Assembly: GCA_964606845.1 (NCBI GenBank)
Contig: CAZSIC010000002.1
Location: 17,609-81,608 of the forward strand
Length of the DNA stretch: 64,000 nucleotides
From: an uncultured Bacteroidales bacterium
Lineage (GTDB): Bacteria > Bacteroidota > Bacteroidia > Bacteroidales > UBA12077
Direction of reading: 5' to 3'
Shown here: piece after piece, positions 1 to 64,000 of the stretch
Layout: each line of letters starts with the position of its first letter
How positions within the stretch are numbered: the stretch's first letter is position 1
Translations under genes and position numbers: made by a program
The notes under the pieces: model-generated
The model's database searches: none
What the model was told of the DNA's origin: nothing
Seen by the model: only the letters and a program-made list of their open reading frames with translations

Positions 1-1881
1 ACCAACAATAGGAAATGCAGCATTATCTAGAACTACATACCCACGTGAAACCCAAAATACAGGCGATCCATAATAAGGATAAATAAACTGATGAGGAGAA
101 GAGGTTACCTGGCCGGCAGTACTTTTATCCTTATATTCGCGCGGATAGGCCCACAAAATCATAGGATACTTCTTTCCTTCTTCATAATCTGTTGGTAAAT
201 ATAAAGTTCCTGATAATTCCAATCCATCATCACGCTTATATTTAACAACCTTTTTATGAACATTTTGTAAACCTGCAAATGGATTTTTAAAATCCGTAAT
301 CTGAGTTAAATCTCCAGTTTTTATATTCCGGAAATAATAATTTGGAAATTGGCTCTTCGACTCAATTCTTGTAAGTAATATTCCTTTTTTCGGGTCTTTT
401 AAATCTAAAATACTTTCTAGCGTTTCTTTTCCGTCGGCACGCCATAATCGATCTGTGTTTTTTGTTTTATAGTTAAACTGATCAATAAACGGACGAACAC
501 CTTCATCACTGTAGCCTCTTCCAATCAGATAAAGGTTCTCTCCTTCCATTTCTAAAACATATTTACCGTATCTATTTCTGGTGGTAACAAAATCGCCAGG
601 ATCATTATAACGGTCTTGATAATTAAGATCAAAAATAATCTCAGGATTTTTAGAATTATCCGAAGGATTAAACAAATATGATTTTGTGTTTCTGGTATTC
701 CACCACCTATCACTTGCTATTGCAACCTGATCATTCGCCCATCTAATTCCACCAAAACGATTAATTGTTTTTAATAAACTTCGTTTTTCTCCAGTAAATG
801 GAGCTGCTAATTCAAAAATTTCGTCACGGTACTCTGTTTCATTTGCAGGGTCTCCTCCATCAAGTGCTTCAGCCCAATACAAAGTTGCTGGTTTATCCAT
901 TCTCCAGGAGAGATTTCGCATACCTTCCCTTGTTGACATAAAACCTTTTGGTAACTCTTCAATAAGAGGGACTTCCAGTATTTTCTTCACTTCTTTTCCA
1001 GATTTATCATAGATGATTGTAGTGGAAGGGAATCGATAATAAGGAACAATATATGAAAATGGTTTTTCAATGGTTGTGATTAAAATATAATTTCCATCAG
1101 GAGAAAAATTCATACCTCTAAACATGGCTTTTTCTTTCCAGGGATTTATATTTCCATTTAAATCAACCTGAACAATCTCGGATAATACAAGTTGTTGAAA
1201 ATTAAACTCATCATTTCTATTGCTCAGTAAATCCTGATAGGTTCTATTTTGAGCTTTTTGTCCTTCATTTACTGAAACTGTTGGGCCAGTAGGTATTGAT
1301 CCTTTTTCGTCAATTAATGGTTTTCTGTCACCAGGTAAAACTTTAACTAAAAGGGACTTACCATCTTGAAACCATTCAAATGGAGATCCAAGATTTGCAT
1401 TCAGGTTATCGCTGGTAAGTTTTTGCACCTTTGCTTTTTTAACATCAAGCACCCAAAGCTCAACACCATTTTGTGTTGTGTTCGTAAACGCCATCATCGA
1501 CTGATCAGGCGACCATGAAAAGTTAGTTAGCCTTAATTTCTCAGGTAAACCATCTACTGATAAAGTCTTATCTTTTTTAATGTCTAAAACTTCAAACTTT
1601 GTAAAGTATCTTGCTCTACTTGAGATATTTGTTACAGGATTTATACGCAATCCACCAAGCCGTAATTCTTTTTCAGATAATTCTTCAATACTTTTATACT
1701 GATTTCGATACATTAATATAGCATAAGTTCCCTCTGTATTCATGTATACTGATGGTGGAAGGTCAACATCTGCTAGTTTAAGAATTTCTTCAGGCGGTTT
1801 TTGATACTCAATATCGAGCTGTGCATGCGCTCCTGCAAGCATGAAACACGATAAGAAAATGATTAAAAAATGTTTTTTCAT
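1..1881 (-). CDS. S9 (prolyl-oligopeptidase family) serine peptidase. Signal peptide and beta-propeller part only; the catalytic C-terminus lies beyond the left edge.
   Basis: Not in the supplied track because it runs off the window. My own reverse-strand translation from the ATG at 1881-1879 gives an open 627-codon frame: MKKHFLIIFLSCFMLAGAHAQ...YPMILWAYPREYKDKSTAGQ...RGYVVLDNAAFPIVG. It shows a signal peptide, propeller-like repeats and the start of an alpha/beta-hydrolase domain. Confidence 0.75.
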   Translation of the reverse strand, partial: MKKHFLIIFLSCFMLAGAHAQLDIEYQKPPEEILKLADVDLPPSVYMNTEGTYAILMYRNQYKSIEELSEKELRLGGLRINPVTNISSRARYFTKFEVLDIKKDKTLSVDGLPEKLRLTNFSWSPDQSMMAFTNTTQNGVELWVLDVKKAKVQKLTSDNLNANLGSPFEWFQDGKSLLVKVLPGDRKPLIDEKGSIPTGPTVSVNEGQKAQNRTYQDLLSNRNDEFNFQQLVLSEIVQVDLNGNINPWKEKAMFRGMNFSPDGNYILITTIEKPFSYIVPYYRFPSTTIIYDKSGKEVKKILEVPLIEELPKGFMSTREGMRNLSWRMDKPATLYWAEALDGGDPANETEYRDEIFELAAPFTGEKRSLLKTINRFGGIRWANDQVAIASDRWWNTRNTKSYLFNPSDNSKNPEIIFDLNYQDRYNDPGDFVTTRNRYGKYVLEMEGENLYLIGRGYSDEGVRPFIDQFNYKTKNTDRLWRADGKETLESILDLKDPKKGILLTRIESKSQFPNYYFRNIKTGDLTQITDFKNPFAGLQNVHKKVVKYKRDDGLELSGTLYLPTDYEEGKKYPMILWAYPREYKDKSTAGQVTSSPHQFIYPYYGSPVFWVSRGYVVLDNAAFPIVG

Positions 1882-2051
1882 AGTAAATTAAATTTTTAGA
1901 TTTTATTGTTAGATATAAAAATATAACAGAGGTTTAAGTTAATAAGATTTTAATTAAGTAACAAAATACTTGACAAGTTGATTTTCAGGTTTTAAATTTA
2001 TTCATTATTATCTTTTAATCTTCAGCATTTGTTCATTAAAAAATAGTTGCT

Positions 2052-2222
2052 ATGTCACACGAAAAAACCATCCACGACGGTAAAAAGAAAAAAAATCCTT
2101 TTAAAAAATTAAAGGAAAGGCGTGCAGAACGAAAAGCCAGGCGAGCCGATAGGAAACAAGAAAATATGTTTGAATCGAAACATAAACGAAAGCCCAGACA
2201 TAGAAAGGACTCTAAAGAATAA
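2052..2222 (+). CDS. Possible small, very basic protein (56 aa)
   Basis: Below the track cutoff. ATG at 2052 and TAA at 2220-2222. Translation is MSHEKTIHDGKKKKNPFKKLKERRAERKARRADRKQENMFESKHKRKPRHRKDSKE, roughly half Lys/Arg. No recognisable family and no clear promoter box. Confidence 0.3.
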   Translation: MSHEKTIHDGKKKKNPFKKLKERRAERKARRADRKQENMFESKHKRKPRHRKDSKE

Positions 2223-2278
2223 AGCAGCTAACTCTCAAAATGATTTTGGGAGTTTTTTGGACAAAATATTATAAATTA

Positions 2279-2286
2279 TACCTTTG
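2279..2286 (+). promoter_or_regulatory. Bacteroidota-type -7 box TAccTTTG, with a TTTG about 19 nt upstream at 2256-2259
   Basis: Exact match to the TAnnTTTG consensus, 30 nt upstream of the ATG at 2317. The track's TTG start at 2284 lies inside this box, which favours the 2317 start. Confidence 0.45.
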
Positions 2287-2316
2287 CACTCCTTTAACCG
2301 TGGAAAATTTCAATTA

Positions 2317-3423
2317 ATGCATTTAACAATAGAACGTAAGTCTACGGAATATCTGCATAAAAGAACAGTGCTCCCTCAAACATCTTACTGGGCTAAAGTA
2401 AAAGAAAAACAAGGATACAAAACCAGGGCATTTTCTATTAATGCCAATCATGAATTAACAAAAGATCACATAACACAAGAAGATATATTAATAATTATCA
2501 GAAACATTGGGAATAAAGGCTGCATTGCCTATATCCCTTATGGGCCCGATATTGACTTACCGGAAGATAAACAAGGCGTTTTTTTGGAAGAGTTATCCGA
2601 ATCTTTGCGCCCTTATCTACCCAATAATTGCATTTTTATTCGTTTTGATCTTGCCTGGGCATCTCCATGGCAGGATGATGAAGATTGCTATAATGATTTT
2701 GGCTTTTGGATGGGACCTCCCGAAACAAGGCTTCAAGAACTTCGTATGAATTTTGATACCCAAAACTGGAATTTACGAAAAGCTCCGTCTGATGTTCTTC
2801 CTTCTCATACTATTTTTCTAAATCTGAAAAAAAATAAGGAAGATTTATTAAAAAGCATGAAATCAAAAACCCGGTACAATATTAAATTGTCGTATCGCAA
2901 AGGAGTTAATGTACATGATGTATCTACAGATAATTTAAATGTTTGGCATAAACTTTATAAAGAAACTGCTGTTCGCAATGGTATTGCTTACAGAGATATA
3001 AACCATTTTAAAACAATACTGGAAACACGTGCAAAAAATACAGCATCACCTGCCAACGTTCACATGTTATTAGCTGAAAATAAAAGAGATGCTTTAGCTG
3101 CTTTACTTTTAGTAATGTCTGGTGGACGTGCAACATATTTATATGGAGCATCATCAAGAAAAAACAGGAACTTAATGGCTACCTACGCCCTTCAGTGGGA
3201 AGCAATTTGCAAAGCCAAAAGTGAGGGTTGTAAAGAATATGATTTCTTTGGTATTTCTCCAACGCCAGACAAATCTCATCCAATGTACGGATTATACCGA
3301 TTTAAAAAAGGATTTGGCGGATCGGAGTACCATAGGCAAGGCTGCTGGGATTATCCACTAAATGAAGATGCTTACGAGCTATACAGAACAGTGGAAATAT
3401 CAAGCAAAGGATATTATGTTTAG
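2317..3423 (+). CDS. FemAB-family peptidoglycan interpeptide-bridge aminoacyltransferase-like protein
   Basis: The ORF 2284..3423 is trimmed to its first ATG. It has the FemAB/GNAT-like tail YGASSRKNRNLMATYALQWEAICKAKSEGCKEYDFFGI...YRFKKGFGG. Confidence 0.75.
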   Translation: MHLTIERKSTEYLHKRTVLPQTSYWAKVKEKQGYKTRAFSINANHELTKDHITQEDILIIIRNIGNKGCIAYIPYGPDIDLPEDKQGVFLEELSESLRPYLPNNCIFIRFDLAWASPWQDDEDCYNDFGFWMGPPETRLQELRMNFDTQNWNLRKAPSDVLPSHTIFLNLKKNKEDLLKSMKSKTRYNIKLSYRKGVNVHDVSTDNLNVWHKLYKETAVRNGIAYRDINHFKTILETRAKNTASPANVHMLLAENKRDALAALLLVMSGGRATYLYGASSRKNRNLMATYALQWEAICKAKSEGCKEYDFFGISPTPDKSHPMYGLYRFKKGFGGSEYHRQGCWDYPLNEDAYELYRTVEISSKGYYV

Positions 3424-3430
3424 AACAATA

Positions 3431-3458
3431 AAAAAAGCCCTGCAAAAACAGGGCTTGT
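3431..3458. terminator. Bidirectional intrinsic terminator between the convergent femAB-like and csp genes
   Basis: The stem AGCCCTG (3436-3442) pairs with CAGGGCT (3449-3455). An A-run precedes it, giving a U-tract on the minus strand, and TTGT follows it. Confidence 0.65.
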
Positions 3459-3489
3459 AAAAGTCAAAAGTCAAAATTAGTAATTCAAA

Positions 3490-3681
3490 CTATTTAAGTT
3501 TTACATTTACTGCATTTAAGCCTTTTTTACCTTCTTGGAGTTCGAATGTTACTTCGTCGTCTTCATTGATTTTGTCAATTAAGCCGGAAACATGCACAAA
3601 GTATTCTTTTTCTGACTCCGCATCTTTAATAAATCCATAACCTTTTGATTCATTAAAGAATTTTACTGTACCTTCTTTCAT
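3490..3681 (-). CDS. cspA: Cold-shock domain protein (CspA family)
   Basis: 63 aa: MKEGTVKFFNESKGYGFIKD...FVHVSGL, with canonical RNP1/RNP2-like motifs. Confidence 0.95.
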   Translation of the reverse strand: MKEGTVKFFNESKGYGFIKDAESEKEYFVHVSGLIDKINEDDEVTFELQEGKKGLNAVNVKLK

Positions 3682-3715
3682 AAAAAATTATAATAAAAAT
3701 TTAATAAATACATAT

Positions 3716-3723
3716 CAAAGGTA
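3716..3723 (-). promoter_or_regulatory. -7 box TAccTTTG for the csp gene
   Basis: The plus-strand sequence caaaggta reads TACCTTTG on the minus strand, 35 nt upstream of the csp ATG at 3681. Confidence 0.4.
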
Positions 3724-3823
3724 TATATAAAAATTTGAAAATGTCAATAAACTTCCATGAAATAATTAATTTTTCTTCATTAAATAAGAATTATTAATGA
3801 AAAAGAAATTAAAATATGATGAC

Positions 3824-3854
3824 AAAAAAAGCCGGATAAATTTCTCTATCCGGC
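3824..3854 (-). terminator. Intrinsic terminator of the fasciclin gene
   Basis: The stem GCCGGATA (3831-3838) pairs with TATCCGGC (3847-3854). An A7 run at 3824-3830 gives the U-tract on the minus strand. The element lies just downstream of the stop at 3883. Confidence 0.7.
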
Positions 3855-3882
3855 TTAAAATGAACAAATCAGAATTCTTTTC

Positions 3883-5751
3883 TTAAGGAAGTATCACTTC
3901 ATCAATTACATGGATAACTCCATTGGTTGCAAGAATATCTGTATCAACAATTGTTGCATCTTCTGATCCTAATCCAAGTGCAGCATCAGTATCAGTAATG
4001 GTTAAGCTACCAAGATTTAGTGTAAAATTGCCGCCTAAGGTTGTTACGGTGCTACTTGATAAGTTTGGTAAATCTGTTGAGAATACTCTGCCTTCTACCA
4101 CGTGATATTTTAGTACTGCTTCAATTACACCTATACCTTGAGCTGTAACCAGTGCATCAAAATCTGCTACACCAGCTAGCGTATAAAGTGATTCAAAAGC
4201 AGCATCTGTTGGTGCAAATACAGTGAAAGGCCCTTCACCTTTCAATACGGTGATAAGATCGGCTGTTGATCCATCTTCTTCAACTGCCGTTAGAGCAGCA
4301 ACCAACTGACCAAATTCAGCTCCTTCTGAAGCTTCAGAAGCTGCTACAGCAATGTCAACAATATCGTCCGAAGCTGGAACCAACGTTCTGTCAATTAAGT
4401 GAACAACACCATTGTCATAATCCAGAGCTTCACCTGAAATTGTTGCTGCAGTAACCTGGGTTAATCCATTTAAAAATACTCCATTATCGTTATTACTTAG
4501 ATAAAAATCGCCACCTAATGAAGTAATAGCTGAACCTGTTGCAGGTAAACCATCACCAAATACTTCACTACCTAAAACGTGGTAGGTTAAAATGGGAGCA
4601 AGATCGTTGGCAGTTAAACCATCTAAACTTGTTATACCAGCAGCTTCAAAAGCATCATTATTTGGTGCAAACAGGGTATAATTAGCTTCACTGTCAATTA
4701 GTGTATTTAACAAATCAGCTGTAACTACTGCTTCAGTTAAAATGGAGAAATCTTTATTAAAATAAGCAGGTTCTACAATGGTATTTACGATACTTAATTC
4801 CAATGAAGGAACTAAAACTGCATCGACAATATGTACGATACCATTTGAAGCTTCTACGTCAGGAGTAGTAACGTTCGCTCCGTTGATAGTAACATTACTG
4901 CCACTTATTTCTACTGTAATTTTATCATCATCACTTAATAGCGTAGCCGCCATCTGACCATCAGTCAAATCTCCTGACATTAAAGCAGCACTTGAAATAA
5001 CGTGATACTTTAGCAGTCTTTCAATTACATTTTCAGGTACATCATCTAAACCCGATTGTCCAATTACTCCTAATAATGCTGAAAAGGCATCGTTTGTTGG
5101 AGCAAATACAGTATAATTACCATCTGAGCTTAAAGCATCTACTAAATCAGGGAACATCGTCAAAGCGTCTACCAAAATACTTAATGAAGGGGTTTCTGAT
5201 GCTATCGTTACTATATCATCTTTTGGTAATACGAAACCTTCTGGAAGCAATACTTCGTCAATAATATGTACCACGCCATTTGAAGCTTCTATATCAGCAT
5301 TGGTTACCATAGCACTGTTATTTAATTTAACAACGTCATCCATAATGCTAACATTGATAGATTTACCCGAAAGTAATGTTGCTACATCACCATTTGAAAG
5401 ATCAGTTGACATCACTTTACCACTTACTACATGGTATTGAAGTACTTCAGCTAAAACATCCGGATTATCTAAAAGTGTTTCTAACACGCCATCTTCTAAA
5501 TTATCAAATGCATCATTTGTTGGTGCAAACACAGTAAAAGGTCCATCACCTTGCAATACAGAAGTTAAATCTGCAGTTGTAATGGCAGTAACCAGAGTGC
5601 TTAAGTCTGATGTTGAAGTCGCTAACGCAACAATATCATTGGTTGGCAACATCATGTCATCATCATCATCGTCATTACACGATGTAAACATCAATCCTGC
5701 TATTAATGCAATAGCTGTGATTGATAAAAATTTTTTGGTAATCGTTTTCAT
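3883..5751 (-). CDS. Lipoprotein with four tandem fasciclin (FAS1) domains
   Basis: The motif T(V/L)FAPTNDAF/TVFAPTDAAF recurs four times, each followed by a YHV...G and NGV(V/I)H(I/L)ID block. The N-terminus has the lipobox LMFTSC. Confidence 0.9.
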   Translation of the reverse strand: MKTITKKFLSITAIALIAGLMFTSCNDDDDDDMMLPTNDIVALATSTSDLSTLVTAITTADLTSVLQGDGPFTVFAPTNDAFDNLEDGVLETLLDNPDVLAEVLQYHVVSGKVMSTDLSNGDVATLLSGKSINVSIMDDVVKLNNSAMVTNADIEASNGVVHIIDEVLLPEGFVLPKDDIVTIASETPSLSILVDALTMFPDLVDALSSDGNYTVFAPTNDAFSALLGVIGQSGLDDVPENVIERLLKYHVISSAALMSGDLTDGQMAATLLSDDDKITVEISGSNVTINGANVTTPDVEASNGIVHIVDAVLVPSLELSIVNTIVEPAYFNKDFSILTEAVVTADLLNTLIDSEANYTLFAPNNDAFEAAGITSLDGLTANDLAPILTYHVLGSEVFGDGLPATGSAITSLGGDFYLSNNDNGVFLNGLTQVTAATISGEALDYDNGVVHLIDRTLVPASDDIVDIAVAASEASEGAEFGQLVAALTAVEEDGSTADLITVLKGEGPFTVFAPTDAAFESLYTLAGVADFDALVTAQGIGVIEAVLKYHVVEGRVFSTDLPNLSSSTVTTLGGNFTLNLGSLTITDTDAALGLGSEDATIVDTDILATNGVIHVIDEVILP

Positions 5752-6178
5752 AACTTAAATTTTTTAGTTTATAATAAATTTTATTGAAATGAAACAGAAG
5801 GTTAATGATAATGTTTAATTAATTTAATTATTTATTTAACATTTAACTGTGTTTATAAATAATAAATATATTTAATTTATTAATATACAAATATTTATAT
5901 AAATACATTATAAATTATGATTTTTTTAATGTTTTACATATTTAATTCTAAACTAAACAAATATTTTTTATGCAGTGATGATATTCATAAAAAAATCATA
6001 ATTCAATAAAAAACTAATTGCGAGGCTTTAGTTATTTGAAATTAATGATAAAAAAACAGGATATGAGAAGGAATAATATTTAATTCCGGTAAATGAAACA
6101 GGCTTTAAAGGGGGCGACAATATTTAATTAAGACGAGATTTCTTTTGGAATACAGATATACCGACATTAAAGTGGGTC

Positions 6179-6221
6179 AAACGAAAATATCTTTTCCAAC
6201 GTTTAAAACTTTGGAAAAGAT
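6179..6221 (-). terminator. Probable intrinsic terminator of msrA
   Basis: A perfect 11-bp stem, ATCTTTTCCAA (6189-6199) with TTGGAAAAGAT (6211-6221). On the minus strand it is followed by ATTTTCGTTT. Confidence 0.5.
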
Positions 6222-6267
6222 GAACTACTAATAAAAATTAAATTGTATAATTTAGATTGGCCTTACA

Positions 6268-6876
6268 TTATTTAAGTTTATCTTGAAAAACCTTTTTAAA
6301 TTTTTCTAATTTGGGTGTGATAACAAATGAACAGTATGGCTGAAATTTATTGTTTTCGTAATATTCCTGATGATAATCTTCGGCCTTATAAAACGATTCA
6401 AATTCTGTAATTTCCGTTACAATTGGGTTCTTATAAATGTTGGCTTCGTCAAGTTTCTTTTTATAGTTTTTTGCCGTTTTTTTCTGCTCATCGGTATGAT
6501 AAAAGATAGCCGAGCGATACTGTGTTCCAACATCAGCTCCCTGTCTGTTTAAAGTTGTTGGGTCATGGGTTTGCCAAAAAATTTCCAATAAATCTTTATA
6601 AGCTATAATATCAGGGTTATAAGTAATTTGTACTACTTCAGCATGGCCGGTATTTCCGGTACAAACCTCTTTATAGGTAGGGTTTTTTACATTGCCTCCG
6701 GAATATCCGGAAACTGCAGATTCTACACCTTTAACATTATCAAAAATTGTTTCGGTACACCAAAAACATCCCGATCCAAATGTTGCTAATTCCATTTTTT
6801 TATTGTTTTGTGAATAAATTTCATGGCTTAAAGAAACCATGATTAATAGACTTATGATTAACTTTACAATTTTCAT
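6268..6876 (-). CDS. msrA: Peptide-methionine (S)-S-oxide reductase MsrA, exported form
   Basis: Contains the GSGCFWCTE active-site motif. I start it at the internal Met ([16 protein letters not shown]), which gives a signal peptide. The upstream 27 codons in the track overlap the divergent gene. Confidence 0.9.
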
Positions 6877-6939
6877 TTTATAAGTTTTTATTATAACATT
6901 GAACCCTTGCTGAATGTTTAAATTTTTAACCAGAATTGA

Positions 6940-7470
6940 ATGAATTTTAGCGATCAATTATTAGCAGAGCCTTCCAAGAAAAATACAGAATATATAGCCG
7001 CTGTAGTAGGTAAGGACAAAAAATTATTTAATCAGCTAATGGAGTTAATTTATACTAATGAGCCCTGGATTTCAGGGCGGGCAGCCTGGGTTGTTGAAAC
7101 CATTTGGCTCAAATACCCTCAGTTTATTGATCCTTATATTGATCAAATGATTGATTTTCTTCCAAAAGCAAAATACAATAACCAACGCAGACATTTCACA
7201 AAAATATTATCAACACGCAATTTAACTGAATTAGACGACGAGCATCTTGGAATTTTAATTGATTGTTGCTTTACGTGGCTTGAAGATCCTAAATATCCTA
7301 CTGCTGTTAAAATATTTTCCATGCAAATTCTTCAAAACTTTGTAAGATTAGAACCTGACATTACCGCTGAATTAATTGCATTGATTGAAAATCAGATGGA
7401 AGATGCCACACCGGGTTTTAAAAATCGTGGTAAAAAGACTTTAAAAGAGCTTTACAAACTTGCAGATTAG
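6940..7470 (+). CDS. Hypothetical helical-repeat (HEAT/ARM-like) protein
   Basis: A 176-aa ORF with an ATG start and coding-like composition. No diagnostic motif recognised. Confidence 0.55.
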
Positions 7471-7580
7471 TAAAAAAGAACCTTCCCGAAGTTTACAACA
7501 AATACATTTATATAAATATGTAGTTTTTTTAAATTTAATTACTAATTTTGCATCCGTTTAATTTTAAAATAGCATAAAAA

Positions 7581-7772
7581 ATGAAAAGAAATATTGTTGT
7601 TAATGAGAATTTTTGCCCGCAAAATCATCCGTGCCCTTCAACAGGAATATGTCCTGTAGGAGCAATTTCACAAAAAAGTCCGTTTAGCACACCCGAAATA
7701 GATTATAGTAAATGTACCGGATGTGGTATTTGTTTACGATCGTGCATGGCATTTCAATGCACCAATTGTTAA
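7581..7772 (+). CDS. Small Cys-rich 4Fe-4S ferredoxin-like protein
   Basis: 63 aa with 9 Cys. It has a CTGCGICLRSC cluster motif, an upstream CPQNHPCPSTGICP and a C-terminal CMAFQCTNC. Confidence 0.65.
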   Translation: MKRNIVVNENFCPQNHPCPSTGICPVGAISQKSPFSTPEIDYSKCTGCGICLRSCMAFQCTNC

Positions 7773-7800
7773 AAAAAGCCGGAAATAAACCGGCTTTTTT
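7771..7800. terminator. Bidirectional intrinsic terminator
   Basis: The stem AGCCGG (7777-7782) pairs with CCGGCT (7790-7795), flanked by an A-run and a T-run. It is shared by the convergent ferredoxin-like gene and the 58-aa gene. Confidence 0.7.
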
Positions 7801-7975
7801 ACTTCGGTTCCCAAAAACAGCGTTTCGGAGAAACGATCTTTTCATCTTCTTTTAAAGCTTTCATCGCTTTATCAACATCTTTTTTATCTAAACCGCTTAT
7901 TTCAGCAATTTCGCCTGCTTTTAAAGCTTTGCCGGCTTTTTTCAAGGCATCTAATACTTTTTGTGTAGTTTCCAT
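7799..7975 (-). CDS. Small winged-helix-like protein (58 aa)
   Basis: Below the track cutoff. My translation is [58 protein letters not shown]. The layout resembles a minimal wHTH (helix, GEIA...SGL turn helix, C-terminal wing). Confidence 0.5.
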
Positions 7976-8045
7976 ACGAAATAAATATTTTAGTAATTTT
8001 ACATTTTAAAAATAACAAAATATTTCATTTCAGGTTTATAAATTC

Positions 8046-9164
8046 TTATTCATAAATTAAAGTATTGGGATAAAAAGCGCCCCAGGCAAACCAGTACCCC
8101 ATAAATGATTGTGTAGGAGTTAACTTTTCTCCTGCGCGTGGCCCTTCAACTGCTTCACCCCAAATATTCCATTTATTGCCTTCATTATCGACCATAATAA
8201 CAGGTAATTCATTTTCCAATGGATCAAATTGCAGAGAGTCATCTAAATTATTAATAAAAGAAATGATAAAGTTTTTTTCCACATTACCTGCAATTATCAG
8301 ATATTCATCTTCAAAATGATCTACAATAATATTATTGGATGAAGAAAAGGAACTGAACCTGTAAACTTTTGCTTTATCATTAATAATTAACCCATGGACT
8401 CTTTCTTTTAGATGCAATCTTTCGTCTAATGGATCAACCGGAAAGAATAATGCTTCACTATTTTTATAATCTCCATAGGGATATCTGTTATAATTTCTTG
8501 AATACCCGGTGTTTGTACTAACAACTTTTGTGTTGGGATACATTGTTTTCCATGTTTCCCAGGTTGTTTCAATCAAACTGTGAGTTTCTGCTTTTGTTCC
8601 TGCAAGTTCTCCGTAAACACAATCCAATCTTATTTGAGACCAGTTGCTATCACTACCCCTATCATAAAGTATTAAATTAGAGTTATATAACAATCCGGAA
8701 ACACCAAAAGTTGTATAAGCTCCATTAACAAACCTATCCCATCCTATTCCCGTTCCTGTTAACGGACAATAATTAACTGCTACTCTCATTCCATCTAAAT
8801 CAGCATTAATTATTTCATGCCAATCCAATATACGATGCGGATATGCAACAATATCATTCCCAGAAACAATTCCAAGAACTAAATCTGAATTATCTAAATA
8901 ATCTGCTTCATCGGAATTAATTAATTCCGGATTTTGTAATGCAGGAATACCATCTTTTCCGGGGCCACCATCATAAACTTCATCAACAGGTATTAACCAG
9001 TTATATTCATTGTTCGATGAGTTTGTATTAGACGAATCTGTATCCAATGAATCTGTTGGATTATTCATCCTATCGTTCGATGAACTTGAGTAAACAAGAT
9101 CATCATCTGTACATGCTGTAAAATAGAGCATAACGATCATTCCAATTATTAATATCTTTTTCAT
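8046..9164 (-). CDS. DUF3179-family lipoprotein
   Basis: Has the lipobox YFTAC followed by TDDD. It also has a GKDGIPALQNPE motif and the overall pattern I associate with DUF3179. Confidence 0.7.
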   Translation of the reverse strand: MKKILIIGMIVMLYFTACTDDDLVYSSSSNDRMNNPTDSLDTDSSNTNSSNNEYNWLIPVDEVYDGGPGKDGIPALQNPELINSDEADYLDNSDLVLGIVSGNDIVAYPHRILDWHEIINADLDGMRVAVNYCPLTGTGIGWDRFVNGAYTTFGVSGLLYNSNLILYDRGSDSNWSQIRLDCVYGELAGTKAETHSLIETTWETWKTMYPNTKVVSTNTGYSRNYNRYPYGDYKNSEALFFPVDPLDERLHLKERVHGLIINDKAKVYRFSSFSSSNNIIVDHFEDEYLIIAGNVEKNFIISFINNLDDSLQFDPLENELPVIMVDNEGNKWNIWGEAVEGPRAGEKLTPTQSFMGYWFAWGAFYPNTLIYE

Positions 9165-9174
9165 AACATTAAAT

Positions 9175-10146
9175 TTAAATTTTGATTAATTCTTTTTCAC
9201 TTTTATTTAAAACGAAGTAGATACCTATACTGATTCGAAAACTGGTTGATAACTGTGTGCCATCAACTTTCGTAAAAATTGGTATTTCCGGATCAATATT
9301 AAATATGAGATTTCGATTTATATTTACACCTAATGATGTTACTAAAAACAGCCAGTCGCCACCTGTATTATCTAACTGAAAGTCATTGATAATATCTTTT
9401 GATCTGTTTTTATATTTTATCGCTATTCCCGGATTTATTAGTAGATTTTTTATTAATAGCTGATCACTTATTCCTAAAATCCCCTGGAATTCATTGCCAA
9501 ATTTATAGGCCTGACTTGTTAAATACTCATTATTGGTTCCGTTTTGTTTATAAATTGCTCTTCCAAAGATATTTAACGATGGCCTGAAATTGATATTTCT
9601 ACGATAATGAGACCAGTAAATAAAATCATAAGTACCTGAACCAGGCTGTAAATCAGCATTTAACTGAATTCCCGAGGCAGTTTTATAGTTACTTTTACCG
9701 GTTGGTAATTTTGATCCAAAACCCACAAATAAATCCTGATGATAATTTGATATTCGATGTACTCGATATTTTAATAATACTACAGCATCACCAATACCCC
9801 TTGTCCTGATATAATCAGTATTATTAAACTGGGCAATTTCTCTTTCTTGTTGAACGAGAGAAAAGAGAAAATCTATTGATATTGATTTAGAAATATTATA
9901 ACCTGATTGTATCAAAACTGATTGTGTAATCCGCTTACGCGAATTATCATTTAACCTTTGGTTTTCATTATATAATTGATTTAAAAAATTATAATCATAA
10001 TTTATACTAAAATTCAGCAACCCTTTTTCGCTTGTAACAAACCCAATATTTCCCGATAAAGGCACGCCGCCGGAGCAACATGTTTGGGCATTTATAATCC
10101 ATGCATTTAAGGTAAATAATAATATTATGATATAACTTTTTTTCAT
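9175..10146 (-). CDS. Putative outer-membrane beta-barrel protein with an N-terminal CCSGG motif
   Basis: A signal peptide (INAQ) is followed immediately by TCCSGGVPLSGN. The rest shows alternating hydrophobic beta-strand periodicity rich in Y/N/G. Confidence 0.55.
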   Translation of the reverse strand: MKKSYIIILLFTLNAWIINAQTCCSGGVPLSGNIGFVTSEKGLLNFSINYDYNFLNQLYNENQRLNDNSRKRITQSVLIQSGYNISKSISIDFLFSLVQQEREIAQFNNTDYIRTRGIGDAVVLLKYRVHRISNYHQDLFVGFGSKLPTGKSNYKTASGIQLNADLQPGSGTYDFIYWSHYRRNINFRPSLNIFGRAIYKQNGTNNEYLTSQAYKFGNEFQGILGISDQLLIKNLLINPGIAIKYKNRSKDIINDFQLDNTGGDWLFLVTSLGVNINRNLIFNIDPEIPIFTKVDGTQLSTSFRISIGIYFVLNKSEKELIKI

Positions 10147-10221
10147 AAATTTGATTTAATAGTCAATTAATTAGTCGATATTTATAATTAATCCTGACAA
10201 CTATTAAAGATTAGTTTTACG

Positions 10222-11619
10222 ATGAAAAAATTACGAATAAGCGGGAAAGAGATGAGAAGAATTGGCTTCCGGTCGGAAGTATTAATCAGTTTAGCCAAAA
10301 ATATTGCATACAAATATTACAAGCGGACACCAAAAACCGAAGTTCTCGGTTTGCTCGAAGGCATTATTAAAAATCCTGAGAACTATAAAAATCATGAGCA
10401 CTTTAGCAAGCTTGCAGCTCAATTAATAAAGGCTCCAAAACAAAAACCGGAAGAGATTCAAATCAACCCCAAGCCCCTGCCTTACAAAATTTATGGCAAA
10501 AACGAGATTGACGAAGGTTCATTACAACAAATGGATGTAGCCATGCAACTCCCTATTGCTGTTAAAGGAGCTTTAATGGCCGATGCACATGTGGGATATG
10601 GATTACCTATTGGCGGTGTTTTGGCCGCAAAAAATGCTGTAATTCCTTACGGCGTGGGAATGGATATTGGATGCAGAATGTGCATGTCGGTTTACGATTT
10701 GCATGCAAACATTTTAGACAAAGATAAGGCCGGATTAAAAAAAATGTTACTTAATGAAACCCGGTTTGGGAAAGGAGAATTTAAACAGCCTGAAGGCCAT
10801 CCTGTATTAGATCGCAAAGAATTTAGCGAAATACCTTTTTTAAAATCATTACATTCAAAAGCTTATGCACAAATCGGAACCTCCGGACACGGAAATCATT
10901 TTGTTGATTTAGGGACACTGGAAATAACGGATTCGGACAATGAATGGAATTTGCTTCCGGGAATTTATTTTGCGGTTCTCTCCCACTCCGGATCGCGTGG
11001 CATGGGTGCCGAAGTAGCAAGGCATTATACCCGGATAGCCAAAGATATTTGCCATTTACCCAAAGGTGCAACAACGCTTTCGTGGCTAAATCTTGATTCG
11101 CAGGAAGGACAGGAATACTGGCTGGCAATGAATCTTGCCGGCGATTATTCTGCGGCCAATCATCAGCAAATACATCAAAGAATCTCCAAAGCACTCGGCG
11201 AAAAACCTTTATTCAAGGTTGAAAACCATCATAATTTTGCCTGGAAAGAAAAGTTAGAAGATGGCAGTGAGGTAATTGTTCACCGTAAAGGAGCTACTCC
11301 TGCTACAAAAAATGTTTTAGGAATTATTCCGGGATCAATGGCCACACCTGCATTTATTGTGCGTGGAAAAGGTGACCCTGAATCGATAAATTCCGCAGCA
11401 CATGGCGCCGGAAGGGTTTTATCGAGGAAAGCGGCCAAAGAAAAAATCTCTAAAAAAGAGATGCAACAATTTCTAAACAACTCCAACATTACTTTAATTG
11501 GCGGAAATACAGACGAAGATCCGCATGTTTATAAGGAAATAGAAAAAGTTATGGAGCATCAGAAAAATTTGGTAGAAGTTGTAGCCAGATTTAATCCCCG
11601 GATAGTAAGAATGGCTTAA
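10222..11619 (+). CDS. rtcB: RNA 3'-phosphate ligase RtcB
   Basis: Motifs DAHVGYG, DIGCRM, GHGNHF, SHSGSRG and HHNFAW, with a C-terminal HGAGR. Confidence 0.92.
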   Translation: MKKLRISGKEMRRIGFRSEVLISLAKNIAYKYYKRTPKTEVLGLLEGIIKNPENYKNHEHFSKLAAQLIKAPKQKPEEIQINPKPLPYKIYGKNEIDEGSLQQMDVAMQLPIAVKGALMADAHVGYGLPIGGVLAAKNAVIPYGVGMDIGCRMCMSVYDLHANILDKDKAGLKKMLLNETRFGKGEFKQPEGHPVLDRKEFSEIPFLKSLHSKAYAQIGTSGHGNHFVDLGTLEITDSDNEWNLLPGIYFAVLSHSGSRGMGAEVARHYTRIAKDICHLPKGATTLSWLNLDSQEGQEYWLAMNLAGDYSAANHQQIHQRISKALGEKPLFKVENHHNFAWKEKLEDGSEVIVHRKGATPATKNVLGIIPGSMATPAFIVRGKGDPESINSAAHGAGRVLSRKAAKEKISKKEMQQFLNNSNITLIGGNTDEDPHVYKEIEKVMEHQKNLVEVVARFNPRIVRMA

Positions 11620-11624
11620 TAGAA

Positions 11625-11659
11625 AACTTCCGGAGAAAAATAATACCGGAAGTTTTTTT
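11625..11659 (+). terminator. Intrinsic terminator of rtcB
   Basis: The stem AACTTCCGG (11625-11633) pairs with CCGGAAGTT (11646-11654) and is followed by a T-run. Confidence 0.8.
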
Positions 11660-11680
11660 AATCTCTTAAATCTTTAATTC

Positions 11681-11953
11681 TTAATAGCAAGGTAGCGCTT
11701 CTAACTCTGCCTGAAGATCAGCTCTTACTTCTTCGGTTAAAGTTTTGCAGTCACTATCCAAATAATCTTCAATTGCATTTTTAAAAGCAATACACTTATC
11801 ATTATTTGTTGGATCTTCAGTATATTCCAATCCGGTATTGGTATAATTTGCCAATAGCTGGGTACAATCGATCGGATTATCATCCGAACAAGATGTTGAA
11901 ACAAAAGATAATGAGAACAATGTTAGACTAATAATAATTAATGCTTTTTTCAT
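11681..11953 (-). CDS. Small lipoprotein, unknown function
   Basis: 90 aa with the lipobox VSTSC followed by SDD, plus 3 further Cys. Confidence 0.55.
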   Translation of the reverse strand: MKKALIIISLTLFSLSFVSTSCSDDNPIDCTQLLANYTNTGLEYTEDPTNNDKCIAFKNAIEDYLDSDCKTLTEEVRADLQAELEALPCY

Positions 11954-12023
11954 GGCTAATAAGTTTTTAGTGGTTAATAAATAATTTAAGTATAAAAATA
12001 CAAAAAATGTATTGTTAACAATG

Positions 12024-12827
12024 TTAGGATTTCAATTTGTTACCACAATTTGAGCAATAGTTATCTTTATGAGAATGAATTACTTTACCACAGTTTGGGC
12101 ATGTTCTAAAATCTTTTGCAGTTGACTGCCTAAAAAATTCTGCTGAAAATATGCCTGTAGGCACAGCAATAATGGAATAACCAATAATCATAATAATAGA
12201 AGAAACAAATTGGCCTAAAGGTGTTTGTGGAGAAATATCTCCATATCCAACAGTAGTAATAGTTACGATGGTCCAGTATATACTCCGTGGAATATTATCA
12301 AAGCCATTGGTTTCACCTTCAATAACATACATTAAAGCTCCAATTATTATAATAATATTTAATATGCCAAATAAAAAAACACTAATTTTCTTTACACTTG
12401 CTTTAAGTGCTAATACAATTAATTCTCCCTGCTTTAAATAATAATTCAATTTAAAAATTCTAAAAACCCTGAGTAGCCTCAAAACACGGATAACCATAAG
12501 ATAATGAGCTCCCACAAATACTAAACTTATATAGGTTGGTATTATTGATAAAAAGTCAACAATACCCATTGTACTAAAAATATATCTAAAGGTTTTTTGA
12601 GAAACCCATATCCTTATTAAATACTCAATAGTAAACACAATGGTGAAAATCCATTCGGCATATAGAAGTAAATTTCTATATTCAATACTTGCCGGCCTTA
12701 AACTTTCGATAATAACAGTAAGTACACTCAATAAAATTGCCCATAAAAGCATTACATCAAAAAGTTTTCCGGCTTTTGTATCGGTCCCAAATATGGTTTG
12801 ATAAAGATACTTTTTGACCTCTCTCAT
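12024..12827 (-). CDS. Voltage-sensor-containing K+ channel (ion transport family) with a C-terminal zinc-ribbon
   Basis: Has an S4-like segment RVLRLLRVFRIFKL and the K+ selectivity filter TTVGYGD. The tail is CPNCGKVIHSHKDNYCSNCGNK. Confidence 0.85.
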   Translation of the reverse strand: MREVKKYLYQTIFGTDTKAGKLFDVMLLWAILLSVLTVIIESLRPASIEYRNLLLYAEWIFTIVFTIEYLIRIWVSQKTFRYIFSTMGIVDFLSIIPTYISLVFVGAHYLMVIRVLRLLRVFRIFKLNYYLKQGELIVLALKASVKKISVFLFGILNIIIIIGALMYVIEGETNGFDNIPRSIYWTIVTITTVGYGDISPQTPLGQFVSSIIMIIGYSIIAVPTGIFSAEFFRQSTAKDFRTCPNCGKVIHSHKDNYCSNCGNKLKS

Positions 12828-12984
12828 TTTGTGCGATTATTTATCAACTATAAAAATACAAATTATGCACTAAGCAGTAATAAAAAGTTAACTTTATTTT
12901 AAACTTCTCCTATTTTTCAAGTCTAAAACATGATCATTTTTATTACATTTACGGTTTAAAATAATTCTTGTAACCTTTGTTTAT

Positions 12985-14196
12985 ATGAAAAAATTAGCTC
13001 TACACTGGCAAATATTAATCGCATTTATACTTGCAATAGTTTTTGGCATTTTTTTTAAAGAATATGTAAATTATGTTTCCTGGATGGGCGATATATTCCT
13101 CCGAATGCTCAAAATGATTGTCATTCCTTTGGTTTTAAGCTCTGTAATATCAGGAATTGTTAATATAGGCGGTGATGGAAATTTTGGAAAACTCGGATTA
13201 AAAACCATAGCATATTATTTAACTACAAGTACATTTGCCATTATTGTCGGATTATTGATGGTTAATATTATACAACCCGGAGTTGGCATGGATATTACCT
13301 CCATTGCTATTGAAGAAAAAATAAGTATAGACAGGCCAAGCATGGGTGATATTTTTATTCAAATTGTTCCTGAGAATATTTTTTATGCAATGGCTAACAA
13401 TGATTTTCTGGCAGTAATTTTCTTTGCTATTATAGCAGGTATTTTTATAAGCAAAATTGACAAAAAAAGTAATATCATCCTTGCTGATTTTTTCAATGCC
13501 TTTTTTGAGCTGTTTATGAAAATTACCATGTTTATTATAAAGCTAGCGCCTTATGGAATATTCGGTTTAATTGTAAAAGTAGTAGCTGAACAAAAAGACT
13601 TCGGAAATATGGTTGCCAGTTTGGGAACATTTATGTTAACCGTAATTGGTGGAATTTTAATCCATTCATTGATAACATTACCATTGCTTACTCGTTTTAT
13701 AGGAAAAGCCAAGCCATTCAAACATTTAAGCAATGTAAAAACAACACTTATTACTGCTTTCTCTACAGCATCTTCTGCAGCTGCCCTGCCACTTAACATG
13801 AAAGAAACCAATGAAAAATCCGGAGTTTCTCATAAAATTACAAATTTTACTTTACCTATTGGTACTACCATTAATATGGATGGAACAGCCATTTATATTG
13901 CAGCGGTAGTTATGTTTATTGCACAGGCAAAAGGAGTTGATATGGGTATAAAAGAACAAGTGCTAATATTAATTACAGCCTTAATGTCGAGCATTGGCAC
14001 GGCCGGAGTGCCTATGGCCAGCCTTGTTATTATTACAATTATTTTAGAAGTACTTGGATTACCGCTTGAATTAATGGCTTTAATTCTTCCGGTTGATCGA
14101 ATATTAGATATGTTCAGAACAACTACCAATGTTTGGGGTGATAGTTGTGGTGCAGTTATTATTGCAAAATCGGAAGGAGAATGGCTTAATGTTTAG
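12985..14196 (+). CDS. Dicarboxylate/amino acid:cation symporter (DAACS, GltP-like)
   Basis: 403 aa and polytopic, with SSAAALP and TINMDGTA motifs typical of the family. Confidence 0.88.
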   Translation: MKKLALHWQILIAFILAIVFGIFFKEYVNYVSWMGDIFLRMLKMIVIPLVLSSVISGIVNIGGDGNFGKLGLKTIAYYLTTSTFAIIVGLLMVNIIQPGVGMDITSIAIEEKISIDRPSMGDIFIQIVPENIFYAMANNDFLAVIFFAIIAGIFISKIDKKSNIILADFFNAFFELFMKITMFIIKLAPYGIFGLIVKVVAEQKDFGNMVASLGTFMLTVIGGILIHSLITLPLLTRFIGKAKPFKHLSNVKTTLITAFSTASSAAALPLNMKETNEKSGVSHKITNFTLPIGTTINMDGTAIYIAAVVMFIAQAKGVDMGIKEQVLILITALMSSIGTAGVPMASLVIITIILEVLGLPLELMALILPVDRILDMFRTTTNVWGDSCGAVIIAKSEGEWLNV

Positions 14197-14259
14197 TAAA
14201 AAGAAAGAGGAGTCGCCAGTGATTTTTCGTTAGTTATAAATGAAATTAAACAATATTCC

Positions 14260-14421
14260 AGTGTCGTGTCAATGCTATTGTGTCGGTTAAGTCGCAATAA
14301 TTTTTTCTCAGATCAAAAAAGAAATTCTGCACATAGCCGAAGCTACGTAAAGAATTTATTTTGACGAGCTGAGGAAAAAGAACAAGACTTGGGCTGACTA
14401 AAATAGCGTTGACATGACACT
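14260..14421 (+). repeat. 162-nt long imperfect hairpin (inverted repeat): candidate structured RNA or MITE-like element
   Basis: Hand pairing gives 14260-14279 with 14402-14421 (20 consecutive pairs including 2 G:U) and continues inward through bulges to a TAGC/GCTA stem capped by CGAA at 14338-14341. At least 6 G:U pairs occur on the plus strand. Confidence 0.8.
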
Positions 14422-14614
14422 AGTATTTATATCATCTGTAATTTACTTTTATAAATATTAAGATTGTTATTGTCATGAACTTAAACCTACTGACGAATAC
14501 TTTATTTTCTGATAAATACAATCTTCTTCGCTACTTAGTCTGATATAAATTTTTATATCCTTTGCCAATTATTTTGTGCATATATTATTATCTTAGCCTA
14601 AAACATATTTTAAA

Positions 14615-15262
14615 ATGAAATCCTCAAGATTAAAAATATCTGCTATTGTTTTTACACTTATTCTAATCTGCTGGCCGGTATTTACATTTATTTCATTACC
14701 TTCCGGTGCCAGTTATTCAGCTCAACTTAATTCTATTAACAATACTCCGGTATGGTACATACTAAATTTTATCATTGCCTTTTTAATTGCTCCTTTCCTT
14801 ATTTTTATACTTTACGAACTACACAAAAAAATAACTAACAACCAAAAATATTTAACGACGAAAATCGGTTTTTTTCTTTATATACTATTTTTTTTGATTA
14901 TTAGCATTTCTTATGGATCTCAATTTTTATACTTACCATTTATTATGAATTCTAAACCAGAATCTTATATTTTAAAATGGTATTTTTATAATAATGATTC
15001 GCTTGTAATTTTTATCAATCAGACTGGATATATGATTTGGGGCATAGCCACATTGCTCATCTTTACGCGCTACATTTTCAAAAGCAGTTTAATTTTTTTT
15101 ATCATCAAGATACTTACATTATCAGCTCTGACTCAAATTGTAGCAACGATTGGACTCTATTTTAACCAGCCTAACCTAATTGGTTTGACATTTTACAGTG
15201 GTATTTTAATGCTTCCGGCAGGAATTTTGATTATTATTTATAGCTATTTGCCAAATAAATAA
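14615..15262 (+). CDS. Polytopic membrane protein, unknown function
   Basis: 215 aa with about 6 hydrophobic segments and no diagnostic motif. Confidence 0.6.
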   Translation: MKSSRLKISAIVFTLILICWPVFTFISLPSGASYSAQLNSINNTPVWYILNFIIAFLIAPFLIFILYELHKKITNNQKYLTTKIGFFLYILFFLIISISYGSQFLYLPFIMNSKPESYILKWYFYNNDSLVIFINQTGYMIWGIATLLIFTRYIFKSSLIFFIIKILTLSALTQIVATIGLYFNQPNLIGLTFYSGILMLPAGILIIIYSYLPNK

Positions 15263-15272
15263 ATTTGCTGAT

Positions 15273-16343
15273 ATGAAAAAAAACAAACAAATTAATTTCC
15301 TTCTAATTGCAAGCATTCTATTAATCTTAACGGGCTGTTACTACGATCATTTAACAGTCACATCAAAATATTCAAGTGGCGTTTACACCGATAAAGGAAC
15401 GGTCATTTTTTATCATTCCATTCAAGCTGGCCAGCCACCAAAAGGAATTAGCCGTTTTCCGGATGGAGGAATGCATAAAAACATTTACAGAAATACAAGT
15501 TTGTATGAGTTTGATACCATTAATAACAAGCTAAACAAAATCTTTGATTTTGGTGGCATTTTGTATACATCATACCAAAAATATCTATCAATACAAAACA
15601 ACAAAATATTATTTAACATTACCCCAACCATGGGTTGGCGATTGCAAACAGAAAATGATACTTCATCGGGAGTTGATAAAAAGTTATATCCTAAAAATTT
15701 TGGCTTCTTTTTATACGACCTCGAAAATGATGAACTTAAACGTTTCTTTTATGACGGCTACCGCTCCAGTTTATCACCCGACAATGGCCGAATAGCTTAT
15801 GTAAAAGAAGACTCTACAGGTGTTGAAATCAGGCAGCTTTTTATAGATGAGGATAAAAATCAACTGGTAAAAAAAATTGATACCATGTCGAAATTTTCTC
15901 CTGTTTTTTGGATTAACAACAATAAACTGAGTGTAAGGATAAATTTGGTACAGTATTTTATTGATTTAGAAACAGGAAAAATGGATCAATTAAAACAGAA
16001 AATAGATTCTCGCGGGAATACAATATCAATGTCCGAAATAAAACGATTAAGCCAAAACATAAGCTATAACGATTGGGGTTTTAATTTGCATAAGTATTGG
16101 GAAAAGAACAACAAGCAATATGTAAATGACATTGTACAATTACGTGGAAATTTTGAATACCGCAAAGCCATCATCGAATTATTAAGTAAAGAATTGGAAA
16201 ATAATGAAATGGAAGCCATAATTGATAAAATGGATCGATTTGTAGAATCTTTAGAAGGATTCCAAAAATCAAAATATGTATTTTATTCAAAAGAAACCAA
16301 AGAATACATCATACGCGCTATCAAAGAAAAGAAAACATTATGA
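15273..16343 (+). CDS. Lipoprotein, unknown function (partial TolB/propeller-like signatures)
   Basis: Lipobox LILTGC. The segment SLSPDNGRIAYVKEDSTGVEIRQLF resembles TolB-type propeller blades. The C-terminal third is helical. Confidence 0.6.
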   Translation: MKKNKQINFLLIASILLILTGCYYDHLTVTSKYSSGVYTDKGTVIFYHSIQAGQPPKGISRFPDGGMHKNIYRNTSLYEFDTINNKLNKIFDFGGILYTSYQKYLSIQNNKILFNITPTMGWRLQTENDTSSGVDKKLYPKNFGFFLYDLENDELKRFFYDGYRSSLSPDNGRIAYVKEDSTGVEIRQLFIDEDKNQLVKKIDTMSKFSPVFWINNNKLSVRINLVQYFIDLETGKMDQLKQKIDSRGNTISMSEIKRLSQNISYNDWGFNLHKYWEKNNKQYVNDIVQLRGNFEYRKAIIELLSKELENNEMEAIIDKMDRFVESLEGFQKSKYVFYSKETKEYIIRAIKEKKTL

Positions 16344-17092
16344 ATATTGAGTTAAGAGACCATTTTATTAAACAATGGAAAAAATATTTTGGCAAGGCCG
16401 AATTGCCTGTTGCTTTTTATTTTAGTGATACTATCAATGAGGCTGATGTTGTTCCTGCAAAAAAGGAATGGAGCTGTTTTATATGTGATTTAGCATCGGT
16501 ACGAAAAGGAAGTAATTTATCGTTTAATAAAGCATCTCTGGGTTGTGGTGGTGCCCGAAGATACCTGGGCTATTCGGATAAAATGCGGCCTAATTTTGAA
16601 TATTTCCTCTCATGCGGGATACCGGTAGAGCTAGAAGGTGAACGCTACAAACAAACTCCCGAAATGGTAAATGAATTAATGAAAAATCACCAAACTATTC
16701 CTACCGACAATCGAAATATTATTTTTAAACGATGGGATAAGCTAACAGAAACCGATCATCCTGCGGTAGTGATATTTTTCACTAAACCCGATGTTTTATC
16801 CGGTTTGTTTACCTTAGCTAATTTTGATCAAACAGACCCTAATGGAGGAGCAATTAATCCATTTGCCGCTGGTTGTGGCTCTATTGTTCACTATCCATAT
16901 TTGGAAATTGATGCAAGCAATCCACGTGCAGTTATTGGTATGTTCGACACCTCTGCCCGACCATGCGTTTCGGAAAATACGTTAACTTTTGCCGTTCCCA
17001 TGAAAAAATTTGAAAAAATGATTTCGTATATGCACGAAAGTTTCTTAATTACCGATACCTGGAAAACTATTTACAATAGGATTAATCGCTAA
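16340..17092 (+). CDS. DUF169-like protein
   Basis: 250 aa. Its start overlaps the upstream stop by 4 nt (ATGA). The size and the Cys/Gly-containing segments (LGCGGARRYLGY, AAGCGSIVHYPY) resemble DUF169. Assignment is by memory only. Confidence 0.5.
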   Translation: MNIELRDHFIKQWKKYFGKAELPVAFYFSDTINEADVVPAKKEWSCFICDLASVRKGSNLSFNKASLGCGGARRYLGYSDKMRPNFEYFLSCGIPVELEGERYKQTPEMVNELMKNHQTIPTDNRNIIFKRWDKLTETDHPAVVIFFTKPDVLSGLFTLANFDQTDPNGGAINPFAAGCGSIVHYPYLEIDASNPRAVIGMFDTSARPCVSENTLTFAVPMKKFEKMISYMHESFLITDTWKTIYNRINR

Positions 17093-17107
17093 AAATTTTA
17101 ATACATT

Positions 17108-18070
17108 ATGATAAAATGGGGAATCATTGGTCTTGGTAAAATTGCCCATAAATTTGCTAAAGGGCTTACGTATGTACCAAATGCAGAATTGTATGGTGTT
17201 GCTTCAAGTAATATCAACAGGGCTAAGGAATTTGCAAAAAAACATCAGGCTAAAAAAATATTTGAGAGTTATGAAGCGCTTGCTAAATCAGACAAGGTTG
17301 ATGTAATGTATATCGCATCCTATAATCACCTTCATTTTGAACATGCAAAACTTTGTATCGAACATGGTAAACATGTATTGTGTGAAAAACCGTTAACTAC
17401 ATCATTAGCAAAAACAAAAAAATTATTCTCTCTTGCCGGAAAACAACATGTTTTCTTAATGGAAGCACTATGGTCTCGTTTTCATCCATCCATTGCATAC
17501 CTTGAAGAACTTATTCAATCTGAATTATATGGAAAAATTAAACATATTGATGTGTCTTTTGGCTTTGTAGCACCTGATAATCCCAAAGGACGTTTACTTA
17601 ATACTGAACTGGGTGGTGGAGCTTTATTCGATATTGGTATCTATCCGTTATTTCTGAGTCAATTGCTTTTAGGCTTACCTCAGAAGTCAGATTTTACAAT
17701 TAAATGGGGCCCAACAAATGTAGATCTACATACAACCATACGCAATACTTACCCATCTGCTACAGCAAATTTAACTTGCTCTTTCAATGAAGAGCTTCCT
17801 AATGAAGCAGTTATTCACTTTGAAAAAGCAACTGTAACCCTTAAGCCTCTGTGGCATTGCCCTACAGATGTTATTCTCTTTAAAGATGGAAAGGATCAAG
17901 TAATACCAATAAAATGGATAGGCAATGGTTACAATTATGAAGCAGCCTTTGTGTCGGATTTACTTGAAAAAGGAGAAACAACCCAACGAAAAATGCCAAA
18001 CGAATTTACCATTGAATTAATAAATCAAATAGAAAAGATGTTGCAAAATAAACAAGAAGAGATTAATTAA
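17108..18070 (+). CDS. Gfo/Idh/MocA-family NAD(P)-dependent oxidoreductase
   Basis: N-terminal Rossmann motif IKWGIIGLGKIAHKF and an EKP motif (VLCEKPLT). Confidence 0.85.
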   Translation: MIKWGIIGLGKIAHKFAKGLTYVPNAELYGVASSNINRAKEFAKKHQAKKIFESYEALAKSDKVDVMYIASYNHLHFEHAKLCIEHGKHVLCEKPLTTSLAKTKKLFSLAGKQHVFLMEALWSRFHPSIAYLEELIQSELYGKIKHIDVSFGFVAPDNPKGRLLNTELGGGALFDIGIYPLFLSQLLLGLPQKSDFTIKWGPTNVDLHTTIRNTYPSATANLTCSFNEELPNEAVIHFEKATVTLKPLWHCPTDVILFKDGKDQVIPIKWIGNGYNYEAAFVSDLLEKGETTQRKMPNEFTIELINQIEKMLQNKQEEIN

Positions 18071-18144
18071 CTTTTTATGATTTTTTACAGGTATTTGGGT
18101 TTGTTGCCTATTAAATTCTGCAAATCCAACTCAGTTAAGTTATC

Positions 18145-18177
18145 AAAAAAGGGTGCAGAAAATCTACACCCTTATTT
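18145..18177. terminator. Probable bidirectional terminator
   Basis: The stem AGGGTG (18150-18155) pairs with CACCCT (18167-18172). An A-run lies upstream and TTATTT downstream. It sits between convergent genes. Confidence 0.5.
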
Positions 18178-18197
18178 ATAATCACTTTATTAAAAAG

Positions 18198-18917
18198 TTA
18201 TTTTTTCATTATTTTCTTCTCTACTTCTTTTTTATCTAACTTTTTAGTACAGAAAAACCAATCTTTGCAATCAATATCTTTTTCTTCCATACGTCCTTGA
18301 GCTGAACCACATGAACCTGCTGTTGGCACAATTACATCATCTCCGGGATGCCAGTCAGCTGGTGTAGCCACACCAAATTCATCGGCTGTTTGTAATGCGA
18401 TAAGCACCCTGTATAATTCATTAAAATTACGGCCTAAACTTAGCGGATAATAGATTACCGTTCTTATAATTCCTTTGGGATCGATAAAGAAAACAGCTCT
18501 TACAGCTTTTGTGTTATCTTCGTTAGGCTGAACCATACCATATTTCTTGGCAACATCCATCTTTATATCTTCAATCAAAGGAAATTTAACTTCAATATTC
18601 TTCATTCCTTTGTATTCGATTTTCTCTTTAATGGTACGCAGCCATGCAATATGACTATAAAGCCCATCGATAGATAAACCAATTAAATCGCAGTTTGCAT
18701 CGTTAAATTGCTTTTCCATATTGGCAAAAGTCATAAATTCCGAAGTACAAACGGGTGTAAAGTCTGCCGGGTGACTGAAAAGAATCGCCCATTTTCCTTT
18801 ATAATCTGCCGGGAAATTAATTTCGCCCTGAGTAGTTACTGCTTTAAACTCAGGCGCTGGATCTCCTATGCGAGGCATAGAAAAAACTTCTTCTTTGTTT
18901 TCAAATTTTTCTTCCAT
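18198..18917 (-). CDS. Peroxiredoxin (Prx6/archaeal-TPx-like) with a Cys-containing C-terminal extension
   Basis: Has the peroxidatic motif PADFTPVCTSE. The tail is GSCGSAQGRMEEKDIDCKDWFFC. Confidence 0.88.
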   Translation of the reverse strand: MEEKFENKEEVFSMPRIGDPAPEFKAVTTQGEINFPADYKGKWAILFSHPADFTPVCTSEFMTFANMEKQFNDANCDLIGLSIDGLYSHIAWLRTIKEKIEYKGMKNIEVKFPLIEDIKMDVAKKYGMVQPNEDNTKAVRAVFFIDPKGIIRTVIYYPLSLGRNFNELYRVLIALQTADEFGVATPADWHPGDDVIVPTAGSCGSAQGRMEEKDIDCKDWFFCTKKLDKKEVEKKIMKK

Positions 18918-18947
18918 AATTTTTATTTATTTTATAGTTAACAAATA

Positions 18948-19445
18948 TTATTCAGCTGATTTGCCAGAAACATTTTTACTTCTTTCAATGGATTGCAGTG
19001 CAAGATAATTTTCTCCAAATTTTTTCATATTCTCCATTTCGTCGTCATAATTGTCAAAATGACGTTCTTCGTCTTCAACCAGCGATTCGAATAGTTTTTT
19101 AGATACTGAGTCAGCATTTTGAGCACATTCATTTGCCCAGTTATTATAATCTTCGGCACTTTGCTCTTCCATTTTTCGGGCCAACTCAAGCATTTCTTTT
19201 ACATCATGAATTTTCTTAACATCTTCGGAAACGATCATTTCCACTTCGCCATCCAGAAATAAAACTCTTTCTGCTAATTGCTCAACATGCATCATTTCTT
19301 CAATGGCAATACGGCGGAAAAGTCCGGCTAATAAATCATAACCCTGGTCATCACAGTGAAAATGAAAGTACATGTATTGATGTACTGCTGATAATTCGTC
19401 TCCAATCGCTTTGTTTAGTAGTTCGATACTTTTTTCCTTTTTCAT
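18948..19445 (-). CDS. bfr: Bacterioferritin-family protein
   Basis: LNKAIGDELSAVHQYMYFH...EEMMHVEQLAERVLFLDGE...EDEERHFD aligns by eye with the Bfr di-iron ligands and the Met heme ligand. Confidence 0.8.
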   Translation of the reverse strand: MKKEKSIELLNKAIGDELSAVHQYMYFHFHCDDQGYDLLAGLFRRIAIEEMMHVEQLAERVLFLDGEVEMIVSEDVKKIHDVKEMLELARKMEEQSAEDYNNWANECAQNADSVSKKLFESLVEDEERHFDNYDDEMENMKKFGENYLALQSIERSKNVSGKSAE

Positions 19446-19522
19446 AGTTTATTTTAATTAAAGTTTAAAATTTAGTTTTTAATCTAACATTAATGCCATT
19501 GCTTTGAGTAAATAAATAAAAT

Positions 19523-19948
19523 TTAATGATAAAATTTACCTACAATATGAAGCTTAATGTCGTCTATTTCAAAATTTTCTATTTTTTTCTTCTTAAAATA
19601 TTGTTCTAATAATATATTTAAATCTTCATCATAATAATCTTCAATTCTATCCGAATCAGTTGAATATAAATGATGATGTTTTTCCAAATCATGATCATAT
19701 CGCATCACATCTTTATCGGTTTTTACACGCTTTAAAATTCCTTTCTCAACAAATGTATCCAATATTTTATATACCGTACCTTTTGCAATATTTGGATGAT
19801 TCTTTTTAATTTCTTCAATGATTTTATCAGTTGTTGGATGATTTCCCAACAATACAACAGCTTCAAAAACAATTAATCGTTGTGGGGTTATTTTTAACCC
19901 TTTATTTCGCAACTCATTATGTAAATCAGCCTTATTCATTTTAACCAT
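19523..19948 (-). CDS. Fur-family transcriptional regulator (PerR-like context), Cys-free
   Basis: Has the KITPQRLIVFEAV wHTH signature and a His-rich segment HDLEKHHHLY, but no CxxC pairs. Confidence 0.8.
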   Translation of the reverse strand: MVKMNKADLHNELRNKGLKITPQRLIVFEAVVLLGNHPTTDKIIEEIKKNHPNIAKGTVYKILDTFVEKGILKRVKTDKDVMRYDHDLEKHHHLYSTDSDRIEDYYDEDLNILLEQYFKKKKIENFEIDDIKLHIVGKFYH

Positions 19949-20081
19949 GTATTAAATAAGATTCATTCTCATTTAAGAATAAGTAAAATTACAAAACATA
20001 TTTCAAATTTCCAAATGTTTGTATAAAATTATGTTCAAAAATTAATGTTTGATTTAAAACAAAAAGAATAAAAAGAGGAAA

Positions 20082-21368
20082 TTATTTTTCTCTCACATGA
20101 TATGACCAGCGGAGAATATAGATGCCAACCAACAAAGAAAAAATAGCAATGGCGAATGTCCATGAAAATCCCAACCACTCATACAATGCTACACCTAGCA
20201 ATGGTGCAAAAATGGATCGTAATCCTGTAGCAAAAAGGTGTATAGACTGATAATTCCCTGCTTCTTCGTTACTGCCGAAATAAGATGACCCAATATTCCA
20301 CGATATAGGCATTGTAGAAGTAAAAAGACTATAAAAAAGCGTAGCAATAAGTAACATAATGTAAATTTCGAGATTCCATAATTCAAAATGCATTGGAATA
20401 TACGCCGATAAGCCGATAAATAAAATATATCCGGCCAAAGAAATAAAAGGTAGTACGGTAAATTTTCGAGGATCTACACTTCCAATCAATTTACCGAAAA
20501 ATGGAAGCATGATAATAGCCAGGATATTATATGCATTTTGATAAAAAGCAACACTAGAATAATTCAGAGCCAATTCTTTATCATAAAAAATATTAATAAC
20601 CGAGCGGGTACTCATAAAACTGAATCCATAAAATAAGAATGCAATTTGATAATCAAGGTAAGCTTTGTTGGTTCTTAAAATATGAACCATTTTTTTAAAA
20701 GAGCTAACCACTGCCTGCATAATTCCTTCTGAATAATCAGCAACGGTTTTAGGAATGTATTCAATTCGGGAGAATAGAACAATGCTTAAAAAACCTAACA
20801 CACCCAGTACAGGAAAAAACCAGGTAAAGGAAAAATCGTCGGCATCTAATAATAATCCCAACAGAAAAACGGTAATCAGAAGCAGTACTTGCCTCACAGA
20901 TGCAGAAACTCCGTAAATGCGGCCAAAATTCTCCTGCGAATAAGCATTCTTAAGAAAAAGATTAATCGTGGGTAAAACGATGGGATAAGAAAGATAATAC
21001 GTAAAAAAGATAAACAGAAATATGTAATGATATATGGAATGAATCGTGTATACTTCAGGATTTTGCGGGAAAAAAAGTAAAAAAAGCAAAGGTAAATGAG
21101 TTAAAAATCCTGCCCTGCGTAATAATTTACGTTTTCTTTTAGCTCTGTAAATCAATTCGTTAAAAAACACCGAAAGCAACAGGACAATTACACTCGACTG
21201 AAACAAAACACTTAACTGATAGCTTGATCCATTTAAGCTTTTAATAAATACATACTCATTTAACAACAAAGCACCACGAATCATCCCATCAATAATAGAA
21301 AAAGTGATATGAAGGTAAAAAGTACGTAATTCTTTATCGTTTAATCTTTTGAGTAATCTTATTTGCAT
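20082..21368 (-). CDS. MFS-type transporter
   Basis: 428 aa with about 12 hydrophobic segments. Substrate unknown. Confidence 0.65.
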   Translation of the reverse strand: MQIRLLKRLNDKELRTFYLHITFSIIDGMIRGALLLNEYVFIKSLNGSSYQLSVLFQSSVIVLLLSVFFNELIYRAKRKRKLLRRAGFLTHLPLLFLLFFPQNPEVYTIHSIYHYIFLFIFFTYYLSYPIVLPTINLFLKNAYSQENFGRIYGVSASVRQVLLLITVFLLGLLLDADDFSFTWFFPVLGVLGFLSIVLFSRIEYIPKTVADYSEGIMQAVVSSFKKMVHILRTNKAYLDYQIAFLFYGFSFMSTRSVINIFYDKELALNYSSVAFYQNAYNILAIIMLPFFGKLIGSVDPRKFTVLPFISLAGYILFIGLSAYIPMHFELWNLEIYIMLLIATLFYSLFTSTMPISWNIGSSYFGSNEEAGNYQSIHLFATGLRSIFAPLLGVALYEWLGFSWTFAIAIFSLLVGIYILRWSYHVREK

Positions 21369-21542
21369 TTTAAAGTTTTAATGCTTAACAGACTTGCAAA
21401 TATAGTTTAAGTTTAATATTGTGTAATAATTCTTTTTATGAATCTCATAAAACAAAATATACATCTAATTTTAAACGAAACGACAATTTTTGTGTTCTAT
21501 ATAGATTGTGATCTAAAAATATTAGGCCAAAAGAAAAAATGT

Positions 21543-21550
21543 TACCTTTG
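21543..21550 (+). promoter_or_regulatory. -7 box TAccTTTG
   Basis: Exact TAnnTTTG match, 20 nt upstream of the ATG at 21571. Confidence 0.4.
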
Positions 21551-21570
21551 AAAACATAATATGATATACT

Positions 21571-22032
21571 ATGGATAAAAATAAGAAACAAGGAAGATAC
21601 GATCGAATTTATAAGCAAATTGCTGAATTAATGCCAAAAACAGATAATCCGTATGCAAGGATGTCGACTATAATTGCGGTTTTACATCATAAAATGGAAA
21701 CTTTTTTCTGGACAGGTTTTTATTTCTTGAAAAACGACAAATTAGTGGTAGGCCAGTACCAGGGGCCGGTAGCATGCCAGGAATTAACAAAAGATACCGG
21801 AGTTTGCTGGGCAGGCATTAATCAACAAAAACCTATTGTTGTTGCTGATGTAGAAAAGTTTCCCGGCCATATTGCCTGCGATTCAAGGTCTAAATCGGAA
21901 ATTGTAATTCCATTAAAAGATTCGAAAAAAAATATTATCGGTGTTTTGGATGTGGATAGTAATGAATATAATTCGTTCGATGAAGTGGACGAAAAGATGT
22001 TATCCAAAATATTAGAACTGATTTTCAATTAA
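21571..22032 (+). CDS. GAF-domain protein (free methionine-R-sulfoxide reductase-like)
   Basis: 153 aa. The segment FFWTGFYFLKNDKLVVGQYQGPVACQEL...GVCW...GHIACDSRSKSEIVIPL matches the fRMsr/YebR-type GAF pattern. Confidence 0.75.
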   Translation: MDKNKKQGRYDRIYKQIAELMPKTDNPYARMSTIIAVLHHKMETFFWTGFYFLKNDKLVVGQYQGPVACQELTKDTGVCWAGINQQKPIVVADVEKFPGHIACDSRSKSEIVIPLKDSKKNIIGVLDVDSNEYNSFDEVDEKMLSKILELIFN

Positions 22033-23993
22033 TGAAAAAAATCTTACTGCCCATATTATTTGTTATATTTTCTTTAAGCAGTTTAGCACAATTAAATGTT
22101 AATTATTATTTATCGCTTGGAAGAGGAAAACTTTATGCTCAAAAATACAATGAAGCCATTGATGCTTTTAATATTGTAATAAATGTAAAGCCTAATCTTG
22201 CAGATCCTTATTTTTTAAGAGGAATCGCAAAATATAACTTAGCTGATTATCTGGGTGCAGAACAGGATTTTACCCAAGCTGTTGAATTAAAGCCAAACCA
22301 TACCGATGCTTTAAAAAACAGAGGAATTACCCGCGTTAACTTAAAAAAATATTACCTGGCGCTAAACGATTTCGATCAGGCCATTAAACTCTATGCTATT
22401 GATCCTGAACTATTTGTTTTTAGAGGATTTTGCAAAATCAACATCAACCATTACGATCAAGCTATCAACGATTTTAACAAATCGCTGGAAATTACAAAAC
22501 ACAACAAGAAAGCTTATTTCTATCGCGGACTGGCAAAACATTTTTCGGAAGATACCCTTGGAGCCCTAAAAGATTATGACAAAGCATTAAAAATTGATCC
22601 TGAATATGTTCCGGTTTACATGAATAAAGGAATTTTATACTCTGAGTGGCACAAGTATGATACTGCAATCACCTGTTATTCGCGTGTTATTAAGATTGAT
22701 CCGCTTAATGCAAGTGCTTACATTAACCGTTCGCTGGCGAATTATCATCAGGAAAAAATTCAAACAGCCGTTCATGATTTAGATACTGCCATACAAATAG
22801 AACCCGACAACTCGCTGGCACTATTTAACAGGGCATTACTCAAAAACGAATTGGAGCAAAAACGCGATGCTATTTCAGATTTAAACAAAGTGATTCAATT
22901 AAATCCTCAAAATATCCTTTCCTATTTTAACCGAGGCCGTATTAAGCAGGAAATTGATGATTTGCAAGGGGCTTTTATTGATTTTTCCAAAGCCATAGAA
23001 ATTTATCCCGATTTTGCCAAAGCATACATCAGTCGTTCAAATGTAAGACGTCAACTGAACGATATCAAAGGTGCTTTAGCCGACCGTCAACGTGCTGAAA
23101 ATATTATTGCAGCTGTTCGGGAAAACAAAGAATTGTATGCCAGTTATACCGATACCTCGGATAACTTTAGAAACTTGATTACTTTAAAGTCAAGTAACCG
23201 ATTTTATAATCATCCAAACTATAACCAACGAATAGAACCGGAAGAAAATTTTGTGCTTGCAACCGGTAAACAAAACTCCGAATATTTTAATAAAATTGCT
23301 GCCCTACACGATAATATAGAGGAGCAAAAAAATATTTACAAGGAATATGGGCTTGTTATTAAAAATGAAAGTGATGTTATTAGAAATATTGACTCATTAA
23401 AAATGAAAATAGCTGCTTTAGAAGATAATTACAAATCAGCCAACAATAAATACCAAAATTTAATTCAAACAGCTGTTTATAAAAGTTACTTAAAAAACTT
23501 TAACGAAGCTTTATCGGATTTAGATTTAGCCATAAAATTGAAACCCAACCATTTTCTTGCCTATTTTTGCCGTGGAAATATTCGTTCAGAAATGATTGAT
23601 TATATAAAACTATTAGACCAGGAAAATGATGTTTTACTCATTGACCCGCAACAACAATCAAGCATTAAAACCATAAAAGAACAAGAAAATTTTGCTGATT
23701 ACCAATATATCATTAATGATTATATGAAAGCACTGGAAAAATCGCCTGAATTTATTTTTTCCGGGTATAATTTGGCAAACACTTTCTTAAAAACTCGTGA
23801 TTACAATAAAGCCATTGAATGGTACAACAAAATAATTAAATACGATAATACTTTTGCCGAAGCATATTATAACCGGGGGTTAACCTACATTTACCTAAAA
23901 GAAAACGAAAACGGCTGTATGGATATGAGTAAATCGGGTGAGTTGGGTATCCAAAATGCTTACGTGGTAATTGGCCGCTTTTGCGAAAATTAA
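22032..23993 (+). CDS. Tetratricopeptide-repeat protein with signal peptide
   Basis: Has many 34-aa A..YNRG.A...L.....A..D...AI...P repeats. Its start overlaps the upstream stop (TAATG). Confidence 0.85.
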   Translation: MKKILLPILFVIFSLSSLAQLNVNYYLSLGRGKLYAQKYNEAIDAFNIVINVKPNLADPYFLRGIAKYNLADYLGAEQDFTQAVELKPNHTDALKNRGITRVNLKKYYLALNDFDQAIKLYAIDPELFVFRGFCKININHYDQAINDFNKSLEITKHNKKAYFYRGLAKHFSEDTLGALKDYDKALKIDPEYVPVYMNKGILYSEWHKYDTAITCYSRVIKIDPLNASAYINRSLANYHQEKIQTAVHDLDTAIQIEPDNSLALFNRALLKNELEQKRDAISDLNKVIQLNPQNILSYFNRGRIKQEIDDLQGAFIDFSKAIEIYPDFAKAYISRSNVRRQLNDIKGALADRQRAENIIAAVRENKELYASYTDTSDNFRNLITLKSSNRFYNHPNYNQRIEPEENFVLATGKQNSEYFNKIAALHDNIEEQKNIYKEYGLVIKNESDVIRNIDSLKMKIAALEDNYKSANNKYQNLIQTAVYKSYLKNFNEALSDLDLAIKLKPNHFLAYFCRGNIRSEMIDYIKLLDQENDVLLIDPQQQSSIKTIKEQENFADYQYIINDYMKALEKSPEFIFSGYNLANTFLKTRDYNKAIEWYNKIIKYDNTFAEAYYNRGLTYIYLKENENGCMDMSKSGELGIQNAYVVIGRFCEN

Positions 23994-24010
23994 ATCCTAT
24001 TTTTGGGTTC

Positions 24011-24291
24011 GCCGGCTCCCAACAGCTATAGCCGACTGCTGGTATTTTAGTCAGCGGCTTTATGCCATGGAAGTCTTTTTATCAGGGTCACCGGCTTCCA
24101 GCCGGTTTATCCTGGAAAAATTCCATATCAGTTAAAACCGGCTAGAAGCCGGTGATCCATTGAAAAAATTACTTATTTTATAAGTTATAGGTACAGCCGA
24201 TTGGTTATAATAGTCAGCGGATGAATTACTAATTGGCAACTAATTATGCTTAATATCATGGTGCCGTTGATTCAAAAGTCATCCGCTGACT
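24011..24291. repeat. Cluster of GC-richer hairpin repeats (REP/BIME-like) between convergent genes
   Basis: Direct repeat AGCCGA(C/T)TG...TAGTCAGCGG at 24030-24059 and 24194-24220. Twin hairpins ACCGGCT-TCC-AGCCGGT (24090-24106) and ACCGGCT-AGA-AGCCGGT (24137-24153). A 13-bp stem joins AGTCAGCGGATGA (24212-24224) and TCATCCGCTGACT (24279-24291). Confidence 0.8.
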
Positions 24292-24294
24292 TTT

Positions 24295-24321
24295 AGAAAA
24301 AAACCGTGCAAAAATGCACGG
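24295..24321 (-). terminator. Intrinsic terminator of the glutathione peroxidase gene
   Basis: The stem CCGTGCA (24304-24310) pairs with TGCACGG (24315-24321). An A-run at 24295-24303 gives the U-tract on the minus strand. Confidence 0.7.
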
Positions 24322-24352
24322 TTCAATTATCTAATATCATTTTTTATCGAAT

Positions 24353-24898
24353 CTACTTCTCTACAATCCAGTTTATGATCTGATCATCTAAAGGATTTGT
24401 TCTTGAATAAGCCACATCTACCAAATTCCCTTTTTCATCAATCATGTATTTCTGAAAATTCCACTTTACTTTCGAGTCCATTACTCCATTTTCTTCTTTA
24501 TCGGTTAACCATTGATAGAGTGGATGAATATCATCGCCTTTAACCGATATTTTAGACATCATAGGAAAAGTAACTCCATAATTTTCTGAACAAAACTGCT
24601 TTATTTCATTGTTTGAACCTGGTTCCTGGTTCATAAAATTATTAGCAGGAAATCCAATAATTACAAAATTCTTAGATTTATATTTTTGATAAAGTTTCTG
24701 TAAATCTTCATATTGCGGGGTAAAACCACATTTAGAGGCTGTATTTACAACCAATACTTTTTTGCCCTTTAAAGTGGATAAATCAAAATTTTCTCCATCG
24801 ATGGTTTGTACCTTAAAATCATAAAAGGATTTGTTTTGAGCAAAAGTTACTGAACTTATCAAGGCCAATGCAATTATTAATACTGTTTTTTTCATCAT
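24353..24898 (-). CDS. Glutathione peroxidase family protein (Cys type), exported
   Basis: Motifs NTASKCGFTPQY, FPANNFMNQEPG and a WNFQKY-type segment. I start it at the internal MMKKTVLIIALALIS signal peptide rather than at the track start. Confidence 0.88.
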   Translation of the reverse strand: MMKKTVLIIALALISSVTFAQNKSFYDFKVQTIDGENFDLSTLKGKKVLVVNTASKCGFTPQYEDLQKLYQKYKSKNFVIIGFPANNFMNQEPGSNNEIKQFCSENYGVTFPMMSKISVKGDDIHPLYQWLTDKEENGVMDSKVKWNFQKYMIDEKGNLVDVAYSRTNPLDDQIINWIVEK

Positions 24899-25032
24899 CT
24901 TATTTTTTTGTTTACAATCATTTTTCAAATCATTAAACAAGAGAAAATAAAATATGTTCATATTTACTGGTTATAAAAAGTATCATTCAAAATCTGTAAA
25001 TAAATTGAAATTGTTAATGGCTTGTTATCAGA

Positions 25033-26391
25033 TCACTTCATTCCTAATGACAAATCCGGGATAATTTTTTCGACCGTATTTTGTTTAAGGTAGGTCCGAA
25101 TAATTTGTTGCACATCGCGGTTATCAGGATATTTTTTAATAACATCGGAGAGTTTTTCAATATCATCTGTAAACCAATCAATATTAAAATAACCAAAGCC
25201 AATATATTTGCCATTTTCAACCTTAACCACGCTTTTTTCATCTTCACTTCTTCCCTTATCAATAATAAAAAAACTTTGGTGTTTAAAATTTAGATTATGA
25301 ATCAACTCATTAGCACGAGCATTATATGCTTCAACTGGCTCTTTTTGTATACAAGCTCCTTTACATTGATTAAGCTGATGATAAAAACAAGCCCCGGCAC
25401 TTTCGTATAAACCACACAATTTTTGGCATAATTCGTATTTTTCCGATAAATGATAAAGTCTTTCACGGGCTTCTTTTGCTAAATTGAATGCAATTAACGG
25501 AACATCTTCTCCAATTTTATCCACCCGAAAGCAAATATATCCATATTCATCTTTATTGGAATAAATTCCATAATGGTTGGATTTTCTGCGTTGTCTGCGG
25601 TTATATTTTGGTTTATGCTTTTTTATTTCGTCCGATTCCAACAATTGAGCGATTAAATCATTACCCGTTATTTCGTATGTAATATCATGCGTTTCATCGA
25701 TCATTTTAAGGGCTCTGCTTGTTTTTTCGTTGCTAAAATGAGAAAACACACGGGTACGTATATTTTTACTTTTCCCAATATAAATAATATCGCCCTGTTG
25801 ATTATGAAAATAATATACACCACTTTCCTCAGGTAGTTGCTTAATTTTTGATGATTGAAGATTATAAAATTTACCGGATTTTAATCCTGCCAGGGATGAA
25901 TCGGTTTTTAGCAGATGTTCAAAAAGTTTTACCGTAGCCAGTGCATCTCCGGCAGCCCGGTGACGTCCATTTAACGGAATTTTTAGCTCATTACACAATT
26001 TACCAAGACTGTATGATTTTCGTTTAGGGATAATTTTACGACTGAGCTGAACGGTACATAATTTTTCTCTTTTAAAATCGTAACCAAGGCTTTTAAATTC
26101 ATGCTTTATAAAATTGTAATCAAAAGAAGCATTGTGAGCCACAAAAATTTTTCCTTCGGTTAATAGTACAATATCTTTTGCTACTTCCCAAAATTTGGGT
26201 GCATCGGCTACCATTTCGTTGGTAATACCTGTTAACCTTGTAATATTTGCAGAAATAAAACGCTCAGGATTAATAAGTGTAGCAAACTCATTCACAATTT
26301 TTTCTCCATCGTGAATGAATATCGCAATCTCCGTAATTTTATTGCGTAGCGGGCTTAATCCGGTGGTTTCTATATCAATGATGGCATACAT
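25033..26391 (-). CDS. DnaQ-like 3'-5' exonuclease fused to a GIY-YIG/UvrC-N (Cho-like) nuclease domain
   Basis: The N-terminus IIDIETTGL...AHNASFDYNF...HRAAGDA is the DEDDh exonuclease signature. It is followed by GVYYFHNQQGDIIYIGKSKNIRTR (GIY-YIG) and a Cys cluster CQKLCGLYESAGACFYHQLNQCKGAC. Confidence 0.82.
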   Translation of the reverse strand: MYAIIDIETTGLSPLRNKITEIAIFIHDGEKIVNEFATLINPERFISANITRLTGITNEMVADAPKFWEVAKDIVLLTEGKIFVAHNASFDYNFIKHEFKSLGYDFKREKLCTVQLSRKIIPKRKSYSLGKLCNELKIPLNGRHRAAGDALATVKLFEHLLKTDSSLAGLKSGKFYNLQSSKIKQLPEESGVYYFHNQQGDIIYIGKSKNIRTRVFSHFSNEKTSRALKMIDETHDITYEITGNDLIAQLLESDEIKKHKPKYNRRQRRKSNHYGIYSNKDEYGYICFRVDKIGEDVPLIAFNLAKEARERLYHLSEKYELCQKLCGLYESAGACFYHQLNQCKGACIQKEPVEAYNARANELIHNLNFKHQSFFIIDKGRSEDEKSVVKVENGKYIGFGYFNIDWFTDDIEKLSDVIKKYPDNRDVQQIIRTYLKQNTVEKIIPDLSLGMK

Positions 26392-26442
26392 AAGTTATCT
26401 GCAAATTTGCAAATAATTGCTGATTATTGAGCATCAATAATC

Positions 26443-26469
26443 AAAAAAAACCGGCTAAAAAAGCCGGTT
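26443..26469 (-). terminator. Intrinsic terminator
   Basis: The stem AACCGGCT (26449-26456) pairs with AGCCGGTT (26462-26469). An A-run upstream on the plus strand gives the U-tract on the minus strand. Confidence 0.7.
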
Positions 26470-26492
26470 AAAATCTCATTTAAAAACAAAGC

Positions 26493-27485
26493 TTATAAGC
26501 CTTTCCCGGAAAAATATTTCATAAACTGCATCCGTTCATAAGCCGCTGGGTTTTGCGTTTTCTCCTGGCTCAACTTTCCTCTGAAATCATCAATTTTTTT
26601 AAAATTCTTCTGTTTCATCCAGGATGAAAGATCATCGAGCATATTTTCAATAATTCCTTTGCCATCTTTATAAAATGCAGAAGCTATTTGAACTGCATTT
26701 GCACCAGCCAACAATTGTTTAATCACTGCTGCACCATCGTGTATTCCTGTAGATGCTGCCAAATCACAACCTACTCTTTCGCTCATGATAGCAATCCAGC
26801 GTAAAGAAATGGGTAATTCTTCGGGATGGCTTAAAACGTTACTTGATATAACATCAAAATTGTTGATGTCAATATCAGGGCTGTAAAAGCGGTTAAATAA
26901 TACCAGTGAATTGATTCCCGTATTTGAAAGCTTTTTAATAAATGCGCCCAGGTTAGCTGAATAGTAACTTATTTTCAGGGCGAAAGGTATTTTAACATGC
27001 TTTTTTACTTCATCCACAATGTCAAAATAAACCTGTTCGTTTTCAGCTGCGGTTTTAGTAAAATCAGAAGGCATTACAAAAACATTCAACTCTAAAGCAT
27101 CGGCTCCGGCATCCTGTAATGTTTGAGCATAATAAGGCCATTTTTCGGCAGTAACACAATTAATACTGGCGATAATCGGAATTTTAACAGCCTTTTTTGA
27201 TTCCCTGATTAATTTAAGATAATTAGTTAGAGAATCATCTTCGGCATAATTATCGTAATAATCCATGGTTTCTGGATACAGAAAGGTTTCCATATTCATG
27301 CTTACCAAATCCTTTTCCAGTTCGAGCCGTATTTCTTCTTCGAAAATAGATTTTAGTACTACAGCAGCAGCTCCCTTTTTTTCAAATTCTATAATATCTT
27401 CTACTGAATTTGTTAAACCACTGCTTGCTGCAATAATTGGATTTCGCAGTTTAAGTCCCATATAGTTAACCGAAAGATCTGCCAT
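26493..27485 (-). CDS. Dihydroorotate dehydrogenase-like TIM-barrel flavoprotein (DHOD/DHPD family)
   Basis: GLKLRNPIIAASSGLT...NCVT...LELNV...ALKISY...LVLFNRF...IASTGIHDG shows typical class-1 DHOD fold motifs. Exact substrate uncertain. Confidence 0.7.
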   Translation of the reverse strand: MADLSVNYMGLKLRNPIIAASSGLTNSVEDIIEFEKKGAAAVVLKSIFEEEIRLELEKDLVSMNMETFLYPETMDYYDNYAEDDSLTNYLKLIRESKKAVKIPIIASINCVTAEKWPYYAQTLQDAGADALELNVFVMPSDFTKTAAENEQVYFDIVDEVKKHVKIPFALKISYYSANLGAFIKKLSNTGINSLVLFNRFYSPDIDINNFDVISSNVLSHPEELPISLRWIAIMSERVGCDLAASTGIHDGAAVIKQLLAGANAVQIASAFYKDGKGIIENMLDDLSSWMKQKNFKKIDDFRGKLSQEKTQNPAAYERMQFMKYFSGKGL

Positions 27486-27639
27486 AATGTTAAAGTTTTA
27501 AATTTTTATAATTCTGTCAAGTAAATTTATCAAAATTTATAGATTTTATCAATAAATATTTAGGTACTTTTAACAGTATGGACAAATATTTGTTCATGCT
27601 TAAGACAGATAAATCAGAAACTGTAAAGAAAAGCCAGCT

Positions 27640-29475
27640 TTAACGATTCATATAATCGTTGGAAAGTATCTGAAGAAATGCTTTCCCATTTTCTAAATCA
27701 TTGGTAATATGTTCACCTTCCTGATATAAAATTTGCTTACCTATATTATCATAAACTACTTTTGTAGAATCGGTTACAAAACCAAAACCATCATTAAAAA
27801 CATAAAATACATATCCGGAATAATTAGCGTTTAAGATATTTTTACTATATGTATATGATGAATCGTAGGATGAAATCTGGCTTAATAAAGTATTGGGCAG
27901 GTCAATCTGCGAAGCTGACTCATTTATAACCATTTGATCAGATTTTAAAGCGCCTCCCAACCATAACATGGGTATTTGAAATTTATCTAATTCATGATTC
28001 TGAGAATTTCCCGGACGTGGGCTTCCGTGATCAGCCAATAATATAAATAATGTGTTATCCCAAATTTCTGTTTTTTTAATTTTACGGAAGAAATCACCTA
28101 ACCAACGATCGGTATAATAAATTGAATTTCTAAATTTTGTTGCCCTATCGTAACCATCAAAAAAGGGTTCCATAGGAATTTCAAAGGGATCATGGCTGCT
28201 AAGCGTAAAAACAACCTTAAAAAAAGGTTCCCGGGATTTTAACATATTATCATAAAGATAAGTAAATAGGTACTCATCGTGTACACCCCATTTAGAGTTT
28301 CTAAGTTTTTTATCAAACTGCCGGTCGGTTACTAAATGCTGTACTTCTCCATTCAAAAAATAAGAACGCATATTTGCGAAGTCTATATTTCCGCCATAAT
28401 AAAACCACGATTCGTAACCCAGTTTATTAAAGTTTTTAAACAGAAATGGCAATGATTCTGTTTTACTTGATGTTTTTATGATTGAAGTGGTAGGCTGAGC
28501 AGGGTAACCACTTAGAATCGAAACGATGCCTTTATCACTTCTGTCGCCATTGGCATAAAAATTAGTAAACAATAATCCTTCTTTTGCCAATTCATTAAAA
28601 TTTGGTGTTGAATCCCACGCTCCTCCTAATGCTCCAATAACTTTATTTGAAAAACTTTCGAGAATTAAAATGACGACATTAGGTTGATTTGCTTCTAACA
28701 CTTTCAAAGTATCTCCTTTATGAAAAGATAAATTATTTACAATTTGTTCAGCCTTTTCATCAGGCATAAAATGATAGGTTTTTTCAGTATTTTTTCTATA
28801 AAGCAGAGAATTCATTACATTCCAAACCACATTAACCGCAGCATGGTTAGCAAATTTATGCTGGCTAAAATAAACCATCCCTGTATTAACCGGAGCAATA
28901 CCAAAACTGGCACGAATAGGTAAAATCATACTACCAGTAAGCAAAATCAATAAAGTTAACGTAAAAAAGTTACCTTGCTTTATGGATAAAATTTTTTGTT
29001 TGAGAAATTTATTATAAAAATAATTTCCAAAAAATATAAGTATTGCAATAAATAATAAAAGGATTATCGTAAGCCACCACTCAGTAGAAGCTATTGCTTC
29101 TTTTGGTTTGGTAATATAGAGTAAAGGAGTTGCATCCATGCGGTATCCCCAGTTTTTGTACAATTCTAAATCGGTAACAATTATTACAGAAGAAACTGTA
29201 AATAAAATCAGGGTAAAAGGTTTTAAAATCTTGTGAATAATCTTTCCATCAAGAAAAAAAGTAAATATTAATATTAAACCTGTTACCCCTAAAATGTATC
29301 CAACAGAGGAGATATCTAAACGAATACCATAAAAAAAACTAAGTAACCATTCATTAAAAAATAAGTCGAATGAAAATTGATATTGATAAAAAAGAAAAAA
29401 AAGCCTTGCTGCTAAAAAAAATATTAACCAGTATAATGCATAAGTAACAAAGAATTTTAATCGGTGTTTCATCAT
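27640..29475 (-). CDS. LTA-synthase/sulfatase-family membrane phosphotransferase (paralog 1)
   Basis: About 5 N-terminal TM helices are followed by an alkaline-phosphatase-superfamily domain (ILESFS, GDRSDKG, LLADHGSP). Confidence 0.8.
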   Translation of the reverse strand: MMKHRLKFFVTYALYWLIFFLAARLFFLFYQYQFSFDLFFNEWLLSFFYGIRLDISSVGYILGVTGLILIFTFFLDGKIIHKILKPFTLILFTVSSVIIVTDLELYKNWGYRMDATPLLYITKPKEAIASTEWWLTIILLLFIAILIFFGNYFYNKFLKQKILSIKQGNFFTLTLLILLTGSMILPIRASFGIAPVNTGMVYFSQHKFANHAAVNVVWNVMNSLLYRKNTEKTYHFMPDEKAEQIVNNLSFHKGDTLKVLEANQPNVVILILESFSNKVIGALGGAWDSTPNFNELAKEGLLFTNFYANGDRSDKGIVSILSGYPAQPTTSIIKTSSKTESLPFLFKNFNKLGYESWFYYGGNIDFANMRSYFLNGEVQHLVTDRQFDKKLRNSKWGVHDEYLFTYLYDNMLKSREPFFKVVFTLSSHDPFEIPMEPFFDGYDRATKFRNSIYYTDRWLGDFFRKIKKTEIWDNTLFILLADHGSPRPGNSQNHELDKFQIPMLWLGGALKSDQMVINESASQIDLPNTLLSQISSYDSSYTYSKNILNANYSGYVFYVFNDGFGFVTDSTKVVYDNIGKQILYQEGEHITNDLENGKAFLQILSNDYMNR

Positions 29476-29556
29476 CTTTTAAAAATAAGTTTATGCAAAT
29501 GTAAAATTATTGTTAAATTAGTTTCATTATTTATTCAAAATTAAATATTATCTATC

Positions 29557-30534
29557 ATGAAAAATCTATTTAAATTGCTTGCTATTTTTAGTGTTACCTT
29601 ATTAATATTTTATTCGTGCACAAATAAAGAAAAGCCCACACAGCCTGAATATGTTATTGTAATTCATGGAGGTGCAGGTAATGCATCAAATCGAAATATT
29701 AATGAAGAAAAACAACAACTTTATAAAGAAAAGCTAACCGAAGCCTTAGCTATTGGTGAAAAAATTCTTGCCGAAGGCGGGACAAGTATCGATGCCATTG
29801 AAAAAACAATAAATTACCTTGAAGATTGTCCATTATTTAATGCAGGTAAAGGAGCTGTATTTACACACGAAGGAACAAACGAAATGGATGCTTCCATTAT
29901 GGATGGCAGCAACTTAAATGCAGGAGCTGTTGCAGGTGTTGGCGATATTAAAAATCCAATATCAGCAGCAATAAAAGTAATGAATGAATCAGAACATGTA
30001 ATGTTGGCAGGTAAAGGAGCTTCAGATTTTGCCCGGTTAATGGAATTAGAAATTGTTGACTCATCCTATTTCCAAACCCAAAACCGATGGGAAAGTTTAC
30101 AAAAAATTTTAAAAGCAGAAAAACATGGAACGGTTGGATGTGTGGCTTTGGATAAAAACGGAAACCTGGCTGCAGGAACTTCAACAGGTGGCAGAACAAA
30201 TAAAAGATTTGGACGAATAGGTGACTCGCCAGTTATAGGAGCCGGAAATTATGCCAACAACAATACTTGTGCTGTATCAGCAACAGGACATGGAGAATTT
30301 TTTATCAGATATATGGTAGCCCATGATATTTCTGCCTTAATGGAATACAAAAATATGAGTTTACAAGATGCTGCTGACTTGGTTATTAATAAAAAACTTG
30401 CAAAAGTTGGTGGCGATGGTGGAATTATTGCTGTTGATAAAAATGGCAATATTGCGATGCCATTTAATACCAATATGATGTTCAGGGCTTACAGCAAATC
30501 AACAGGCGAAAAAGAAATTGCTATATTCAAATAA
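29557..30534 (+). CDS. Isoaspartyl peptidase / L-asparaginase (Ntn hydrolase), lipoprotein
   Basis: VIHGGAG, the autoprocessing site HGTVGCVALD and a GAG segment (SPVIGAGNYA). Lipobox IFYSC. Confidence 0.88.
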   Translation: MKNLFKLLAIFSVTLLIFYSCTNKEKPTQPEYVIVIHGGAGNASNRNINEEKQQLYKEKLTEALAIGEKILAEGGTSIDAIEKTINYLEDCPLFNAGKGAVFTHEGTNEMDASIMDGSNLNAGAVAGVGDIKNPISAAIKVMNESEHVMLAGKGASDFARLMELEIVDSSYFQTQNRWESLQKILKAEKHGTVGCVALDKNGNLAAGTSTGGRTNKRFGRIGDSPVIGAGNYANNNTCAVSATGHGEFFIRYMVAHDISALMEYKNMSLQDAADLVINKKLAKVGGDGGIIAVDKNGNIAMPFNTNMMFRAYSKSTGEKEIAIFK

Positions 30535-30727
30535 TTGAAGCAAATTAAAATGCTCAAAAAGAGCGTGTCAAAAAAGTCAATTCTTCGCAAAAAAGACAAA
30601 GTATAAAGTTTATTATATTTACGTTTTGCGATTTTAGCAATTCATCTGCATACTTTGCATAAACTTATTAATTATACTTTTTAGACACTCTCTTTTTTGT
30701 TTTACGTAATATTTTTTTAAAAAAATC

Positions 30728-32347
30728 ATGAAAAAGGCACTTTTATTTTTATTAACCTTTTGTTTATCATTGGGGTTACTAGCACAGAATGAAAAACCAG
30801 TATATGGTAATAACAAAGCCGATCAACACGACTGGTTTAATTTATCACCCATTGATGACCAAATTTATGGCGCCGAAATTGATAAAGCTTACCAGCTTTT
30901 AAAAGATAAAAAACCAAATCCGGTGATTGTAGCTGTTATTGATGGAGGTATTGATATCCACCACGAAGATTTATGGGAAAACATTTGGATAAATGAAGGT
31001 GAGATACCGGATAACGGAATTGATGATGATAAAAATAGATATATTGATGATATCCACGGATGGAATTTTTTGGGTAATTCAGAAGGAAAGAATATTGCTT
31101 ATGAGAATCTTGAAATTACGCGTATCTATAAAAAATACAACCAAAAGTTTAGCGATATTAATAAGGGGCAATTAAATGAGAAAGATAAAAAGCTTTATGA
31201 ACTTTACAAAGATGCTGAAAAAAGATATAACAAGAGTTTGAAAAATGCCAAACGCCAAAAAGAAGGTTTTTTAAAGTATAAAAACAAATACTACGATGCT
31301 TATCAAACCGTTGCAAATGTTTTACAAAAAGATTCTATCGAAATAAGTGATCTGGATAGTTTAAAAGAAGGTAAAAAGAAATATAAAAAAGAGATTAAAA
31401 CCATTTATAACTTTGTAAAATATGGTATTAATGATGAAGTTTTCGAAGAAATCGAATCTCATATTGATGTAGCTTTAGATTATCATCTAAACTTAGATTA
31501 TAACCCAAGATCGATTATTGGCGATGATATAACAGATATTAATGAACATTACGGGAATAATAATGTTTATGGGCCTCAAGCCGATCACGGAACCTTTGTA
31601 GCTGGTATTATAGCAGCCAAAAGAGATAATGAAATCGGGATAAATGGCATTGCCAATCAAGTAAAAATTATGGCGCTTAAAGTTGTGCCCGATGGAGACG
31701 AAAGAGATAAAGATGTTGCAAAAGCAATACGGTATGCTGCAGATAACGGAGCACAAATTATTAATATGAGTTTTGGCAAAGACTTATCGCCGTATAAATA
31801 TTTAGTTGATGAAGCGGTTTTATATGCACAGGAAAAGGGCGTTTTATTAGTACATGCAGCAGGTAACGATGCCAATAATATCGATAAAGTAAAACAGTAT
31901 CCTACAAAAATAATTGATGAAAACACTTTTATAGATTCCTGGATTACAGTTGGAGCAAACACTAAATTTTTAGATAAAGGTTTCGCAGCCACCTTTACCA
32001 ATTACGGAAATAAAATGGTGGATATTTTTGCACCGGGTGTAAGGATCAAATCTCTTTCGCCAGAAAATGATTATATGATTGCTGATGGAACCAGTTTTTC
32101 GTCACCGGTTGTTTCGGGTGTTGCTGCTCTGCTCCTGTCCTATTACCCTGAATTAACAGCCTCAGAATTAAAAAAAATTATAAAAGATTCTGCATTACAA
32201 TATCCTGATACAAAAGTTTATAAACCCAAAAACAGGATGAAATTAATCAAATGGAAAACTAAGTTTAAAAAATTATCTTCAACAGGAGGAATTGTAAGTG
32301 CATACAAAGCTATTCAGTTAATTGAAGAACAATATAAAAATGAATAA
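30728..32347 (+). CDS. S8 (subtilisin-family) serine peptidase with signal peptide
   Basis: Catalytic triad contexts VAVIDGGID, DHGTFVAGII and GTSFSSPVVSG. Confidence 0.9.
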   Translation: MKKALLFLLTFCLSLGLLAQNEKPVYGNNKADQHDWFNLSPIDDQIYGAEIDKAYQLLKDKKPNPVIVAVIDGGIDIHHEDLWENIWINEGEIPDNGIDDDKNRYIDDIHGWNFLGNSEGKNIAYENLEITRIYKKYNQKFSDINKGQLNEKDKKLYELYKDAEKRYNKSLKNAKRQKEGFLKYKNKYYDAYQTVANVLQKDSIEISDLDSLKEGKKKYKKEIKTIYNFVKYGINDEVFEEIESHIDVALDYHLNLDYNPRSIIGDDITDINEHYGNNNVYGPQADHGTFVAGIIAAKRDNEIGINGIANQVKIMALKVVPDGDERDKDVAKAIRYAADNGAQIINMSFGKDLSPYKYLVDEAVLYAQEKGVLLVHAAGNDANNIDKVKQYPTKIIDENTFIDSWITVGANTKFLDKGFAATFTNYGNKMVDIFAPGVRIKSLSPENDYMIADGTSFSSPVVSGVAALLLSYYPELTASELKKIIKDSALQYPDTKVYKPKNRMKLIKWKTKFKKLSSTGGIVSAYKAIQLIEEQYKNE

Positions 32348-32900
32348 AAGGCAGCAAATCATAGATGCGACCATTAAATTAATTTCAGAGATGGGATTAT
32401 ATGGTACATCTATGGCATTGATTATTAAAGAGTCAAATGTTGCAGCTGGCACAATTTATCACTACTTTAAAAGTAAAGATGATTTAATACATACTATATA
32501 CTCGGAATTAAAAGAAGAAATGGGTACTGCCTTTATTCAAAATATGGATAGTTCCTTAACTTTTAAAGAAAACTTTTTCATAATCTGGCATAACCTTTTT
32601 TATTTTTTTTATGATAATCCTAAAAAGTTTGAGTTCCTGCAACATTTTTCCAATTCGCCTTTGGTAAAAAATATAGTAAAAGAATTGAACCAAAGGCATT
32701 ATCAACCAGCTATCGATTTTATTCAAAAAGGAATTGATTTAGGCGTTTTAAGAGATTTACCGGTACATTTTATAATCAACTTAATATTTGGCCAAGTTTC
32801 GGTAATAACCCGAATGATTTTCCTGGAAGCAATTATTTTTTCAGATTCGTTGCTTCAAAAAGCCATTCAGTCAAGTTGGGATAGCGTTCGCATAAACTAA
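32340..32900 (+). CDS. TetR/AcrR-family transcriptional regulator
   Basis: N-terminal HTH IIDATIKLISEMGLYGTSMALIIKESNVAAGTIYHYF. I start it at the ATG at 32340, which overlaps the S8 gene end by 8 nt. The track start is a TTG. Confidence 0.85.
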   Translation: MNKRQQIIDATIKLISEMGLYGTSMALIIKESNVAAGTIYHYFKSKDDLIHTIYSELKEEMGTAFIQNMDSSLTFKENFFIIWHNLFYFFYDNPKKFEFLQHFSNSPLVKNIVKELNQRHYQPAIDFIQKGIDLGVLRDLPVHFIINLIFGQVSVITRMIFLEAIIFSDSLLQKAIQSSWDSVRIN

Positions 32901-32949
32901 AGAAGAGATGATATCATTACCATCTCTTCAAAATATAGTGATTAAATTT

Positions 32950-33111
32950 TTAGTCTAAAGGTTCGTAATCCTTTTTAGAAACTCCACAAACTGGACATTT
33001 CCAATCATCCGGAATATCTTCAAAAGGTGTTCCGGGTTCAATGCCTCCTTTTGGGTCTCCAATTTCTGGGTCGTAGATATGACCACATACTTTACATTTG
33101 TATTTTTTCAT
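32950..33111 (-). CDS. Rubredoxin
   Basis: Below the track cutoff. My translation is [53 protein letters not shown], with two CxxCG knuckles and a canonical rubredoxin core. Confidence 0.92.
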
Positions 33112-33123
33112 AATATATCAGTT

Positions 33124-34626
33124 TTACATTAAAAAACTTAACAAAATACCAGCACCAACTGCCGAACCAATTACACCTGAAACATTTGGAGCCATTGCAT
33201 GCATTAACAAGTGGTTTGTAGGATCAGCTTTTAAACCTTCGTGCTGAACTACACGGGCACTATCCGGAACAGCTGAAACACCTGATGCTCCGATTAGTGG
33301 ATTGATTTTATCATCTCCTTTAAGGAATAGATTCATCAATTTAGCAAAAAGTAAACCACCAGAAGTCGCAATCATGAATGATAATGCACCTAAACCAAAA
33401 ATCATTAACGATTGTTGTGTAAGAAAAACATCGGCCTGTGTAGATGCTCCCACAGTAAGTCCCAATAAAATAGTAACTATATCGATTAAAGAATTACTCG
33501 CTGTATCAGCTAATCTACGGGTAACTGTTGATTCTTTTAATAAATTACCAAAAAATAACATTCCTAATAATGGAAGTGAACTTGGCGAAATATATGCTGT
33601 TAATAACAAACCTACAATAGGAAACATTATTTTCTCAAGTTTTGACACCGCTCTTGGTGGTTTCATTCTTATTAACCGTTCTTTTTTTGAAGTAAACAAC
33701 TTCATAAACGGGGGTTGAATAATTGGAACCAACGCCATATATGAATAAGCAGCAATTGCAATAGGGCCAATTAAATGAGGAGCCAGTTTAGAAGATAAGA
33801 AGATTGCTGTTGGCCCGTCGGCACCACCAATAATTCCAATGGCACCAGATTCTGCAGGAGTAAAACCAAGCACTAAAGCACCTAAAAATGTTAAAAAGAT
33901 ACCTACTTGTGCAGCAGCACCCAATATCATTAACCTGGGATTTGAAATAAGTGATGAAAAATCAGTCATAGCGCCAATACCAAGAAAAATAAGTGGTGGA
34001 TAAATTCCCTGTCGAACACCAAAGTAGAGATAATTCATCACACTGCCTTCCTCATAAATTCCTAATTGCAGATTAAAACCTTCGGCCTGGAAAAAAGGAA
34101 TATTTCCAATAATAATACCAAATCCGATGGGTATTAAAAGCAAAGGTTCGTAATTATATCTAATAGCAAGGAAAATAAAGAATATACCAACAATAATCAT
34201 CATGATATGGCCGGGAGTTGCATTAGATACACCGGTATATTCATAAAAATTCATTAATCCGGCCATCGCTCCCGAATGATTATTAAATGCATCACCATCA
34301 ATCACTAACTGATCTTTCTGTAAATGGCCTGTTTTAGGCAGTATTTCTTGACTACTGAATTCCAGGTAAATACAATTATCAATCACCTGCCATTCTCCGG
34401 GAAATTTTGTTTTAATGGAATCGAAAACAAAAGTTTGATCAGCATTAAACCTTATCGATTTATATCTTTCAACGGTTCTATCGCTTTCGGCGCTGACTTT
34501 GTATCCACCAGATTTATTAACCCATTTACCTTTTGTTAATATTTTATCTAAATCATCAGCATTTGCAGATGAAATTCCGGAAAAGACCAAAACAAATGCA
34601 GAAATGATTAACCAAAATTTTTTCAT
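33124..34626 (-). CDS. mmdB: Na+-translocating decarboxylase beta subunit (OadB/MmdB family) with an extra N-terminal exported domain
   Basis: From about aa 115 it matches the OadB start (YEPLLLIPIGFG...) and continues through the polytopic domain. Residues 1-115 are a signal peptide plus a soluble beta-rich domain. Confidence 0.88.
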   Translation of the reverse strand: MKKFWLIISAFVLVFSGISSANADDLDKILTKGKWVNKSGGYKVSAESDRTVERYKSIRFNADQTFVFDSIKTKFPGEWQVIDNCIYLEFSSQEILPKTGHLQKDQLVIDGDAFNNHSGAMAGLMNFYEYTGVSNATPGHIMMIIVGIFFIFLAIRYNYEPLLLIPIGFGIIIGNIPFFQAEGFNLQLGIYEEGSVMNYLYFGVRQGIYPPLIFLGIGAMTDFSSLISNPRLMILGAAAQVGIFLTFLGALVLGFTPAESGAIGIIGGADGPTAIFLSSKLAPHLIGPIAIAAYSYMALVPIIQPPFMKLFTSKKERLIRMKPPRAVSKLEKIMFPIVGLLLTAYISPSSLPLLGMLFFGNLLKESTVTRRLADTASNSLIDIVTILLGLTVGASTQADVFLTQQSLMIFGLGALSFMIATSGGLLFAKLMNLFLKGDDKINPLIGASGVSAVPDSARVVQHEGLKADPTNHLLMHAMAPNVSGVIGSAVGAGILLSFLM

Positions 34627-34660
34627 AATGATGTATAAAATTATTTACGCTGATTATTAA

Positions 34661-35089
34661 CTATTCTATTTCGGCTAAAACATCGTTTTGTAGAACAGCA
34701 TCACCTTCTTTAACTTTTATGCTAGAAATCTTGCCATCTTTTTCTGACTGGATGTTATTTTCCATTTTCATGGCTTCCATAATTATAATGGTTTCGCCTT
34801 TTTTCACTTCGTCACCTTCTTGTTTTAAAATCTTAAATATATTACCAGGCAATGGAGCATTAAGGGTATATGCCCTGCTACTAACCGATTTCTTAATCTT
34901 ACTATCCTTTCGGTCGACCGGAATATTTGATCTAATAAGTTTTGGTGTTTTGGTAGTTTTCGTTTCTTTCTGATGGACTTCTACTTCATATTGAGTCCCG
35001 TTTACTTCAACTATTGCGATATTATCTTCGTAGTCTTTTATTTCAACATCGTAGTCGTTACCGCGAATTGTAAATTTAAATTTTTTCAT
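34661..35089 (-). CDS. mmdC: Biotin carboxyl carrier subunit of the decarboxylase
   Basis: C-terminal biotinyl domain with EAMKMEN. Confidence 0.85.
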   Translation of the reverse strand: MKKFKFTIRGNDYDVEIKDYEDNIAIVEVNGTQYEVEVHQKETKTTKTPKLIRSNIPVDRKDSKIKKSVSSRAYTLNAPLPGNIFKILKQEGDEVKKGETIIIMEAMKMENNIQSEKDGKISSIKVKEGDAVLQNDVLAEIE

Positions 35090-35098
35090 CTGTATCTT

Positions 35099-35473
35099 TT
35101 ATTTTCTGGGCCAAACTCTTAATCCATAAATTTTTGAACTCCATGGAGAATATGTTTTTCTCACACGTTTAATAGTGATTACATTGCTCTCTTCATCGTG
35201 CAATTCGCTAAAATAGAGATGCAAAGCCATAGAAATGGCAGCGCTTGTATCGCCGGGAATATGAAATTCGCTGTTGGAAATAACCGTTTGTTTCGTTTGC
35301 TGTTTTAATTTTTTCCTGGTTTGGTAATATATAATTTTGGGTGTTTGTGTAAATACGATTACAAGTAAAACCAGGGCAGCAAAAACAATCAACCAACCCA
35401 CAATGGCAATGGTTGCTCCTTGTCCGGATACAGCTGAAAAGTCAATTCCTATATTTGCTAATGTTGATATCAT
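35099..35473 (-). CDS. mmdD: OadG/MmdD-like small membrane subunit
   Basis: A single N-terminal TM helix (IAIVGWLIVFAALVLLVIVF) and its position between the carboxyltransferase and BCCP genes. Confidence 0.65.
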   Translation of the reverse strand: MISTLANIGIDFSAVSGQGATIAIVGWLIVFAALVLLVIVFTQTPKIIYYQTRKKLKQQTKQTVISNSEFHIPGDTSAAISMALHLYFSELHDEESNVITIKRVRKTYSPWSSKIYGLRVWPRK

Positions 35474-35483
35474 AGAAATATTT

Positions 35484-37043
35484 TTATAATGGAATATTTG
35501 AATGTTTTTTAGGCGGATTGATATCCTTTTTCGTTTGCAATGTTTCTAATGCACGAATGATCCTAAAACGCGAATTACGAGGTTCAATAATATCATCAAT
35601 ATATCCCAAACTTGCAGCTTGATATGGGTTAGCAAACTTTTCACGATATTCATTCTCTTTTTCAGCGATAAATTTCGCCTTTTCATCAGGATCTTCAATT
35701 TCAGCAAGTTCTCTTCCATAAAGTACTTCTACTGCACCTCGCGAACCCATAACGGCAATTTCTGCCGATGGCCATGCATAATTTATATCCCCACGTAATT
35801 GTTTTGAACTCATTACATCGTGTGCGCCTCCATAAGATTTTCGTAATGTAATCGTAATTTTAGGAACAGTAGCTTCGCCATAAGCAAACATTAATTTTGC
35901 TCCGTGAATAATAATTCCTCCATATTCCTGACTACTACCAGGTAAAAATCCGGGAACATCTACCAATGTTAAAATAGGAATATTAAAAGCATCACAAAAT
36001 CTAACAAAACGAGCAGCTTTGCGCGATGCATCAATATCTAATACGCCGGCTAAAAAGTTTGGCTGGTTGGCAACAATTCCAACTGACATGCCATCAAACT
36101 TTCCAAATCCTACTATGATATTTTTGGCATAGTGACGGTGAATTTCCAGAAACTCATTATTATCAACCAACGAATAAATGATATCAGTAACATCATATGG
36201 CTGGTTAGGATTTTCAGGAATAATTTCATTTAAAGCATCATCAAGTCTGTCGATTGGATCGGAGCATTCAATAGTTGGTGGTTCTTCCAAATTATTTTGA
36301 GGAAGGAAACTAAGCAACTTACGGATTAATAACAGTCCCTCTTCTTCATCTTCAATTTGAAAATGAGAAACGCCCGATTTTGAAGCATGAATATTTGCAC
36401 CACCCAAATCTTCGGTTGTAATATCTTCGCCGGTTACTGTTTTAACAACTTTAGGTCCTGTAACAAACATGTAACTGGAATTTTCGGTCATCATAATAAA
36501 ATCGGTAAGTGCTGGAGAGTAAACAGCACCGCCGGCACATGGGCCAAAAATAGCAGATATTTGAGGAATAACACCGGAAGCCATAATGTTGCGTTGGAAA
36601 ATTTCAGCATATCCGGCAAGGCTTGTTACACCTTCCTGAATTCTGGCTCCACCACTATCGTTAATTCCGATTACCGGAGCACCAACTTTCATGGCCATAT
36701 CCATTACTTTGCAAATTTTCTTGGCAAAAGTTTCGGATAAAGACCCTCCAAAAACTGTAAAATCCTGGGCATACAAATAAACGACACGCCCGTCGACCGT
36801 TCCGGAGCCTGTTACAACACCATCGCCCAAAATCTTTTTCTTTTCTAATCCAAAATTAGTACATCGATGGGTTACAAACATATCGAACTCTTCAAAACTA
36901 CCTTCGTCAAGTAGAATTTCAATTCGTTCGCGGGCAGTTAATTTGCCTTTTTTGTGTTGTGATTCGATTTTCTTCTCACCACCACCTAATTTGGCTTGTG
37001 CCCTTAAATCAATTAATTTTTTTATTTTATCTTGTTTATTCAT
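35484..37043 (-). CDS. mmdA: Methylmalonyl-CoA decarboxylase alpha subunit / acyl-CoA carboxyltransferase (12S type)
   Basis: 519 aa: GKLTARERI...DFTVFGGS...[11 protein letters not shown]...[12 protein letters not shown]...GGAHDVM, the typical PccB/MmdA family pattern. Confidence 0.9.
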
Positions 37044-37080
37044 CTGGATGAAATAAATTATTTAAATATGAAGTAATTTT

Positions 37081-37494
37081 TTACGATTTATTTTTATCCT
37101 CGCACAACTCGGTGAGGACACCAAAAGTTGACTTTGGATGTAGGAATGCAATATCCAACCCTTCAGCACCTTTTCGTGGTTGTTTATCAATTAGCCTAAC
37201 ACCATTTTCTTCTGCTTTTTGAAGCTTTTCTTCAATATTTTCAACGGCAAAAGCAATGTGATGTATACCCTCTCCTTTTTTCTCTATAAATTTTCCGATA
37301 GGCCCTTCGGGGTCTGTCGATTCTAGCAACTCAAGTTTTGTATCGCCAACCTGAAAAAAGGCGGTTTTTACTTTTTGGTCTTTTACCTCTTCAATGTTAT
37401 AACATGAAAGGCCTAATACTTTTTCGTAATACTTGATCGATTCATCAAGATTTTTTACAGCAATTCCGATATGTTCTATATGTGAAGGTTTCAT
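37081..37494 (-). CDS. mce: Methylmalonyl-CoA epimerase (VOC/glyoxalase fold)
   Basis: Started at the internal Met ([13 protein letters not shown]...[11 protein letters not shown]...). The resulting 137 aa fits the family size, and a promoter box lies inside the longer track ORF. Confidence 0.85.
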
Positions 37495-37513
37495 AAGTAA
37501 TAATTGTTTTTTG

Positions 37514-37521
37514 CAAAAGTA
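37514..37521 (-). promoter_or_regulatory. -7 box TActTTTG for the mce-mmd operon
   Basis: The plus-strand sequence caaaagta reads TACTTTTG on the minus strand, 20 nt upstream of the ATG at 37494. Confidence 0.45.
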
Positions 37522-37730
37522 CCCATATTCAACAAATCTGACTAATATTTTTAAATCAAAATGCATGCTTAAAATATTGTTCTTTAACATATAGGTTTTA
37601 CAGCACACTTTTTTCTAACAAACAAGCAAGTTATAAAACAATTGTTTGTAATTCAACTTTTTAAATACTAAAATAATTTCAACGGACAATCATGAATAAA
37701 AAATGTTTTGGTGATTATAATTCTTCTGTA

Positions 37731-37738
37731 TATTTTTG
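37731..37738 (+). promoter_or_regulatory. -7 box TAttTTTG
   Basis: TAnnTTTG match, 45 nt upstream of the ATG at 37783. Confidence 0.3.
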
Positions 37739-37782
37739 TCATTTTTGTGATAACAAAGATATTATAAGTGATACATTAGATC

Positions 37783-39684
37783 ATGAAAAATTATACTGAA
37801 TATGTTAAAATTTTCTTTTCCCGCTTTTTCATCCTAATTACTCTTTTCATCTTATCGAGATTTATTTTTTATGTTTTTAATATCAATTATTTTGGCATAC
37901 TTGAAGCTACTGAGTTACTAAAAATATTTTTTTACGGAATACGGTTTGATATATCAGCACTCTTCTATTTTAATCTTCCTTTTATTATATTAAGCTTAAT
38001 ACCCGGTGATTTTAAACTAAAAAAATATTATCAAAAAACTTTACGTTTTCTTTTTGTGATTGTAAATGCAACCCTACTATCAGTAAATTTTGTTGATACA
38101 AAATTTTTTGAGTTTGAGCATAAACGATTAACATCGGATATATTTAACTCGATATGGTTAGGCGAAGATTTTTTTACTTTATTGCCTGCATTTATTAAAG
38201 ATTTCTGGTACTTAATCATTATATGGATTGTATTTATTTATGCATTAATCCGTTTTTATCCCAAAATTAAATTAAAAAGTTCTGCACGATCCCTTATTAG
38301 CAAAAAACAAATCATTGTTCAATCGTTGCTTTTTATTTTATTCATGGGGATTGGATTAATTGGAGGACGTGGAGGTCTACAGCTAAAGCCTTTACGTATA
38401 ATTCATGCTGCTAAATATACCAATGCTAAAAATATTCCAATTGTTTTAAACACACCCTTTACTATCATGAAATCTTTAGGTAGTAGTGCATTTGAAGTAA
38501 ATCAATATTTTGATCAAAATACACTCGATTCTATTTACACTCCTATTCATCATTATAAAAGTAAACAAAATACAAATCAACAAAATATTGTTCTTATTAT
38601 TTTAGAAAGTTTCTCGAAAGAATATATCGGCTATTTTAATGATAATAAAGGATATACACCTTTTTTAGACTCGCTTTGCACCAACAGTTTAGTAAACACA
38701 AATGGATTTGCCAATGGGAAGCGATCCATCGAAGCAATGCCATCGATAATTGCAGGATTGCCAGCATTAACAGATAATCCTTATATTACTTCCCAGTTTT
38801 CGGCCAATAAAATTGATGCTATTCCCGCTTTATTAAGCGATTTAGGATATAGTACTGCTTTTTTTCATGGAGGCAAAAATGGAACCATGGGTTTTGACCA
38901 ATTTGGTAATATTGCTGGTTTTGATCAATATTTTGGTATGAACGAATACCCTTACGAATCACACTACGATGGCAATTGGGGCATATACGATGAAGAATAT
39001 TTACAATATTTTAAAAATCAGTTAGATAACTTTAAAAATCCTTTTTTTGCAACTATATTTACTTTAACTTCTCATCATCCATATCAAATCCCTGCTAAAT
39101 ACAAAGGCCAGTTTCCAAAAGGAAGTTTAAATATTCACGAAAGTATCGGATATACTGATTATGCATTAAAACAATTTTTTAAGGCTGCACAAAATACTAC
39201 CTGGTACGATAATACTTTATTTATTTTAGTTGCAGACCATACAGCGCAGGCAGAAAGTAAATATTATAAAAATAAATTGGGTAATTATGCCATACCTATT
39301 ATATTATATCACCCATCTGATAATAGAATTAAAGGTAATCGCAACCATATTGCTCAACAAACCGATTTATTACCTACAATTATGGATTATTGCGTGTATA
39401 ATAAACCTTTTATTGCATTTGGCAATAGTCTACTTACAGATACTGCCAATAATTTTACAGTAAATTATATAAACGGTATTTATCAGATTATTGAGGATGA
39501 TTACCTGCTGCAGTTTGATGGAAAACAATCCATTGCTTTTTACAATATTGCTCAGGACAGATTGCTTGAAAATAACCTGCTTTCATCTTCAAAAAATTAT
39601 CTTTATTACGAAAATAAGTTAAAAGCGATTATCCAATCGCACCAGGAACGGTTGAAGCAAAACCAGTTATCTGCAGAGAAATAA
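37783..39684 (+). CDS. LTA-synthase/sulfatase-family membrane phosphotransferase (paralog 2)
   Basis: Same architecture as 27640..29475: an N-terminal TM bundle, then ILESFSKEY, NGKRSIEAMPS and LVADHTAQ. Confidence 0.8.
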   Translation: MKNYTEYVKIFFSRFFILITLFILSRFIFYVFNINYFGILEATELLKIFFYGIRFDISALFYFNLPFIILSLIPGDFKLKKYYQKTLRFLFVIVNATLLSVNFVDTKFFEFEHKRLTSDIFNSIWLGEDFFTLLPAFIKDFWYLIIIWIVFIYALIRFYPKIKLKSSARSLISKKQIIVQSLLFILFMGIGLIGGRGGLQLKPLRIIHAAKYTNAKNIPIVLNTPFTIMKSLGSSAFEVNQYFDQNTLDSIYTPIHHYKSKQNTNQQNIVLIILESFSKEYIGYFNDNKGYTPFLDSLCTNSLVNTNGFANGKRSIEAMPSIIAGLPALTDNPYITSQFSANKIDAIPALLSDLGYSTAFFHGGKNGTMGFDQFGNIAGFDQYFGMNEYPYESHYDGNWGIYDEEYLQYFKNQLDNFKNPFFATIFTLTSHHPYQIPAKYKGQFPKGSLNIHESIGYTDYALKQFFKAAQNTTWYDNTLFILVADHTAQAESKYYKNKLGNYAIPIILYHPSDNRIKGNRNHIAQQTDLLPTIMDYCVYNKPFIAFGNSLLTDTANNFTVNYINGIYQIIEDDYLLQFDGKQSIAFYNIAQDRLLENNLLSSSKNYLYYENKLKAIIQSHQERLKQNQLSAEK

Positions 39685-39803
39685 AAAACTACACTTCAAT
39701 CTAAGCCATTTTTAATTCAATTTAATCAATTAAAATCTTTTACATTATTTAATTGAATGTTTAAAAAGATTACATTAACTTGGTATAATTTAAACGGCAT
39801 ATA

Positions 39804-40988
39804 ATGAAAGCTAAAGAATTTTTAAAAAAAGCCCATACTAAAATTAGTGATAATCCTTTATCCAGAATTCCTCAATCAGCAGAAAAATTAAGAAATAAAA
39901 GAAGTACAATATATGATATTCATTGCCACATTTTTGATAAAACTACCATAGTAAATAGCTACTTTTTGCTTCGTATCCTTGATAAGCTTGATGCAGAAAA
40001 AAAATTTGATGATATTCTCGATCATATTATTGATGTAAATAAAGATAATGAATTTGACGATCTGTTTGCAATTATGAATATGAACAGCATGAAAGAAATT
40101 CTTGAGCATTATTACAAACATTTTGCTTTACAAAAAAATATTATTTGCACGCCTTTAATGATGGACCTTGAAGAAGGGTGGTTTTTTAAAGCTAAAAAAT
40201 CACTCGATGAACAAATCGACGAATTAAAAAATTTAATGAATGAATACGCCATTTTGCCTTTTTTAGCTGTTGATCCAAGCAAAGCATAAAAAAATGGAAA
40301 AGATAATTTGTATCAGTTATTTTTAAAAGCTTTTACTCCAGATCATAACGGGAATCAATTTTTTGGGATAAAAATATATCCGGCACTAGGTTATCTTCCT
40401 TCTGACAAATGGTTATGGCCTGTTTATGAAATATGTGAGAAAAAAAATATTCCCGTTACAACCCATTGTGGAGGAACAATTATCAGAACCAATCGAAAAG
40501 ATTTAAAACTAGAAGGCTACCAGATTGTAAATGATGAAGTGGTATCGCTAAAATTAAATTTTGTTGAACCATCGGGTAAAAAACGGGCTGAATTTTTAAA
40601 CCACCCCAAATTATGGGAGCCTGTCCTGAAACAATATCCAAAACTTAAACTTAATTTAGGGCATTTCGGAGGTGGTGAGCAATGGAAAAATTTAGCAGAA
40701 ACCAGTTTCAATGAAATTATTAAAACCATTAACCGCCTAATGGGCTATGATAATGTATATGCTGACTTTTCTTTTAACCTGGCCGAAGATTGTTGCTTTG
40801 ATGTATTTTTAGATTATCTGCAAAATAATTATACGGTTAGGACCAAATCAATATATGGTACCGATTACTGGATGGTTTTAGCTGCCGGCAATTTTAAGAA
40901 AAATAATAAAGAATTTGTTAACCGCCTTGGCGAATATAAAAAATTACTTTTAAAACAAAATCCTGAAAAATTTTTATTTGAATCCTAA
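39804..40988 (+). pseudogene. Amidohydrolase-2 (PF04909-like) gene interrupted by one in-frame TAA at 40287-40289
   Basis: Track ORFs 39804..40289 and 40308..40988 are in the same frame. The first carries the HxH metal motif (YDIHCHIF). The second carries the remaining ligands (TTHCGG, GHFGG, GTDYW) but has no in-frame ATG, only TTG. The stop sits at the head of an A7 run. Confidence 0.55.
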
Positions 40989-40991
40989 ATC

Positions 40992-41702
40992 ATGATTATT
41001 AAATCTTCCAAAGGTACAAAAGTACATATTATTTTAGCAGGTATGACCAACTGCTATCTTATCCAAAAAGATGGAATTAATATCCTTGTAGACAGTGGTG
41101 TTGAAAAAAGTTATCGTAAGTTAAAAAAACAAATAACAATTATTTTAGGCTCCGACCCGATCATCAATTATCATCTACTAACCCACACCCATTATGACCA
41201 TGCCGGAAATTCGAACCGTATAAAAAAAGACTTTAATGCCCGGTTAGTAGTTCATGCAAACGAGGCTGAATGGGTTAAAAAAGGTTTTACCCGGTTACCC
41301 AAAGGGACATCATGGTTGTTTAAACTGATATCTAATTCAGGCAATCGTTTTGCAAGTTCAATTGGGAAATATCAACCTGCTATTCCTGATGTAATAATAG
41401 ATGGATTCGAAATGTTGGGCGAAAATCAAAATCTAAAAATCCTTCATACACCCGGACATACGATTGGTTCAGTAAGCTTGATTATTGATAATGAATTAGC
41501 GATTGTTGGTGATATTTTATTTGGAATTTTTAAAAACAAAATATTCCCTCCTTTTGCTGATGATGTTGATACGCTTTATAAAACCTGGGAATTGCTTCTT
41601 AGTACAAGATGTGAGCTATTTTTGCCCGGCCATGGCAAACCAGTAAAACTTGAAAAGTTAAAAAAACATTATTCACGTAAAATTCATAAAAGTAAAAAGT
41701 AA
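40992..41702 (+). CDS. MBL-fold metallo-hydrolase
   Basis: LTHTHYDHAGN (HxHxDH), TPGHTIGS and PGHG. Confidence 0.85.
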   Translation: MIIKSSKGTKVHIILAGMTNCYLIQKDGINILVDSGVEKSYRKLKKQITIILGSDPIINYHLLTHTHYDHAGNSNRIKKDFNARLVVHANEAEWVKKGFTRLPKGTSWLFKLISNSGNRFASSIGKYQPAIPDVIIDGFEMLGENQNLKILHTPGHTIGSVSLIIDNELAIVGDILFGIFKNKIFPPFADDVDTLYKTWELLLSTRCELFLPGHGKPVKLEKLKKHYSRKIHKSKK

Positions 41703-41731
41703 AGGTACATTAGAAAAACCCTAATGCACCT
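41703..41731. terminator. Probable bidirectional terminator
   Basis: The stem AGGTACATTAG (41703-41713) pairs with CTAATGCACCT (41721-41731) at 10 of 11 positions. T-rich tracts flank both sides. Confidence 0.55.
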
Positions 41732-41739
41732 TTAAATTT

Positions 41740-41955
41740 TTAATGTTGACCCTCGTACTTAAACGATACTTTAACTTTTGCTCTGTAAGCCTCAACTTTG
41801 CCATCTCCAATTTGCATGTCCAGCTGAGAAATTTCAGCAATACGAAGATCTCGTAAGCTTTCGGATGCTTTTTTAACTGCATTGGTAGCAGCTTTTTCCC
41901 ACGATTCGGTGCTGGTACCTACAAGCTCAATAATTTTATAAACATTGTCTGGCAT
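41740..41955 (-). CDS. Dodecin-family flavin-binding protein
   Basis: 71 aa: VYKIIELVGTSTESWEKAATNAV...AEISQLDMQI..GKV..YRAKVKVSFKYE. Confidence 0.85.
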   Translation of the reverse strand: MPDNVYKIIELVGTSTESWEKAATNAVKKASESLRDLRIAEISQLDMQIGDGKVEAYRAKVKVSFKYEGQH

Positions 41956-42092
41956 AAAACCTCCTGCTTTATAGTTAAAAATTATAAATATTGATTACTA
42001 TAAATTTATGAATTAATAGAGGTTTTGTCAATTATTTTATCAAAAATTGATAGATGGAAATTAAATTAATTCATTGATTCAAAAACTCAAAT

Positions 42093-42698
42093 CTAATGTT
42101 TTGCAGCTAGTACTCTTATAACCTCAGCATTTCCCTGATGATATGTTCCCTCTGAAAGATATGTAGTAGTTTTTTCCAATATTTTAATATTAAGTCCTTT
42201 AAAATCGTTTTTTAACTCATCTACGGAATAAAGCATATCCAAATTTTTGGGGCCACCAGATTGATTATAAATTTGTTCTTTGGCAAAGACTTCCAACAAT
42301 ATATGCCCGCCAACATTCAAATACTCCAAAAGTTTTTTATGAAATGCTTTTCTTGCCTCTGGCTTTAAATGTAAAAATATAATTGAGATCAAATCAAATT
42401 TTTGATCTGATTCAAAATCATCAACAGTGTGTAGATCATAACGAATCGAAACATTATTTTTTTGGGCAAGTTTAAGGGCTTTCTTTCTGGCTATGGTACT
42501 TGAATCAAAAGCCGTAACATGCCAATCTGATTTTGCAGCAAAAACAGCATTTCGGCCTTCACCATCGCCCGGGAGTAGTAATTTCCCGGGTTTATTTGCA
42601 TGGATAAAATCTTTTAAAAAAAGATTTGGCTCCGTTCCATAAATATATTCGTTGCTGCTATATCGTTTATCCCATTCATTATGCATATGAATCATCAT
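42093..42698 (-). CDS. Class I SAM-dependent methyltransferase (TehB/TPMT-like)
   Basis: Motif I LLPGDGEGRNAVF, then FDLISIIFLHL. Confidence 0.75.
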   Translation of the reverse strand: MMIHMHNEWDKRYSSNEYIYGTEPNLFLKDFIHANKPGKLLLPGDGEGRNAVFAAKSDWHVTAFDSSTIARKKALKLAQKNNVSIRYDLHTVDDFESDQKFDLISIIFLHLKPEARKAFHKKLLEYLNVGGHILLEVFAKEQIYNQSGGPKNLDMLYSVDELKNDFKGLNIKILEKTTTYLSEGTYHQGNAEVIRVLAAKH

Positions 42699-42716
42699 TT
42701 TTACAGAAGAACCATT

Positions 42717-45700
42717 TTATTGTGCTTTTTGTTCATTCCCTCCTTTTTCTGTTTCTGTTTCAGCTTCTTCTTTTTTTTCTTCTTCTGCAGATTTTTCGTT
42801 TTCTTCATCCTCTTCAGGTTCTTCTTTTTTATCCTGCTGATCTTTTTCTAATTGTTCCTGCTTTTTCCTTTCTTCTTCAGCAGCCTGGGCTTCTTCAAAC
42901 AATCTCATATTTCGTAAAAACTGGGATAAATTTTGATCCGTGGCAACAATATAACGATAAGGCGTTTCGCCACGCTTGGTTCTTAATTTACGTTTACGGT
43001 TTCTTATCTCTTTTATTGCATCCAGAAATTTGTCATTATTCGTAAGGGTTTGCATAACGCCACGTGAATATGAAAAGTAGTAATAGTGATCGTTCGGTAG
43101 CTTAAAATAAAATTTCATCAAATCGCCACTTCTACGTTTTATCAACTGGAAATAACCTTCTACATATTTATTTACAGGCTGGTTATTAATTGTTGCTATC
43201 CCTATTTTTCCATAGTTCAGATATGAACCTAATTCTGTATACCATTTTAATTTTAAATTACCTATAAGCATGGTATGTTTTGCCGATTTAGGTATTTCAG
43301 CCTCATCGGCATAAAGCATTAATTGATTGTTAAATTCGTTATAATCTTTTTCACCAATAATTTCGGTAAGGTATTTTTTAAAAAACGGAGAAGTGATACT
43401 CATCGGATCAAGCCCTTTGGCTGAATTAATATCTTCTAAAAGTGAATCTAAAGCTGCATCAGAGAAAAAGAAATCGATTGGAAAAACAATTTCCAGTTTT
43501 ATATCATTTTCATCCAGCTTATTATTAAACAATCCGGCGGGATTAAATTTTATTTGTCCCAGGTCTATTCCTAAATTAATTAATCCTTCGCCATGATATA
43601 AACAATAGTCTTTATGTAAATCGACTAAACTACCAGTAGTATCTGGTTTTAAAAATTTTGTTTTATCGGCTACAATATATTTGTTTGCATTTTTATCATA
43701 ATGCAGGTATCCATAAGCTTTAACAATTGGCTCGTCGTTAGGATCGCGCCTTTGCGATAAAAAAGTAGTATAAATATGCGATGAATCTTTAGTAATAAAT
43801 GGTGATGTATATAAACCTCTTCCGGTGGTATTATTTAATCCTTCAGGAACAGGAATATAAATACTATCGGGATTAATTTCTGATTCGAAATAAACCAGTT
43901 CATTAGGAATTAACGGGCAGTCCTGATCAATTCTCACACCACCTCTAAAAGTAAGAAAACGCTGCGCAGCATTTAGCTCCACATTTCCACGATAGTTGTA
44001 AACCGGACTAAGCGTAAAGTCTTGTTCTTTTTCAATCTCTCCAAGTGCTTTGGTTTGTAAAGTGGTATCAACAAAAATATTATCAAAATGAATTACCTGT
44101 GTCTGATTGTTTTCATCAATATAATCGTAATCGCCTGTTCCTAAGAAATCATTTCTTGCTTTAATATTTAATTTAGCGTGATAAATTTTATGATATCTGC
44201 TATCTGTATTAGCAACTATTTCGGCATCGACCAGCGTTTTCATTTTAGCTTGATAACCAATGGTAACGTCCCCTTCTTTTGGGAATACTAATGCATCGGC
44301 AACTTTAATATAATCAACTTCTGTAGCTTTTATTGTGCTATCTTGCAAACGGTAAACAGCTTTTGTCGAAGCAAATCGTAACGAATCCTGGCTAAGATGT
44401 GTGGACATATACAATGCGCCAGGCAAATTATCATCTTTTAATTCAGCAAGTTTTTGAATATCATCAGAAGCTGTTGCATCAACCTGTGGGCTAGATTCAA
44501 TTTCTATTTCATCTTTTACCATATCCCAGTTAAACTGATCAAGGTAACTGATATATAAATTCTTTGGGAATTGCGCTTTGGTAAATGATTCATTCGACTC
44601 AAAAGCACCTGCCTTAGCAGTAAAATCTATTTCTCCGTTAAGATTTTCGGTGATAAAATTAAACTCTTTTTTATCGATCGATTTTAAATTAAAACTTGTA
44701 GTATCTGAATTAAAAGCATTAGCTTCAAAATTAAACTGATTAGAGCGCAATGTTGCTTTTTCCAAATCCATCGTTCCCTGCCCTGTAAGTCCAATAGGTT
44801 TAATGGTTAATGATCCGGAAAAATGCGATTCCGGATTATACATATTAAATGGCTCATCGGTTTGATCTGCATACATCACATCATTGTAAGGATACCATTT
44901 AATATCAACTTCTTGTGCTTTTAAATTTGGAAACTCGATACCTGAAGTTCTTTGGGCTAAAGTAAAATCGTAAGCATGGATTTTTGTTGAATCGGGATAA
45001 AAAATAATACTGTCGGTTTTAGCTGTTGAAGTTAAATATTCTAACGTACCTGAACCTCTTAACCCTCTGTTACTTAGATCAATTTTATTGAAGTATTTTC
45101 CTTTTCCTTCGTAGAGCGGAAAACCTTCGTCAGGAGTATTTCTTTCAAACCCTAATGAATAATCAGGACGCATATAAATAGCATCGTCGAAAGGTGGAAA
45201 AATATTGGCAGAATAAAACCTGCCATCGAAACGCAAACCTTTGGTTGTAAAATTATCCAGACTATCAATGGTAAAGGGTTCTAACTCAAAATAAAAATTT
45301 TCTCTTTTATATACGCCTTTTTGTATGCTGTAATTATCATAATATACAAAAGAATTTTCATGACTGTTAAAAACAGGATACTCAGGAAAATTTTGTAATC
45401 CTGATTTATTACCCGGATGATCGATAAGCAAATTTCCGGTAACATTTTCGATTGTGTTTTTTACATTTGCCAGTATAGCCCGGTTATACAAATCAAACTC
45501 TTCGGTTTGTACCTGTATACTCAACGAATCGATATTATTTAAATTAATTTTAAAGGTATCATACTCGAAATAAAATTCATCGCCATAAAATGTAAATAAC
45601 CCGGCATCTACAACTCCTCCAAAACTAAAATCCCTGTTTTTTTTCATTACAATTTGTCTTTGTTTAGGATAAATAGCAACATTTTGTGAGTCGGAAAGGA

Positions 45701-47381
45701 ATATTCTTGGTACACCATTAATTATCAAGTCTTTATTAGATAAATCTATAACTCCATTATGAGTTAATCCACTAGTTTCTGAATTAAATTTCATTACATC
45801 ATAGTCAATTCTTCCAAAACGAGCTTGAACATAATCGTATAGTTTTGGATTAATGGTTGCTATATCATTATCAGTGTCGTAAAATAAAAATCCATCAACA
45901 CTTAAAAACATTAGCATTTGTTTTATTTGATATACATCGTAACTTAGAAATTGAGATAAATTAGCGGCACTAAATGATTGTTTGTTTATTTTTTCTGCAT
46001 ATCTTTTAATCGCGAGCAACGGGTGAAAATCATCTCTCAGCATTATTTTTTCAAACTCAATAAGGTTATAAAAATTTGAAGAAGTAAAGGTTGCATTTCC
46101 AATATCAGCACCGCGCCTTTTTGTCAGATAAATTTTATCATCATCAATATTCCAAAGTAGCCGGTCGAAATTCATTGATATTTCGTGATAAGAATCATAA
46201 TATGGACTTTTGGAAACAATTCTGTCTGATGGCGATAAGGAAACTTCGTTTTGTTTAGCTATAAAAGAAAACATGATACCCGGATGATAAATTGAATCGT
46301 TATCAAAATTAATGGTAACCTGTGCATCATTTGATACCACTCTGTTTTTTCCAAACATAAAAGTTTCTGCCAAAGCTTTTAAAATGGTTTTGTCCTCTTT
46401 TCTTATCTTTAAAAAAGCTTCATTATTCAGGTCTCCAGAACCTAATAAATTTGCTCCTTTCATCGAAAAACCACCATCATAATCAATTCCGGGAAAAATA
46501 TTTTCAATTTTAAAACGTTTTTGGTAAGAGTTAAATTCAGGATATACAGCCCTTTCAGCTTTAATTATATGAGTAACCTGATCGGACAACTGCCCTAAAA
46601 TAGGCTGGTCAAAATATAGTTTATTTACGAATAGAGCAGAATCAGCTTTATAACCTGATTTTGAAAGATCAATGGTATAATTATTCAACGCTGCATAAAC
46701 TTCATTTTCTGAGTAACCAGCTCTTTCCCATGAAACGACACCACCTTTTCCTTTCCATCGATTGGTTAGTGGAAAAAAATCTCCGCTTGTTTCATCAATT
46801 GAAATAGTGTCTGTTTTTATTTTACAATAAAGCCCTGTTTTTTCAAAAACAAACTTTAATTCTTCTTCGCTTAAAATTTTATAATTTTTTTTGGTTACAT
46901 ACCAGCTAGTTGCATAAGTTCCATAAATACTATTTTCTGTTATTAGCGATTTGGTGTTATCAAAATAGTTTGTTACCAGACGAAGTGGTTTTTTTTCATT
47001 TTCAAAAAGATAAATCAATCCTTTTTCCCAGTCATCATAATTATTCATGTCAGGCTCAGAAGTATGAAAGGCCATGACCAAATCAAAATATTTTGTGAAA
47101 TGTGGGTTTCTGCGTGCTTTTTTTTGAAGCATTAAATTACAAACATCAATAAAACGGGTTTTTATCTCATCGCTATAATATCCAGTATTCCATCGATCGA
47201 TAAATACATCAAGGCTATCTTCCTGTTCTTCGGATATGTTCCGTTTAACAAATTCTTCAAACTGTGCAATAAATTGCGCAGTATCGGTTTTGAATTCGTT
47301 TAAATCCTGAGCTAAAAGAGAATTTAAAGCGGTTAAACTAAAAAACAGGATTAGGATTATAGTGATCGATATCTTTTTCAT
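42717..47381 (-). CDS. Very large (1554 aa) secreted protein of unknown function with an acidic/Lys-rich C-terminal tail
   Basis: An uninterrupted ORF with a signal peptide (ILILFFSLTALNSLLAQ), a long beta-rich body and a final ~70 aa of E/K/Q low complexity. I recognise no motif. Confidence 0.8.
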   Translation of the reverse strand: MKKISITIILILFFSLTALNSLLAQDLNEFKTDTAQFIAQFEEFVKRNISEEQEDSLDVFIDRWNTGYYSDEIKTRFIDVCNLMLQKKARRNPHFTKYFDLVMAFHTSEPDMNNYDDWEKGLIYLFENEKKPLRLVTNYFDNTKSLITENSIYGTYATSWYVTKKNYKILSEEELKFVFEKTGLYCKIKTDTISIDETSGDFFPLTNRWKGKGGVVSWERAGYSENEVYAALNNYTIDLSKSGYKADSALFVNKLYFDQPILGQLSDQVTHIIKAERAVYPEFNSYQKRFKIENIFPGIDYDGGFSMKGANLLGSGDLNNEAFLKIRKEDKTILKALAETFMFGKNRVVSNDAQVTINFDNDSIYHPGIMFSFIAKQNEVSLSPSDRIVSKSPYYDSYHEISMNFDRLLWNIDDDKIYLTKRRGADIGNATFTSSNFYNLIEFEKIMLRDDFHPLLAIKRYAEKINKQSFSAANLSQFLSYDVYQIKQMLMFLSVDGFLFYDTDNDIATINPKLYDYVQARFGRIDYDVMKFNSETSGLTHNGVIDLSNKDLIINGVPRIFLSDSQNVAIYPKQRQIVMKKNRDFSFGGVVDAGLFTFYGDEFYFEYDTFKINLNNIDSLSIQVQTEEFDLYNRAILANVKNTIENVTGNLLIDHPGNKSGLQNFPEYPVFNSHENSFVYYDNYSIQKGVYKRENFYFELEPFTIDSLDNFTTKGLRFDGRFYSANIFPPFDDAIYMRPDYSLGFERNTPDEGFPLYEGKGKYFNKIDLSNRGLRGSGTLEYLTSTAKTDSIIFYPDSTKIHAYDFTLAQRTSGIEFPNLKAQEVDIKWYPYNDVMYADQTDEPFNMYNPESHFSGSLTIKPIGLTGQGTMDLEKATLRSNQFNFEANAFNSDTTSFNLKSIDKKEFNFITENLNGEIDFTAKAGAFESNESFTKAQFPKNLYISYLDQFNWDMVKDEIEIESSPQVDATASDDIQKLAELKDDNLPGALYMSTHLSQDSLRFASTKAVYRLQDSTIKATEVDYIKVADALVFPKEGDVTIGYQAKMKTLVDAEIVANTDSRYHKIYHAKLNIKARNDFLGTGDYDYIDENNQTQVIHFDNIFVDTTLQTKALGEIEKEQDFTLSPVYNYRGNVELNAAQRFLTFRGGVRIDQDCPLIPNELVYFESEINPDSIYIPVPEGLNNTTGRGLYTSPFITKDSSHIYTTFLSQRRDPNDEPIVKAYGYLHYDKNANKYIVADKTKFLKPDTTGSLVDLHKDYCLYHGEGLINLGIDLGQIKFNPAGLFNNKLDENDIKLEIVFPIDFFFSDAALDSLLEDINSAKGLDPMSITSPFFKKYLTEIIGEKDYNEFNNQLMLYADEAEIPKSAKHTMLIGNLKLKWYTELGSYLNYGKIGIATINNQPVNKYVEGYFQLIKRRSGDLMKFYFKLPNDHYYYFSYSRGVMQTLTNNDKFLDAIKEIRNRKRKLRTKRGETPYRYIVATDQNLSQFLRNMRLFEEAQAAEEERKKQEQLEKDQQDKKEEPEEDEENEKSAEEEKKEEAETETEKGGNEQKAQ

Positions 47382-47397
47382 TGTTCTCTGGTTTTAA

Positions 47398-48237
47398 TTA
47401 ATCTTTATGAAATAATGCTGCTACCCAGTTATGTTTTTCTTTGTGTTTTATATATTTTAATTGATGGTCTTCTGCTTCGTCTCTAATCATCTGTAAATCC
47501 CTGTCGTATAATCCACTTAATAATAAGATACCATTATTTTTTAAAACACGAGCATATTTTGTAATATCACTCATTAAAATGTTACGATTAATATTTGCCA
47601 AAATAAGGTCAAACGCTTGATTTGTTAATAATTCAGCATCACCTTGTAATACCTTAATATCTGTACACTTATTTTTTTCAGTATTTTCGAGGGTATTGGT
47701 ATAAGCCCATTCATTAATATCAATGGCGGTTACCTCTTTTGCTCCTTTTAATTTTGCCAAAATAGCAAGCACTCCAGTTCCGCATCCCATATCGAGCACC
47801 GTTTTATTTTCGAAATCAAGCCCAAGCATCGTTTTTAACATCAGGTAAGTTGTTTCGTGATGGCCTGTACCGAATGACATTTTAGGCTCAATGATAATTT
47901 CGTATTTTAGCTTAGGTGTTTCGCTATGAAACGGGGCCCTTATAATACACTGGTCATCAACAACAATAGGTTCAAAACTTTTTTCCCAAACTTCGTTCCA
48001 GTTTTGAGTTTTAATGATCTGCCAGGTATAATTGATATTACAATCTGGCAAATTATTAACCTGTAACTTTTTTACAGTTTCGAAATCAAAAAATTTTTCA
48101 AGAATATATGCCTTCAATCCATCATCTACTTCATCGTAACTTTCATATCCTATATCGTTTAATTCGGCAATAAGGATTTCCGTTGCCATATCCCGATTCT
48201 CAGCATCAATTCGGCAATTCAGTTCAATATAATCCAT
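47398..48237 (-). CDS. prmA: Ribosomal protein L11 methyltransferase
   Basis: FGTGHHETT, DMGCGTGVLAI and ANINRN motifs. Confidence 0.9.
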   Translation of the reverse strand: MDYIELNCRIDAENRDMATEILIAELNDIGYESYDEVDDGLKAYILEKFFDFETVKKLQVNNLPDCNINYTWQIIKTQNWNEVWEKSFEPIVVDDQCIIRAPFHSETPKLKYEIIIEPKMSFGTGHHETTYLMLKTMLGLDFENKTVLDMGCGTGVLAILAKLKGAKEVTAIDINEWAYTNTLENTEKNKCTDIKVLQGDAELLTNQAFDLILANINRNILMSDITKYARVLKNNGILLLSGLYDRDLQMIRDEAEDHQLKYIKHKEKHNWVAALFHKD

Positions 48238-48245
48238 TGTTTTAT

Positions 48246-48998
48246 TTAAAATGATTTAGCAATCTGAATAAAATCATCGGCTTTTAGTGATGCTCCTCCA
48301 ATAAGTCCTCCATCCACATCGGGATTAGCAAACAGCTCATTTGCATTGGATGGTTTACAGCTCCCTCCATACAAAATCGAAACATTATTTGCTATTTCTG
48401 ATCCATAGGAATTTTTAATTTTTTCTCTGATAAATTGATGCATTTCCTGTGCTTGCTCCGGGGTTGCTGTTTTGCCTGTACCAATAGCCCAAACCGGCTC
48501 GTAAGCTATAATTATGTTTTTAAAACTATCAGCACTGATACCTTCAAACATACCTTTAATTTGTTTGTTTACGACATGAAAATAATCACCTCTTTCTCTT
48601 TCTTTCAACACTTCGCCACAACAAATAATAGGTTTTAACCTGCTTCTTAATGCCATTTTAATTTTTTTATTAATCATTTCGTCGGTTTCGTGAAAGTACT
48701 TACGACGTTCCGAATGTCCTAAAATAACATATTCGGCTCCGGATGATTTAAGCATTGGAGCAGAAACTTCGCCTGTAAAAGCGCCTTCTTCTTCCTCAAA
48801 ACAGTTTTGAGCACCCAATTTTACAGTTGTTTTTTGTAAAATTTGTGATGCTTCGGAAAGTAGAATAAATGGGGGTGCTACGATTAATTCAGCATTTTTC
48901 AAATCATTTGCTTGTTTTACGATTTGCTGAATTAATTCCAAACCTTCTGTAAAGGTTTTATTCATTTTCCAATTACCTGCAACTATATTTTTTCTCAT
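48246..48998 (-). CDS. tpiA: Triose-phosphate isomerase
   Basis: AGNWKMN, GHSERR, AYEPVWAIGTG and GGASL. Confidence 0.95.
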   Translation of the reverse strand: MRKNIVAGNWKMNKTFTEGLELIQQIVKQANDLKNAELIVAPPFILLSEASQILQKTTVKLGAQNCFEEEEGAFTGEVSAPMLKSSGAEYVILGHSERRKYFHETDEMINKKIKMALRSRLKPIICCGEVLKERERGDYFHVVNKQIKGMFEGISADSFKNIIIAYEPVWAIGTGKTATPEQAQEMHQFIREKIKNSYGSEIANNVSILYGGSCKPSNANELFANPDVDGGLIGGASLKADDFIQIAKSF

Positions 48999-49079
48999 AA
49001 CACGAATGATTTTTTAATTGTTAGTAATTCAAAAATAAGAAATTATAAGGTTTAATGATTTAGTATAAGCAAAAAAGTT

Positions 49080-50165
49080 TTAATTACTTATGCGCACCCT
49101 GGGATCTAACATCCCGTAAACGATATCTACCAATGTATTAATAATAATAAATATTACCGAAATGGTGAGGATACAACCCAACACTACAGGAAGGTCATAT
49201 TGATTCAAAGCATTAACAATTATATATCCCAGGCCTTTCCATCCAAAAATATATTCAACAAAAACAACCCCTGCCATTAACGATGCAAACCAGCCAGAAA
49301 TAGCTGTAATAACAGGGTTAAGTGAATTTTTTAAAGCATGGCGCCAGATTATTTGAGAAAATTTAAGCCCTTTTGCTTTAGCGGTTCGGATATAATCTTG
49401 TGATAAAACATCGAGCATAGAATTACGTGATAACTGGATAACAATAGCCAATGGCCTTATACCCAATGTGAAGGCGGGTAATATTAAGTTTTTTAACTGT
49501 AAATGCCTTCCTTCGCCTAAATCATCAATTTCATAAATATTTCCGGTAAGGTTCAATCCAGTAAAATCAGCTAAAAGAAAAGCAAAAATCCAACCGACTA
49601 ATATTGCTGCAAAAAATGAAGGTAACGACATTCCAAATGCAGAAAAGAATAAAGAAAACCGATCGAAAAGGCTATCCTTTTTCAATGCAGCAAATATCCC
49701 TAAAAAAATACCAAGCAGGGTAGCAAAAGCAATCGAAACCATTGCCAGAATAAAAGTATTGGGCAATGTTTCGCTAATTATTTCGGAAACTTGCTTTTTA
49801 CTTTGGTATGAACGCCGCAAATAAGGTTTTTTAACAACCATGCTATACTTCTCTTTAATGGTAATCACTTTTTGGTAAGATGAATATTTTTCCGAATCGA
49901 GAAAAAAATAGCTCTTTTCGTTTTTTGAATGATGAACCGATAGCGGCGAGAGATCATTAATATATTTTAAATACTGCATTCCAGCCGAACGATTGAGGCC
50001 AAGCTCTTTTCTTATAGATTCAACCGTTGAAATATCGGAACGCTGCCCCAGCATCATTTGGGCTGGATCGCCCGGCAAAATATTAAACAAAAAAAAGATA
50101 ACGGTTATTACACCCCATAAAATAAGTAGAGCATAAATAAATCGTTTGATTAAAAAATTTAACAC
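49080..50165 (-). CDS. ABC transporter permease (Dpp/Opp BC-type), orphan in this window
   Basis: PGDP motif near the N-terminus, plus the EAA-type loop IRTAKAKGL and 6 TM segments. Confidence 0.8.
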   Translation of the reverse strand: MLNFLIKRFIYALLILWGVITVIFFLFNILPGDPAQMMLGQRSDISTVESIRKELGLNRSAGMQYLKYINDLSPLSVHHSKNEKSYFFLDSEKYSSYQKVITIKEKYSMVVKKPYLRRSYQSKKQVSEIISETLPNTFILAMVSIAFATLLGIFLGIFAALKKDSLFDRFSLFFSAFGMSLPSFFAAILVGWIFAFLLADFTGLNLTGNIYEIDDLGEGRHLQLKNLILPAFTLGIRPLAIVIQLSRNSMLDVLSQDYIRTAKAKGLKFSQIIWRHALKNSLNPVITAISGWFASLMAGVVFVEYIFGWKGLGYIIVNALNQYDLPVVLGCILTISVIFIIINTLVDIVYGMLDPRVRISN

Positions 50166-50179
50166 TTAAACCTGGTATT

Positions 50180-51358
50180 TTAGTTGTTTTCTGCTAAAAC
50201 TTCTTTTTCAGCACTTTCATTCTTTTTCTTAAAATCAGGGTTATTGATAAATTCATTTTCCAGTTGATCAATATCGGGAAGGTTCCTGTGATGCCATTTT
50301 CCTAAAATGTTTCCCTTTTTAAGTAAAATAATTCCCGGATTGGCACGCACAATAGTTTTTAACGTAATTTCATCAGTAGTATAAAACATATAAGGTGCTC
50401 CTGTTTCCTCTTTAAATTTTTTAATATCAGATTCTACCGATGCGGTTAAGCAAATAAAATTACATTTACCAGATTTTTGGCAATATTGAGCTAAATTATT
50501 AATGTGATCAATATTTTTATTACTGGTTTTATTTAAATCATGAGCAATCATTAAAAAAGTAAATTTAGAATCACTCAGTACAATGTCGGTAATGTCGTTT
50601 CCGCTTGATGTTTGAATGGTAAAATCATGAATGGGCGGAACATAGCCTTCATTAATAAGTATATTTTTAGTTTCAACCCACTCCCAGGTCGAATCAGGCA
50701 GGTTATCTAATGTAAATTCAACCACCTTACCTCCTTTTTCGTATAACAAAATGGTTTCGTATTCTGTTCTTGGAGCATCTTCAGGTATTTCCATCTTTTC
50801 AGGAATATGTGTACCAACACTATAAGGCCTGAAATCAATAATAGGTAAATTTTGAATACAATAAACAGATAATGAAACAATAAAAATAAATGGAATTAAA
50901 ATAATTAACCACTGATTCGCACTTTTCCAGTTAGCCTCATATTTGTCGCGATAGATAAATACAATAACAGTAAAAATCATTAAAACTACATTTTTCCAGA
51001 AAGTTTCCCAGTTGGTCATAATAATAGCATCGCCGAAACATCCGCAATCAGATACAGGATTAAATAGAGCAAGAAAAAATGTAAGCACCGTAAAAAAGCT
51101 CATAAAAATTAGTGTTGCCCATGCTGTTAACTTTCTTTTGGTTGAAAAGATTAGTGAAAACCCAATAACAAACTCAAAAGTACTCAGTAAAATAGCCAAA
51201 GGCAAAGCGGTTACTGACAAAAACTCCAAACCAAAAGCATCGAAATAATCGTTAAATTTATACATCGATCCCAGTGGATCCACTGCTTTAACAAACCCTG
51301 AAAATATAAATACTAATCCTAAAATTATGCGGCTGATTTGATTAAGTGTCTTCATCAT
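50180..51358 (-). CDS. MauE/DoxX-like membrane protein with a C-terminal thioredoxin-fold-like domain
   Basis: The N-terminal 4-5 TM segments contain a DCGCFGD motif. The C-terminal soluble half has TlpA-like topology. Assignment is by memory of the Bacteroidota BT_3928-like family. Confidence 0.6.
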   Translation of the reverse strand: MMKTLNQISRIILGLVFIFSGFVKAVDPLGSMYKFNDYFDAFGLEFLSVTALPLAILLSTFEFVIGFSLIFSTKRKLTAWATLIFMSFFTVLTFFLALFNPVSDCGCFGDAIIMTNWETFWKNVVLMIFTVIVFIYRDKYEANWKSANQWLIILIPFIFIVSLSVYCIQNLPIIDFRPYSVGTHIPEKMEIPEDAPRTEYETILLYEKGGKVVEFTLDNLPDSTWEWVETKNILINEGYVPPIHDFTIQTSSGNDITDIVLSDSKFTFLMIAHDLNKTSNKNIDHINNLAQYCQKSGKCNFICLTASVESDIKKFKEETGAPYMFYTTDEITLKTIVRANPGIILLKKGNILGKWHHRNLPDIDQLENEFINNPDFKKKNESAEKEVLAENN

Positions 51359-51374
51359 AAATATTATTTTAAAT

Positions 51375-52061
51375 TTATATTATGTTTTCTTTTTTCAGTA
51401 AATTAATCAATTTATTTGATATTATCTGCTGTTCTGGCATTTTACCGTTTTCATCTGCACAATCAATAATTTTCAATATTGGATCGCTTTTAGCTTCGTG
51501 CAAATAAACATTTCTAACCTCGTTCTGAAAATTAACATCTTTTTCATGAATATCTTCTTTCCCATTTAAATAAGAACGATCATCGCCATTACGTAGTTTG
51601 GTTAAATTCTGCTTTGTAAATTCAAACGGAACATTCAAAAAAATGTTTAGATCAGGCCGTGGTATATTAAAATAATTGTATTCCAAATCTTTAATCCAAA
51701 GGCTTAAAGCCTCTTTTTCTTTGTCTGATTTTAATTTAGCACACTGAAAGGCAATATTTGAATATACATAGCGATCAACTATTACCAGTTTTTTGTTTTC
51801 TAACCAGCTATTTATTAATTTTTTAGCATCATTCCTGTCGCCAGCATATATTAATGCAATTAAATATGGATTTACCGATTCGATATCACCCAGTTCGCCT
51901 CGTAAAAATCGGGCAATCAGATCGCCATATATTCGCGAATCGGTTCTTGGAAAATGAAGGTATTCATAATCAATATTATGCTGTTCGAGATATTTTTTAA
52001 GATTTGAAATTTGGGTTGATTTTCCCGATCCATCCAATCCTTCTATTACAATAAATTTCAT
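51375..52061 (-). CDS. tmk: dTMP (thymidylate) kinase
   Basis: P-loop IVIEGLDGSGKST. I start it at the internal MKFIV. Confidence 0.85.
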   Translation of the reverse strand: MKFIVIEGLDGSGKSTQISNLKKYLEQHNIDYEYLHFPRTDSRIYGDLIARFLRGELGDIESVNPYLIALIYAGDRNDAKKLINSWLENKKLVIVDRYVYSNIAFQCAKLKSDKEKEALSLWIKDLEYNYFNIPRPDLNIFLNVPFEFTKQNLTKLRNGDDRSYLNGKEDIHEKDVNFQNEVRNVYLHEAKSDPILKIIDCADENGKMPEQQIISNKLINLLKKENII

Positions 52062-52120
52062 AATTTTTATAATATGCTGATTAACCAATAAACAGATAAC
52101 TATTGTATGCCCAATTTTAT

Positions 52121-52128
52121 TACTTTTG
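52121..52128 (+). promoter_or_regulatory. -7 box TActTTTG
   Basis: TAnnTTTG match, 33 nt upstream of the folP ATG. Confidence 0.4.
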
Positions 52129-52160
52129 TTAATTAAATTATTGAAACAACAGTAAAAAAA

Positions 52161-53048
52161 ATGCAGGATAAAGATACATTTTTTTCGAGAAAATTAACGA
52201 TCAATTGCAGTGGAGAAATTCTCGATTTATCAACCCCTCGTATCATGGGAATTTTAAATATAACGCCCGATTCTTTTTACGATGGTGGAAAATTTTCATC
52301 CGAAGAACAAATTAAAAACAAAATAGAAAGGATGCTCGACGAAGGTTGCGACATTATTGATGTGGGCGCTTATTCATCAAGGCCGGGAGCAGAAAATATT
52401 TCTGAAAAAGAAGAGTTAAGCCGATTAAAACCTGTTTTAGAAATGATCAGAAATCATTTTCAGGATGTAATAATATCGGTTGATACATTTAGATCGGGTA
52501 TAGCAAATTATGTAATTGAAAATTTTAATGTAGAAATTATTAATGACATCTCATCGGGCGATATGGATTCTGAGATGTTTGATATTATTGCAGAGCACAA
52601 AATACCTTATATAATGATGCATATGCAAGGGACACCACAAAATATGCAAAAAAAACCACAATATGAAAATGTTGTAAAAGAAGTTATCCGGTATTTTGCC
52701 GAAAAAACAGAACAGTTAAAGCTTTTAGGTGTGAATGATTTAATTATAGATCCGGGGTTTGGGTTCGGAAAAACGATTGATCATAATTATCAATTACTGA
52801 AACATCTCGATGATTTTAAAATTTTTGAGTTACCAATACTGGCTGGTTTATCAAGAAAATCAATGATTTATAAAGTATTAAATAAATCTTCTTCTGATGA
52901 GGCTCTCAATGGTACCAGTGTATTAAATACATTAGCAATATTGGGTGGCGCAAACATTTTAAGGGTTCATGATGTAAAACAAGCAAGAGAAACAATTGAA
53001 CTTACTCAAAAATATTTGACTGCTAAAGTGGATAATTGGCACGAATGA
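52161..53048 (+). CDS. folP: Dihydropteroate synthase
   Basis: GILNITPDSFYDGG, DVGAYSSRPG and DPGFGFGK. Confidence 0.92.
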   Translation: MQDKDTFFSRKLTINCSGEILDLSTPRIMGILNITPDSFYDGGKFSSEEQIKNKIERMLDEGCDIIDVGAYSSRPGAENISEKEELSRLKPVLEMIRNHFQDVIISVDTFRSGIANYVIENFNVEIINDISSGDMDSEMFDIIAEHKIPYIMMHMQGTPQNMQKKPQYENVVKEVIRYFAEKTEQLKLLGVNDLIIDPGFGFGKTIDHNYQLLKHLDDFKIFELPILAGLSRKSMIYKVLNKSSSDEALNGTSVLNTLAILGGANILRVHDVKQARETIELTQKYLTAKVDNWHE

Positions 53049-53061
53049 TTTTAATATTTAT

Positions 53062-53069
53062 TACATTTG
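53062..53069 (+). promoter_or_regulatory. -7 box TAcaTTTG
   Basis: TAnnTTTG match, 33 nt upstream of the cdaA ATG. Confidence 0.4.
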
Positions 53070-53101
53070 TTATAATATTTAATGATGGGCTCAAATAATA
53101 T

Positions 53102-53887
53102 ATGATTACTACTTTTATTACCATACGGTTTCTTGATATTCTTGATATTCTTTTGGTAGCTTTTCTATTATACCAAATTTATATATTAATTCGGGGTACT
53201 ACAGCCATTAATATCTTTATCGGTATTTTTTCGTTGTATTTGCTTTGGCTAATTGTTAAAGCCCTTAATATGCAACTGTTGGGAAGCATTCTCGGACAGG
53301 TTATTGGTGTTGGTGTAATCGCATTAATTATTGTATTTCAACAAGAGATACGCAGGTTTCTACTGATTTTTAGTACCCGATATATAACCAACCGAAAATT
53401 TACAATCGAAAGCCTGTTTTCTTTTGGTGAAAGTAAAAAAACATCCATTGATATTAATTCCATAGTTAATGCGTGTTCCAACATGTCTGCTTTTAAAACT
53501 GGTGCATTAATTGTAATTTCCAAAAAATCAGATTTAATGAGTTTTATAAAAACAGGCGATATAATCAATGCCGATACTTCGAGCAGGCTTTTAGAAAGTA
53601 TTTTTTTTAAAAATAGTCCGTTACACGATGGAGCAGCAATTATTAAAAATAATAAAATTATAGCTGCACGATGTGTTTTACCAATAACTGAACGAATCAA
53701 TCTTCCTCCCCATTTTGGAATGAGACACCGTGCAGCCATTGGAATCGCAGAAAAAACCGACGTTGTAGTAGTCATTGTTTCTGAAGAAACAGGCGCTATC
53801 TCTCTTGCCAAACATGATGATATTGAAAAAAATATTGGGCCTAACAGACTAAGGCAGCTGCTTGAGAAAGAGTTTTCTTTCGAATAA
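53102..53887 (+). CDS. cdaA: Diadenylate cyclase (membrane-anchored CdaA type)
   Basis: Three N-terminal TM helices, then DGAAII, GMRHRAA and VVVIVSEETG (DAC domain). Confidence 0.9.
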   Translation: MITTFITIRFLDILDILLVAFLLYQIYILIRGTTAINIFIGIFSLYLLWLIVKALNMQLLGSILGQVIGVGVIALIIVFQQEIRRFLLIFSTRYITNRKFTIESLFSFGESKKTSIDINSIVNACSNMSAFKTGALIVISKKSDLMSFIKTGDIINADTSSRLLESIFFKNSPLHDGAAIIKNNKIIAARCVLPITERINLPPHFGMRHRAAIGIAEKTDVVVVIVSEETGAISLAKHDDIEKNIGPNRLRQLLEKEFSFE

Positions 53888-53912
53888 AACAATTAAATTT
53901 TGATCAATCTTT

Positions 53913-54752
53913 ATGAATTTAAAAGATATACTGGAATACGCCTTTATTAAAACCGAAAGCTTTAATATTACGGTTTACAACCTGGTGGCAACGATCCTGA
54001 TTCTCCTTGTCACAAGGATTGTAATTGGTATTATTCATAAAGTTTTTAAACGTAAAATATACCCCAATAAAAATATAGAATTCGGAAAAAGCCATACGAT
54101 CTATCAGCTTACAAAATATATATTGTGGACCATTGCTATTGTTTTAAGTCTTGAAACCATTGGCATTAAAATTACTTTTCTTTTAGCCGGTTCAGCAGCT
54201 TTATTGGTTGGTTTAGGATTTGGATTACAACAAATCTTTCGTGATATCGTATCCGGTTTTTTTATTTTATTTGAAGGAAATTTAAAAGTGAATGATGTTG
54301 TTGAAGTTGAGGAAGAAATTGGAAGAGTTAAAGAGATTGGTTTTCGAACAACAAAAATTGAAAGCAGGGATAATATTATTCTCATCATACCCAACTCAAA
54401 ATTTATCGACGGAAAAGTTATTAACTGGAGTCATATCCAAAAACGTACCCGTTTTCATGTACAAGTGGGTGTGGCCTATGGTTCAAATGTTGAACTGGTA
54501 AGAAAAGTTCTTATCGAGAGTGCTATCAATCATTCTGATGTAGCAAAAATACCCAAACCCTTTGTCCGCTTTTATGATTTTGGAAACTCATCCCTTGATT
54601 TTCAACTTTTTTTCTGGACCGACAGGGCTTTTGAAGTAGAAAATATTAAAAGTGAAATTCGGTTTTCTATCGATAAAAAATTCAGGGAAAATAAAATCCA
54701 TATCCCGTTTCCACAGCGTGATGTGCATATTATTCCTAATAAAGAGAGTTGA
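53913..54752 (+). CDS. Mechanosensitive ion channel (MscS family)
   Basis: TM3-like GLGFGLQQIFRDIVSGFFILFE, followed by a beta domain (VGDVVEV-type: VNDVVEVEEEIGRVKEIGFRTT). Confidence 0.88.
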   Translation: MNLKDILEYAFIKTESFNITVYNLVATILILLVTRIVIGIIHKVFKRKIYPNKNIEFGKSHTIYQLTKYILWTIAIVLSLETIGIKITFLLAGSAALLVGLGFGLQQIFRDIVSGFFILFEGNLKVNDVVEVEEEIGRVKEIGFRTTKIESRDNIILIIPNSKFIDGKVINWSHIQKRTRFHVQVGVAYGSNVELVRKVLIESAINHSDVAKIPKPFVRFYDFGNSSLDFQLFFWTDRAFEVENIKSEIRFSIDKKFRENKIHIPFPQRDVHIIPNKES

Positions 54753-55090
54753 TTGGTAAAATCGTAAAATCGTAAATTAGTTTATTGGTTTATGTATATC
54801 CTGCTTTTCGGTAGTTTTACTTGCTGAATGGGATTTAAGTTGGTTTTTGGTTTTTATAGTTGCCATGCCTGGCCAATATCAATTAGATAAGCTAATATCA
54901 CACTTCGTCAGGCTGAGGATGTCAATAGCTTATATATACAGTATAACTTATCGAAACAAAATTAAAATTTTAAAGGAAACTCACTTTATCAACTTGCTGA
55001 TATTGAATGTTATGCATATCTTTTTTTTATTGGGTTTAAAAAATAGCATCCATTTACACTCTATAAAATTTTATTGATAACATTCTTAAA

Positions 55091-56044
55091 CTACTTATTT
55101 CTCCAGTTGTATTCAGCTTTTTTTAATCGGTCCATGATAGCTATTCCTATCCCCTTTTCTGGAACTGGCTCAGCAATAATTATTTCTATTTCATTATCAT
55201 CTTCGAAAGCATGCATTGCTTCATACATATTTACAGCATACTCTTTCAAATCATTTTTTTCTGTTACTCTAATAACTTTTCGATAACCACTTTCATATTT
55301 TCCTGTAAAAGAAATTAATCCGGCTTTGCTTTTATCAATCTCAAAGGGAATATCTTTATCAGCAACGATCATCTTTTTTGAAGGGCTATAATGCGATTTA
55401 ACCATTCCGGGAGCAACAATATCCTCATAACTACCAGTATCATCAAAGGGAACAATGGCTTCAATTTCTTCTTTTGTAATAATTCCATTACGCAAAATTA
55501 GAAAACCCTTTTTTGATAATTTTATAATAGTCGATTCAACACCTACATTGGTTTTGCCACCATCTAAAATAAAATCTACATCCGGTAATTGTTTTTTTAC
55601 ATGGCCTGCGGTTGTTGGGCTTATTCTTCCGAATTTATTAGCACTTGGAGCTGCAATCGGGCATCCAGATGTTTTTATTAGTTGAAGGGCTATTTCATTA
55701 TCAGGAATCCGAATACCAACCGTTGGTAACCCTGATGTTACAATATCAGGAACAATTTTACTTTTGGGCAGTATTAAAGTTAATGAACCAGGCCAAAATT
55801 TTTCGGCTAATTTGTAAACCCTTTCATCACTTTCAAAAATTAACCTTTCTAAATCATCGATATTGGCAATATGAACAATTAAAGGATCAAACGAAGGACG
55901 TTGTTTAGCTTCAAATATTTTGGCAACAGCCATCGGGTTCAGTGCATTAGCCCCTAATCCATATACAGTTTCTGTTGGGAAGGCAACTAACTTTCCTTCC
56001 TTAATATACTTTGCAGCATTTTTTATCCTTTCCTGTTGAAGCAT
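55091..56044 (-). CDS. tsaC: L-threonylcarbamoyladenylate synthase (YrdC + Sua5 domains)
   Basis: FPTETVYGLGANA, KQRPSFDPLIVH and SANKFG, plus a C-terminal Sua5 domain. Confidence 0.9.
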   Translation of the reverse strand: MLQQERIKNAAKYIKEGKLVAFPTETVYGLGANALNPMAVAKIFEAKQRPSFDPLIVHIANIDDLERLIFESDERVYKLAEKFWPGSLTLILPKSKIVPDIVTSGLPTVGIRIPDNEIALQLIKTSGCPIAAPSANKFGRISPTTAGHVKKQLPDVDFILDGGKTNVGVESTIIKLSKKGFLILRNGIITKEEIEAIVPFDDTGSYEDIVAPGMVKSHYSPSKKMIVADKDIPFEIDKSKAGLISFTGKYESGYRKVIRVTEKNDLKEYAVNMYEAMHAFEDDNEIEIIIAEPVPEKGIGIAIMDRLKKAEYNWRNK

Positions 56045-56206
56045 TTTTATTTTTTTTGTCTTTCACGGAATCAATAATTGTACGTTAAAAATATTTTGAG
56101 CAAAAAGTTCTACATTATCAAAATTTAAGCGATTAATCTTTTAATTAAAACAAGTCAACTAAAACCTTTTGCTCATAAAGGGTAAAATGAATGAACGTTA
56201 AAACGT

Positions 56207-56875
56207 TTACTCTTCTTCGGAGTTATTATTTTTTCTATTTTTTCGTTTTAGTTTGGAAAAATCGGCTTTTTTCTCTTCTTTATTCAGCAGCCGCTCAATA
56301 TTCTTTTGGTGTGTAAAAAGCATTAATACAGCTATTATTAAAGAAAAAATTACCAGCGAAGGAGTTGTTTCTTTAAAAACTACAATAATTAATACAGGGA
56401 ACGAAAGTCCTGATATCATTGAGCTTAAAGAAACATATCGGGTAATAACTAAAGTCAAAACAAAAATACCAGCCATAATAAGTGTAGGATACAAACTGAT
56501 TGCACAAATAACACCAAAAAGGGTTGCAACGCCTTTTCCGCCTTTAAATCCTGCATAAATTGGGAAAACATGGCCAAGCATAGCAGCAATTCCTAATAAA
56601 AGCTGGATATTAATATAATCACCACTATCAGGAATATAATAATCTGTTAAATATATAAGGTTTACAGCTAAAAATCCTTTTAAAATATCTACAATAAAAA
56701 CAACAATTCCGGCCTTTATTCCTAATACTCTGAAAGTATTTGTTGCTCCGGCGTTACCACTTCCGTAATCTCGTATATCTATATTAAAAAAAGATCTGCT
56801 AATCCAGATTGATGTGGGTATTGATCCAAGTAGATAAGCCAAAATTGTAATAAGAATATTTACTACAATATACAT
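56207..56875 (-). CDS. plsY: Glycerol-3-phosphate acyltransferase PlsY
   Basis: GSGNAGATN and FKGGKGVAT motifs in a polytopic protein. Confidence 0.9.
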   Translation of the reverse strand: MYIVVNILITILAYLLGSIPTSIWISRSFFNIDIRDYGSGNAGATNTFRVLGIKAGIVVFIVDILKGFLAVNLIYLTDYYIPDSGDYINIQLLLGIAAMLGHVFPIYAGFKGGKGVATLFGVICAISLYPTLIMAGIFVLTLVITRYVSLSSMISGLSFPVLIIVVFKETTPSLVIFSLIIAVLMLFTHQKNIERLLNKEEKKADFSKLKRKNRKNNNSEEE

Positions 56876-56962
56876 ATTTTTAATTTTTAATTAGCCCACC
56901 AAAATAACAAATAATTTTAAAAGCATCAAAGCTTATAGTGATTCGATGTGTTATCGCTAAAT

Positions 56963-56995
56963 AAAAAAACCTCTTTATAAATTTAAATAAAGAGG
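56963..56995 (-). terminator. Intrinsic terminator of pckA
   Basis: A 9-bp stem, CCTCTTTAT (56970-56978) with ATAAAGAGG (56987-56995). An A7 run upstream on the plus strand gives the U-tract on the minus strand. Confidence 0.75.
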
Positions 56996-57054
56996 ATTAT
57001 ATATTTCAAAATAACCAGATTTAGGTTTTATTTAAAATCGATTTAAATAAAAAT

Positions 57055-58716
57055 TTACTTACCGGGGCATTGGTTTTTAACATTTTCTTTAATATTCTTA
57101 TCTCCATATGCTTCATCAAATGCAGCACTGAATTTATTTGCCAAACGGGTAGCTGTTAATTCATAATCTTCTTTTTCAATCCACATATTTACCGGAGTTA
57201 ATATTTTATTAGGGACTCCCGGGCAGGTTTTGGGTACATTCAGATGAAATAATTCATCATATCTGTATTCTACTTTTTCCAAATCGCCATTAAGTGCAGC
57301 ATTAACCATGGCTCTGGTTATTTTAAGGTCTATTCTTTTACCTACGCCAAATACGCCACCAAACCAGCCTGTATTAACCAGGTAAACTTTTGTATTAAAC
57401 TGTTGCATTTTATCTCCCAGCATTGTAGAATAAAACTCAGGGTTTAACGGCATAAATGGTTGTCCGAAGAAACGCGAAAAAGTTGCCTGTGGTTCGGTAA
57501 CACCCGTTTCGGTACCGGCAAGCTTACTGGTATAACCCATTAAGAACCAAAGCCTTGCCTGATCGGGATCAAGCTTTGAAATAGGAGGTAAAACACCATA
57601 AGCATCCGCTGTTAAGAATAAAATAGTTTTAGGATGGCCAGAAACTGAGGATTCTTTAATCTTTTTTAATGATGTTAATAAATAGGATGCTCTAGAATTT
57701 TCTGTGATTCGGGTATCATTAAAATCAAAAATACCATTGGGATAAACCATGGCATTTTCAACAATAGCACCATGATCTAATGGATCGTCCTCATGCATTA
57801 CTGCATCATAAATTTCAGGTTCTTTTTCGGCATTTATATCAATCATTTTAGCATAACAGCCATTTTCAAAATTAAAAATGCCATCATCGCTCCAGCCGTG
57901 TTCATCATCACCAATAAGTAATCTTTCAGGATCAGCCGAAAGGGTAGTTTTTCCTGTTCCGGATAATCCCAGCAATAAGGCCGAATTGCCATTTTTATCT
58001 TCGTTGGCCGAACAATGTAAAGGCAAAACACCTTCAAAAGGCAAATAATAATTCATTACGGTAAACATCAGTTTTTTAACACTACCCAGGTATGCCGAGC
58101 CCACAATTACACCTAATCGCCTGTCATAATCCATAATTACCGCAATATTTGAAGTATCACCATTGGGTAAAATACGTAATAAACTTTTGTATTTAATACT
58201 ATCCAGTTTATCAAAAGGTACGGTTAAAAGCTGAAATCCACGCTCGGCAAAAATACTTTTTTTAATTTCGCAAGGAACCGCACGAAACATGTTATCAGAA
58301 AATAAAGCTGTTAATGCCTGGCTGGTTAAAGTTTTAACGGGTAATGCATACTTTGGGTCGGCTCCAATTACACGGTCGGTAATATAAATTTTTTCTTTTT
58401 TAAGTAAAATATCTAAAGCATCTGAAAATATCATATCAAATACTTCTTCATGAATCGGAATATTGTTTGGCGAAGACCACTCAATATTTTCTTCGCTTTT
58501 TGTTCTTTTAACAATATAAGTGTCTCTCGGGCTCCGTCCGGTTGACTCAGGCGCTGTCCAGGTAGCTAATGCTCCGTTTTTTGAAATTAATGCTTCTCTG
58601 TTTTCTATTACCTGTTTTATTAATTCTTTTCTTTCCAGGTTTACAAGTACATTATCGTGTCCTTCAATAATGTCGATAAGAGATCTGTTAAATGGAGATT
58701 CTAGGGTTTTGCTCAT
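57055..58716 (-). CDS. pckA: Phosphoenolpyruvate carboxykinase (ATP)
   Basis: GLSGTGKTT kinase-1a motif, GDDEHGW, and overall PckA length and pattern. Confidence 0.95.
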   Translation of the reverse strand: MSKTLESPFNRSLIDIIEGHDNVLVNLERKELIKQVIENREALISKNGALATWTAPESTGRSPRDTYIVKRTKSEENIEWSSPNNIPIHEEVFDMIFSDALDILLKKEKIYITDRVIGADPKYALPVKTLTSQALTALFSDNMFRAVPCEIKKSIFAERGFQLLTVPFDKLDSIKYKSLLRILPNGDTSNIAVIMDYDRRLGVIVGSAYLGSVKKLMFTVMNYYLPFEGVLPLHCSANEDKNGNSALLLGLSGTGKTTLSADPERLLIGDDEHGWSDDGIFNFENGCYAKMIDINAEKEPEIYDAVMHEDDPLDHGAIVENAMVYPNGIFDFNDTRITENSRASYLLTSLKKIKESSVSGHPKTILFLTADAYGVLPPISKLDPDQARLWFLMGYTSKLAGTETGVTEPQATFSRFFGQPFMPLNPEFYSTMLGDKMQQFNTKVYLVNTGWFGGVFGVGKRIDLKITRAMVNAALNGDLEKVEYRYDELFHLNVPKTCPGVPNKILTPVNMWIEKEDYELTATRLANKFSAAFDEAYGDKNIKENVKNQCPGK

Positions 58717-58756
58717 AATAATTTAATTGCTGTTGTAACTTTTTTTAATGAAATAC

Positions 58757-58764
58757 CAAAGTTA
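58757..58764 (-). promoter_or_regulatory. -7 box TAacTTTG for pckA
   Basis: The plus-strand sequence caaagtta reads TAACTTTG on the minus strand, 40 nt upstream of the ATG at 58716. Confidence 0.4.
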
Positions 58765-59009
58765 ACAATTTATTAATATTTAAATACACCTTTTTACATA
58801 TTTACCCTTAAAAGCAAAAAATTTATGATGAACTTTACCATTTAATTTTTGTATAATATAATTGTATAAACACCAACAATATAATTAGATTCAATTTAGA
58901 AATTGTTGATTAAATGATAAAAAAGTAGCATTTCTATTTAAAAATATTTATTTTTCACGCTTTATTTGTCCATTAAATATTATTAACAACAATTATTTGG
59001 GAGAAAAAA

Positions 59010-59840
59010 ATGGGATGGTATACACATAAAGAAAAGGAATCAGTAAAACACAAGAAGAAAGATATTTTTGTTAAATGCAAAAAATGTCAGTCACATATTT
59101 ATATTACAGAATGGGCGAAAAATCTAAATGTATGTCCAAACTGTAATTTTCACGGAAGCATCACATCTGCCGAACGAATTAATTTACTTTTTGATCAAGA
59201 TACCTTTCAGGATCTTTTTAACGATATCAGCCCGGTTGATTCATTAGGTTTTAATGACCTAAAAGGTAGTTATAAAGATAAAATTGAAGCCACCAAAACC
59301 AAAACAGGCATTAATGAGGCTGTTATTACAGGAACTGGCAAAGTAGATGGGATAAAAGTTGTGATGGCGATAATGGATTTTAGATTTTTAGGAGGAAGCT
59401 TAGGCAGTGCTACAGGAGAAAAAATTTTACAAGCTGCCAATTATGCCTATGACAATAATCTGCCTTACATTGTAATATCTGCTTCTGGAGGTGCACGAAT
59501 GCAAGAAGGTGCTTTATCGCTCATGCAGATGGCCAAAACATGTGCCGGCGTATCACGATTAAATAAAAAAAATATACCTTTTATTTCTGTGTTAACAAAC
59601 CCTACAACAGGTGGCGTATCTGCCAGTTATGCCATGATGGGTGATGTTAATATCTCTGAGCCAGGAGCCATGATTGGCTTTGCCGGAAGGCGAGTAATTG
59701 AACAAACCATAGGCCAAAAATTACCCGATGATTTTCAAACAGCAGAATATTTACTCGAGCATGGATTTGTTGATTCAATTGTTAACAGAAAAGATTTAAA
59801 AGATTTTTTAAGTAATATATTAAGTTATTACAATAGATAA
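59010..59840 (+). CDS. accD: Acetyl-CoA carboxylase carboxyltransferase beta subunit
   Basis: N-terminal zinc ribbon CKKCQSH...CPNCNFH, then FLGGSLGSATGEK and ASGGARMQEG. Confidence 0.92.
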   Translation: MGWYTHKEKESVKHKKKDIFVKCKKCQSHIYITEWAKNLNVCPNCNFHGSITSAERINLLFDQDTFQDLFNDISPVDSLGFNDLKGSYKDKIEATKTKTGINEAVITGTGKVDGIKVVMAIMDFRFLGGSLGSATGEKILQAANYAYDNNLPYIVISASGGARMQEGALSLMQMAKTCAGVSRLNKKNIPFISVLTNPTTGGVSASYAMMGDVNISEPGAMIGFAGRRVIEQTIGQKLPDDFQTAEYLLEHGFVDSIVNRKDLKDFLSNILSYYNR

Positions 59841-59880
59841 TTGTTATCCTGATTTTCATTGATTTATAATTTTTATAATT

Positions 59881-60750
59881 ATGGGAAAAGAGTTGGAGAA
59901 TATAGTAATTGAAAAAAACGATCATAAACAAAAGTCAAAGAGTAAAACTTTAACTCCCTGGGAGATTGTTCAGGTGAGCCGTCACCCAAAACGGCCAGTT
60001 TTGCAGGACTACCTTTCGCATATTTTTACAAATTTTATTGAATTACACGGTGATCGTTATTTCGCCGACGACAAAGCCATGATTGGAGGTTTTGCACAAA
60101 TCGGCAGCCAAAAAGTAATGGTAATCGGGCATAATAAAGGAAAAACCACCACCGATAATATTGAACGAAACTTTGGGATGGCTAATCCAGACGGATATAG
60201 AAAAGCTTTACGCTTAATGAAATTAGCACAACGTTTTAATGTTCCGGTTATTACATTTATCGATACGCCAGGAGCATTTCCCGGCCTTGAGGCTGAAGAA
60301 CGCGGTCAGGCTGAAGCAATAGCCAAAAACCTAACCGAAATGGCTGCAATAGAAGTACCTATTATTTGCGTAGTTGTAGGCGAAGGTGGAAGCGGCGGTG
60401 CACTTGGTATTGGTGTCGGAGATCAAATATTAATGCTTTCAAATGCTATTTATTCTGTAATTTCACCCGAAGGCTGTGCCTCTATTCTTTGGCGAGATGC
60501 AAAATTTGCTCCTGATGCAGCTGAAGCCCTAAATCTTACAGCTAATGCATTACTAAAACACGGTGTGATTGATGAAATTATAAAAGAACCTGGAGACGGA
60601 GCACATACCGATCATAAAAAAACTACTGAATCAATCAAAGAAGCAATTCTTAAAAACATAAAATCATTACATAAATTAGCAACGGAAGAATTATTACAAA
60701 AAAGATTTGAAAAATTCTCGGCTATGGGAAAATTTTCTGATGGTAAATAA
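59881..60750 (+). CDS. accA: Acetyl-CoA carboxylase carboxyltransferase alpha subunit
   Basis: RHPKRP, FIDTPGAFPG and GEGGSGGALGIGV. Confidence 0.92.
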   Translation: MGKELENIVIEKNDHKQKSKSKTLTPWEIVQVSRHPKRPVLQDYLSHIFTNFIELHGDRYFADDKAMIGGFAQIGSQKVMVIGHNKGKTTTDNIERNFGMANPDGYRKALRLMKLAQRFNVPVITFIDTPGAFPGLEAEERGQAEAIAKNLTEMAAIEVPIICVVVGEGGSGGALGIGVGDQILMLSNAIYSVISPEGCASILWRDAKFAPDAAEALNLTANALLKHGVIDEIIKEPGDGAHTDHKKTTESIKEAILKNIKSLHKLATEELLQKRFEKFSAMGKFSDGK

Positions 60751-60767
60751 ACTAAAATGAAAAAGTT

Positions 60768-62705
60768 ATGGCTAAAGATATATTAAGAATTACAGATACA
60801 ACATTAAGAGACGGACATCAATCATTGTGGGCAACTCGAATGCGTACAGATGATATAATGGGAATTATCGATACCATTGACCAGGTGGGCTATTACTCAC
60901 TGGAAGTATGGGGAGGTGCTACCTTTGATGTATGTTTACGATTTTTGCGTGAAAATCCATGGGAACGTTTAAGGCTGATCAAATCGAAAGCTAAAAATAC
61001 ACCTTTACAAATGTTGCTGCGCGGACAAAATATTGTTGGATATAAAAATTACCCAGACGATTTGGTAGAGCGATTTGTAGAAAAAGCCCATGAAAATGGG
61101 ATTGATATTTTTAGAATATTTGATGCATTAAATGATTCAAGGAATCTACAGGCAGCTATAAAAGCAGTTAAAAAAACCGGTGCTCATGCCCAGGGTACTC
61201 TCTCTTATACCACAAGCCCTGTACATACGATTGAAAAATATGTTAGTGATGCAAAAAAACAAGTAGAACTTGGAATTGATTCATTGTGTATTAAAGATAT
61301 GGCCGGGCTGTTATCCCCTACCAAATCTAAGGAGCTTGTTTCTGCTTTAAAAGAAAATTTTGATATCCCTGTTCAGATTCATTGCCATGCCACCAGCGGG
61401 ATGGCCGACTCGGCCTATTTAGAAGGTGTTAAAGCAGGTGCTGGAGCAGTAGATTGTGCCATTTCTTCCATGGCAGGTTTCTCCTCTCAACCCCCCGTTG
61501 AGACAATCCATGCCATTTTTGAAGAAACTGAATTTGATGTAAACTTAGATTTGGATGCTTTAAGAAAAGTAAATAAATATTTTACAGGCCTAACTCCTAA
61601 AAGAATTAAAGGAAGAGGTTACGAACCTATAATTGATGCTGAAATTCTTGTACATCAAATCCCGGGAGGTATGATTTCAAATTTCCGCTCCCAATTAGAA
61701 CAGCAGGGAGCCATAGAAAAACTTCCCGAAGCACTTGAAGAAGTAACAAAGGTTAGAAAAGATTTAGGCTATCCGCCATTGGTTACACCAACAAGCCAGA
61801 TTGTTGGAACACAAGCTGTAATGAATGTAATTACAGGGCAACGCTATAAAGTTGTTCCACAAGAGGTGCGAAATTATGTAAAAGGAATGTATGGCAGGCC
61901 TCCTGCTCCTATTGACCCTCAGCTAGTTAAAAAAATCCTGGAAAAGGAAAAACCTATTGACCACCGTCCTGCCGATGATTTAAAAGCTATTTTGCCAACA
62001 GCAATAAAAAATATTTCTAATCCGGAATGGATTGAAAATGAAGAAGATATTTTATCTTATTGCTTGTTTCCTGAAGTTTCGGTTGAATATTTTAAATGGA
62101 GGGCATTGCCAGCTGAAAAACGGCCTAAGACTCCTGCTGATTTAGAAATTGAAGAACTGGTATATGTAAAAGAAAAACCAAAAGAAAGAAAAGTAACCTC
62201 AAACCAGTCTGCTGACAGTCCAATGTTACATCCTGAAGATTATGAAGGCATGAATGACCTACTGGAAAAAGCTTCCAGTATGCAATTGAATGAATTGAGC
62301 ATTCGAAAAGGTGATTTTCAATTTACTTTACGTTCAGGCAACGGAAGCGCTCAAGGTCATGTGTTTACTGAGCCTGTTGGTGAACAAAAGAAACCAGAAC
62401 AACCAAAGCAGGAAACAAAAAAACAAGAAACAGAAACTGTAGTTGAAGAAAAAACCGTCGAATATAAAGATACGATCAATGCAGTAATGACCGGTACATT
62501 TTATCAAGCATCCGGTGCTAATAAACCTCCTTTTGTGGAAGAAGGCACTGAAGTTAAAGAAGGTGAAACCATTTGTATTCTTGAAGCCATGAAACTTTTT
62601 AACGAGATTGAAGCTCCATTCAATTGTAAAATTGTTAAAATACTGATTGAAGATGGTACTTTAGTGAAAAAAGACCAGCCAGTTATGGCAGTGGAAAAAC
62701 TATAA
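60768..62705 (+). CDS. Oxaloacetate decarboxylase-alpha/PycB-type (5S) carboxyltransferase fused to an AccB-like biotin carboxyl carrier
   Basis: The N-terminal part has RITDTTLRDGHQS...IKDMAGL...QIHCHATSG (HMGL-like/5S carboxyltransferase). The C-terminal ~150 aa resembles full AccB: LLEKASSMQLNELSIRKGDFQFTLRS, a P/K/E linker, then MTGTFYQASG...ICILEAMKLFNEIEAP. The biotinyl-Lys codon is at 62592-62594. Confidence 0.85.
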   Translation: MAKDILRITDTTLRDGHQSLWATRMRTDDIMGIIDTIDQVGYYSLEVWGGATFDVCLRFLRENPWERLRLIKSKAKNTPLQMLLRGQNIVGYKNYPDDLVERFVEKAHENGIDIFRIFDALNDSRNLQAAIKAVKKTGAHAQGTLSYTTSPVHTIEKYVSDAKKQVELGIDSLCIKDMAGLLSPTKSKELVSALKENFDIPVQIHCHATSGMADSAYLEGVKAGAGAVDCAISSMAGFSSQPPVETIHAIFEETEFDVNLDLDALRKVNKYFTGLTPKRIKGRGYEPIIDAEILVHQIPGGMISNFRSQLEQQGAIEKLPEALEEVTKVRKDLGYPPLVTPTSQIVGTQAVMNVITGQRYKVVPQEVRNYVKGMYGRPPAPIDPQLVKKILEKEKPIDHRPADDLKAILPTAIKNISNPEWIENEEDILSYCLFPEVSVEYFKWRALPAEKRPKTPADLEIEELVYVKEKPKERKVTSNQSADSPMLHPEDYEGMNDLLEKASSMQLNELSIRKGDFQFTLRSGNGSAQGHVFTEPVGEQKKPEQPKQETKKQETETVVEEKTVEYKDTINAVMTGTFYQASGANKPPFVEEGTEVKEGETICILEAMKLFNEIEAPFNCKIVKILIEDGTLVKKDQPVMAVEKL

Positions 62706-62730
62706 CTAAACTATTAAAATTTATCATTAA

Positions 62731-62762
62731 AAAAAGCCGCTTCCATTCCGAAGCGGCTTTTA
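62731..62762. terminator. Bidirectional intrinsic terminator between the 5S-BCCP gene and ppdK
   Basis: A 9-bp stem, AGCCGCTTC (62735-62743) with GAAGCGGCT (62750-62758), flanked by an A-run and a T-run. Confidence 0.75.
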
Positions 62763-62783
62763 TATATCTATCGATTTAATTAT

Positions 62784-64000
62784 TTACCTTAAAGCAGCTT
62801 GTGCAGCAGCCAATCTTGCAATTGGTACTCGATAAGGAGAACATGAAACATAGTTCATACCTACCCTGTAACAGAATTCAACAGAAGTTGGTTCACCACC
62901 ATGCTCACCACAAATACCTACTTTTAATTCCGGACGTGCAGCCCTTCCTCTTTCGGTAGCCATTTCTACAAGTTGTCCAACACCTTCCTGGTCTAGTACC
63001 TGGAATGGATCATGTTTAAGGATTCCTTTCTGCAAGTATATTGGTAAGAATTTACCTGCATCGTCTCGAGAATAGCCAAAGCTCATCTGAGTTAAGTCAT
63101 TGGTTCCGAATGAAAAGAATTCTGCAGTTTTTGCAACTTCACCGGCTGTAAGAGCAGCTCTTGGAATTTCAATCATAGTACCTACCAGATATTCAACCTT
63201 TGCACCTTTTTCTTCGAAAACTTTTTCGGCTGTTGATCTTATAATCTGTTCTTGTAATTCATATTCCTGTGCTGTACCAATTAATGGAACCATAATTTCA
63301 GGTTTCGCATCAACACCCTTTTGCTTAAGGTTTACAGCAGCTTCGATTATTGCACGGGCCTGCATTTCTGTAATTTCAGGATATGTGTTTCCTAAACGAC
63401 AGCCACGGTGACCTAGCATTGGGTTAAACTCGTGTAAAGAATCAACGATTCGTTTTACCTCATCAACAGAAATACCTAATTCATTGGCCATTTCTTTTTG
63501 GTTCTTTTCATCGTGAGGAACAAACTCGTGAAGTGGTGGATCCAATAATCGAATAGTTACTCCGTATCCAGCCATTGCGTCTAAAATACCTTCGAAATCT
63601 TCGCGTTGATAAGGTAATAATTTATCTAAAGCTTTTCTTCTGTCTGCTTCATTTTCGGCAAGAATCATCTCACGCATGGCTTTAATTCTAGATCCTTCGA
63701 AAAACATATGCTCTGTACGGCAAAGACCGATACCATGAGCTCCAAAATTACGAGCTGTTTTGGCATCATTTGGCGTGTCGGCATTGGTACGAACATCCAT
63801 TTTTCTGAACTTGTCAGCCATATCCATAATTTCACCAAAATCACCACTAAGATCAGGATTTTTGGTTTTGATTTTTCCATCATAAACTACACCTGTAGAA
63901 CCATTTAGCGAAATCCAGTCACCTTCTTTATACTCTTTACCATCAATGGTCATTACTCTTGTTCTGTAATTAATAGAGATGGTTCCTGCACCTGAAACAC
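62784..64000 (-). CDS. ppdK: Pyruvate, phosphate dikinase, C-terminal PEP/pyruvate-binding part; the N-terminus lies beyond the right edge
   Basis: [22 protein letters not shown] and GICGEHGG motifs. The frame stays open upstream of the track Met to position 64000 (...[23 protein letters not shown]). Confidence 0.93.

Follow-up and report, generated by a model that had tools for sequence, protein, structure and literature searches.

Bacterial MITEs are usually pictured as two transposase-binding ends joined by arbitrary filler. Among the described families, RUP of Streptococcus pneumoniae is a 107-bp non-coding repeat with termini like those of an IS630-family IS, and it inserts at TA (PMC2229807). 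The Correia/NEMIS elements of Neisseria are MITEs of 100-155 bp with TA termini, and their long stem-loop transcripts are RNase III substrates that modulate neighbouring mRNAs (PMC2229807). ERIC/IRU is an imperfect palindrome of about 127 bp over its whole length, with TA ends, which is co-transcribed with the genes beside it and influences mRNA stability in an orientation-dependent way (PMC2229807). For the REP/BIME and RAYT systems, G.T pairs in the stems have been read as a hint of an RNA function, and strand-specific recognition of ssDNA has been described (PMC3733652). REPs are 20-40 nt long, carry an unpaired, conserved GTAG/CGTC tag and have neither target duplications nor long terminal inverted repeats (PMC3733652).

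The element described here lies in a window of 64 kb, by which we mean the whole stretch of DNA from an uncultured Bacteroidales bacterium that was analysed. Together with an insertion sequence found at another locus (L016), it follows the same logic as RUP, namely IS630-type termini and TA. It differs from RUP in its phylum, and no sequence similarity appeared in the searches made, RUP not being among the sequences compared directly. We know of no reported RUP core that is common to families with other termini or target-site duplications (TSDs), and of no strand-asymmetric G.U bias in RUP. In Correia/NEMIS, the inverted repeats comprise only the termini of about 24 bp and the centre holds an IHF site and promoter boxes, whereas the group to which the window element belongs has a covarying hairpin over the whole length and a conserved apical stem-loop. 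ERIC/IRU comes closest to a hairpin that spans the whole element and has a preferred strand, but it is one family in one bacterial order, its terminal repeats are only 7 bp long and a parent IS is not known for it; the window group has many terminus families, two TSD types and, for the family of the window element, an identifiable IS630 parent. The features that define REPs are all absent from this group. Plant MITE-derived miRNA-like hairpins have the architecture of a long, AU-rich, near-perfect MITE-type hairpin in common with the window element, but are not homologous to it; a match to plant MIR7996 (34.8 bits, far below the gathering threshold of 119) was rejected as an artefact of this architecture. 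To our knowledge, bacteria have no Dicer pathway.

A reading of the sequence alone had placed a near-perfect hairpin at 14260-14421, in a gap of 418 nt. RNA folding and shuffle z-scores bore out the hairpin, and the spacer between the SDF/gltP-like gene and a 215-aa ORF is indeed 418 nt long (Table 1). With RNA parameters, the region 14240-14440 folded with an MFE of -73.3 kcal/mol on the plus strand (z = -9.46, equalled by 0 of 200 shuffles) and of -62.9 kcal/mol on the minus strand (z = -7.75). For the 162-nt element alone, the RNA MFE was -71.2 (plus) versus -56.3 (minus). The plus-strand fold contains 62 pairs, including an unbroken run of 20 at the hairpin base and six G.U pairs, at exactly the sites listed in the sequence-only reading (14266:14415, 14273:14408, 14285:14395, 14287:14393, 14288:14392 and 14306:14374). 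The CGAA apex loop was likewise found, at 14338-14341, and the expected one to three or so plus-strand A:C mismatches correspond to two A.C-type symmetric-loop mismatches, 14330:14349 and 14333:14346. Four G.U pairs are present in the minus-strand fold of the element, and in the single window copy the G.U asymmetry (6 versus 2-4) is statistically non-significant, significance being reached only in the family-level analysis described below. The element is non-coding, with no ORF of 60 aa or more overlapping the body, and, again as had been claimed, richer in GC than its surroundings (38.1% versus 23.6% for the rest of the spacer). It is also not a standard terminator: a scan for a stem followed by a U-tract gave 0 terminator-like sites in 13900-14900. 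Only the bounds needed correction, to an element of 160 bp, because the flanking target-site duplication, CA on the left and TA on the right, takes in positions 14260 and 14421.

Table 1. Features of the element and its spacer in the window (positions are those of the 64-kb stretch).
Feature	Position	Strand	Basis or remark
SDF/gltP-like gene	12985-14196	+	Pfam SDF, E = 1e-125
215-aa ORF	14615-15262	+	Other gene bounding the spacer
MITE body, GTGTC...GACAC, one end-to-end imperfect hairpin	14261-14420	+	Folds; covariance model; empty site in L151
Left target-site duplication copy, a degenerate TA that now reads CA	14259-14260	.	Comparison with the empty site in L151
Right TA copy of the target-site duplication	14421-14422	.	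Empty site in L151; F1-family copies
Left terminal inverted repeat GTGTCGTGTCAATGCTATTGTGTCG	14261-14285	+	Fits pattern GTGTCRTGTCAAYGCTAT; resembles left end of L016 IS
Right terminal inverted repeat, reverse complement GTGTCATGTCAACGCTATTTTAGTC	14396-14420	-	Fits pattern GTGTCRTGTCAAYGCTAT; terminus of L016 IS
5' T-run and middle stem TTTTTTCTCAG	14301-14311	+	Pairs with 14369-14379 (CTGAGGAAAAA)
Conserved purine-rich internal loop GAACAA, within ...GAAAAAGAACAAG motif	14380-14385	+	Opposite 5' loop GCAATAA (14294-14300)
Apical module: inner stem 14322-14328/14351-14357 around the apex hairpin	14322-14357	+	Compensatory changes, helices 5-7
Conserved apex motif CATAGCC-GA-AGCTACGTAA	14332-14350	+	Stem CATAGC/GCTACG, loop CGAA

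A structured RNA that evolved at this locus, as a UTR element or small RNA gene in the spacer between the gltP-like gene and the 215-aa ORF, would agree with the transcriptional setting, in which both flanking genes read in the plus direction, the favoured strand of the element being their sense strand. It would also agree with a plus-strand fold that is 10-15 kcal/mol better than the minus-strand fold and contains the six G.U pairs. The element proved, however, to be precisely missing from the orthologous spacers of close relatives, so that the RNA element specific to the downstream region of the gltP-like gene, as proposed from the sequence, did not hold up. All four orthologous spacers (L151, L152, L153 and L156) lack it despite conserved synteny, in relatives with SDF proteins 99%, 96%, 95% and 93% identical to that of the window. 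In L151, the relative with 99% identity, the spacer is uninterrupted and contains a single TA, which allows comparison at base resolution: the empty site reads AAACAATATTT-TA-GTATTTA, and the window reads AAACAATATTC-CA-[element]-TA-GTATTTA. The left duplication copy, CA instead of TA, is an imperfect point for a target-site duplication, and, compared with the empty site, the T adjoining it has become C as well. In another assembly, the contig with this locus stops 30 nt into the left arm. The homologues, which have IS630-type termini and TA duplications and are scattered over many unrelated loci in several phyla, also argue against a locus-specific RNA, as does the outcome of Rfam 15, which gave 0 matches in the window at the gathering threshold and none for the elements of 10 sister loci. 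We give this explanation almost no credence.

The terminus of the element was present at 29 genome loci. These include unrelated loci with full-length homologues in Bacteroidales, Arenibacter, Chitinophagales, Ignavibacteriales and Syntrophomonadaceae MAGs; a cultured carrier, with copies of type F1, that of the window element, is Arenibacter sp. P308M17. One MAG has five copies, located at contig ends, where assemblies break. No further copy was found in the 64-kb window, even at 3 mismatches, and BLAST searches of plasmids and phages gave no matches; nine apex-motif matches in viral contigs turned out not to be elements. In the family of the window element (F1), TA was present on both flanks in 7 of 9 independent copies. 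Two of the outcomes that the sequence-only reading had named as refuting it were thus observed: absence from closely related genomes, and numerous copies between short direct duplications (here of TA), which it took as the sign of a MITE with no RNA role. The MITE part of that statement stands; the implied lack of an RNA role is too simple, given the asymmetry of the superfamily.

The L016 insertion sequence, which was found in a MAG of a different genus from the window organism, is flanked by TA and carries HTH_32 and DDE_3 ORFs (NCBIfam transpos_IS630, E = 5.8e-45). An A8 run divides the transposase of this IS into two ORFs, perhaps through a programmed frameshift or because the gene is a pseudogene. 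The first 18 nt of the right arm of the window element are identical (18/18) to the terminus of this IS, TA followed by GTGTCATGTCAACGCTAT, and the left terminal repeat agrees with its left end at about 21-22 of 25 positions, as counted by eye. Since the termini match and TA is duplicated, mobilisation by the IS630 family is suggested, and the mobilising enzyme is most likely an IS630-family transposase. This DDE enzyme would act in trans, integrating the element at TA and duplicating the TA. Matching IS termini and TA integration with duplication are also the marks of IS630-mobilised MITEs such as RUP and Nezha. The properties by which bacterial MITEs are recognised, a non-coding sequence shorter than 300 bp, terminal inverted repeats, a short TSD, dispersed copies and presence/absence polymorphism, were all found.

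Because of the empty orthologous sites, the dispersed copies and the termini matching IS630, the hairpin of the window is a MITE insertion rather than a cis-element conserved with the gltP-like gene; the insertion and the family membership are both shown by these data. We infer its mobility from presence/absence and from the distribution of copies. The insertion is recent and lies 64 nt beyond the end of the SDF (gltP-like) gene. A read-through SDF transcript would carry the long stem-loop at its 3' end, before the next gene, and by analogy Correia/NEMIS is a plausible model for the effect of the window copy on this transcript. Such a stem-loop would be a by-product of the landing site and not the reason for the existence of the element.

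About 160 related elements, with lengths of about 156-164 bp, were assigned to at least 15 terminus families with unrelated arms. A scan with the apex motif matched at least 120 metagenome stretches, and a covariance model identified 161 full-length elements in the collected loci, half of them without the exact apex motif; the metagenome sample was gathered by this motif, and the covariance-model alignment leans to the modelled structure. The window element scored 182.3 bits on the plus strand versus 73.2 on the minus strand. Cross-family alignments with MAFFT and RNAalifold recovered the structure only partly because the arms are not alignable by sequence, and the covariance model was used instead. 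The superfamily is large, belongs to the Bacteroidota and is so far apparently undescribed; we found no Rfam family and no published description for it or for its strand asymmetry. Its elements break short-read assemblies and insert at stop codons.

Common to the families is an apical core, CATAGCC-NN-AGCTACGKAA, with a 5' T-run and a 3' AAAAGA. The apex motif was invariant in 34 representatives from 9 terminus families, and in further families the apex stem covaries (CATACC/GGTACG, GAATAC/GTATTT, CTATGC/GCATAG and AATAGC/GCTATT). This stem keeps a conserved A.C mismatch on the favoured strand, which would be a G.U pair on the other strand. Covariation extended along the whole stem, with 89.5% of cells paired versus 59.7% in shuffled and at most 51% in slid alignments, and double-sided changes were seen in 60 of 62 pairs. 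In the middle stem (helix 3), 12 of 13 pairs had double-sided changes; the T-run and A-run are conserved in sequence between families (T45-47 and A120-122 are nearly invariant) and the remainder covaries. Many compensatory changes were also found in the inner apical stem (alignment columns 73-78 with 107-113).

On both strands, the apex hairpin of many families has an A-run before it and a T-run after it; there is also a 'TTG' ahead of the apex and 'TATTTTTT' about 20 nt further on. This arrangement would suit a MITE-borne terminator, intrinsic and bidirectional, or a Bacteroidota promoter (TTG-N20-TAnnTTT round the apex). In families F9 and F5d/e, however, the A-run and T-run are swapped while the pairing is kept, which indicates that the conserved feature is base-pairing and not a U-tract or a -7 box. 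The simple terminator scan was empty at the window copy, the sequence conservation of the apex far exceeds what a terminator needs, and under either function the asymmetry of the outer arms is left without an explanation. A terminator or promoter role is therefore very improbable as an account of the core.

The families fall into two TSD classes, TA and a 3-bp TWA. The termini vary from family to family, which would imply two or more integration chemistries, one duplicating TA and one duplicating 3-bp TWA; going by TSD type alone, these would correspond to two transposase families. For the TWA families, the search for an autonomous parent was negative. Several candidates were rejected: 'half elements' that might have been core-carrying parents were F2 copies with nested small repeats, L056 was an F2 copy split by an unrelated IS, the L048 pair encloses a thioredoxin-like gene, and the 'orphan terminus' pairs all enclose host genes and no transposases.

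The strand that carries the core motif folded better than its complement in all 34 representatives (RNA parameters, mean -15.4 kcal/mol), and DNA energy parameters gave the same asymmetry (34/34). When the arms alone were considered, the core-motif strand was favoured in 19 of 19 subfamilies (p = 4e-6, with the reservation that these are not all fully independent), and G.U pairs numbered 57 versus 11. Family consensuses favoured it in 10 of 10 cases. The asymmetry is thus a fixed property of the family consensuses, always on the core-motif strand. Substitutions confined to single copies, in contrast, were symmetric, with 52 to G.U versus 43 to A.C (p = 0.41), whereas all variants pooled gave 169 to G.U versus 91 to A.C (p = 1.5e-6). 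The orientation of elements relative to genes, called by an ORF heuristic and not by a gene caller, was weakly biased (39:29 overall; 27:20 in single-element spacers, p = 0.38). Resident copies do not regenerate the asymmetry, and the orientation of host genes has little bearing on it.

These data bear on the possibility that the element is a palindrome at the DNA level only, with a G.U excess that reflects chance, an asymmetric ancestor or a mutation bias such as C-to-T deamination. Transposase binding does demand inverted terminal copies, and the absence of strand bias among singletons means that resident copies are not visibly constrained; the small orientation bias relative to genes and the non-significant asymmetry of the window copy fit as well. 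Yet the arms are unrelated between families, and the strand defined by the core is favoured in every subfamily nonetheless. The interior stems covary strongly although no transposase requires a palindromic interior, and, among double changes, 356 restore Watson-Crick pairs and 128 do not. A mutation bias should mark singletons too, and with the singleton substitutions symmetric, strand-biased mutation was rejected as the cause of the asymmetry. A control family of MITEs with the same left terminus and another interior had weak folds, forming poor hairpins, and no consistent strand preference. Taken together, these observations make a palindrome of DNA alone improbable.

Selection on host mRNAs was rejected as well, the orientation bias being too weak. 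With near-random gene orientation and symmetric private mutations in resident copies, the target of selection appears to be a single-stranded form (RNA or ssDNA) in the propagating lineages. The sequence-only reading had interpreted the G:U versus A:C asymmetry as selection on a plus-strand RNA helix. Selection on a single strand is upheld at the level of the superfamily; its RNA nature is not, as DNA parameters give a like result. Compensatory changes and strand-specific G.U tolerance, both found here, are what a structured RNA should show, and a functional ssDNA hairpin predicts the same signal. The most economical reading is that the single-stranded fold of the core-motif strand would matter for propagation of the element lineage, perhaps as RNA transcribed from some copies, perhaps as ssDNA during mobilisation.

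With its conserved apical motif, the long strand-specific hairpin is reminiscent of the single-strand origins and ssDNA promoters of plasmids. The element might accordingly work as ssDNA, the hairpin of the favoured strand being a substrate or cofactor of mobilisation, a single-strand origin or an ssDNA promoter. Possible routes are the lagging-strand template or an HUH/tyrosine enzyme (compare REP/RAYT and IS200/IS605). The equal asymmetry under DNA parameters suits this proposal, as do its fixation in propagating lineages without maintenance in resident copies, its independence of the direction of host transcription, and a minus-strand apex that reads GTAG-stem-loop. The TA/TWA duplications and the long terminal repeats identical to those of IS630, on the other hand, indicate double-strand DDE transposition, HUH elements make no target duplications, and no Y1/HUH gene was seen beside copies. 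The GTAG tag of REPs is unpaired and conserved (PMC3733652), while here it lies in a stem and varies (GTAC, GTAT, CTAT); kinship with REP/RAYT through the minus-strand GTAG was rejected on these grounds, together with the length of 160 nt and the presence of TSDs. We regard an element working as ssDNA as unlikely.

The account that we consider probable, with good confidence, is that of a MITE with IS630-type ends that belongs to a structured-core superfamily and owes its strand asymmetry to a single-stranded fold in propagation. More tentatively, and with clearly less than even confidence, we suggest a class of structured-core MITEs whose strand-specific hairpin is needed for single-stranded propagation. 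The core would have been combined repeatedly with termini of IS630-type (TA) and IS5/Harbinger-like (TWA) transposases, and the hairpin core, rather than the terminal repeats, would be the evolutionarily persistent unit. As the single-stranded form, one may think of an RNA made by some copies and acting in trans or in cis, or of an ssDNA intermediate that folds back on itself.

For the locus, the result is deflationary: the hairpin is a recent transposon insertion and not a regulator that evolved together with the gltP-like gene, and it should be masked as a repeat. Superfamily elements are relevant to MAG quality and to gene expression at 3' ends in Bacteroidota. In contrast to the usual picture of bacterial MITEs, the filler is here the conserved part, a structured core common to families with different ends and TSDs, with one strand consistently favoured. 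If this is confirmed, a single-stranded stage, RNA or ssDNA, would matter in the life cycle of a DDE-mobilised MITE, and there would be a testable explanation for the long hairpin form of so many bacterial MITEs, ERIC and Correia among them.

Folding of positions 14240-14440 with RNA parameters on both strands confirmed the near-perfect long hairpin that the sequence-only reading had placed at 14260-14421 (MFE -73.3 kcal/mol, z = -9.46 on the plus strand versus -62.9 kcal/mol, z = -7.75 on the minus strand). Folded alone, the 162-nt element reached -71.2 kcal/mol on the plus strand versus -56.3 kcal/mol on the minus strand. The plus-strand fold has 62 pairs and the expected CGAA loop, and its six G.U pairs fall exactly where that reading had listed them. 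About 1-3 A:C mismatches had been claimed for this strand, and two of A.C type were found, in symmetric loops; the minus-strand fold has 4 G.U pairs. The G.U versus A.C count in this single copy is not significant by itself. The element is indeed GC-richer than its surroundings (38.1% versus 23.6% in the rest of the spacer) and not a standard terminator, as a terminator scan detected no canonical one at the element. No Rfam family was found in the window at threshold, and the sole Rfam similarity of the hairpin, to a MITE-like miRNA precursor of plants, scored far below threshold.

Comparison with close orthologues of the adjacent SDF-family gene (99, 96, 95 and 93% protein identity) revealed a conserved gene order of RtcB, ion channel, SDF, 215-aa ORF, 356-aa ORF and DUF169, with the ion channel and DUF169 missing from the 93% relative. 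The spacer between SDF and the 215-aa ORF measures 259, 250, 159 and 186 nt in these relatives, respectively, versus 418 nt in the window. The alignment resolves an empty site to the base in the 99% relative (AAACAATATTT-TA-GTATTTATATC), whereas the site is filled in the window (AAACAATATTC-CA-[GTGTC...GACAC]-TA-GTATTTATATC). It follows that the element inserted here recently, at a TA. An identical SDF protein is encoded on just one other contig, which stops 30 nt into the left arm.

The window contains no second copy. In the genome collection, a degenerate pattern fitting both arms (GTGTCRTGTCAAYGCTAT) matched at 29 loci, several of them full-length homologues of ~160 nt at unrelated loci in Bacteroidales, Arenibacter, Chitinophagales, Ignavibacteriales and Syntrophomonadaceae MAGs. 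Most homologous copies are flanked by cTA...TAg, and in one MAG 5 contigs end inside a copy. These dispersed TA-flanked copies and the empty orthologous site contradict the earlier proposal of a locus-specific RNA element. The element is a MITE whose ends are of IS630 type; by these ends and the TA duplication, the window copy belongs to an already known type of MITE.

A complete, TA-flanked insertion sequence in a Tannerella MAG (L016) has one ORF with HTH_32 and one with DDE_3 (transposase of the IS630 family by NCBIfam, E = 5.8e-45). At its end, TA is followed by GTGTCATGTCAACGCTAT, a terminus identical to the right arm of the window element at 18/18 positions and similar to the left arm over ~25 nt. 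An IS630-family transposase, acting in trans, would mobilise the window element. The L016 transposase is split at an A8 run into an HTH ORF of 157 aa and a DDE_3 ORF of 221 aa, a sign of programmed frameshifting or of a pseudogene.

Coordinates of neighbouring genes and of other features in the window and the comparison loci
Feature	Sequence	Position (nt)	Strand	Remarks
SDF-family symporter gene	window	12985-14196	+	upstream neighbour of element
215-aa ORF	window	14615-15262	+	downstream neighbour of element
Direct repeats	window	~3897-5579		~435-nt period, families D1-D4, 73-87% identity; suggests coding region with tandem repeated domains
Inverted repeat, 33 nt	window	24076-24108 / 24135-24167		82% complementary, GC-rich centre (…CACCGGCTTCCAGCCGG… / …CCGGCTAGAAGCCGGTG…), T-run and A-run flanks; looks like bidirectional intrinsic terminator
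IS630-family IS	L016	1405-2633	minus	complete, TA flanks
F1-family copy	L014	134-228		internally deleted (~95 nt), both termini kept, apical core gone
Rfam Acido-Lenti-1 RNA	L042	6003-6048	+	37.6 versus 37 bits, just at gathering score; contig otherwise Bacteroidota-like
Two inverted F3-family termini	L048	5554-6645		surround thioredoxin-like ORF (5738-6076); may be a composite or just two neighbouring elements
F2-family hairpin element	L056	2567-3998		split by unrelated IS with 400-aa DDE transposase, termini ACAACCACCCTAAAAAAA, ~10-bp duplication CTAAAGAATT

A wider search showed that the window element belongs to a superfamily of covarying hairpins whose core is conserved and whose fold is strand-specific. 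When metagenome contigs were scanned with the 19-nt apex motif CATAKCCNNAGCTACGKAA, at least 120 stretches matched. Among the matches listed, most were hairpin elements of ~160 nt with arms and termini unrelated to those of the window, built on a common architecture (arm, ATTTTT, stem, A-run, stem, apex, complementary stems, ...GAAAAAGAnCAAG, second arm). Run against about 1.1 Mb of comparison sequence, a covariance model based on eight copies of the window element's own family (F1) and the MFE structure of the window element identified 161 full-length elements. The metagenome sample was ascertained by the apex motif, but the covariance model detected as many elements without the exact motif as with it: half of the 161 lack it and belong to further terminus families. 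There the apex stem covaries, from CATAGC/GCTACG to CATACC/GGTACG, GAATAC/GTATTT, CTATGC/GCATAG or AATAGC/GCTATT. In the model-fitted alignment, which leans towards the modelled structure, standard pairs occupy 89.5% of pair cells (59.7% shuffled, at most 51% with slid partners), double-sided changes occur at 60/62 pairs, and the covariation score is 0.58 (0.16 shuffled, at most 0.12 slid). Terminal repeats are palindromic of necessity anyway; the interior helices covary as strongly, and no transposase requires interior pairing.

In some metagenome contigs of ~30% GC (e.g. L135, L068, L042, L103, L144), elements of many different hairpin-MITE families are densely clustered, with several in every 10 kb. 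Numerous copies begin -2 to +5 nt from the stop codon of the upstream gene, as would be expected if the TA or TAA of stop codons served as target.

The families, set apart by their termini, fall into two classes of target-site duplication (TSD). TA on both sides is seen in F1 (7/9), F4-like (7/9), F6, F7, F11 and F15, and the 3-bp TWA in F2 (21/26: TAA 13, TTA 7, TAT 1), F3 (10/15), F5, F10 and F13. Judged by the type of duplication, a second transposase family may be involved. Among the loci examined, we found neither an autonomous IS containing the core nor a parent IS for the TWA families. A MITE family with the F1 left terminus and a different interior folds only weakly (-31 to -41 kcal/mol), which shows that the termini can be separated from the core as modules.

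Some F2 copies sit within the apex of an element from another family, at its TAA, and a nested AT-rich small repeat of ~130 nt lies inside the F2 copies of L035, L038, L061, L076 and L123. The Bacteroidales MAG H2.bin.10 (L002, L020, L022, L023) contains a second MITE family of ~147 bp with the left terminus of the window element, an unrelated core-less interior, a weak fold and no consistent strand preference.

For the analysis of strand asymmetry, orientation was set solely by the strand carrying the core motif, and both strands were then folded. The core-motif strand was more stable in 34/34 representatives, drawn from nine terminus families, with an average difference of -15.4 kcal/mol. 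The outer arms alone, unrelated in sequence between families, favoured it in 19/19 subfamilies, not all of them independent (sign test p = 3.8e-6), and contained 57 G.U pairs on this strand versus 11 on the complement. All ten family consensus sequences show the asymmetry (e.g. G.U 8 versus 1, 6 versus 3, 5 versus 1). The earlier suggestion of selection for folding of one strand therefore generalises, but its assignment to RNA does not follow: DNA energy parameters again favoured the core-motif strand in 34/34 cases, so that thermodynamics cannot tell RNA from ssDNA.

Private substitutions at consensus Watson-Crick pairs were symmetric (52 to G.U, 43 to A.C, p = 0.41), ruling out strand-biased mutation as the source of the bias, whereas all variants pooled were skewed (169 G.U versus 91 A.C, p = 1.5e-6). 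The G.U bias is therefore fixed in propagating lineages and not visibly maintained in resident copies. Double changes restored a Watson-Crick pair 356 times and did not restore it 128 times. Locus-by-locus function in host mRNA was rejected as the cause, because orientation to genes, judged by long-ORF heuristics, is nearly random (39 sense versus 29 antisense in co-directional spacers; 27:20 in one-element spacers, p = 0.38; short spacers alone reach 33:16). Terminator or promoter function of the core was discarded as the main explanation, since in F9 and F5d/e the A-run and T-run bordering the inner stem have exchanged places with the pairing preserved. An A.C mismatch in the apex stem persists on the favoured strand even where the adjacent pair covaries, and looks like a specific recognition feature rather than a matter of simple stability.

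Among known systems, pneumococcal RUP, likened to the window element as a MITE with IS630-type ends, resembles it most in mechanism; ERIC, with its orientation-dependent RNA effects, comes nearest among whole-length hairpins, and Correia among stem-loops processed by RNase III (PMC2229807). A REP/RAYT relationship was rejected, because these are defined by an unpaired conserved GTAG tag and absent TSDs, whereas the superfamily has TSDs and no such tag. A 2024 census reported MITEs as very abundant in Bacteroidota but mentions neither hairpin structure nor IS630 nor a shared core (PMC11602168), and a Cardinium MITE paper concerns an unrelated IS982 derivative. Searches of open-access literature and of Rfam 15 turned up no account of a structured core common to several terminus/TSD classes or of a superfamily-wide strand-specific G.U bias, although one may exist elsewhere.

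We infer that propagating lineages are under selection for the core-motif strand in single-stranded form, which could be an RNA that some copies produce or ssDNA at a fold-back stage. At the window locus, transcription of the SDF gene would continue through the element in sense and give the mRNA a long 3' stem-loop, which may serve as an RNase III substrate or a stabiliser in the manner of Correia and ERIC elements (PMC2229807).

Follow-up and report, generated by a model that had tools for sequence, protein, structure and literature searches.

Inverted pairs of DNA uptake sequences in Neisseria and Haemophilus double as terminators. REPs are found singly, as head-to-head dimers, or in clusters; most lie downstream of genes, and it is common for a family to comprise only 20 to 100 units (PMC3733652). 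The described REP super-families carry the unpaired tag GTAG or, in the second, CGTC (PMC3733652), and Bacteroidetes have TnpA(REP) enzymes of subclasses 2.4 and 2.6 (PMC6006769). The spacer analyzed here lies in a 64-kb window (the whole stretch of DNA that was analyzed), a low-GC (33%) contig of an uncultured Bacteroidales-like bacterium. One unit in this spacer is built like REP, REPIN, and BIME elements: it is a palindrome of 20 to 25 nt whose GC-rich stem of 7 bp closes a short loop and which carries a conserved unpaired tag on one side. Like them, it is seen as singletons, as inverted doublets forming long hairpins, and in clusters; it is extragenic, lies mostly just 3′ of genes, combines a conserved core with unrelated flanks, and has subfamilies with compensatory stem changes. 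It differs from them in its tag, which is GATCC rather than GTAG or CGTC, in its numbers (∼15 copies so far, with one cluster in the 64-kb window and no RAYT found), and in that its mobility is only presumed; most described families come from proteobacteria, and the host here belongs to an uncultured, low-GC lineage that is Bacteroidales-like. With uptake-sequence pairs, the unit shares a short conserved motif arranged as an inverted pair, in which a GC-rich hairpin is followed by Ts, located 3′ of genes. Unlike those pairs, it shows no sign of uptake function or of very high copy number, and the conserved asymmetric GATCC tag argues for a REP-type unit rather than an uptake-sequence pair. A second module, H3, is comparable to bacterial MITEs: it is ∼95 nt long, noncoding, AT-rich inside, and bounded by terminal inverted repeats of ∼20 nt, and it is found as whole and truncated copies at more than one position, decaying without compensation. 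Unlike MITEs, H3 has no definable target-site duplication and no known parent IS, and its copies have come to light only in the TPR-PD40-gpx neighborhood of relatives.

The preferred reading, to which a probability of about 70% is assigned, is that the spacer consists of small palindromic repeat elements that piled up in 3′ intergenic DNA and were remodeled by gene deletion. It would comprise a doublet of REP/REPIN-like type, one and a half copies of the MITE-like H3, a weaker H1 unit, and the gpx terminator, and form no single functional unit. A conspicuous, hairpin-dense spacer of this kind would represent ordinary bacterial junk or terminator-type repeat DNA at a 3′ intergenic "safe site" and no new RNA gene.

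The spacer extends over 359 nt (23994-24352) from the stop codon of a TPR gene (22032-23993, + strand) to that of the convergent glutathione peroxidase gene gpx (24353-24961, − strand). Its GC content is 0.44 to 0.46, compared with about 0.30 to 0.33 in the flanks. The anatomy of the spacer is given in Table 1. Preceded by the final T of the TPR stop, AAATCCTATTTTT gives TAAATCCTATTTTT, which is common to the window and to two related loci, L002 and L004; in L002 and L004, a copy of H3 comes immediately after those 14 nt, counted with the stop codon. Relatives were obtained by fetching TPR orthologues from species-representative genomes and other assemblies, and their loci are cited by number where they need to be told apart.

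Table 1. Features of the spacer between the TPR and gpx genes, in window coordinates
Feature	Position	Strand	Remarks
Spacer start, AAATCCTATTTTT	23994-24007	+	Colinearity with relatives ends here, ahead of the inserted modules
H1, TCGCCGGCTCCC...AGCTAT..CGACTGCTGGTA	24009-24050		CCGGC/GCYGG stem, loop of ∼20 nt; third, weak repeat unit
Left-arm remnant of a truncated second copy of H3, TATTTTAGTCAGCGG	24043-24057	+	Direct repeat D3 with 24206-24220
Left flank of hairpin doublet, AGCGGCTTTATGCCATGGAAGTC...ATCAGG	24053-24085	+	Homologous to L002 DNA between TPR and PD40
REP-like unit, left copy, GGTCACCGGCTTCCAGCCGGTTTAT on + strand (tail, stem, T-rich)	24084-24108	−	Faces the TPR gene
H2, REPIN-like doublet	24076-24167		Two inverted REP-like units, tails outward; long hairpin of ∼92 nt
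Small TGGAA-AAA-TTCCA hairpin	24113-24125		Within the 26-nt spacer separating the two REP-like units
REP-like unit, right copy, AAACCGGCTAGAAGCCGGTGATCC	24135-24158	+	On − strand: tail, stem, TTTTAA; putative recombination junction of the PD40 deletion
AT-rich linker	24159-24204	+	Colinear with L005 DNA between PD40 and gpx
H3, MITE-like, ∼95 nt	24205-24298		Terminal inverted repeats of ∼20-23 nt; core 13-bp stem AGTCAGCGGATGA/TCATCCGCTGACT; 54-nt interior
gpx intrinsic terminator, GAACCGTGCA-TTTT-TGCACGGTTT, then T-run on − strand	24301-24324	−	Sole terminator-like site in the scan

An ORF of 54 amino acids (23971-24135) was rejected as a gene; it had no Pfam hit and spans DNA absent from relatives. 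An assembly artefact was also rejected, as two independent records belonging to one protein cluster both contain the locus and its modules recur in other assemblies. Logan SRR7048224 and one NCBI record each have a TPR protein identical to that of the window; an exact look-up of the 202-amino-acid gpx product returned no identical sequence on record. The neighborhood (window positions about 18000 to 25000) is a conserved oxidative-stress gene cluster, also found in L001, L161, L162, and L167, with genes for AhpC/Prx, a rubrerythrin/ferritin-like protein, a Fur-family regulator, an MFS transporter, a GAF protein, the TPR protein, and gpx. Beyond it lie genes for an RNase_T-GIY-YIG protein and then dihydroorotate dehydrogenase.

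An initial annotation of this DNA had listed two copies of a ∼30-nt unit, two short hairpins whose outer flanks can pair with each other, a smaller hairpin between them, and a perfect 13-bp stem, and all of these motifs were recovered. The ∼30-nt unit is present at 24030-24059; its second copy is partial, begins at 24195 rather than 24194, and ends at 24220. Both short hairpins, ACCGGCT-TCC-AGCCGGT (24090-24106) and ACCGGCT-AGA-AGCCGGT (24137-24153), are as described, and the pairing of their outer flanks forms part of a long inverted repeat (24076-24108 with 24135-24167) with 33-nt arms that are 82% complementary. The small hairpin between them and the perfect 13-bp stem (24212-24224 with 24279-24291), with its enclosed 54 nt, are likewise present. 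AGTCAGCGG occurs three times, compared with 0.05 expected, and the ACCGGCTNNNAGCCGGT unit twice, compared with 0.00 expected; the motif counts exceeded those of every shuffle.

For the fold of the spacer, z scores of −7.9 (+ strand) and −9.5 (− strand) were obtained. H2 is the most stable 100-nt fold of the 64-kb window by a wide margin: the best 100-nt tile, which lies over H2 (24061-24160), reached −45.6 kcal/mol, followed by −31.8 kcal/mol for the second best, with a mean of −13.8 and a standard deviation of 5.1 across the window. Folded as DNA, H2 gave −28.9 kcal/mol (z = −9.7), and the single REP-like hairpins gave −7.6 and −7.9 kcal/mol (z = −3.8 and −5.1, respectively). The units of H2 may fold singly or pair into one long hairpin, which would explain what the initial annotation called mutually exclusive folds. 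No motif of the spacer recurred elsewhere as a module: a second site for any of them was absent from the remaining 63.6 kb of the window, and a whole-window repeat search returned AT-rich chance pairs only, none related to the spacer. The repeat family is therefore sparse in this window.

The REP-like unit, A-ACCGGCT-GGA-AGCCGGT-GATCC, is 21 to 22 nt long; a GC-rich stem of 7 bp closes a loop of 3 nt, and the GATCC tag is unpaired. A single scan of a metagenome collection with the pattern AAACCGGCTNNAAGCCGGTGAYCC identified matches on three different contigs of one metagenome sample, Ga0209931. These comprised an inverted, tails-outward pair between convergent genes with a spacer of ∼80 nt (L158), one copy ∼80 nt past a gene (L159), and a cluster of three copies right after a stop codon (L160). 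In related MAGs, six copies were present in L002, where an inverted doublet lies at 6096-6167, and one in L004. Altogether, 15 pattern matches, 14 of which were aligned, came from seven contexts, namely, the window, two spacers of L002, L004, and the three Ga0209931 contigs. The core was invariant or nearly so across the 14 aligned copies, and the flanks were unrelated; since a near-invariant core recurs at seven contexts with unrelated flanks, H2 was classed as REP/REPIN-like. A strict core pattern gave 13 matches in 297 kb of related DNA, compared with 1 in 1.23 Mb of unrelated loci. The GATCC tag (GGATC on the other strand) was exact in 10 of the 14 aligned copies and corresponds to neither GTAG nor CGTC. 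In the subvariant CCGGCA-GGGA-TGCCGG, found in L002 and L160, both sides of the stem had changed (T..A to A..T) with pairing kept. The TGGAA-AAA-TTCCA hairpin between the two units of H2 is kept only partly in L002 (CTGAAGAATTCTTT).

In every context examined, the unit nearest the 3′ end of a gene faces that gene (tail, stem, T-rich); the order in which GGTCACCGGCTTCCAGCCGGTTTAT reads on the + strand indicates that the left copy in the window faces the TPR gene. The dispersed repeat proposed in the initial annotation is borne out for part of the spacer: the ACCGGCT-NNN-AGCCGGT(GATCC) unit is present in unrelated contexts on three metagenome contigs and also in two related MAGs. The link proposed through the 13-mer TATTTTAGTCAGC did not hold. 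Outside the TPR-gpx locus, dispersal was seen in one metagenome and for the REP-like unit only. A crude six-frame motif test ([ND]H.H ... Y[IV]..NP) detected no RAYT-like ORF in ∼300 kb of related loci, a weak test for what is about one gene per genome. No relevant paper was found in the searchable literature for the REP-like core sequence. Matches to viral contigs in two pattern scans were rejected: one lay in high-GC coding DNA, and the 76 others were 15-mer matches attributed to chance because none had an inverted partner or the expected next bases.

The arms of H3 (24205-24227 and 24276-24298) are 23 nt long and 87% complementary. Four full copies were identified, one in the window, one in L161 adjoining the gpx terminator, and one each in L002 and L004 directly after the TPR stop; their mean column identity was 81%, loop included, and the TPR-proximal copy of L002 was degenerate. 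The right arm alone occurred four times in L002, each time after a REP-like unit, and the left arm alone in L005, and H3 was absent from L003, L007, and L008. The copies therefore occupy two positions, TPR-proximal and gpx-proximal, with isolated arms in addition, all within one neighborhood, and no clear target-site duplication was found around them. A check for covariation across relatives covered the H3 stem in four genomes: no pair showed a compensatory change, and 9 of 16 pairs varied only by becoming unpaired. Pairs that are broken without compensation form the pattern of decaying repeat copies rather than of a conserved RNA, and H3 was considered MITE-like because it is found whole or in part at two positions in relatives and lacks covariation. 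The identity of ∼80%, including the loop, between genomes with TPR proteins that are 84 to 94% identical could instead reflect constraint.

A second, truncated copy of H3 is marked by D3, the two copies of which (24043-24057 and 24206-24220) are 87% identical. In L002, the full TPR-proximal H3 is followed by the same AGCGGCTTTATGCC junction that follows 24043-24057 in the window. As a remnant of an H3 left arm, 24043-24057 explains both the repeated ∼30-nt unit and the I5 pairing with 24283-24291. H1 was 81% identical to L004 4715-4760, where the order of elements within the spacer differs; as DNA, H1 alone was not significantly structured (z of about −1). Both H1 and H3 were seen only within the TPR-gpx locus of relatives.

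Spacer modules are present, absent, or rearranged among the relatives, most of which have a PD40/TolB-like gene between TPR and gpx. The order TPR (+), PD40/TolB-like (−), gpx (−) is common to L002, L005, L008, and L161, with the PD40/TolB-like beta-propeller gene located at 6206-7300 in L002, 6275-7273 in L005, and 7356-8351 in L161. This gene is missing from the window (24053-24352) and from L003/L168, apparently through independent losses. In L003/L168 (87% TPR identity), ∼45 nt, essentially the gpx terminator, separate TPR from gpx; the whole hairpin block is absent from this close relative. In L161 to L166 (84% TPR identity), the 3′ spacer of TPR carries an unrelated inverted-repeat element. 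It is ∼200 nt long (L161 7106-7307; also in L162 to L166) and bounded by 35-nt inverted repeats that are 80% complementary. The short-read contigs of several relatives break off within about 200 to 310 nt of the stop codon of TPR (about 230 to 310 nt for L162 to L166), in the equivalent spacer, which would fit assemblies breaking on repeats.

Window positions 24053-24163 aligned at 84% with L002 6063-6173, in the TPR-PD40 spacer, and positions 24120-24352 were colinear with the spacers that separate PD40 from gpx in L005 and L161, in the order REP-like unit, linker, H3, and terminator. The match of the linker to L005 7484-7533 (74% over 50 nt) is weak alone and is flanked there by a REP-like unit and the H3 left arm. 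The switch between the two source spacers falls in the right-hand REP-like unit. The spacer of the window thus appears to be two intergenic regions fused at a junction within a repeat unit, and this colinearity suggests that PD40 was lost by recombination between direct REP-like copies.

Further features were noted in individual relatives. The region between PD40 and gpx in L002 (7355-8018), the closest relative, contains 2.2 tandem copies of a 291-nt unit with 92% identity; each unit ends in a REP-like hairpin plus an H3 right arm and contains a CCCTGCCAGTCCGGCAGGCTGGG hairpin, with a weak subthreshold hit to "nuoG RNA." In L004, a run of Ns (scaffold gap, 4842 to about 4900) comes right after the repeat-rich spacer 3′ of TPR, and no gpx ORF of at least 100 amino acids was identified before the RNase_T gene; gpx may lie within the gap or may have been lost.

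Several other origins for the spacer were weighed. That the spacer, or H3 within it, is a structured regulatory RNA (a 3′-UTR-derived or independent sRNA, or a leader relic of the lost PD40 gene) is suggested by the very strong folding predicted for both strands, by the ∼81% conservation of H3 with its loop in four genomes, by the direct adjacency of H3 to the gpx terminator in the window and L161, and by a Bacteroidetes-type −7 box, TATTTTTG, at 23998-24005 (+ strand), directly after the TPR stop. However, no Rfam family matched the window at the gathering threshold, and the E-value mode, applied to the spacer and L002, returned only spurious subthreshold miRNA-precursor or leader hits to long hairpins. 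Mutations in H3 break the 13-bp stem without covariation, and the element is cut to one arm (L005 and four L002 copies) or absent in the relatives named above. The −7 box is probably a chance occurrence, since its spacing of 14 nt from the TTTG is too short, L004 does not conserve it, and boxes of this type are found at 1.6 per kb; a scan for sigma-70 promoters found none. The family of noncoding RNAs put forward in the initial annotation is therefore unsupported, and an RNA of any of these types is distinctly unlikely. Ordinary intrinsic terminators that evolved in place, with H2 as a bidirectional terminator pair rather than a set of repeat elements, would suit a site between convergent genes, and each unit, read in the orientation of the nearest upstream gene, does have a 7-bp GC-rich stem with a 3-nt loop and then TTTAT or TTTTAA. 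Such an origin is nevertheless very improbable, as independent evolution of terminators cannot account for 21-nt cores that are nearly identical and share one unpaired GATCC tag in seven unrelated contexts. The units also fail the terminator scan, narrowly missing its T-run criterion, and L003 does without them. Moreover, gpx already has a strong terminator of its own: the hairpin at 24302-24323 has the form of a terminator on the − strand, which assigns it to gpx, and it is conserved next to gpx in L002, L003, L005, L008, and L161. A terminator role is compatible with REP-like units, and this alternative differs from the best explanation only on origin.

Two further proposals were given very little credence. 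The combination of REP-like hairpin and H3 right arm might be seen as an attC-like site bounding cassettes in a CALIN or integron-like arrangement, the cassettes being PD40 and the 291-nt repeats of L002, given that a 58-nt composite unit flanks PD40 in L002 and then recurs every ∼291 to 302 nt. The attC criterion called for GTTRRRY core sites within an imperfect inverted repeat (R''-L''...L'-R') located at the 3′ ends of cassettes, together with an integrase or a cassette array. By inspection, the ends of the 58-nt unit do not show the R''/R' inverted core-site pairing; there is no integrase nearby, PD40 is a conserved neighbor of TPR in distant relatives without the repeats, and the 291-nt units amount to plain tandem duplication at 92% identity, which leaves a cassette origin scarcely credible. 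The initial annotation had joined the spacer and a long hairpin at 14.3 kb into one dispersed repeat or noncoding RNA family marked by the 13-mer TATTTTAGTCAGC, a match that it held to be unlikely by chance. The 13-mer does recur exactly on the − strand, at 14393-14405 rather than 14394-14406, and a copy with one mismatch lies at 28860. When the window was cut into 281-nt pieces and exact matches of at least 13 nt were sought within the same window, however, 94% of the tiles in this AT-rich DNA had such a match elsewhere, and the TATTTTAGTCAGC match was therefore attributed to chance. Similarity ends with the 13-mer, as the flanks of its two copies do not align and no other spacer sequence was found near 14.3 kb, and its presence in the spacer is explained by the remnant left arm of H3. 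A single family uniting the two sites is effectively refuted.

For the preferred reading of accumulated repeat elements, the following course of events can be proposed. Palindromic elements would accumulate in the 3′ intergenic DNA of the low-GC Bacteroidales-like host, and the resulting mosaic would have been compacted upon deletion of the PD40/TolB-like gene between TPR and gpx, probably through recombination between two direct REP-like copies. The units may have been spread by a transposase acting in trans, for which the best guess is a RAYT/TnpA(REP)-type Y1 HUH enzyme that might take the single-stranded hairpin plus tag as its substrate. They may persist because of their orientation toward the 3′ end of the neighboring gene, where they would be harmless or even mildly useful as back-up terminators or 3′ mRNA-stabilizing hairpins. 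A more ambitious version, in which the GATCC hairpin represents a third REP super-family that is specific to an uncultured low-GC Bacteroidales lineage, is mobilized by the little-characterized TnpA(REP) subclass 2.4 or 2.6, and actively remodels gene content, as in the PD40 deletion, is considered unlikely; under it, the embedded GATC might further turn the units into methylation sites or binding sites for a SeqA-type protein. Few such elements have been described in Bacteroidota, to which the REP/REPIN-like family with its unusual GATCC tag is an addition. The locus may also provide a worked example of how REP-like units scramble and shrink intergenic DNA, with a gene probably lost between two copies, and sister lineages have the same locus with a different mobile element or with none.

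The hairpin at 14.3 kb, which is unrelated to the spacer modules, pairs arms of 22 nt (14259-14280 with 14402-14423) with three mismatches and ∼120 nt between them; two of the three mismatches would be G-U pairs in RNA. It was missed by the repeat finder at a seed of 8. The L002 sequence, JBKHIH010000026.1, is titled "Thiohalospira sp.," a gammaproteobacterium. With 94% TPR identity, a GC content of 32%, and synteny with Bacteroidales MAGs, this contig has probably been mis-binned.

Follow-up and report, generated by a model that had tools for sequence, protein, structure and literature searches.

Three co-directional genes, encoding AccD, AccA and a fusion protein of 645 residues, lie in the window, the 64-kb stretch of DNA that was analysed (Table 1). 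They are separated by 40 nt (accD/accA) and 17 nt (accA/fusion), and their reading frames, strands and gaps match exactly those given in an earlier note on this DNA. The fusion gene is followed by a hairpin terminator with a GC-rich 12-bp stem situated between an A-run and a U-run. The RNA fold has an energy of -18.9 kcal/mol (z = -6.5), and none of 200 shuffled sequences was equally stable. With an A-run and a U-run on its flanks, the stem is probably bidirectional. The accD, accA and fusion genes (the trio) form one operon, closed by this strong terminator.

Table 1. Features of the accD-accA-fusion operon (window coordinates)
Feature	Position (nt)	Strand	Description
accD	59010-59840	+	carboxyltransferase beta subunit, 276 aa
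AccD zinc ribbon	59076-59144	+	residues 23-45; motif
AccD oxyanion motif GGARMQEG	59487-59510	+	motif
accA	59881-60750	+	carboxyltransferase alpha subunit, 289 aa
AccA oxyanion motif GEGGSGGA	60379-60402	+	motif
5S::AccB fusion gene	60768-62705	+	645 aa; range includes stop codon
5S/PycB/OadA-type oxaloacetate/pyruvate carboxyltransferase	60768-62207	+	N-terminal ~480 aa; Pfam HMGL-like and PYC_OADA
AccB-type N-domain	62241-62336	+	residues 492-523, predicted alpha/beta/beta; TIGR00531 alignment from residue 495
Flexible E/K/Q/T-rich linker	62337-62471	+	residues 524-568; composition
AccB-type biotinyl domain	62472-62705	+	residues 569-645, range includes stop codon; Pfam Biotin_lipoyl 569-641
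Thumb of biotinyl domain	62505-62534	+	residues 580-589
Biotinyl-lysine motif EAMKL	62583-62597	+	residues 606-610, K609
Hairpin terminator	62732-62761		between convergent fusion and ppdK genes

AccD reaches the cutoff of its equivalog model (371 bits to TIGR00515, cutoff 317) and shares 46% identity with E. coli AccD. Its N-terminus reads M-G-W. In E. coli acetyl-CoA carboxylase (ACC), Trp-3 and the zinc ribbon of AccD bind biotin carboxylase (BC) (PMC11160672, preprint), and both elements are kept in 12 of 12 trio AccDs across phyla. AccA also reaches its equivalog cutoff (445 bits to NF004344, cutoff 357), with only model positions 42-317 matched. It aligns to residues 33-317 of E. coli AccA and lacks the N-terminal helical hairpin of about 30-35 residues found in canonical AccA. 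The truncation is real, because merely six codons separate the upstream stop from the ATG. These helices, which touch the C-terminus of BC in E. coli ACC (PMC11160672, preprint), are missing from both Bacteroidales and Spirochaete AccAs.

The N-terminal part of the fusion is a carboxyltransferase of the 5S/OadA/PycB type, as had been noted earlier, although it is somewhat longer than the ~450 residues then assigned to it. HMM annotation, which the earlier note had called for, finds HMGL-like, PYC_OADA and Biotin_lipoyl domains, and the match to the PycB model PRK09282 scores 794 bits. The catalytic motifs are intact: RDGHQS at residues 14-19, KDMAG with the carbamylated lysine at 176-180, and HCH at 205-207. 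Among solved structures the 5S domain scores best against OadA of V. cholerae (2NX9, 489 bits), followed by the beta subunit of a two-subunit pyruvate carboxylase (5KS8_C, 468 bits) and the transcarboxylase 5S subunit (1RQB, 439 bits). The domain is equally similar to all three types, so that the physiological direction of the reaction is not fixed by sequence.

The C-terminal part had been described as a complete AccB, unlike the carrier of the window's mmd cluster, and this description is borne out. Residues 495-644 match positions 6-156 of the 156-position AccB model TIGR00531 at 105.8 bits, slightly below a cutoff (115.2) that was set for standalone AccB. Among solved structures, full-length E. 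coli BCCP (4HR7_B) ranks first with 55 bits, and the 1.3S subunit of transcarboxylase scores 34. The resemblance of the N-domain to that of AccB is weak in pairwise alignment (6/30 identities) and significant in a profile-profile comparison with hhalign (94.9%, E 4.6e-8). AF2 places a helix at 489-504 and strands at 509-514 and 517-522, all with low pLDDT. The N-domain is 63% identical among the fusions, as against 34-46% in the flanking spacers, and is under purifying selection. Conservation is lowest in the linker that follows (34% pairwise; pLDDT <50).

The biotinyl domain aligns without gaps, through the thumb, to residues 83-156 of E. coli AccB (39%). Its biotinylation motif is intact and reads EAMKL, which corrects the earlier account on this point. 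At the thumb position, seven residues are missing from the window's MmdC and from the archaeal PycB tails. This ACC-specific thumb is present in all fusions of the trio clade (see below) and absent from PycB and MmdC; the carrier shows every hallmark of AccB, thumb and N-domain included, whereas ordinary PycB, OadA and MmdC carriers lack them. By these measures the carrier is a complete AccB-type module, covalently joined to a 5S-type carboxyltransferase. Such a combination of thumb and N-domain fits a carrier that is obliged to service AccD/AccA.

Conservation was assessed in 35 distinct bacterial loci with a long-form fusion, 30 of which have upstream sequence (L003, L015, L016, L021 and L022 are uninformative for upstream genes). 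The accA gene is directly upstream of the fusion in 28 of the 30, with accD wherever the contig reaches; the exceptions are L024 and L025, in which the fusion is unlinked to accDA. The trio occurs in Bacteroidales, Spirochaetota and other groups, with identity between fusions falling to 44-62% in Spirochaetes, Leptospirales and unclassified bacteria. Only accD, accA and the fusion are common to all of 17 diverse trio loci compared, and in an NJ tree of the 5S domain the trio-linked fusions form a single clade. The three genes are thus a conserved operon across phyla without an adjacent BC. The flanking pckA and ppdK genes, which had been taken to fit a transcarboxylase, are kept only in the closest relatives (fusions at least 77% identical) and were found at no other trio locus, including one on a 4.6-Mb contig. 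They therefore lend that reading little support.

The earlier statement that the 64-kb window has no BC holds, tblastn with E. coli AccC as the query having found none there, but it does not extend to the genome. A CT(518)-BC(502)-BCCP(177) cluster begins 9.8 kb downstream of the fusion in the source genome, which places its 502-aa BC about 11.4 kb downstream. The position of the cluster is inferred from contig L078, which overlaps exactly, and from L159, which is collinear. Its BC is the only one found in the window and the inferred downstream stretch, and together with a 12S-type carboxyltransferase and a thumbless BCCP it makes up a separate, complete carboxylase. This BC scores below the accC equivalog cutoff (572 < 626.5). 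None of the 35 trio-clade loci, which represent several phyla, has a BC within up to 10 kb on each side of the fusion. In a contrast set of 35 archaeal loci, pycA lies directly downstream of pycB in 33, and the remaining two loci end too early to show it.

Outside the trio clade, all five AccB-type 5S fusions examined adjoin accC, and in two of these the fusion sits in the canonical accB slot. The locus of a spore-forming Firmicute reads spoIIIA-fusion-accC-asp23-nusB-folD; of the other accC-linked fusions, one follows efp and one lies beside a fab cluster. The order efp-accB-accC-pycB occurs as well. Since the non-trio fusions examined are all beside accC, the ancestral partner of this type of fusion was probably a BC. 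The replacement of accB by 5S::AccB upstream of accC further indicates that an AccB-type carrier on a 5S domain is compatible with an ATP-dependent carboxylase, to which such carriers are linked in those lineages.

Judged by its gene content, the trio has the signature expected of an oxaloacetate:acetyl-CoA transcarboxylase. There is, in our estimate, about an even chance that it encodes a split form of this enzyme, a heteromeric counterpart of the fused protist ACCT/PycB protein, and this is the best reading of the locus. We infer that AccD, AccA and 5S::AccB would be subunits of one biotin-dependent carboxyl-transfer complex. The 5S domain would transfer the carboxyl group of oxaloacetate to the biotin of its own C-terminal carrier, releasing pyruvate. 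The long flexible linker would then allow the carboxybiotin domain to swing to the AccD/AccA active site, where acetyl-CoA would be carboxylated to malonyl-CoA, presumably for fatty-acid synthesis. The net reaction, oxaloacetate + acetyl-CoA <-> pyruvate + malonyl-CoA, would require no ATP. Inside the complex, the probable role of the conserved AccB N-domain is to oligomerise the carriers or to anchor them. Extra charging of the carrier by a BC encoded elsewhere would be possible but not required.

The split transcarboxylase is supported by the operon spacing and terminator, by the single clade of trio-linked fusions, by the lack of linked BC genes, as compared with the archaeal pycB loci, by the loss of the BC-contacting helices from Bacteroidales AccA, and by the sole BC found having a carboxyltransferase and carrier of its own. 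By analogy, the Entamoeba enzyme, with the same three modules, and the Clostridium thermocellum models argue in the same direction. Against it stand the BC about 11.4 kb downstream, the sister fusions that lie beside accC, the retention of Trp-3 and the zinc ribbon in AccD, the two loci in which the fusion is unlinked to accDA, and a 5S domain whose similarities leave the direction unfixed. The transcarboxylase proposed earlier thus gains from the carrier type, the conserved trio and the lack of an adjacent BC, and loses from the BC in the genome and the accC-linked sister fusions.

The main rival is an ATP-dependent ACC/pyruvate carboxylase with a shared carrier, which we consider a less probable but serious candidate. 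Here a BC encoded elsewhere, either the 502-aa protein or an orphan accC, would charge the fused AccB with ATP, and carboxybiotin would then serve either AccD/AccA, giving an acetyl-CoA carboxylase, or the attached 5S domain, giving a pyruvate carboxylase; any transcarboxylation would be a mere side reaction. The genome does contain a BC, so that the system may operate with ATP; 5S::AccB stands in for accB upstream of accC in other lineages; the BC-binding elements of AccD are conserved (PMC11160672); and the AccB N-domain is under selection. In E. coli BCCP, however, this N-domain self-associates and does not bind BC (PMC11160672, preprint), and Bacteroidales and Spirochaete AccAs lack the helices that contact BC. 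The BC found, below the accC cutoff, is already provided with a carboxyltransferase and a thumbless carrier. The absence of BC from up to 10 kb on each side in all 35 trio-clade loci is odd for an obligatory partner, because pycB-pycA linkage is near-universal and the sister fusions are accC-linked. An organism with an ATP-forming PEPCK would, moreover, have little need for a pyruvate carboxylase.

It is improbable that the fusion is an ordinary PycB working only with a PycA-type BC, its position beside accDA being incidental or regulatory and AccD/AccA using a standalone AccB from elsewhere. The database name "pyruvate carboxylase subunit B", the PRK09282 match and the presence of a BC in the genome favour this. 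The fusion nevertheless misses the PycB equivalogs (PRK14041, 628 < 734; PRK14042, 510 < 1182), its carrier is of the AccB and not the PycB type, the accDA linkage is kept with operon-like spacing down to 44% identity across phyla, and genuine pycB of the contrast set adjoins pycA. Still less credible is an alpha subunit of Na+-translocating oxaloacetate decarboxylase feeding the membrane beta subunit of the window's mmd operon. The JGI name "oxaloacetate decarboxylase alpha subunit", the best structural match to V. cholerae OadA, and a beta pump subunit with an OAD_gamma-like protein at 33124-35473 are consistent with such a role. These two genes, however, lie 24 kb away in a complete mmd operon (33124-37608) that has its own carrier and is, as labelled earlier, a genuine Na+ methylmalonyl-CoA decarboxylase. 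The fusion is below the oadA cutoff (TIGR01108, 716 < 756.5), oadB/oadG are linked to it in none of 35 loci, and both the AccB-type carrier and the accDA linkage would be left unexplained.

No biochemical characterisation of a bacterial accD-accA-5S::AccB system was found in the literature. Two-subunit PycA/PycB (archaeal; Methylobacillus 5KS8) is related through the 5S part, with residues 1-450 of the fusion 44-56% identical to archaeal PycB. Both proteins end in a biotinyl domain, but PycB carriers have neither thumb nor AccB N-domain, and pycA never follows the trio. With E. coli-type AccABCD the trio shares AccD and AccA at equivalog level and a carrier that is AccB-like over its full length; it differs in that the locus has no accB-accC pair, a second carboxyltransferase is joined to AccB, and the N-terminal helices of AccA are missing. 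The uncharacterised accC-linked fusions of a Firmicute and other lineages share the architecture, from the 5S domain through the AccB N-domain and linker to a biotinyl domain with a thumb, but occupy fatty-acid-synthesis neighbourhoods rather than accDA operons and fall outside the trio clade.

Propionibacterium methylmalonyl-CoA:pyruvate transcarboxylase (12S/5S/1.3S, EC 2.1.3.1; 1RQB, 1DCZ) follows the same logic of two carboxyltransferases, one carrier and no BC, and its 5S subunit is homologous to the fusion. Its CoA-side carboxyltransferase is a 12S hexamer instead of an AccD/AccA heteromer, its 1.3S carrier is free and thumbless, whereas the AccB-type carrier of the trio is part of the 5S protein and bears both thumb and N-domain, and the fusion is below the cutoff of the corresponding 5S model (PRK12330, 526 < 827). 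The Clostridium thermocellum locus (Clo1313_1523-1526 / Cthe_0699-0701) is likewise a bacterial cluster proposed to supply malonyl-CoA by transcarboxylation, and models of the organism use it for this purpose. Its carrier is separate and small. Its carboxyltransferase is a 56-kDa fused 12S/PccB-type protein, unlike AccD/AccA, and a 5S/OadA-type protein is present in an organism said to lack standard ACC (PMC5414155; PMC3039559). That transcarboxylase is still hypothetical, and its 5S gene has also been read as an oxaloacetate decarboxylase.

The closest parallel is a protist enzyme, already described, contrary to the earlier impression that no enzyme of this composition had been characterised; both the reaction and the module set were thus known. 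In this enzyme the carrier reportedly occupies the C-terminal position. A fused ACCT/PycB/BCCP "malonyl-CoA:pyruvate transcarboxylase" is recorded in Giardia, Entamoeba, Mastigamoeba, retortamonads and Monocercomonoides (PMC8136499, PMC7985675, PMC12308965, citing Jordan et al. 2003, PMID 12766347, and Barbosa-Cabrera et al. 2012, PMID 22453500). Papers cited in PMC8136499 and PMC7985675 describe the Entamoeba protein, with all three modules on a single chain, as an acetyl-CoA/oxaloacetate transcarboxylase. The modules (ACC-type carboxyltransferase, PycB/5S-type carboxyltransferase and biotin carrier) are by description the same as those of the trio, and their order as named, ACCT before PycB, is that of the operon. 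The proposed reaction, acetyl-CoA + oxaloacetate -> malonyl-CoA + pyruvate, and the proposed ATP-free supply of malonyl-CoA are also the same. The protist enzyme is a single polypeptide, whereas the Bacteroidales system has three, and the protist hosts are reported to lack conventional ACC, whereas the bacterial genome also encodes a BC-containing carboxylase. By this analogy, the Bacteroidales system resembles a bacterial form, divided among several subunits, of the transcarboxylase that yields malonyl-CoA without ATP in Giardia and Entamoeba.

The window has a low GC content, and it is matched best by metagenome-assembled genomes of Bacteroidales. The earlier note had claimed three co-directional ORFs at 59010-62705, separated by gaps of 40 and 17 nt, and the ORF calls placed accD, accA and the fusion gene exactly there. 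The spacer between the fusion gene and the convergent ppdK contains a hairpin of -18.9 kcal/mol (z = -6.5), flanked by an A-run and a U-run. This terminator was missed by a scan for sigma-70 promoters and terminators, which gave no useful result. The short gaps, together with the stable hairpin after the third gene, give the trio the appearance of a single transcription unit.

Location and context of the trio and of the other features described
Feature	Location	Strand	Size or context
accD	window 59010-59840	+	276 aa
accA	window 59881-60750	+	289 aa
5S::AccB fusion gene	window 60768-62705	+	645 aa
Trio/ppdK region	window 60001-64000		GC 38%, window average about 32%
Na+-translocating methylmalonyl-CoA decarboxylase (mmd) operon	window 33124-37608	-	epimerase, MmdA, OAD_gamma-like protein (124 aa), thumbless BCCP (142 aa), MmdB (500 aa as called)
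Very long ORF	window 42717-47381	-	1554 aa
12S-type carboxyltransferase gene, start	L078 (exact-overlap contig of the source genome, SRR7048224_71435) 21742-21938		518 aa; begins 9.8 kb downstream of the fusion gene, beyond the right end of the window
CT-BC-BCCP cluster	L159 (closest relative, JBKHIH010000059.1) 8413-12059		518, 502 and 177 aa
Trio locus with irregular accD	L071 421-2724		accD called truncated (207 aa); 146-aa ParB_N-domain ORF between accD and accA
12S+5S cluster	L073 1-2446		adjoins icd-mdh-fumarase
Outside-clade fusion, Firmicute			between spoIIIAH and accC-asp23-nusB-folD-xseAB-ispA-dxs
Outside-clade fusion			after efp, before accC
Outside-clade fusion			overlaps accC
Outside-clade fusion			between bioY and accC, opposite a fabZ-fabD-fabG-fabF-CT cluster
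Outside-clade 5S protein (PycB with AccB-type carrier)			efp-accB-accC-pycB

AccD and AccA have the properties of a carboxyltransferase (CT) from heteromeric acetyl-CoA carboxylase (ACC). Both score above their NCBIfam equivalog cutoffs (371 against 317 for AccD, 445 against 357 for AccA). The zinc ribbon of AccD (CxxC...CxxC, residues 23-45) is intact, as are the oxyanion glycine motifs GGARMQEG of AccD and GEGGSGGA of AccA. The window AccA lacks the N-terminal helical hairpin, aligning from residue 33 of E. coli AccA and from model position 42. The space upstream is too small for a longer ORF, and the shortness is therefore not due to a missed start. In the E. coli holo-complex this hairpin (residues 9-57) contacts the C-terminus of biotin carboxylase (BC) (PMC11160672). 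It is kept in the trio AccA proteins of L023, L067 and L071. An insertion may explain the irregular accD and the ParB_N ORF of L071, or else an error of assembly or a frameshift.

The C-terminal part of the fusion protein was claimed to be a complete AccB, and this holds. The AccB model TIGR00531 is matched over positions 6-156 of 156 by residues 495-644, with a score of 105.8 bits, which is under the 115.2 cutoff of a model made for standalone proteins. The best solved relative of the C-terminal 150 residues is full-length E. coli biotin carrier protein (BCCP; 4HR7_B), well above the transcarboxylase 1.3S and methylmalonyl-CoA decarboxylase gamma carriers. Residues 83-156 of E. coli AccB give a gapless alignment with the biotinyl domain, including the protruding ACC-specific thumb, where the window MmdC and the tails of archaeal PycB proteins have a 7-residue gap. 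The biotinylation motif is EAMKL, with the lysine at position 609. The claimed likeness of the N-domain to AccB is weak in pairwise comparison (6/30 residues identical), but was upheld when the N-domains of the trio proteins and of AccB were compared profile to profile with hhalign (94.9%, E 4.6e-8). An AF2 model of moderate confidence (mean pLDDT 66), taken for secondary structure only, has a helix and two strands at residues 489-522, a segment of low pLDDT. Conservation of the N-domain (63%, against 34-46% in the flanking spacers) is on a par with that of the biotinyl domain, and the N-domain is under purifying selection. Judged from its sequence, the carrier agrees with AccB in every structural criterion, except that it is not standalone and that no accC adjoins it. 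The usual form of AccB, a protein of about 150-170 residues encoded beside accC, is replaced here by a carrier joined to a 480-residue 5S carboxyltransferase.

Residues 1 to about 480 of the fusion protein are an oxaloacetate/pyruvate carboxyltransferase, with HMGL-like and PYC_OADA domains (Pfam) and the complete set of catalytic motifs RDGHQS, KDMAG and HCH. Its scores against solved structures are comparable: 489 bits for V. cholerae OadA (2NX9), 468 for Methylobacillus pyruvate carboxylase beta (5KS8) and 439 for the Propionibacterium transcarboxylase 5S subunit (1RQB). The whole protein has the PycB-type domain set (HMGL-like, PYC_OADA and C-terminal Biotin_lipoyl; PRK09282, 794 bits). 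It scores below the equivalog levels of PycB (PRK14041, 628 against 734; PRK14042, 510 against 1182), OadA (TIGR01108, 716 against 756.5) and transcarboxylase 5S (PRK12330, 526 against 827). Databases label it either "pyruvate carboxylase subunit B" or "oxaloacetate decarboxylase alpha". No oadB- or oadG-type beta or gamma genes are linked to the fusion gene in the trio loci; those of the window lie inside the mmd operon. One match of the representative search, P0131 (1115 aa), consists of two tandem 5S units (HMGL-like and PYC_OADA), and a biotinyl domain was not detected in it. It was ruled out as an all-in-one transcarboxylase, since it is the 5S domain duplicated in tandem.

The trio is conserved in related genomes. 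A scan with one genome per species gave 63 loci, 28 of them bacterial with a long-form fusion, and 7 bacterial loci from other look-ups brought the number of distinct bacterial long-form loci to 35. The accA gene, together with accD where the contig reaches, lies immediately upstream of the fusion gene in 28 of the 30 loci that have upstream sequence. In the two exceptions, of which one is a Chitinivibrionia MAG and the other an unclassified bacterium, the fusion gene lies amid unrelated genes. Among the members are Leptospirales, Spirochaetes and unclassified bacteria, with identities of 56-62%, and two further divergent ones at 44% and 59%; the trio is also found on a 4.6-Mb long-read contig. 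In public databases the fusion protein is represented by more than 120 clusters with identities of 69% and up. BC is absent from all 35 trio-clade loci, for which up to 10 kb was fetched on each side. In a contrast set of 35 archaeal loci, pycA is directly downstream of pycB in 33, the remaining two ending at the locus edge, and the pycA products are 53-58% identical to E. coli AccC.

The only genes common to 17 diverse trio loci are accD, accA and the fusion gene. There is no conserved fourth partner in this set, the next "family" being an antisense shadow ORF within accA. The flanking pckA and ppdK genes, which had been taken as support, accompany the trio only in its closest relatives (fusion identity of at least 77%) and were dropped as functional neighbours. 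Lateral transfer of the trio was likewise set aside, because the identity between phyla is only about 10 points above the identity to E. coli and gives no strong signal.

An exhaustive search of cluster representatives returned, from outside the trio clade, further 5S proteins that bear AccB-type carriers. Every one whose context was fetched is adjoined by accC (L068-L070, L072, L160-L162 and L075). The Firmicute fusion gene, between spoIIIAH and accC-asp23-nusB, occupies what on the B. subtilis map is the canonical accB slot. The position of these genes beside accC implies that a fusion of this type is able to replace AccB and to work alongside BC. They look like a separate, uncharacterised arrangement in which AccB is replaced by PycB::AccB. 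Five other loci (L073, L115-L118) have a 12S-type carboxyltransferase, then a small ORF or a gap, then a 5S protein whose carrier lacks the thumb. These Propionibacterium- or C. thermocellum-like 12S+5S clusters are a second candidate transcarboxylase architecture.

A BC hidden in the mmd cluster of the window is ruled out by the contents of the cluster, namely an epimerase, MmdA, an OAD_gamma-like protein, a BCCP and a Na+ pump beta subunit. The N-terminal extension of MmdB, about 138 residues long, matches no Pfam family; it may represent an additional domain or result from a wrongly called start codon. The exact fusion protein sequence was found on a 66-kb contig that reaches beyond the window, to the start of a 12S-type carboxyltransferase gene. 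In the closest relative (L159) the fusion protein is 95% identical, the region is collinear at 84-89% nucleotide identity, and the N-terminus of the carboxyltransferase is identical in 61 of 65 residues. Its 23,388-bp contig bears pckA, accD, accA, the fusion gene and ppdK as well as the CT-BC-BCCP cluster. By synteny, a BC should lie 11.4 kb downstream of the fusion gene in the source genome. The BC of the cluster scores under the accC equivalog cutoff (572 against 626.5) and the BCCP is thumbless; the cluster thus looks like a self-contained acyl-CoA carboxylase with a 12S/PccB-type carboxyltransferase. CT-BC pairs of the same kind recur in dozens of metagenome loci (L079-L114). The contig of the closest relative (also L002) carries the database label "Thiohalospira sp.", a genus of Gammaproteobacteria, despite its 84-95% identity to the Bacteroidales-type sequence of the window and its Bacteroidales-like genes. 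An error in binning or labelling is the probable cause.

The trio might be an acetyl-CoA/oxaloacetate transcarboxylase, predicted to transfer the carboxyl group independently of ATP, or it might belong to an ATP-dependent hybrid in which a BC charges the fused AccB and the carrier is shared between ACC and pyruvate carboxylase. The two are not mutually exclusive, and either way the carrier should be capable of shuttling CO2 between the 5S site and the AccDA site. The chances that the trio is a transcarboxylase appear about even. In its favour are the conserved, terminator-bounded unit, the lack of BC linkage across phyla within the up to 10 kb fetched per side of the trio-clade genes, the joining of an ACC-type carrier to the oxaloacetate-side enzyme, and the loss of the BC-contacting N-terminal helices of AccA in Bacteroidales and Spirochaete members. 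The sole BC seen has its own carboxyltransferase and its own carrier, and an enzyme of anaerobic protists provides a precedent.

The shared carrier is a tentative possibility, for which the accC-linked sister fusions argue. Trp-3 of AccD, which in E. coli ACC docks into the BC dimer interface (PMC11160672), is kept with the zinc ribbon in 12/12 trio AccD proteins and also points to involvement of BC. The AccB N-domain does not discriminate between the two mechanisms, because a preprint on the E. coli enzyme ascribes to it self-association and not binding of BC (PMC11160672). The broadest form of the transcarboxylase proposal is unlikely: that the trio is self-sufficient without BC, giving malonyl-CoA for type II fatty-acid synthesis from oxaloacetate without ATP in anaerobes of Bacteroidales, Spirochaetota and other phyla, and that the ACCT/PycB enzyme of the Giardia/Entamoeba type descends from this prokaryotic trio, the operon having been laterally transferred and its genes then fused.

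Fatty-acid synthesis is committed, at the cost of ATP, by the formation of malonyl-CoA, a step long targeted by antibiotics and in metabolic engineering. Were the trio a transcarboxylase, widespread anaerobes, including many environmental Bacteroidales, would pass the carboxyl group fixed into oxaloacetate by PEP carboxykinase on to malonyl-CoA, saving one ATP per C2 unit. Re-annotation would be needed for the proteins that now go by the name of pyruvate carboxylase subunit B and for those called oxaloacetate decarboxylase alpha. The trio would also be a natural modular enzyme for ATP-free malonyl-CoA production and a plausible bacterial source for the unusual protist transcarboxylase. With a shared carrier it would still be new that AccB can be wholly replaced by a 5S::AccB fusion, with one biotin arm common to the acetyl-CoA and pyruvate/oxaloacetate active sites.

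No description of a bacterial accD-accA-5S::AccB operon was found in the searchable literature, nor anything on a transcarboxylase of the AccAD type in bacteria or on "ATP-independent malonyl-CoA". The earlier note knew of no characterised enzyme of this composition. Module set and reaction do have a precedent: anaerobic protists have a single-polypeptide "ACCT/PycB" with ACC-type carboxyltransferase, PycB-type carboxyltransferase and BCCP modules (PMC12308965, PMC7985675). In a C. thermocellum model, too, a putative transcarboxylase with a 12S-type carboxyltransferase supplies malonyl-CoA (PMC5414155, PMC3039559). Protist sequences were absent among the best 150 representatives of the protein search.

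The Propionibacterium transcarboxylase is alike in logic, but its hexameric 12S carboxyltransferase is replaced here by AccD/AccA, and its free, thumbless 1.3S carrier by an AccB-type carrier fused to 5S. Since the CoA-side carboxyltransferase and the carrier are both of a different type, the trio lies outside the 12S/5S/1.3S family. A single operon encodes the same three modules as the protist enzyme, arranged as accD, accA, 5S and carrier. The protist enzyme is one polypeptide, from eukaryotes in which conventional ACC is reportedly missing, whereas here there are three polypeptides and, as synteny suggests, a BC in the downstream region. The trio may work like the protist ACCT/PycB.
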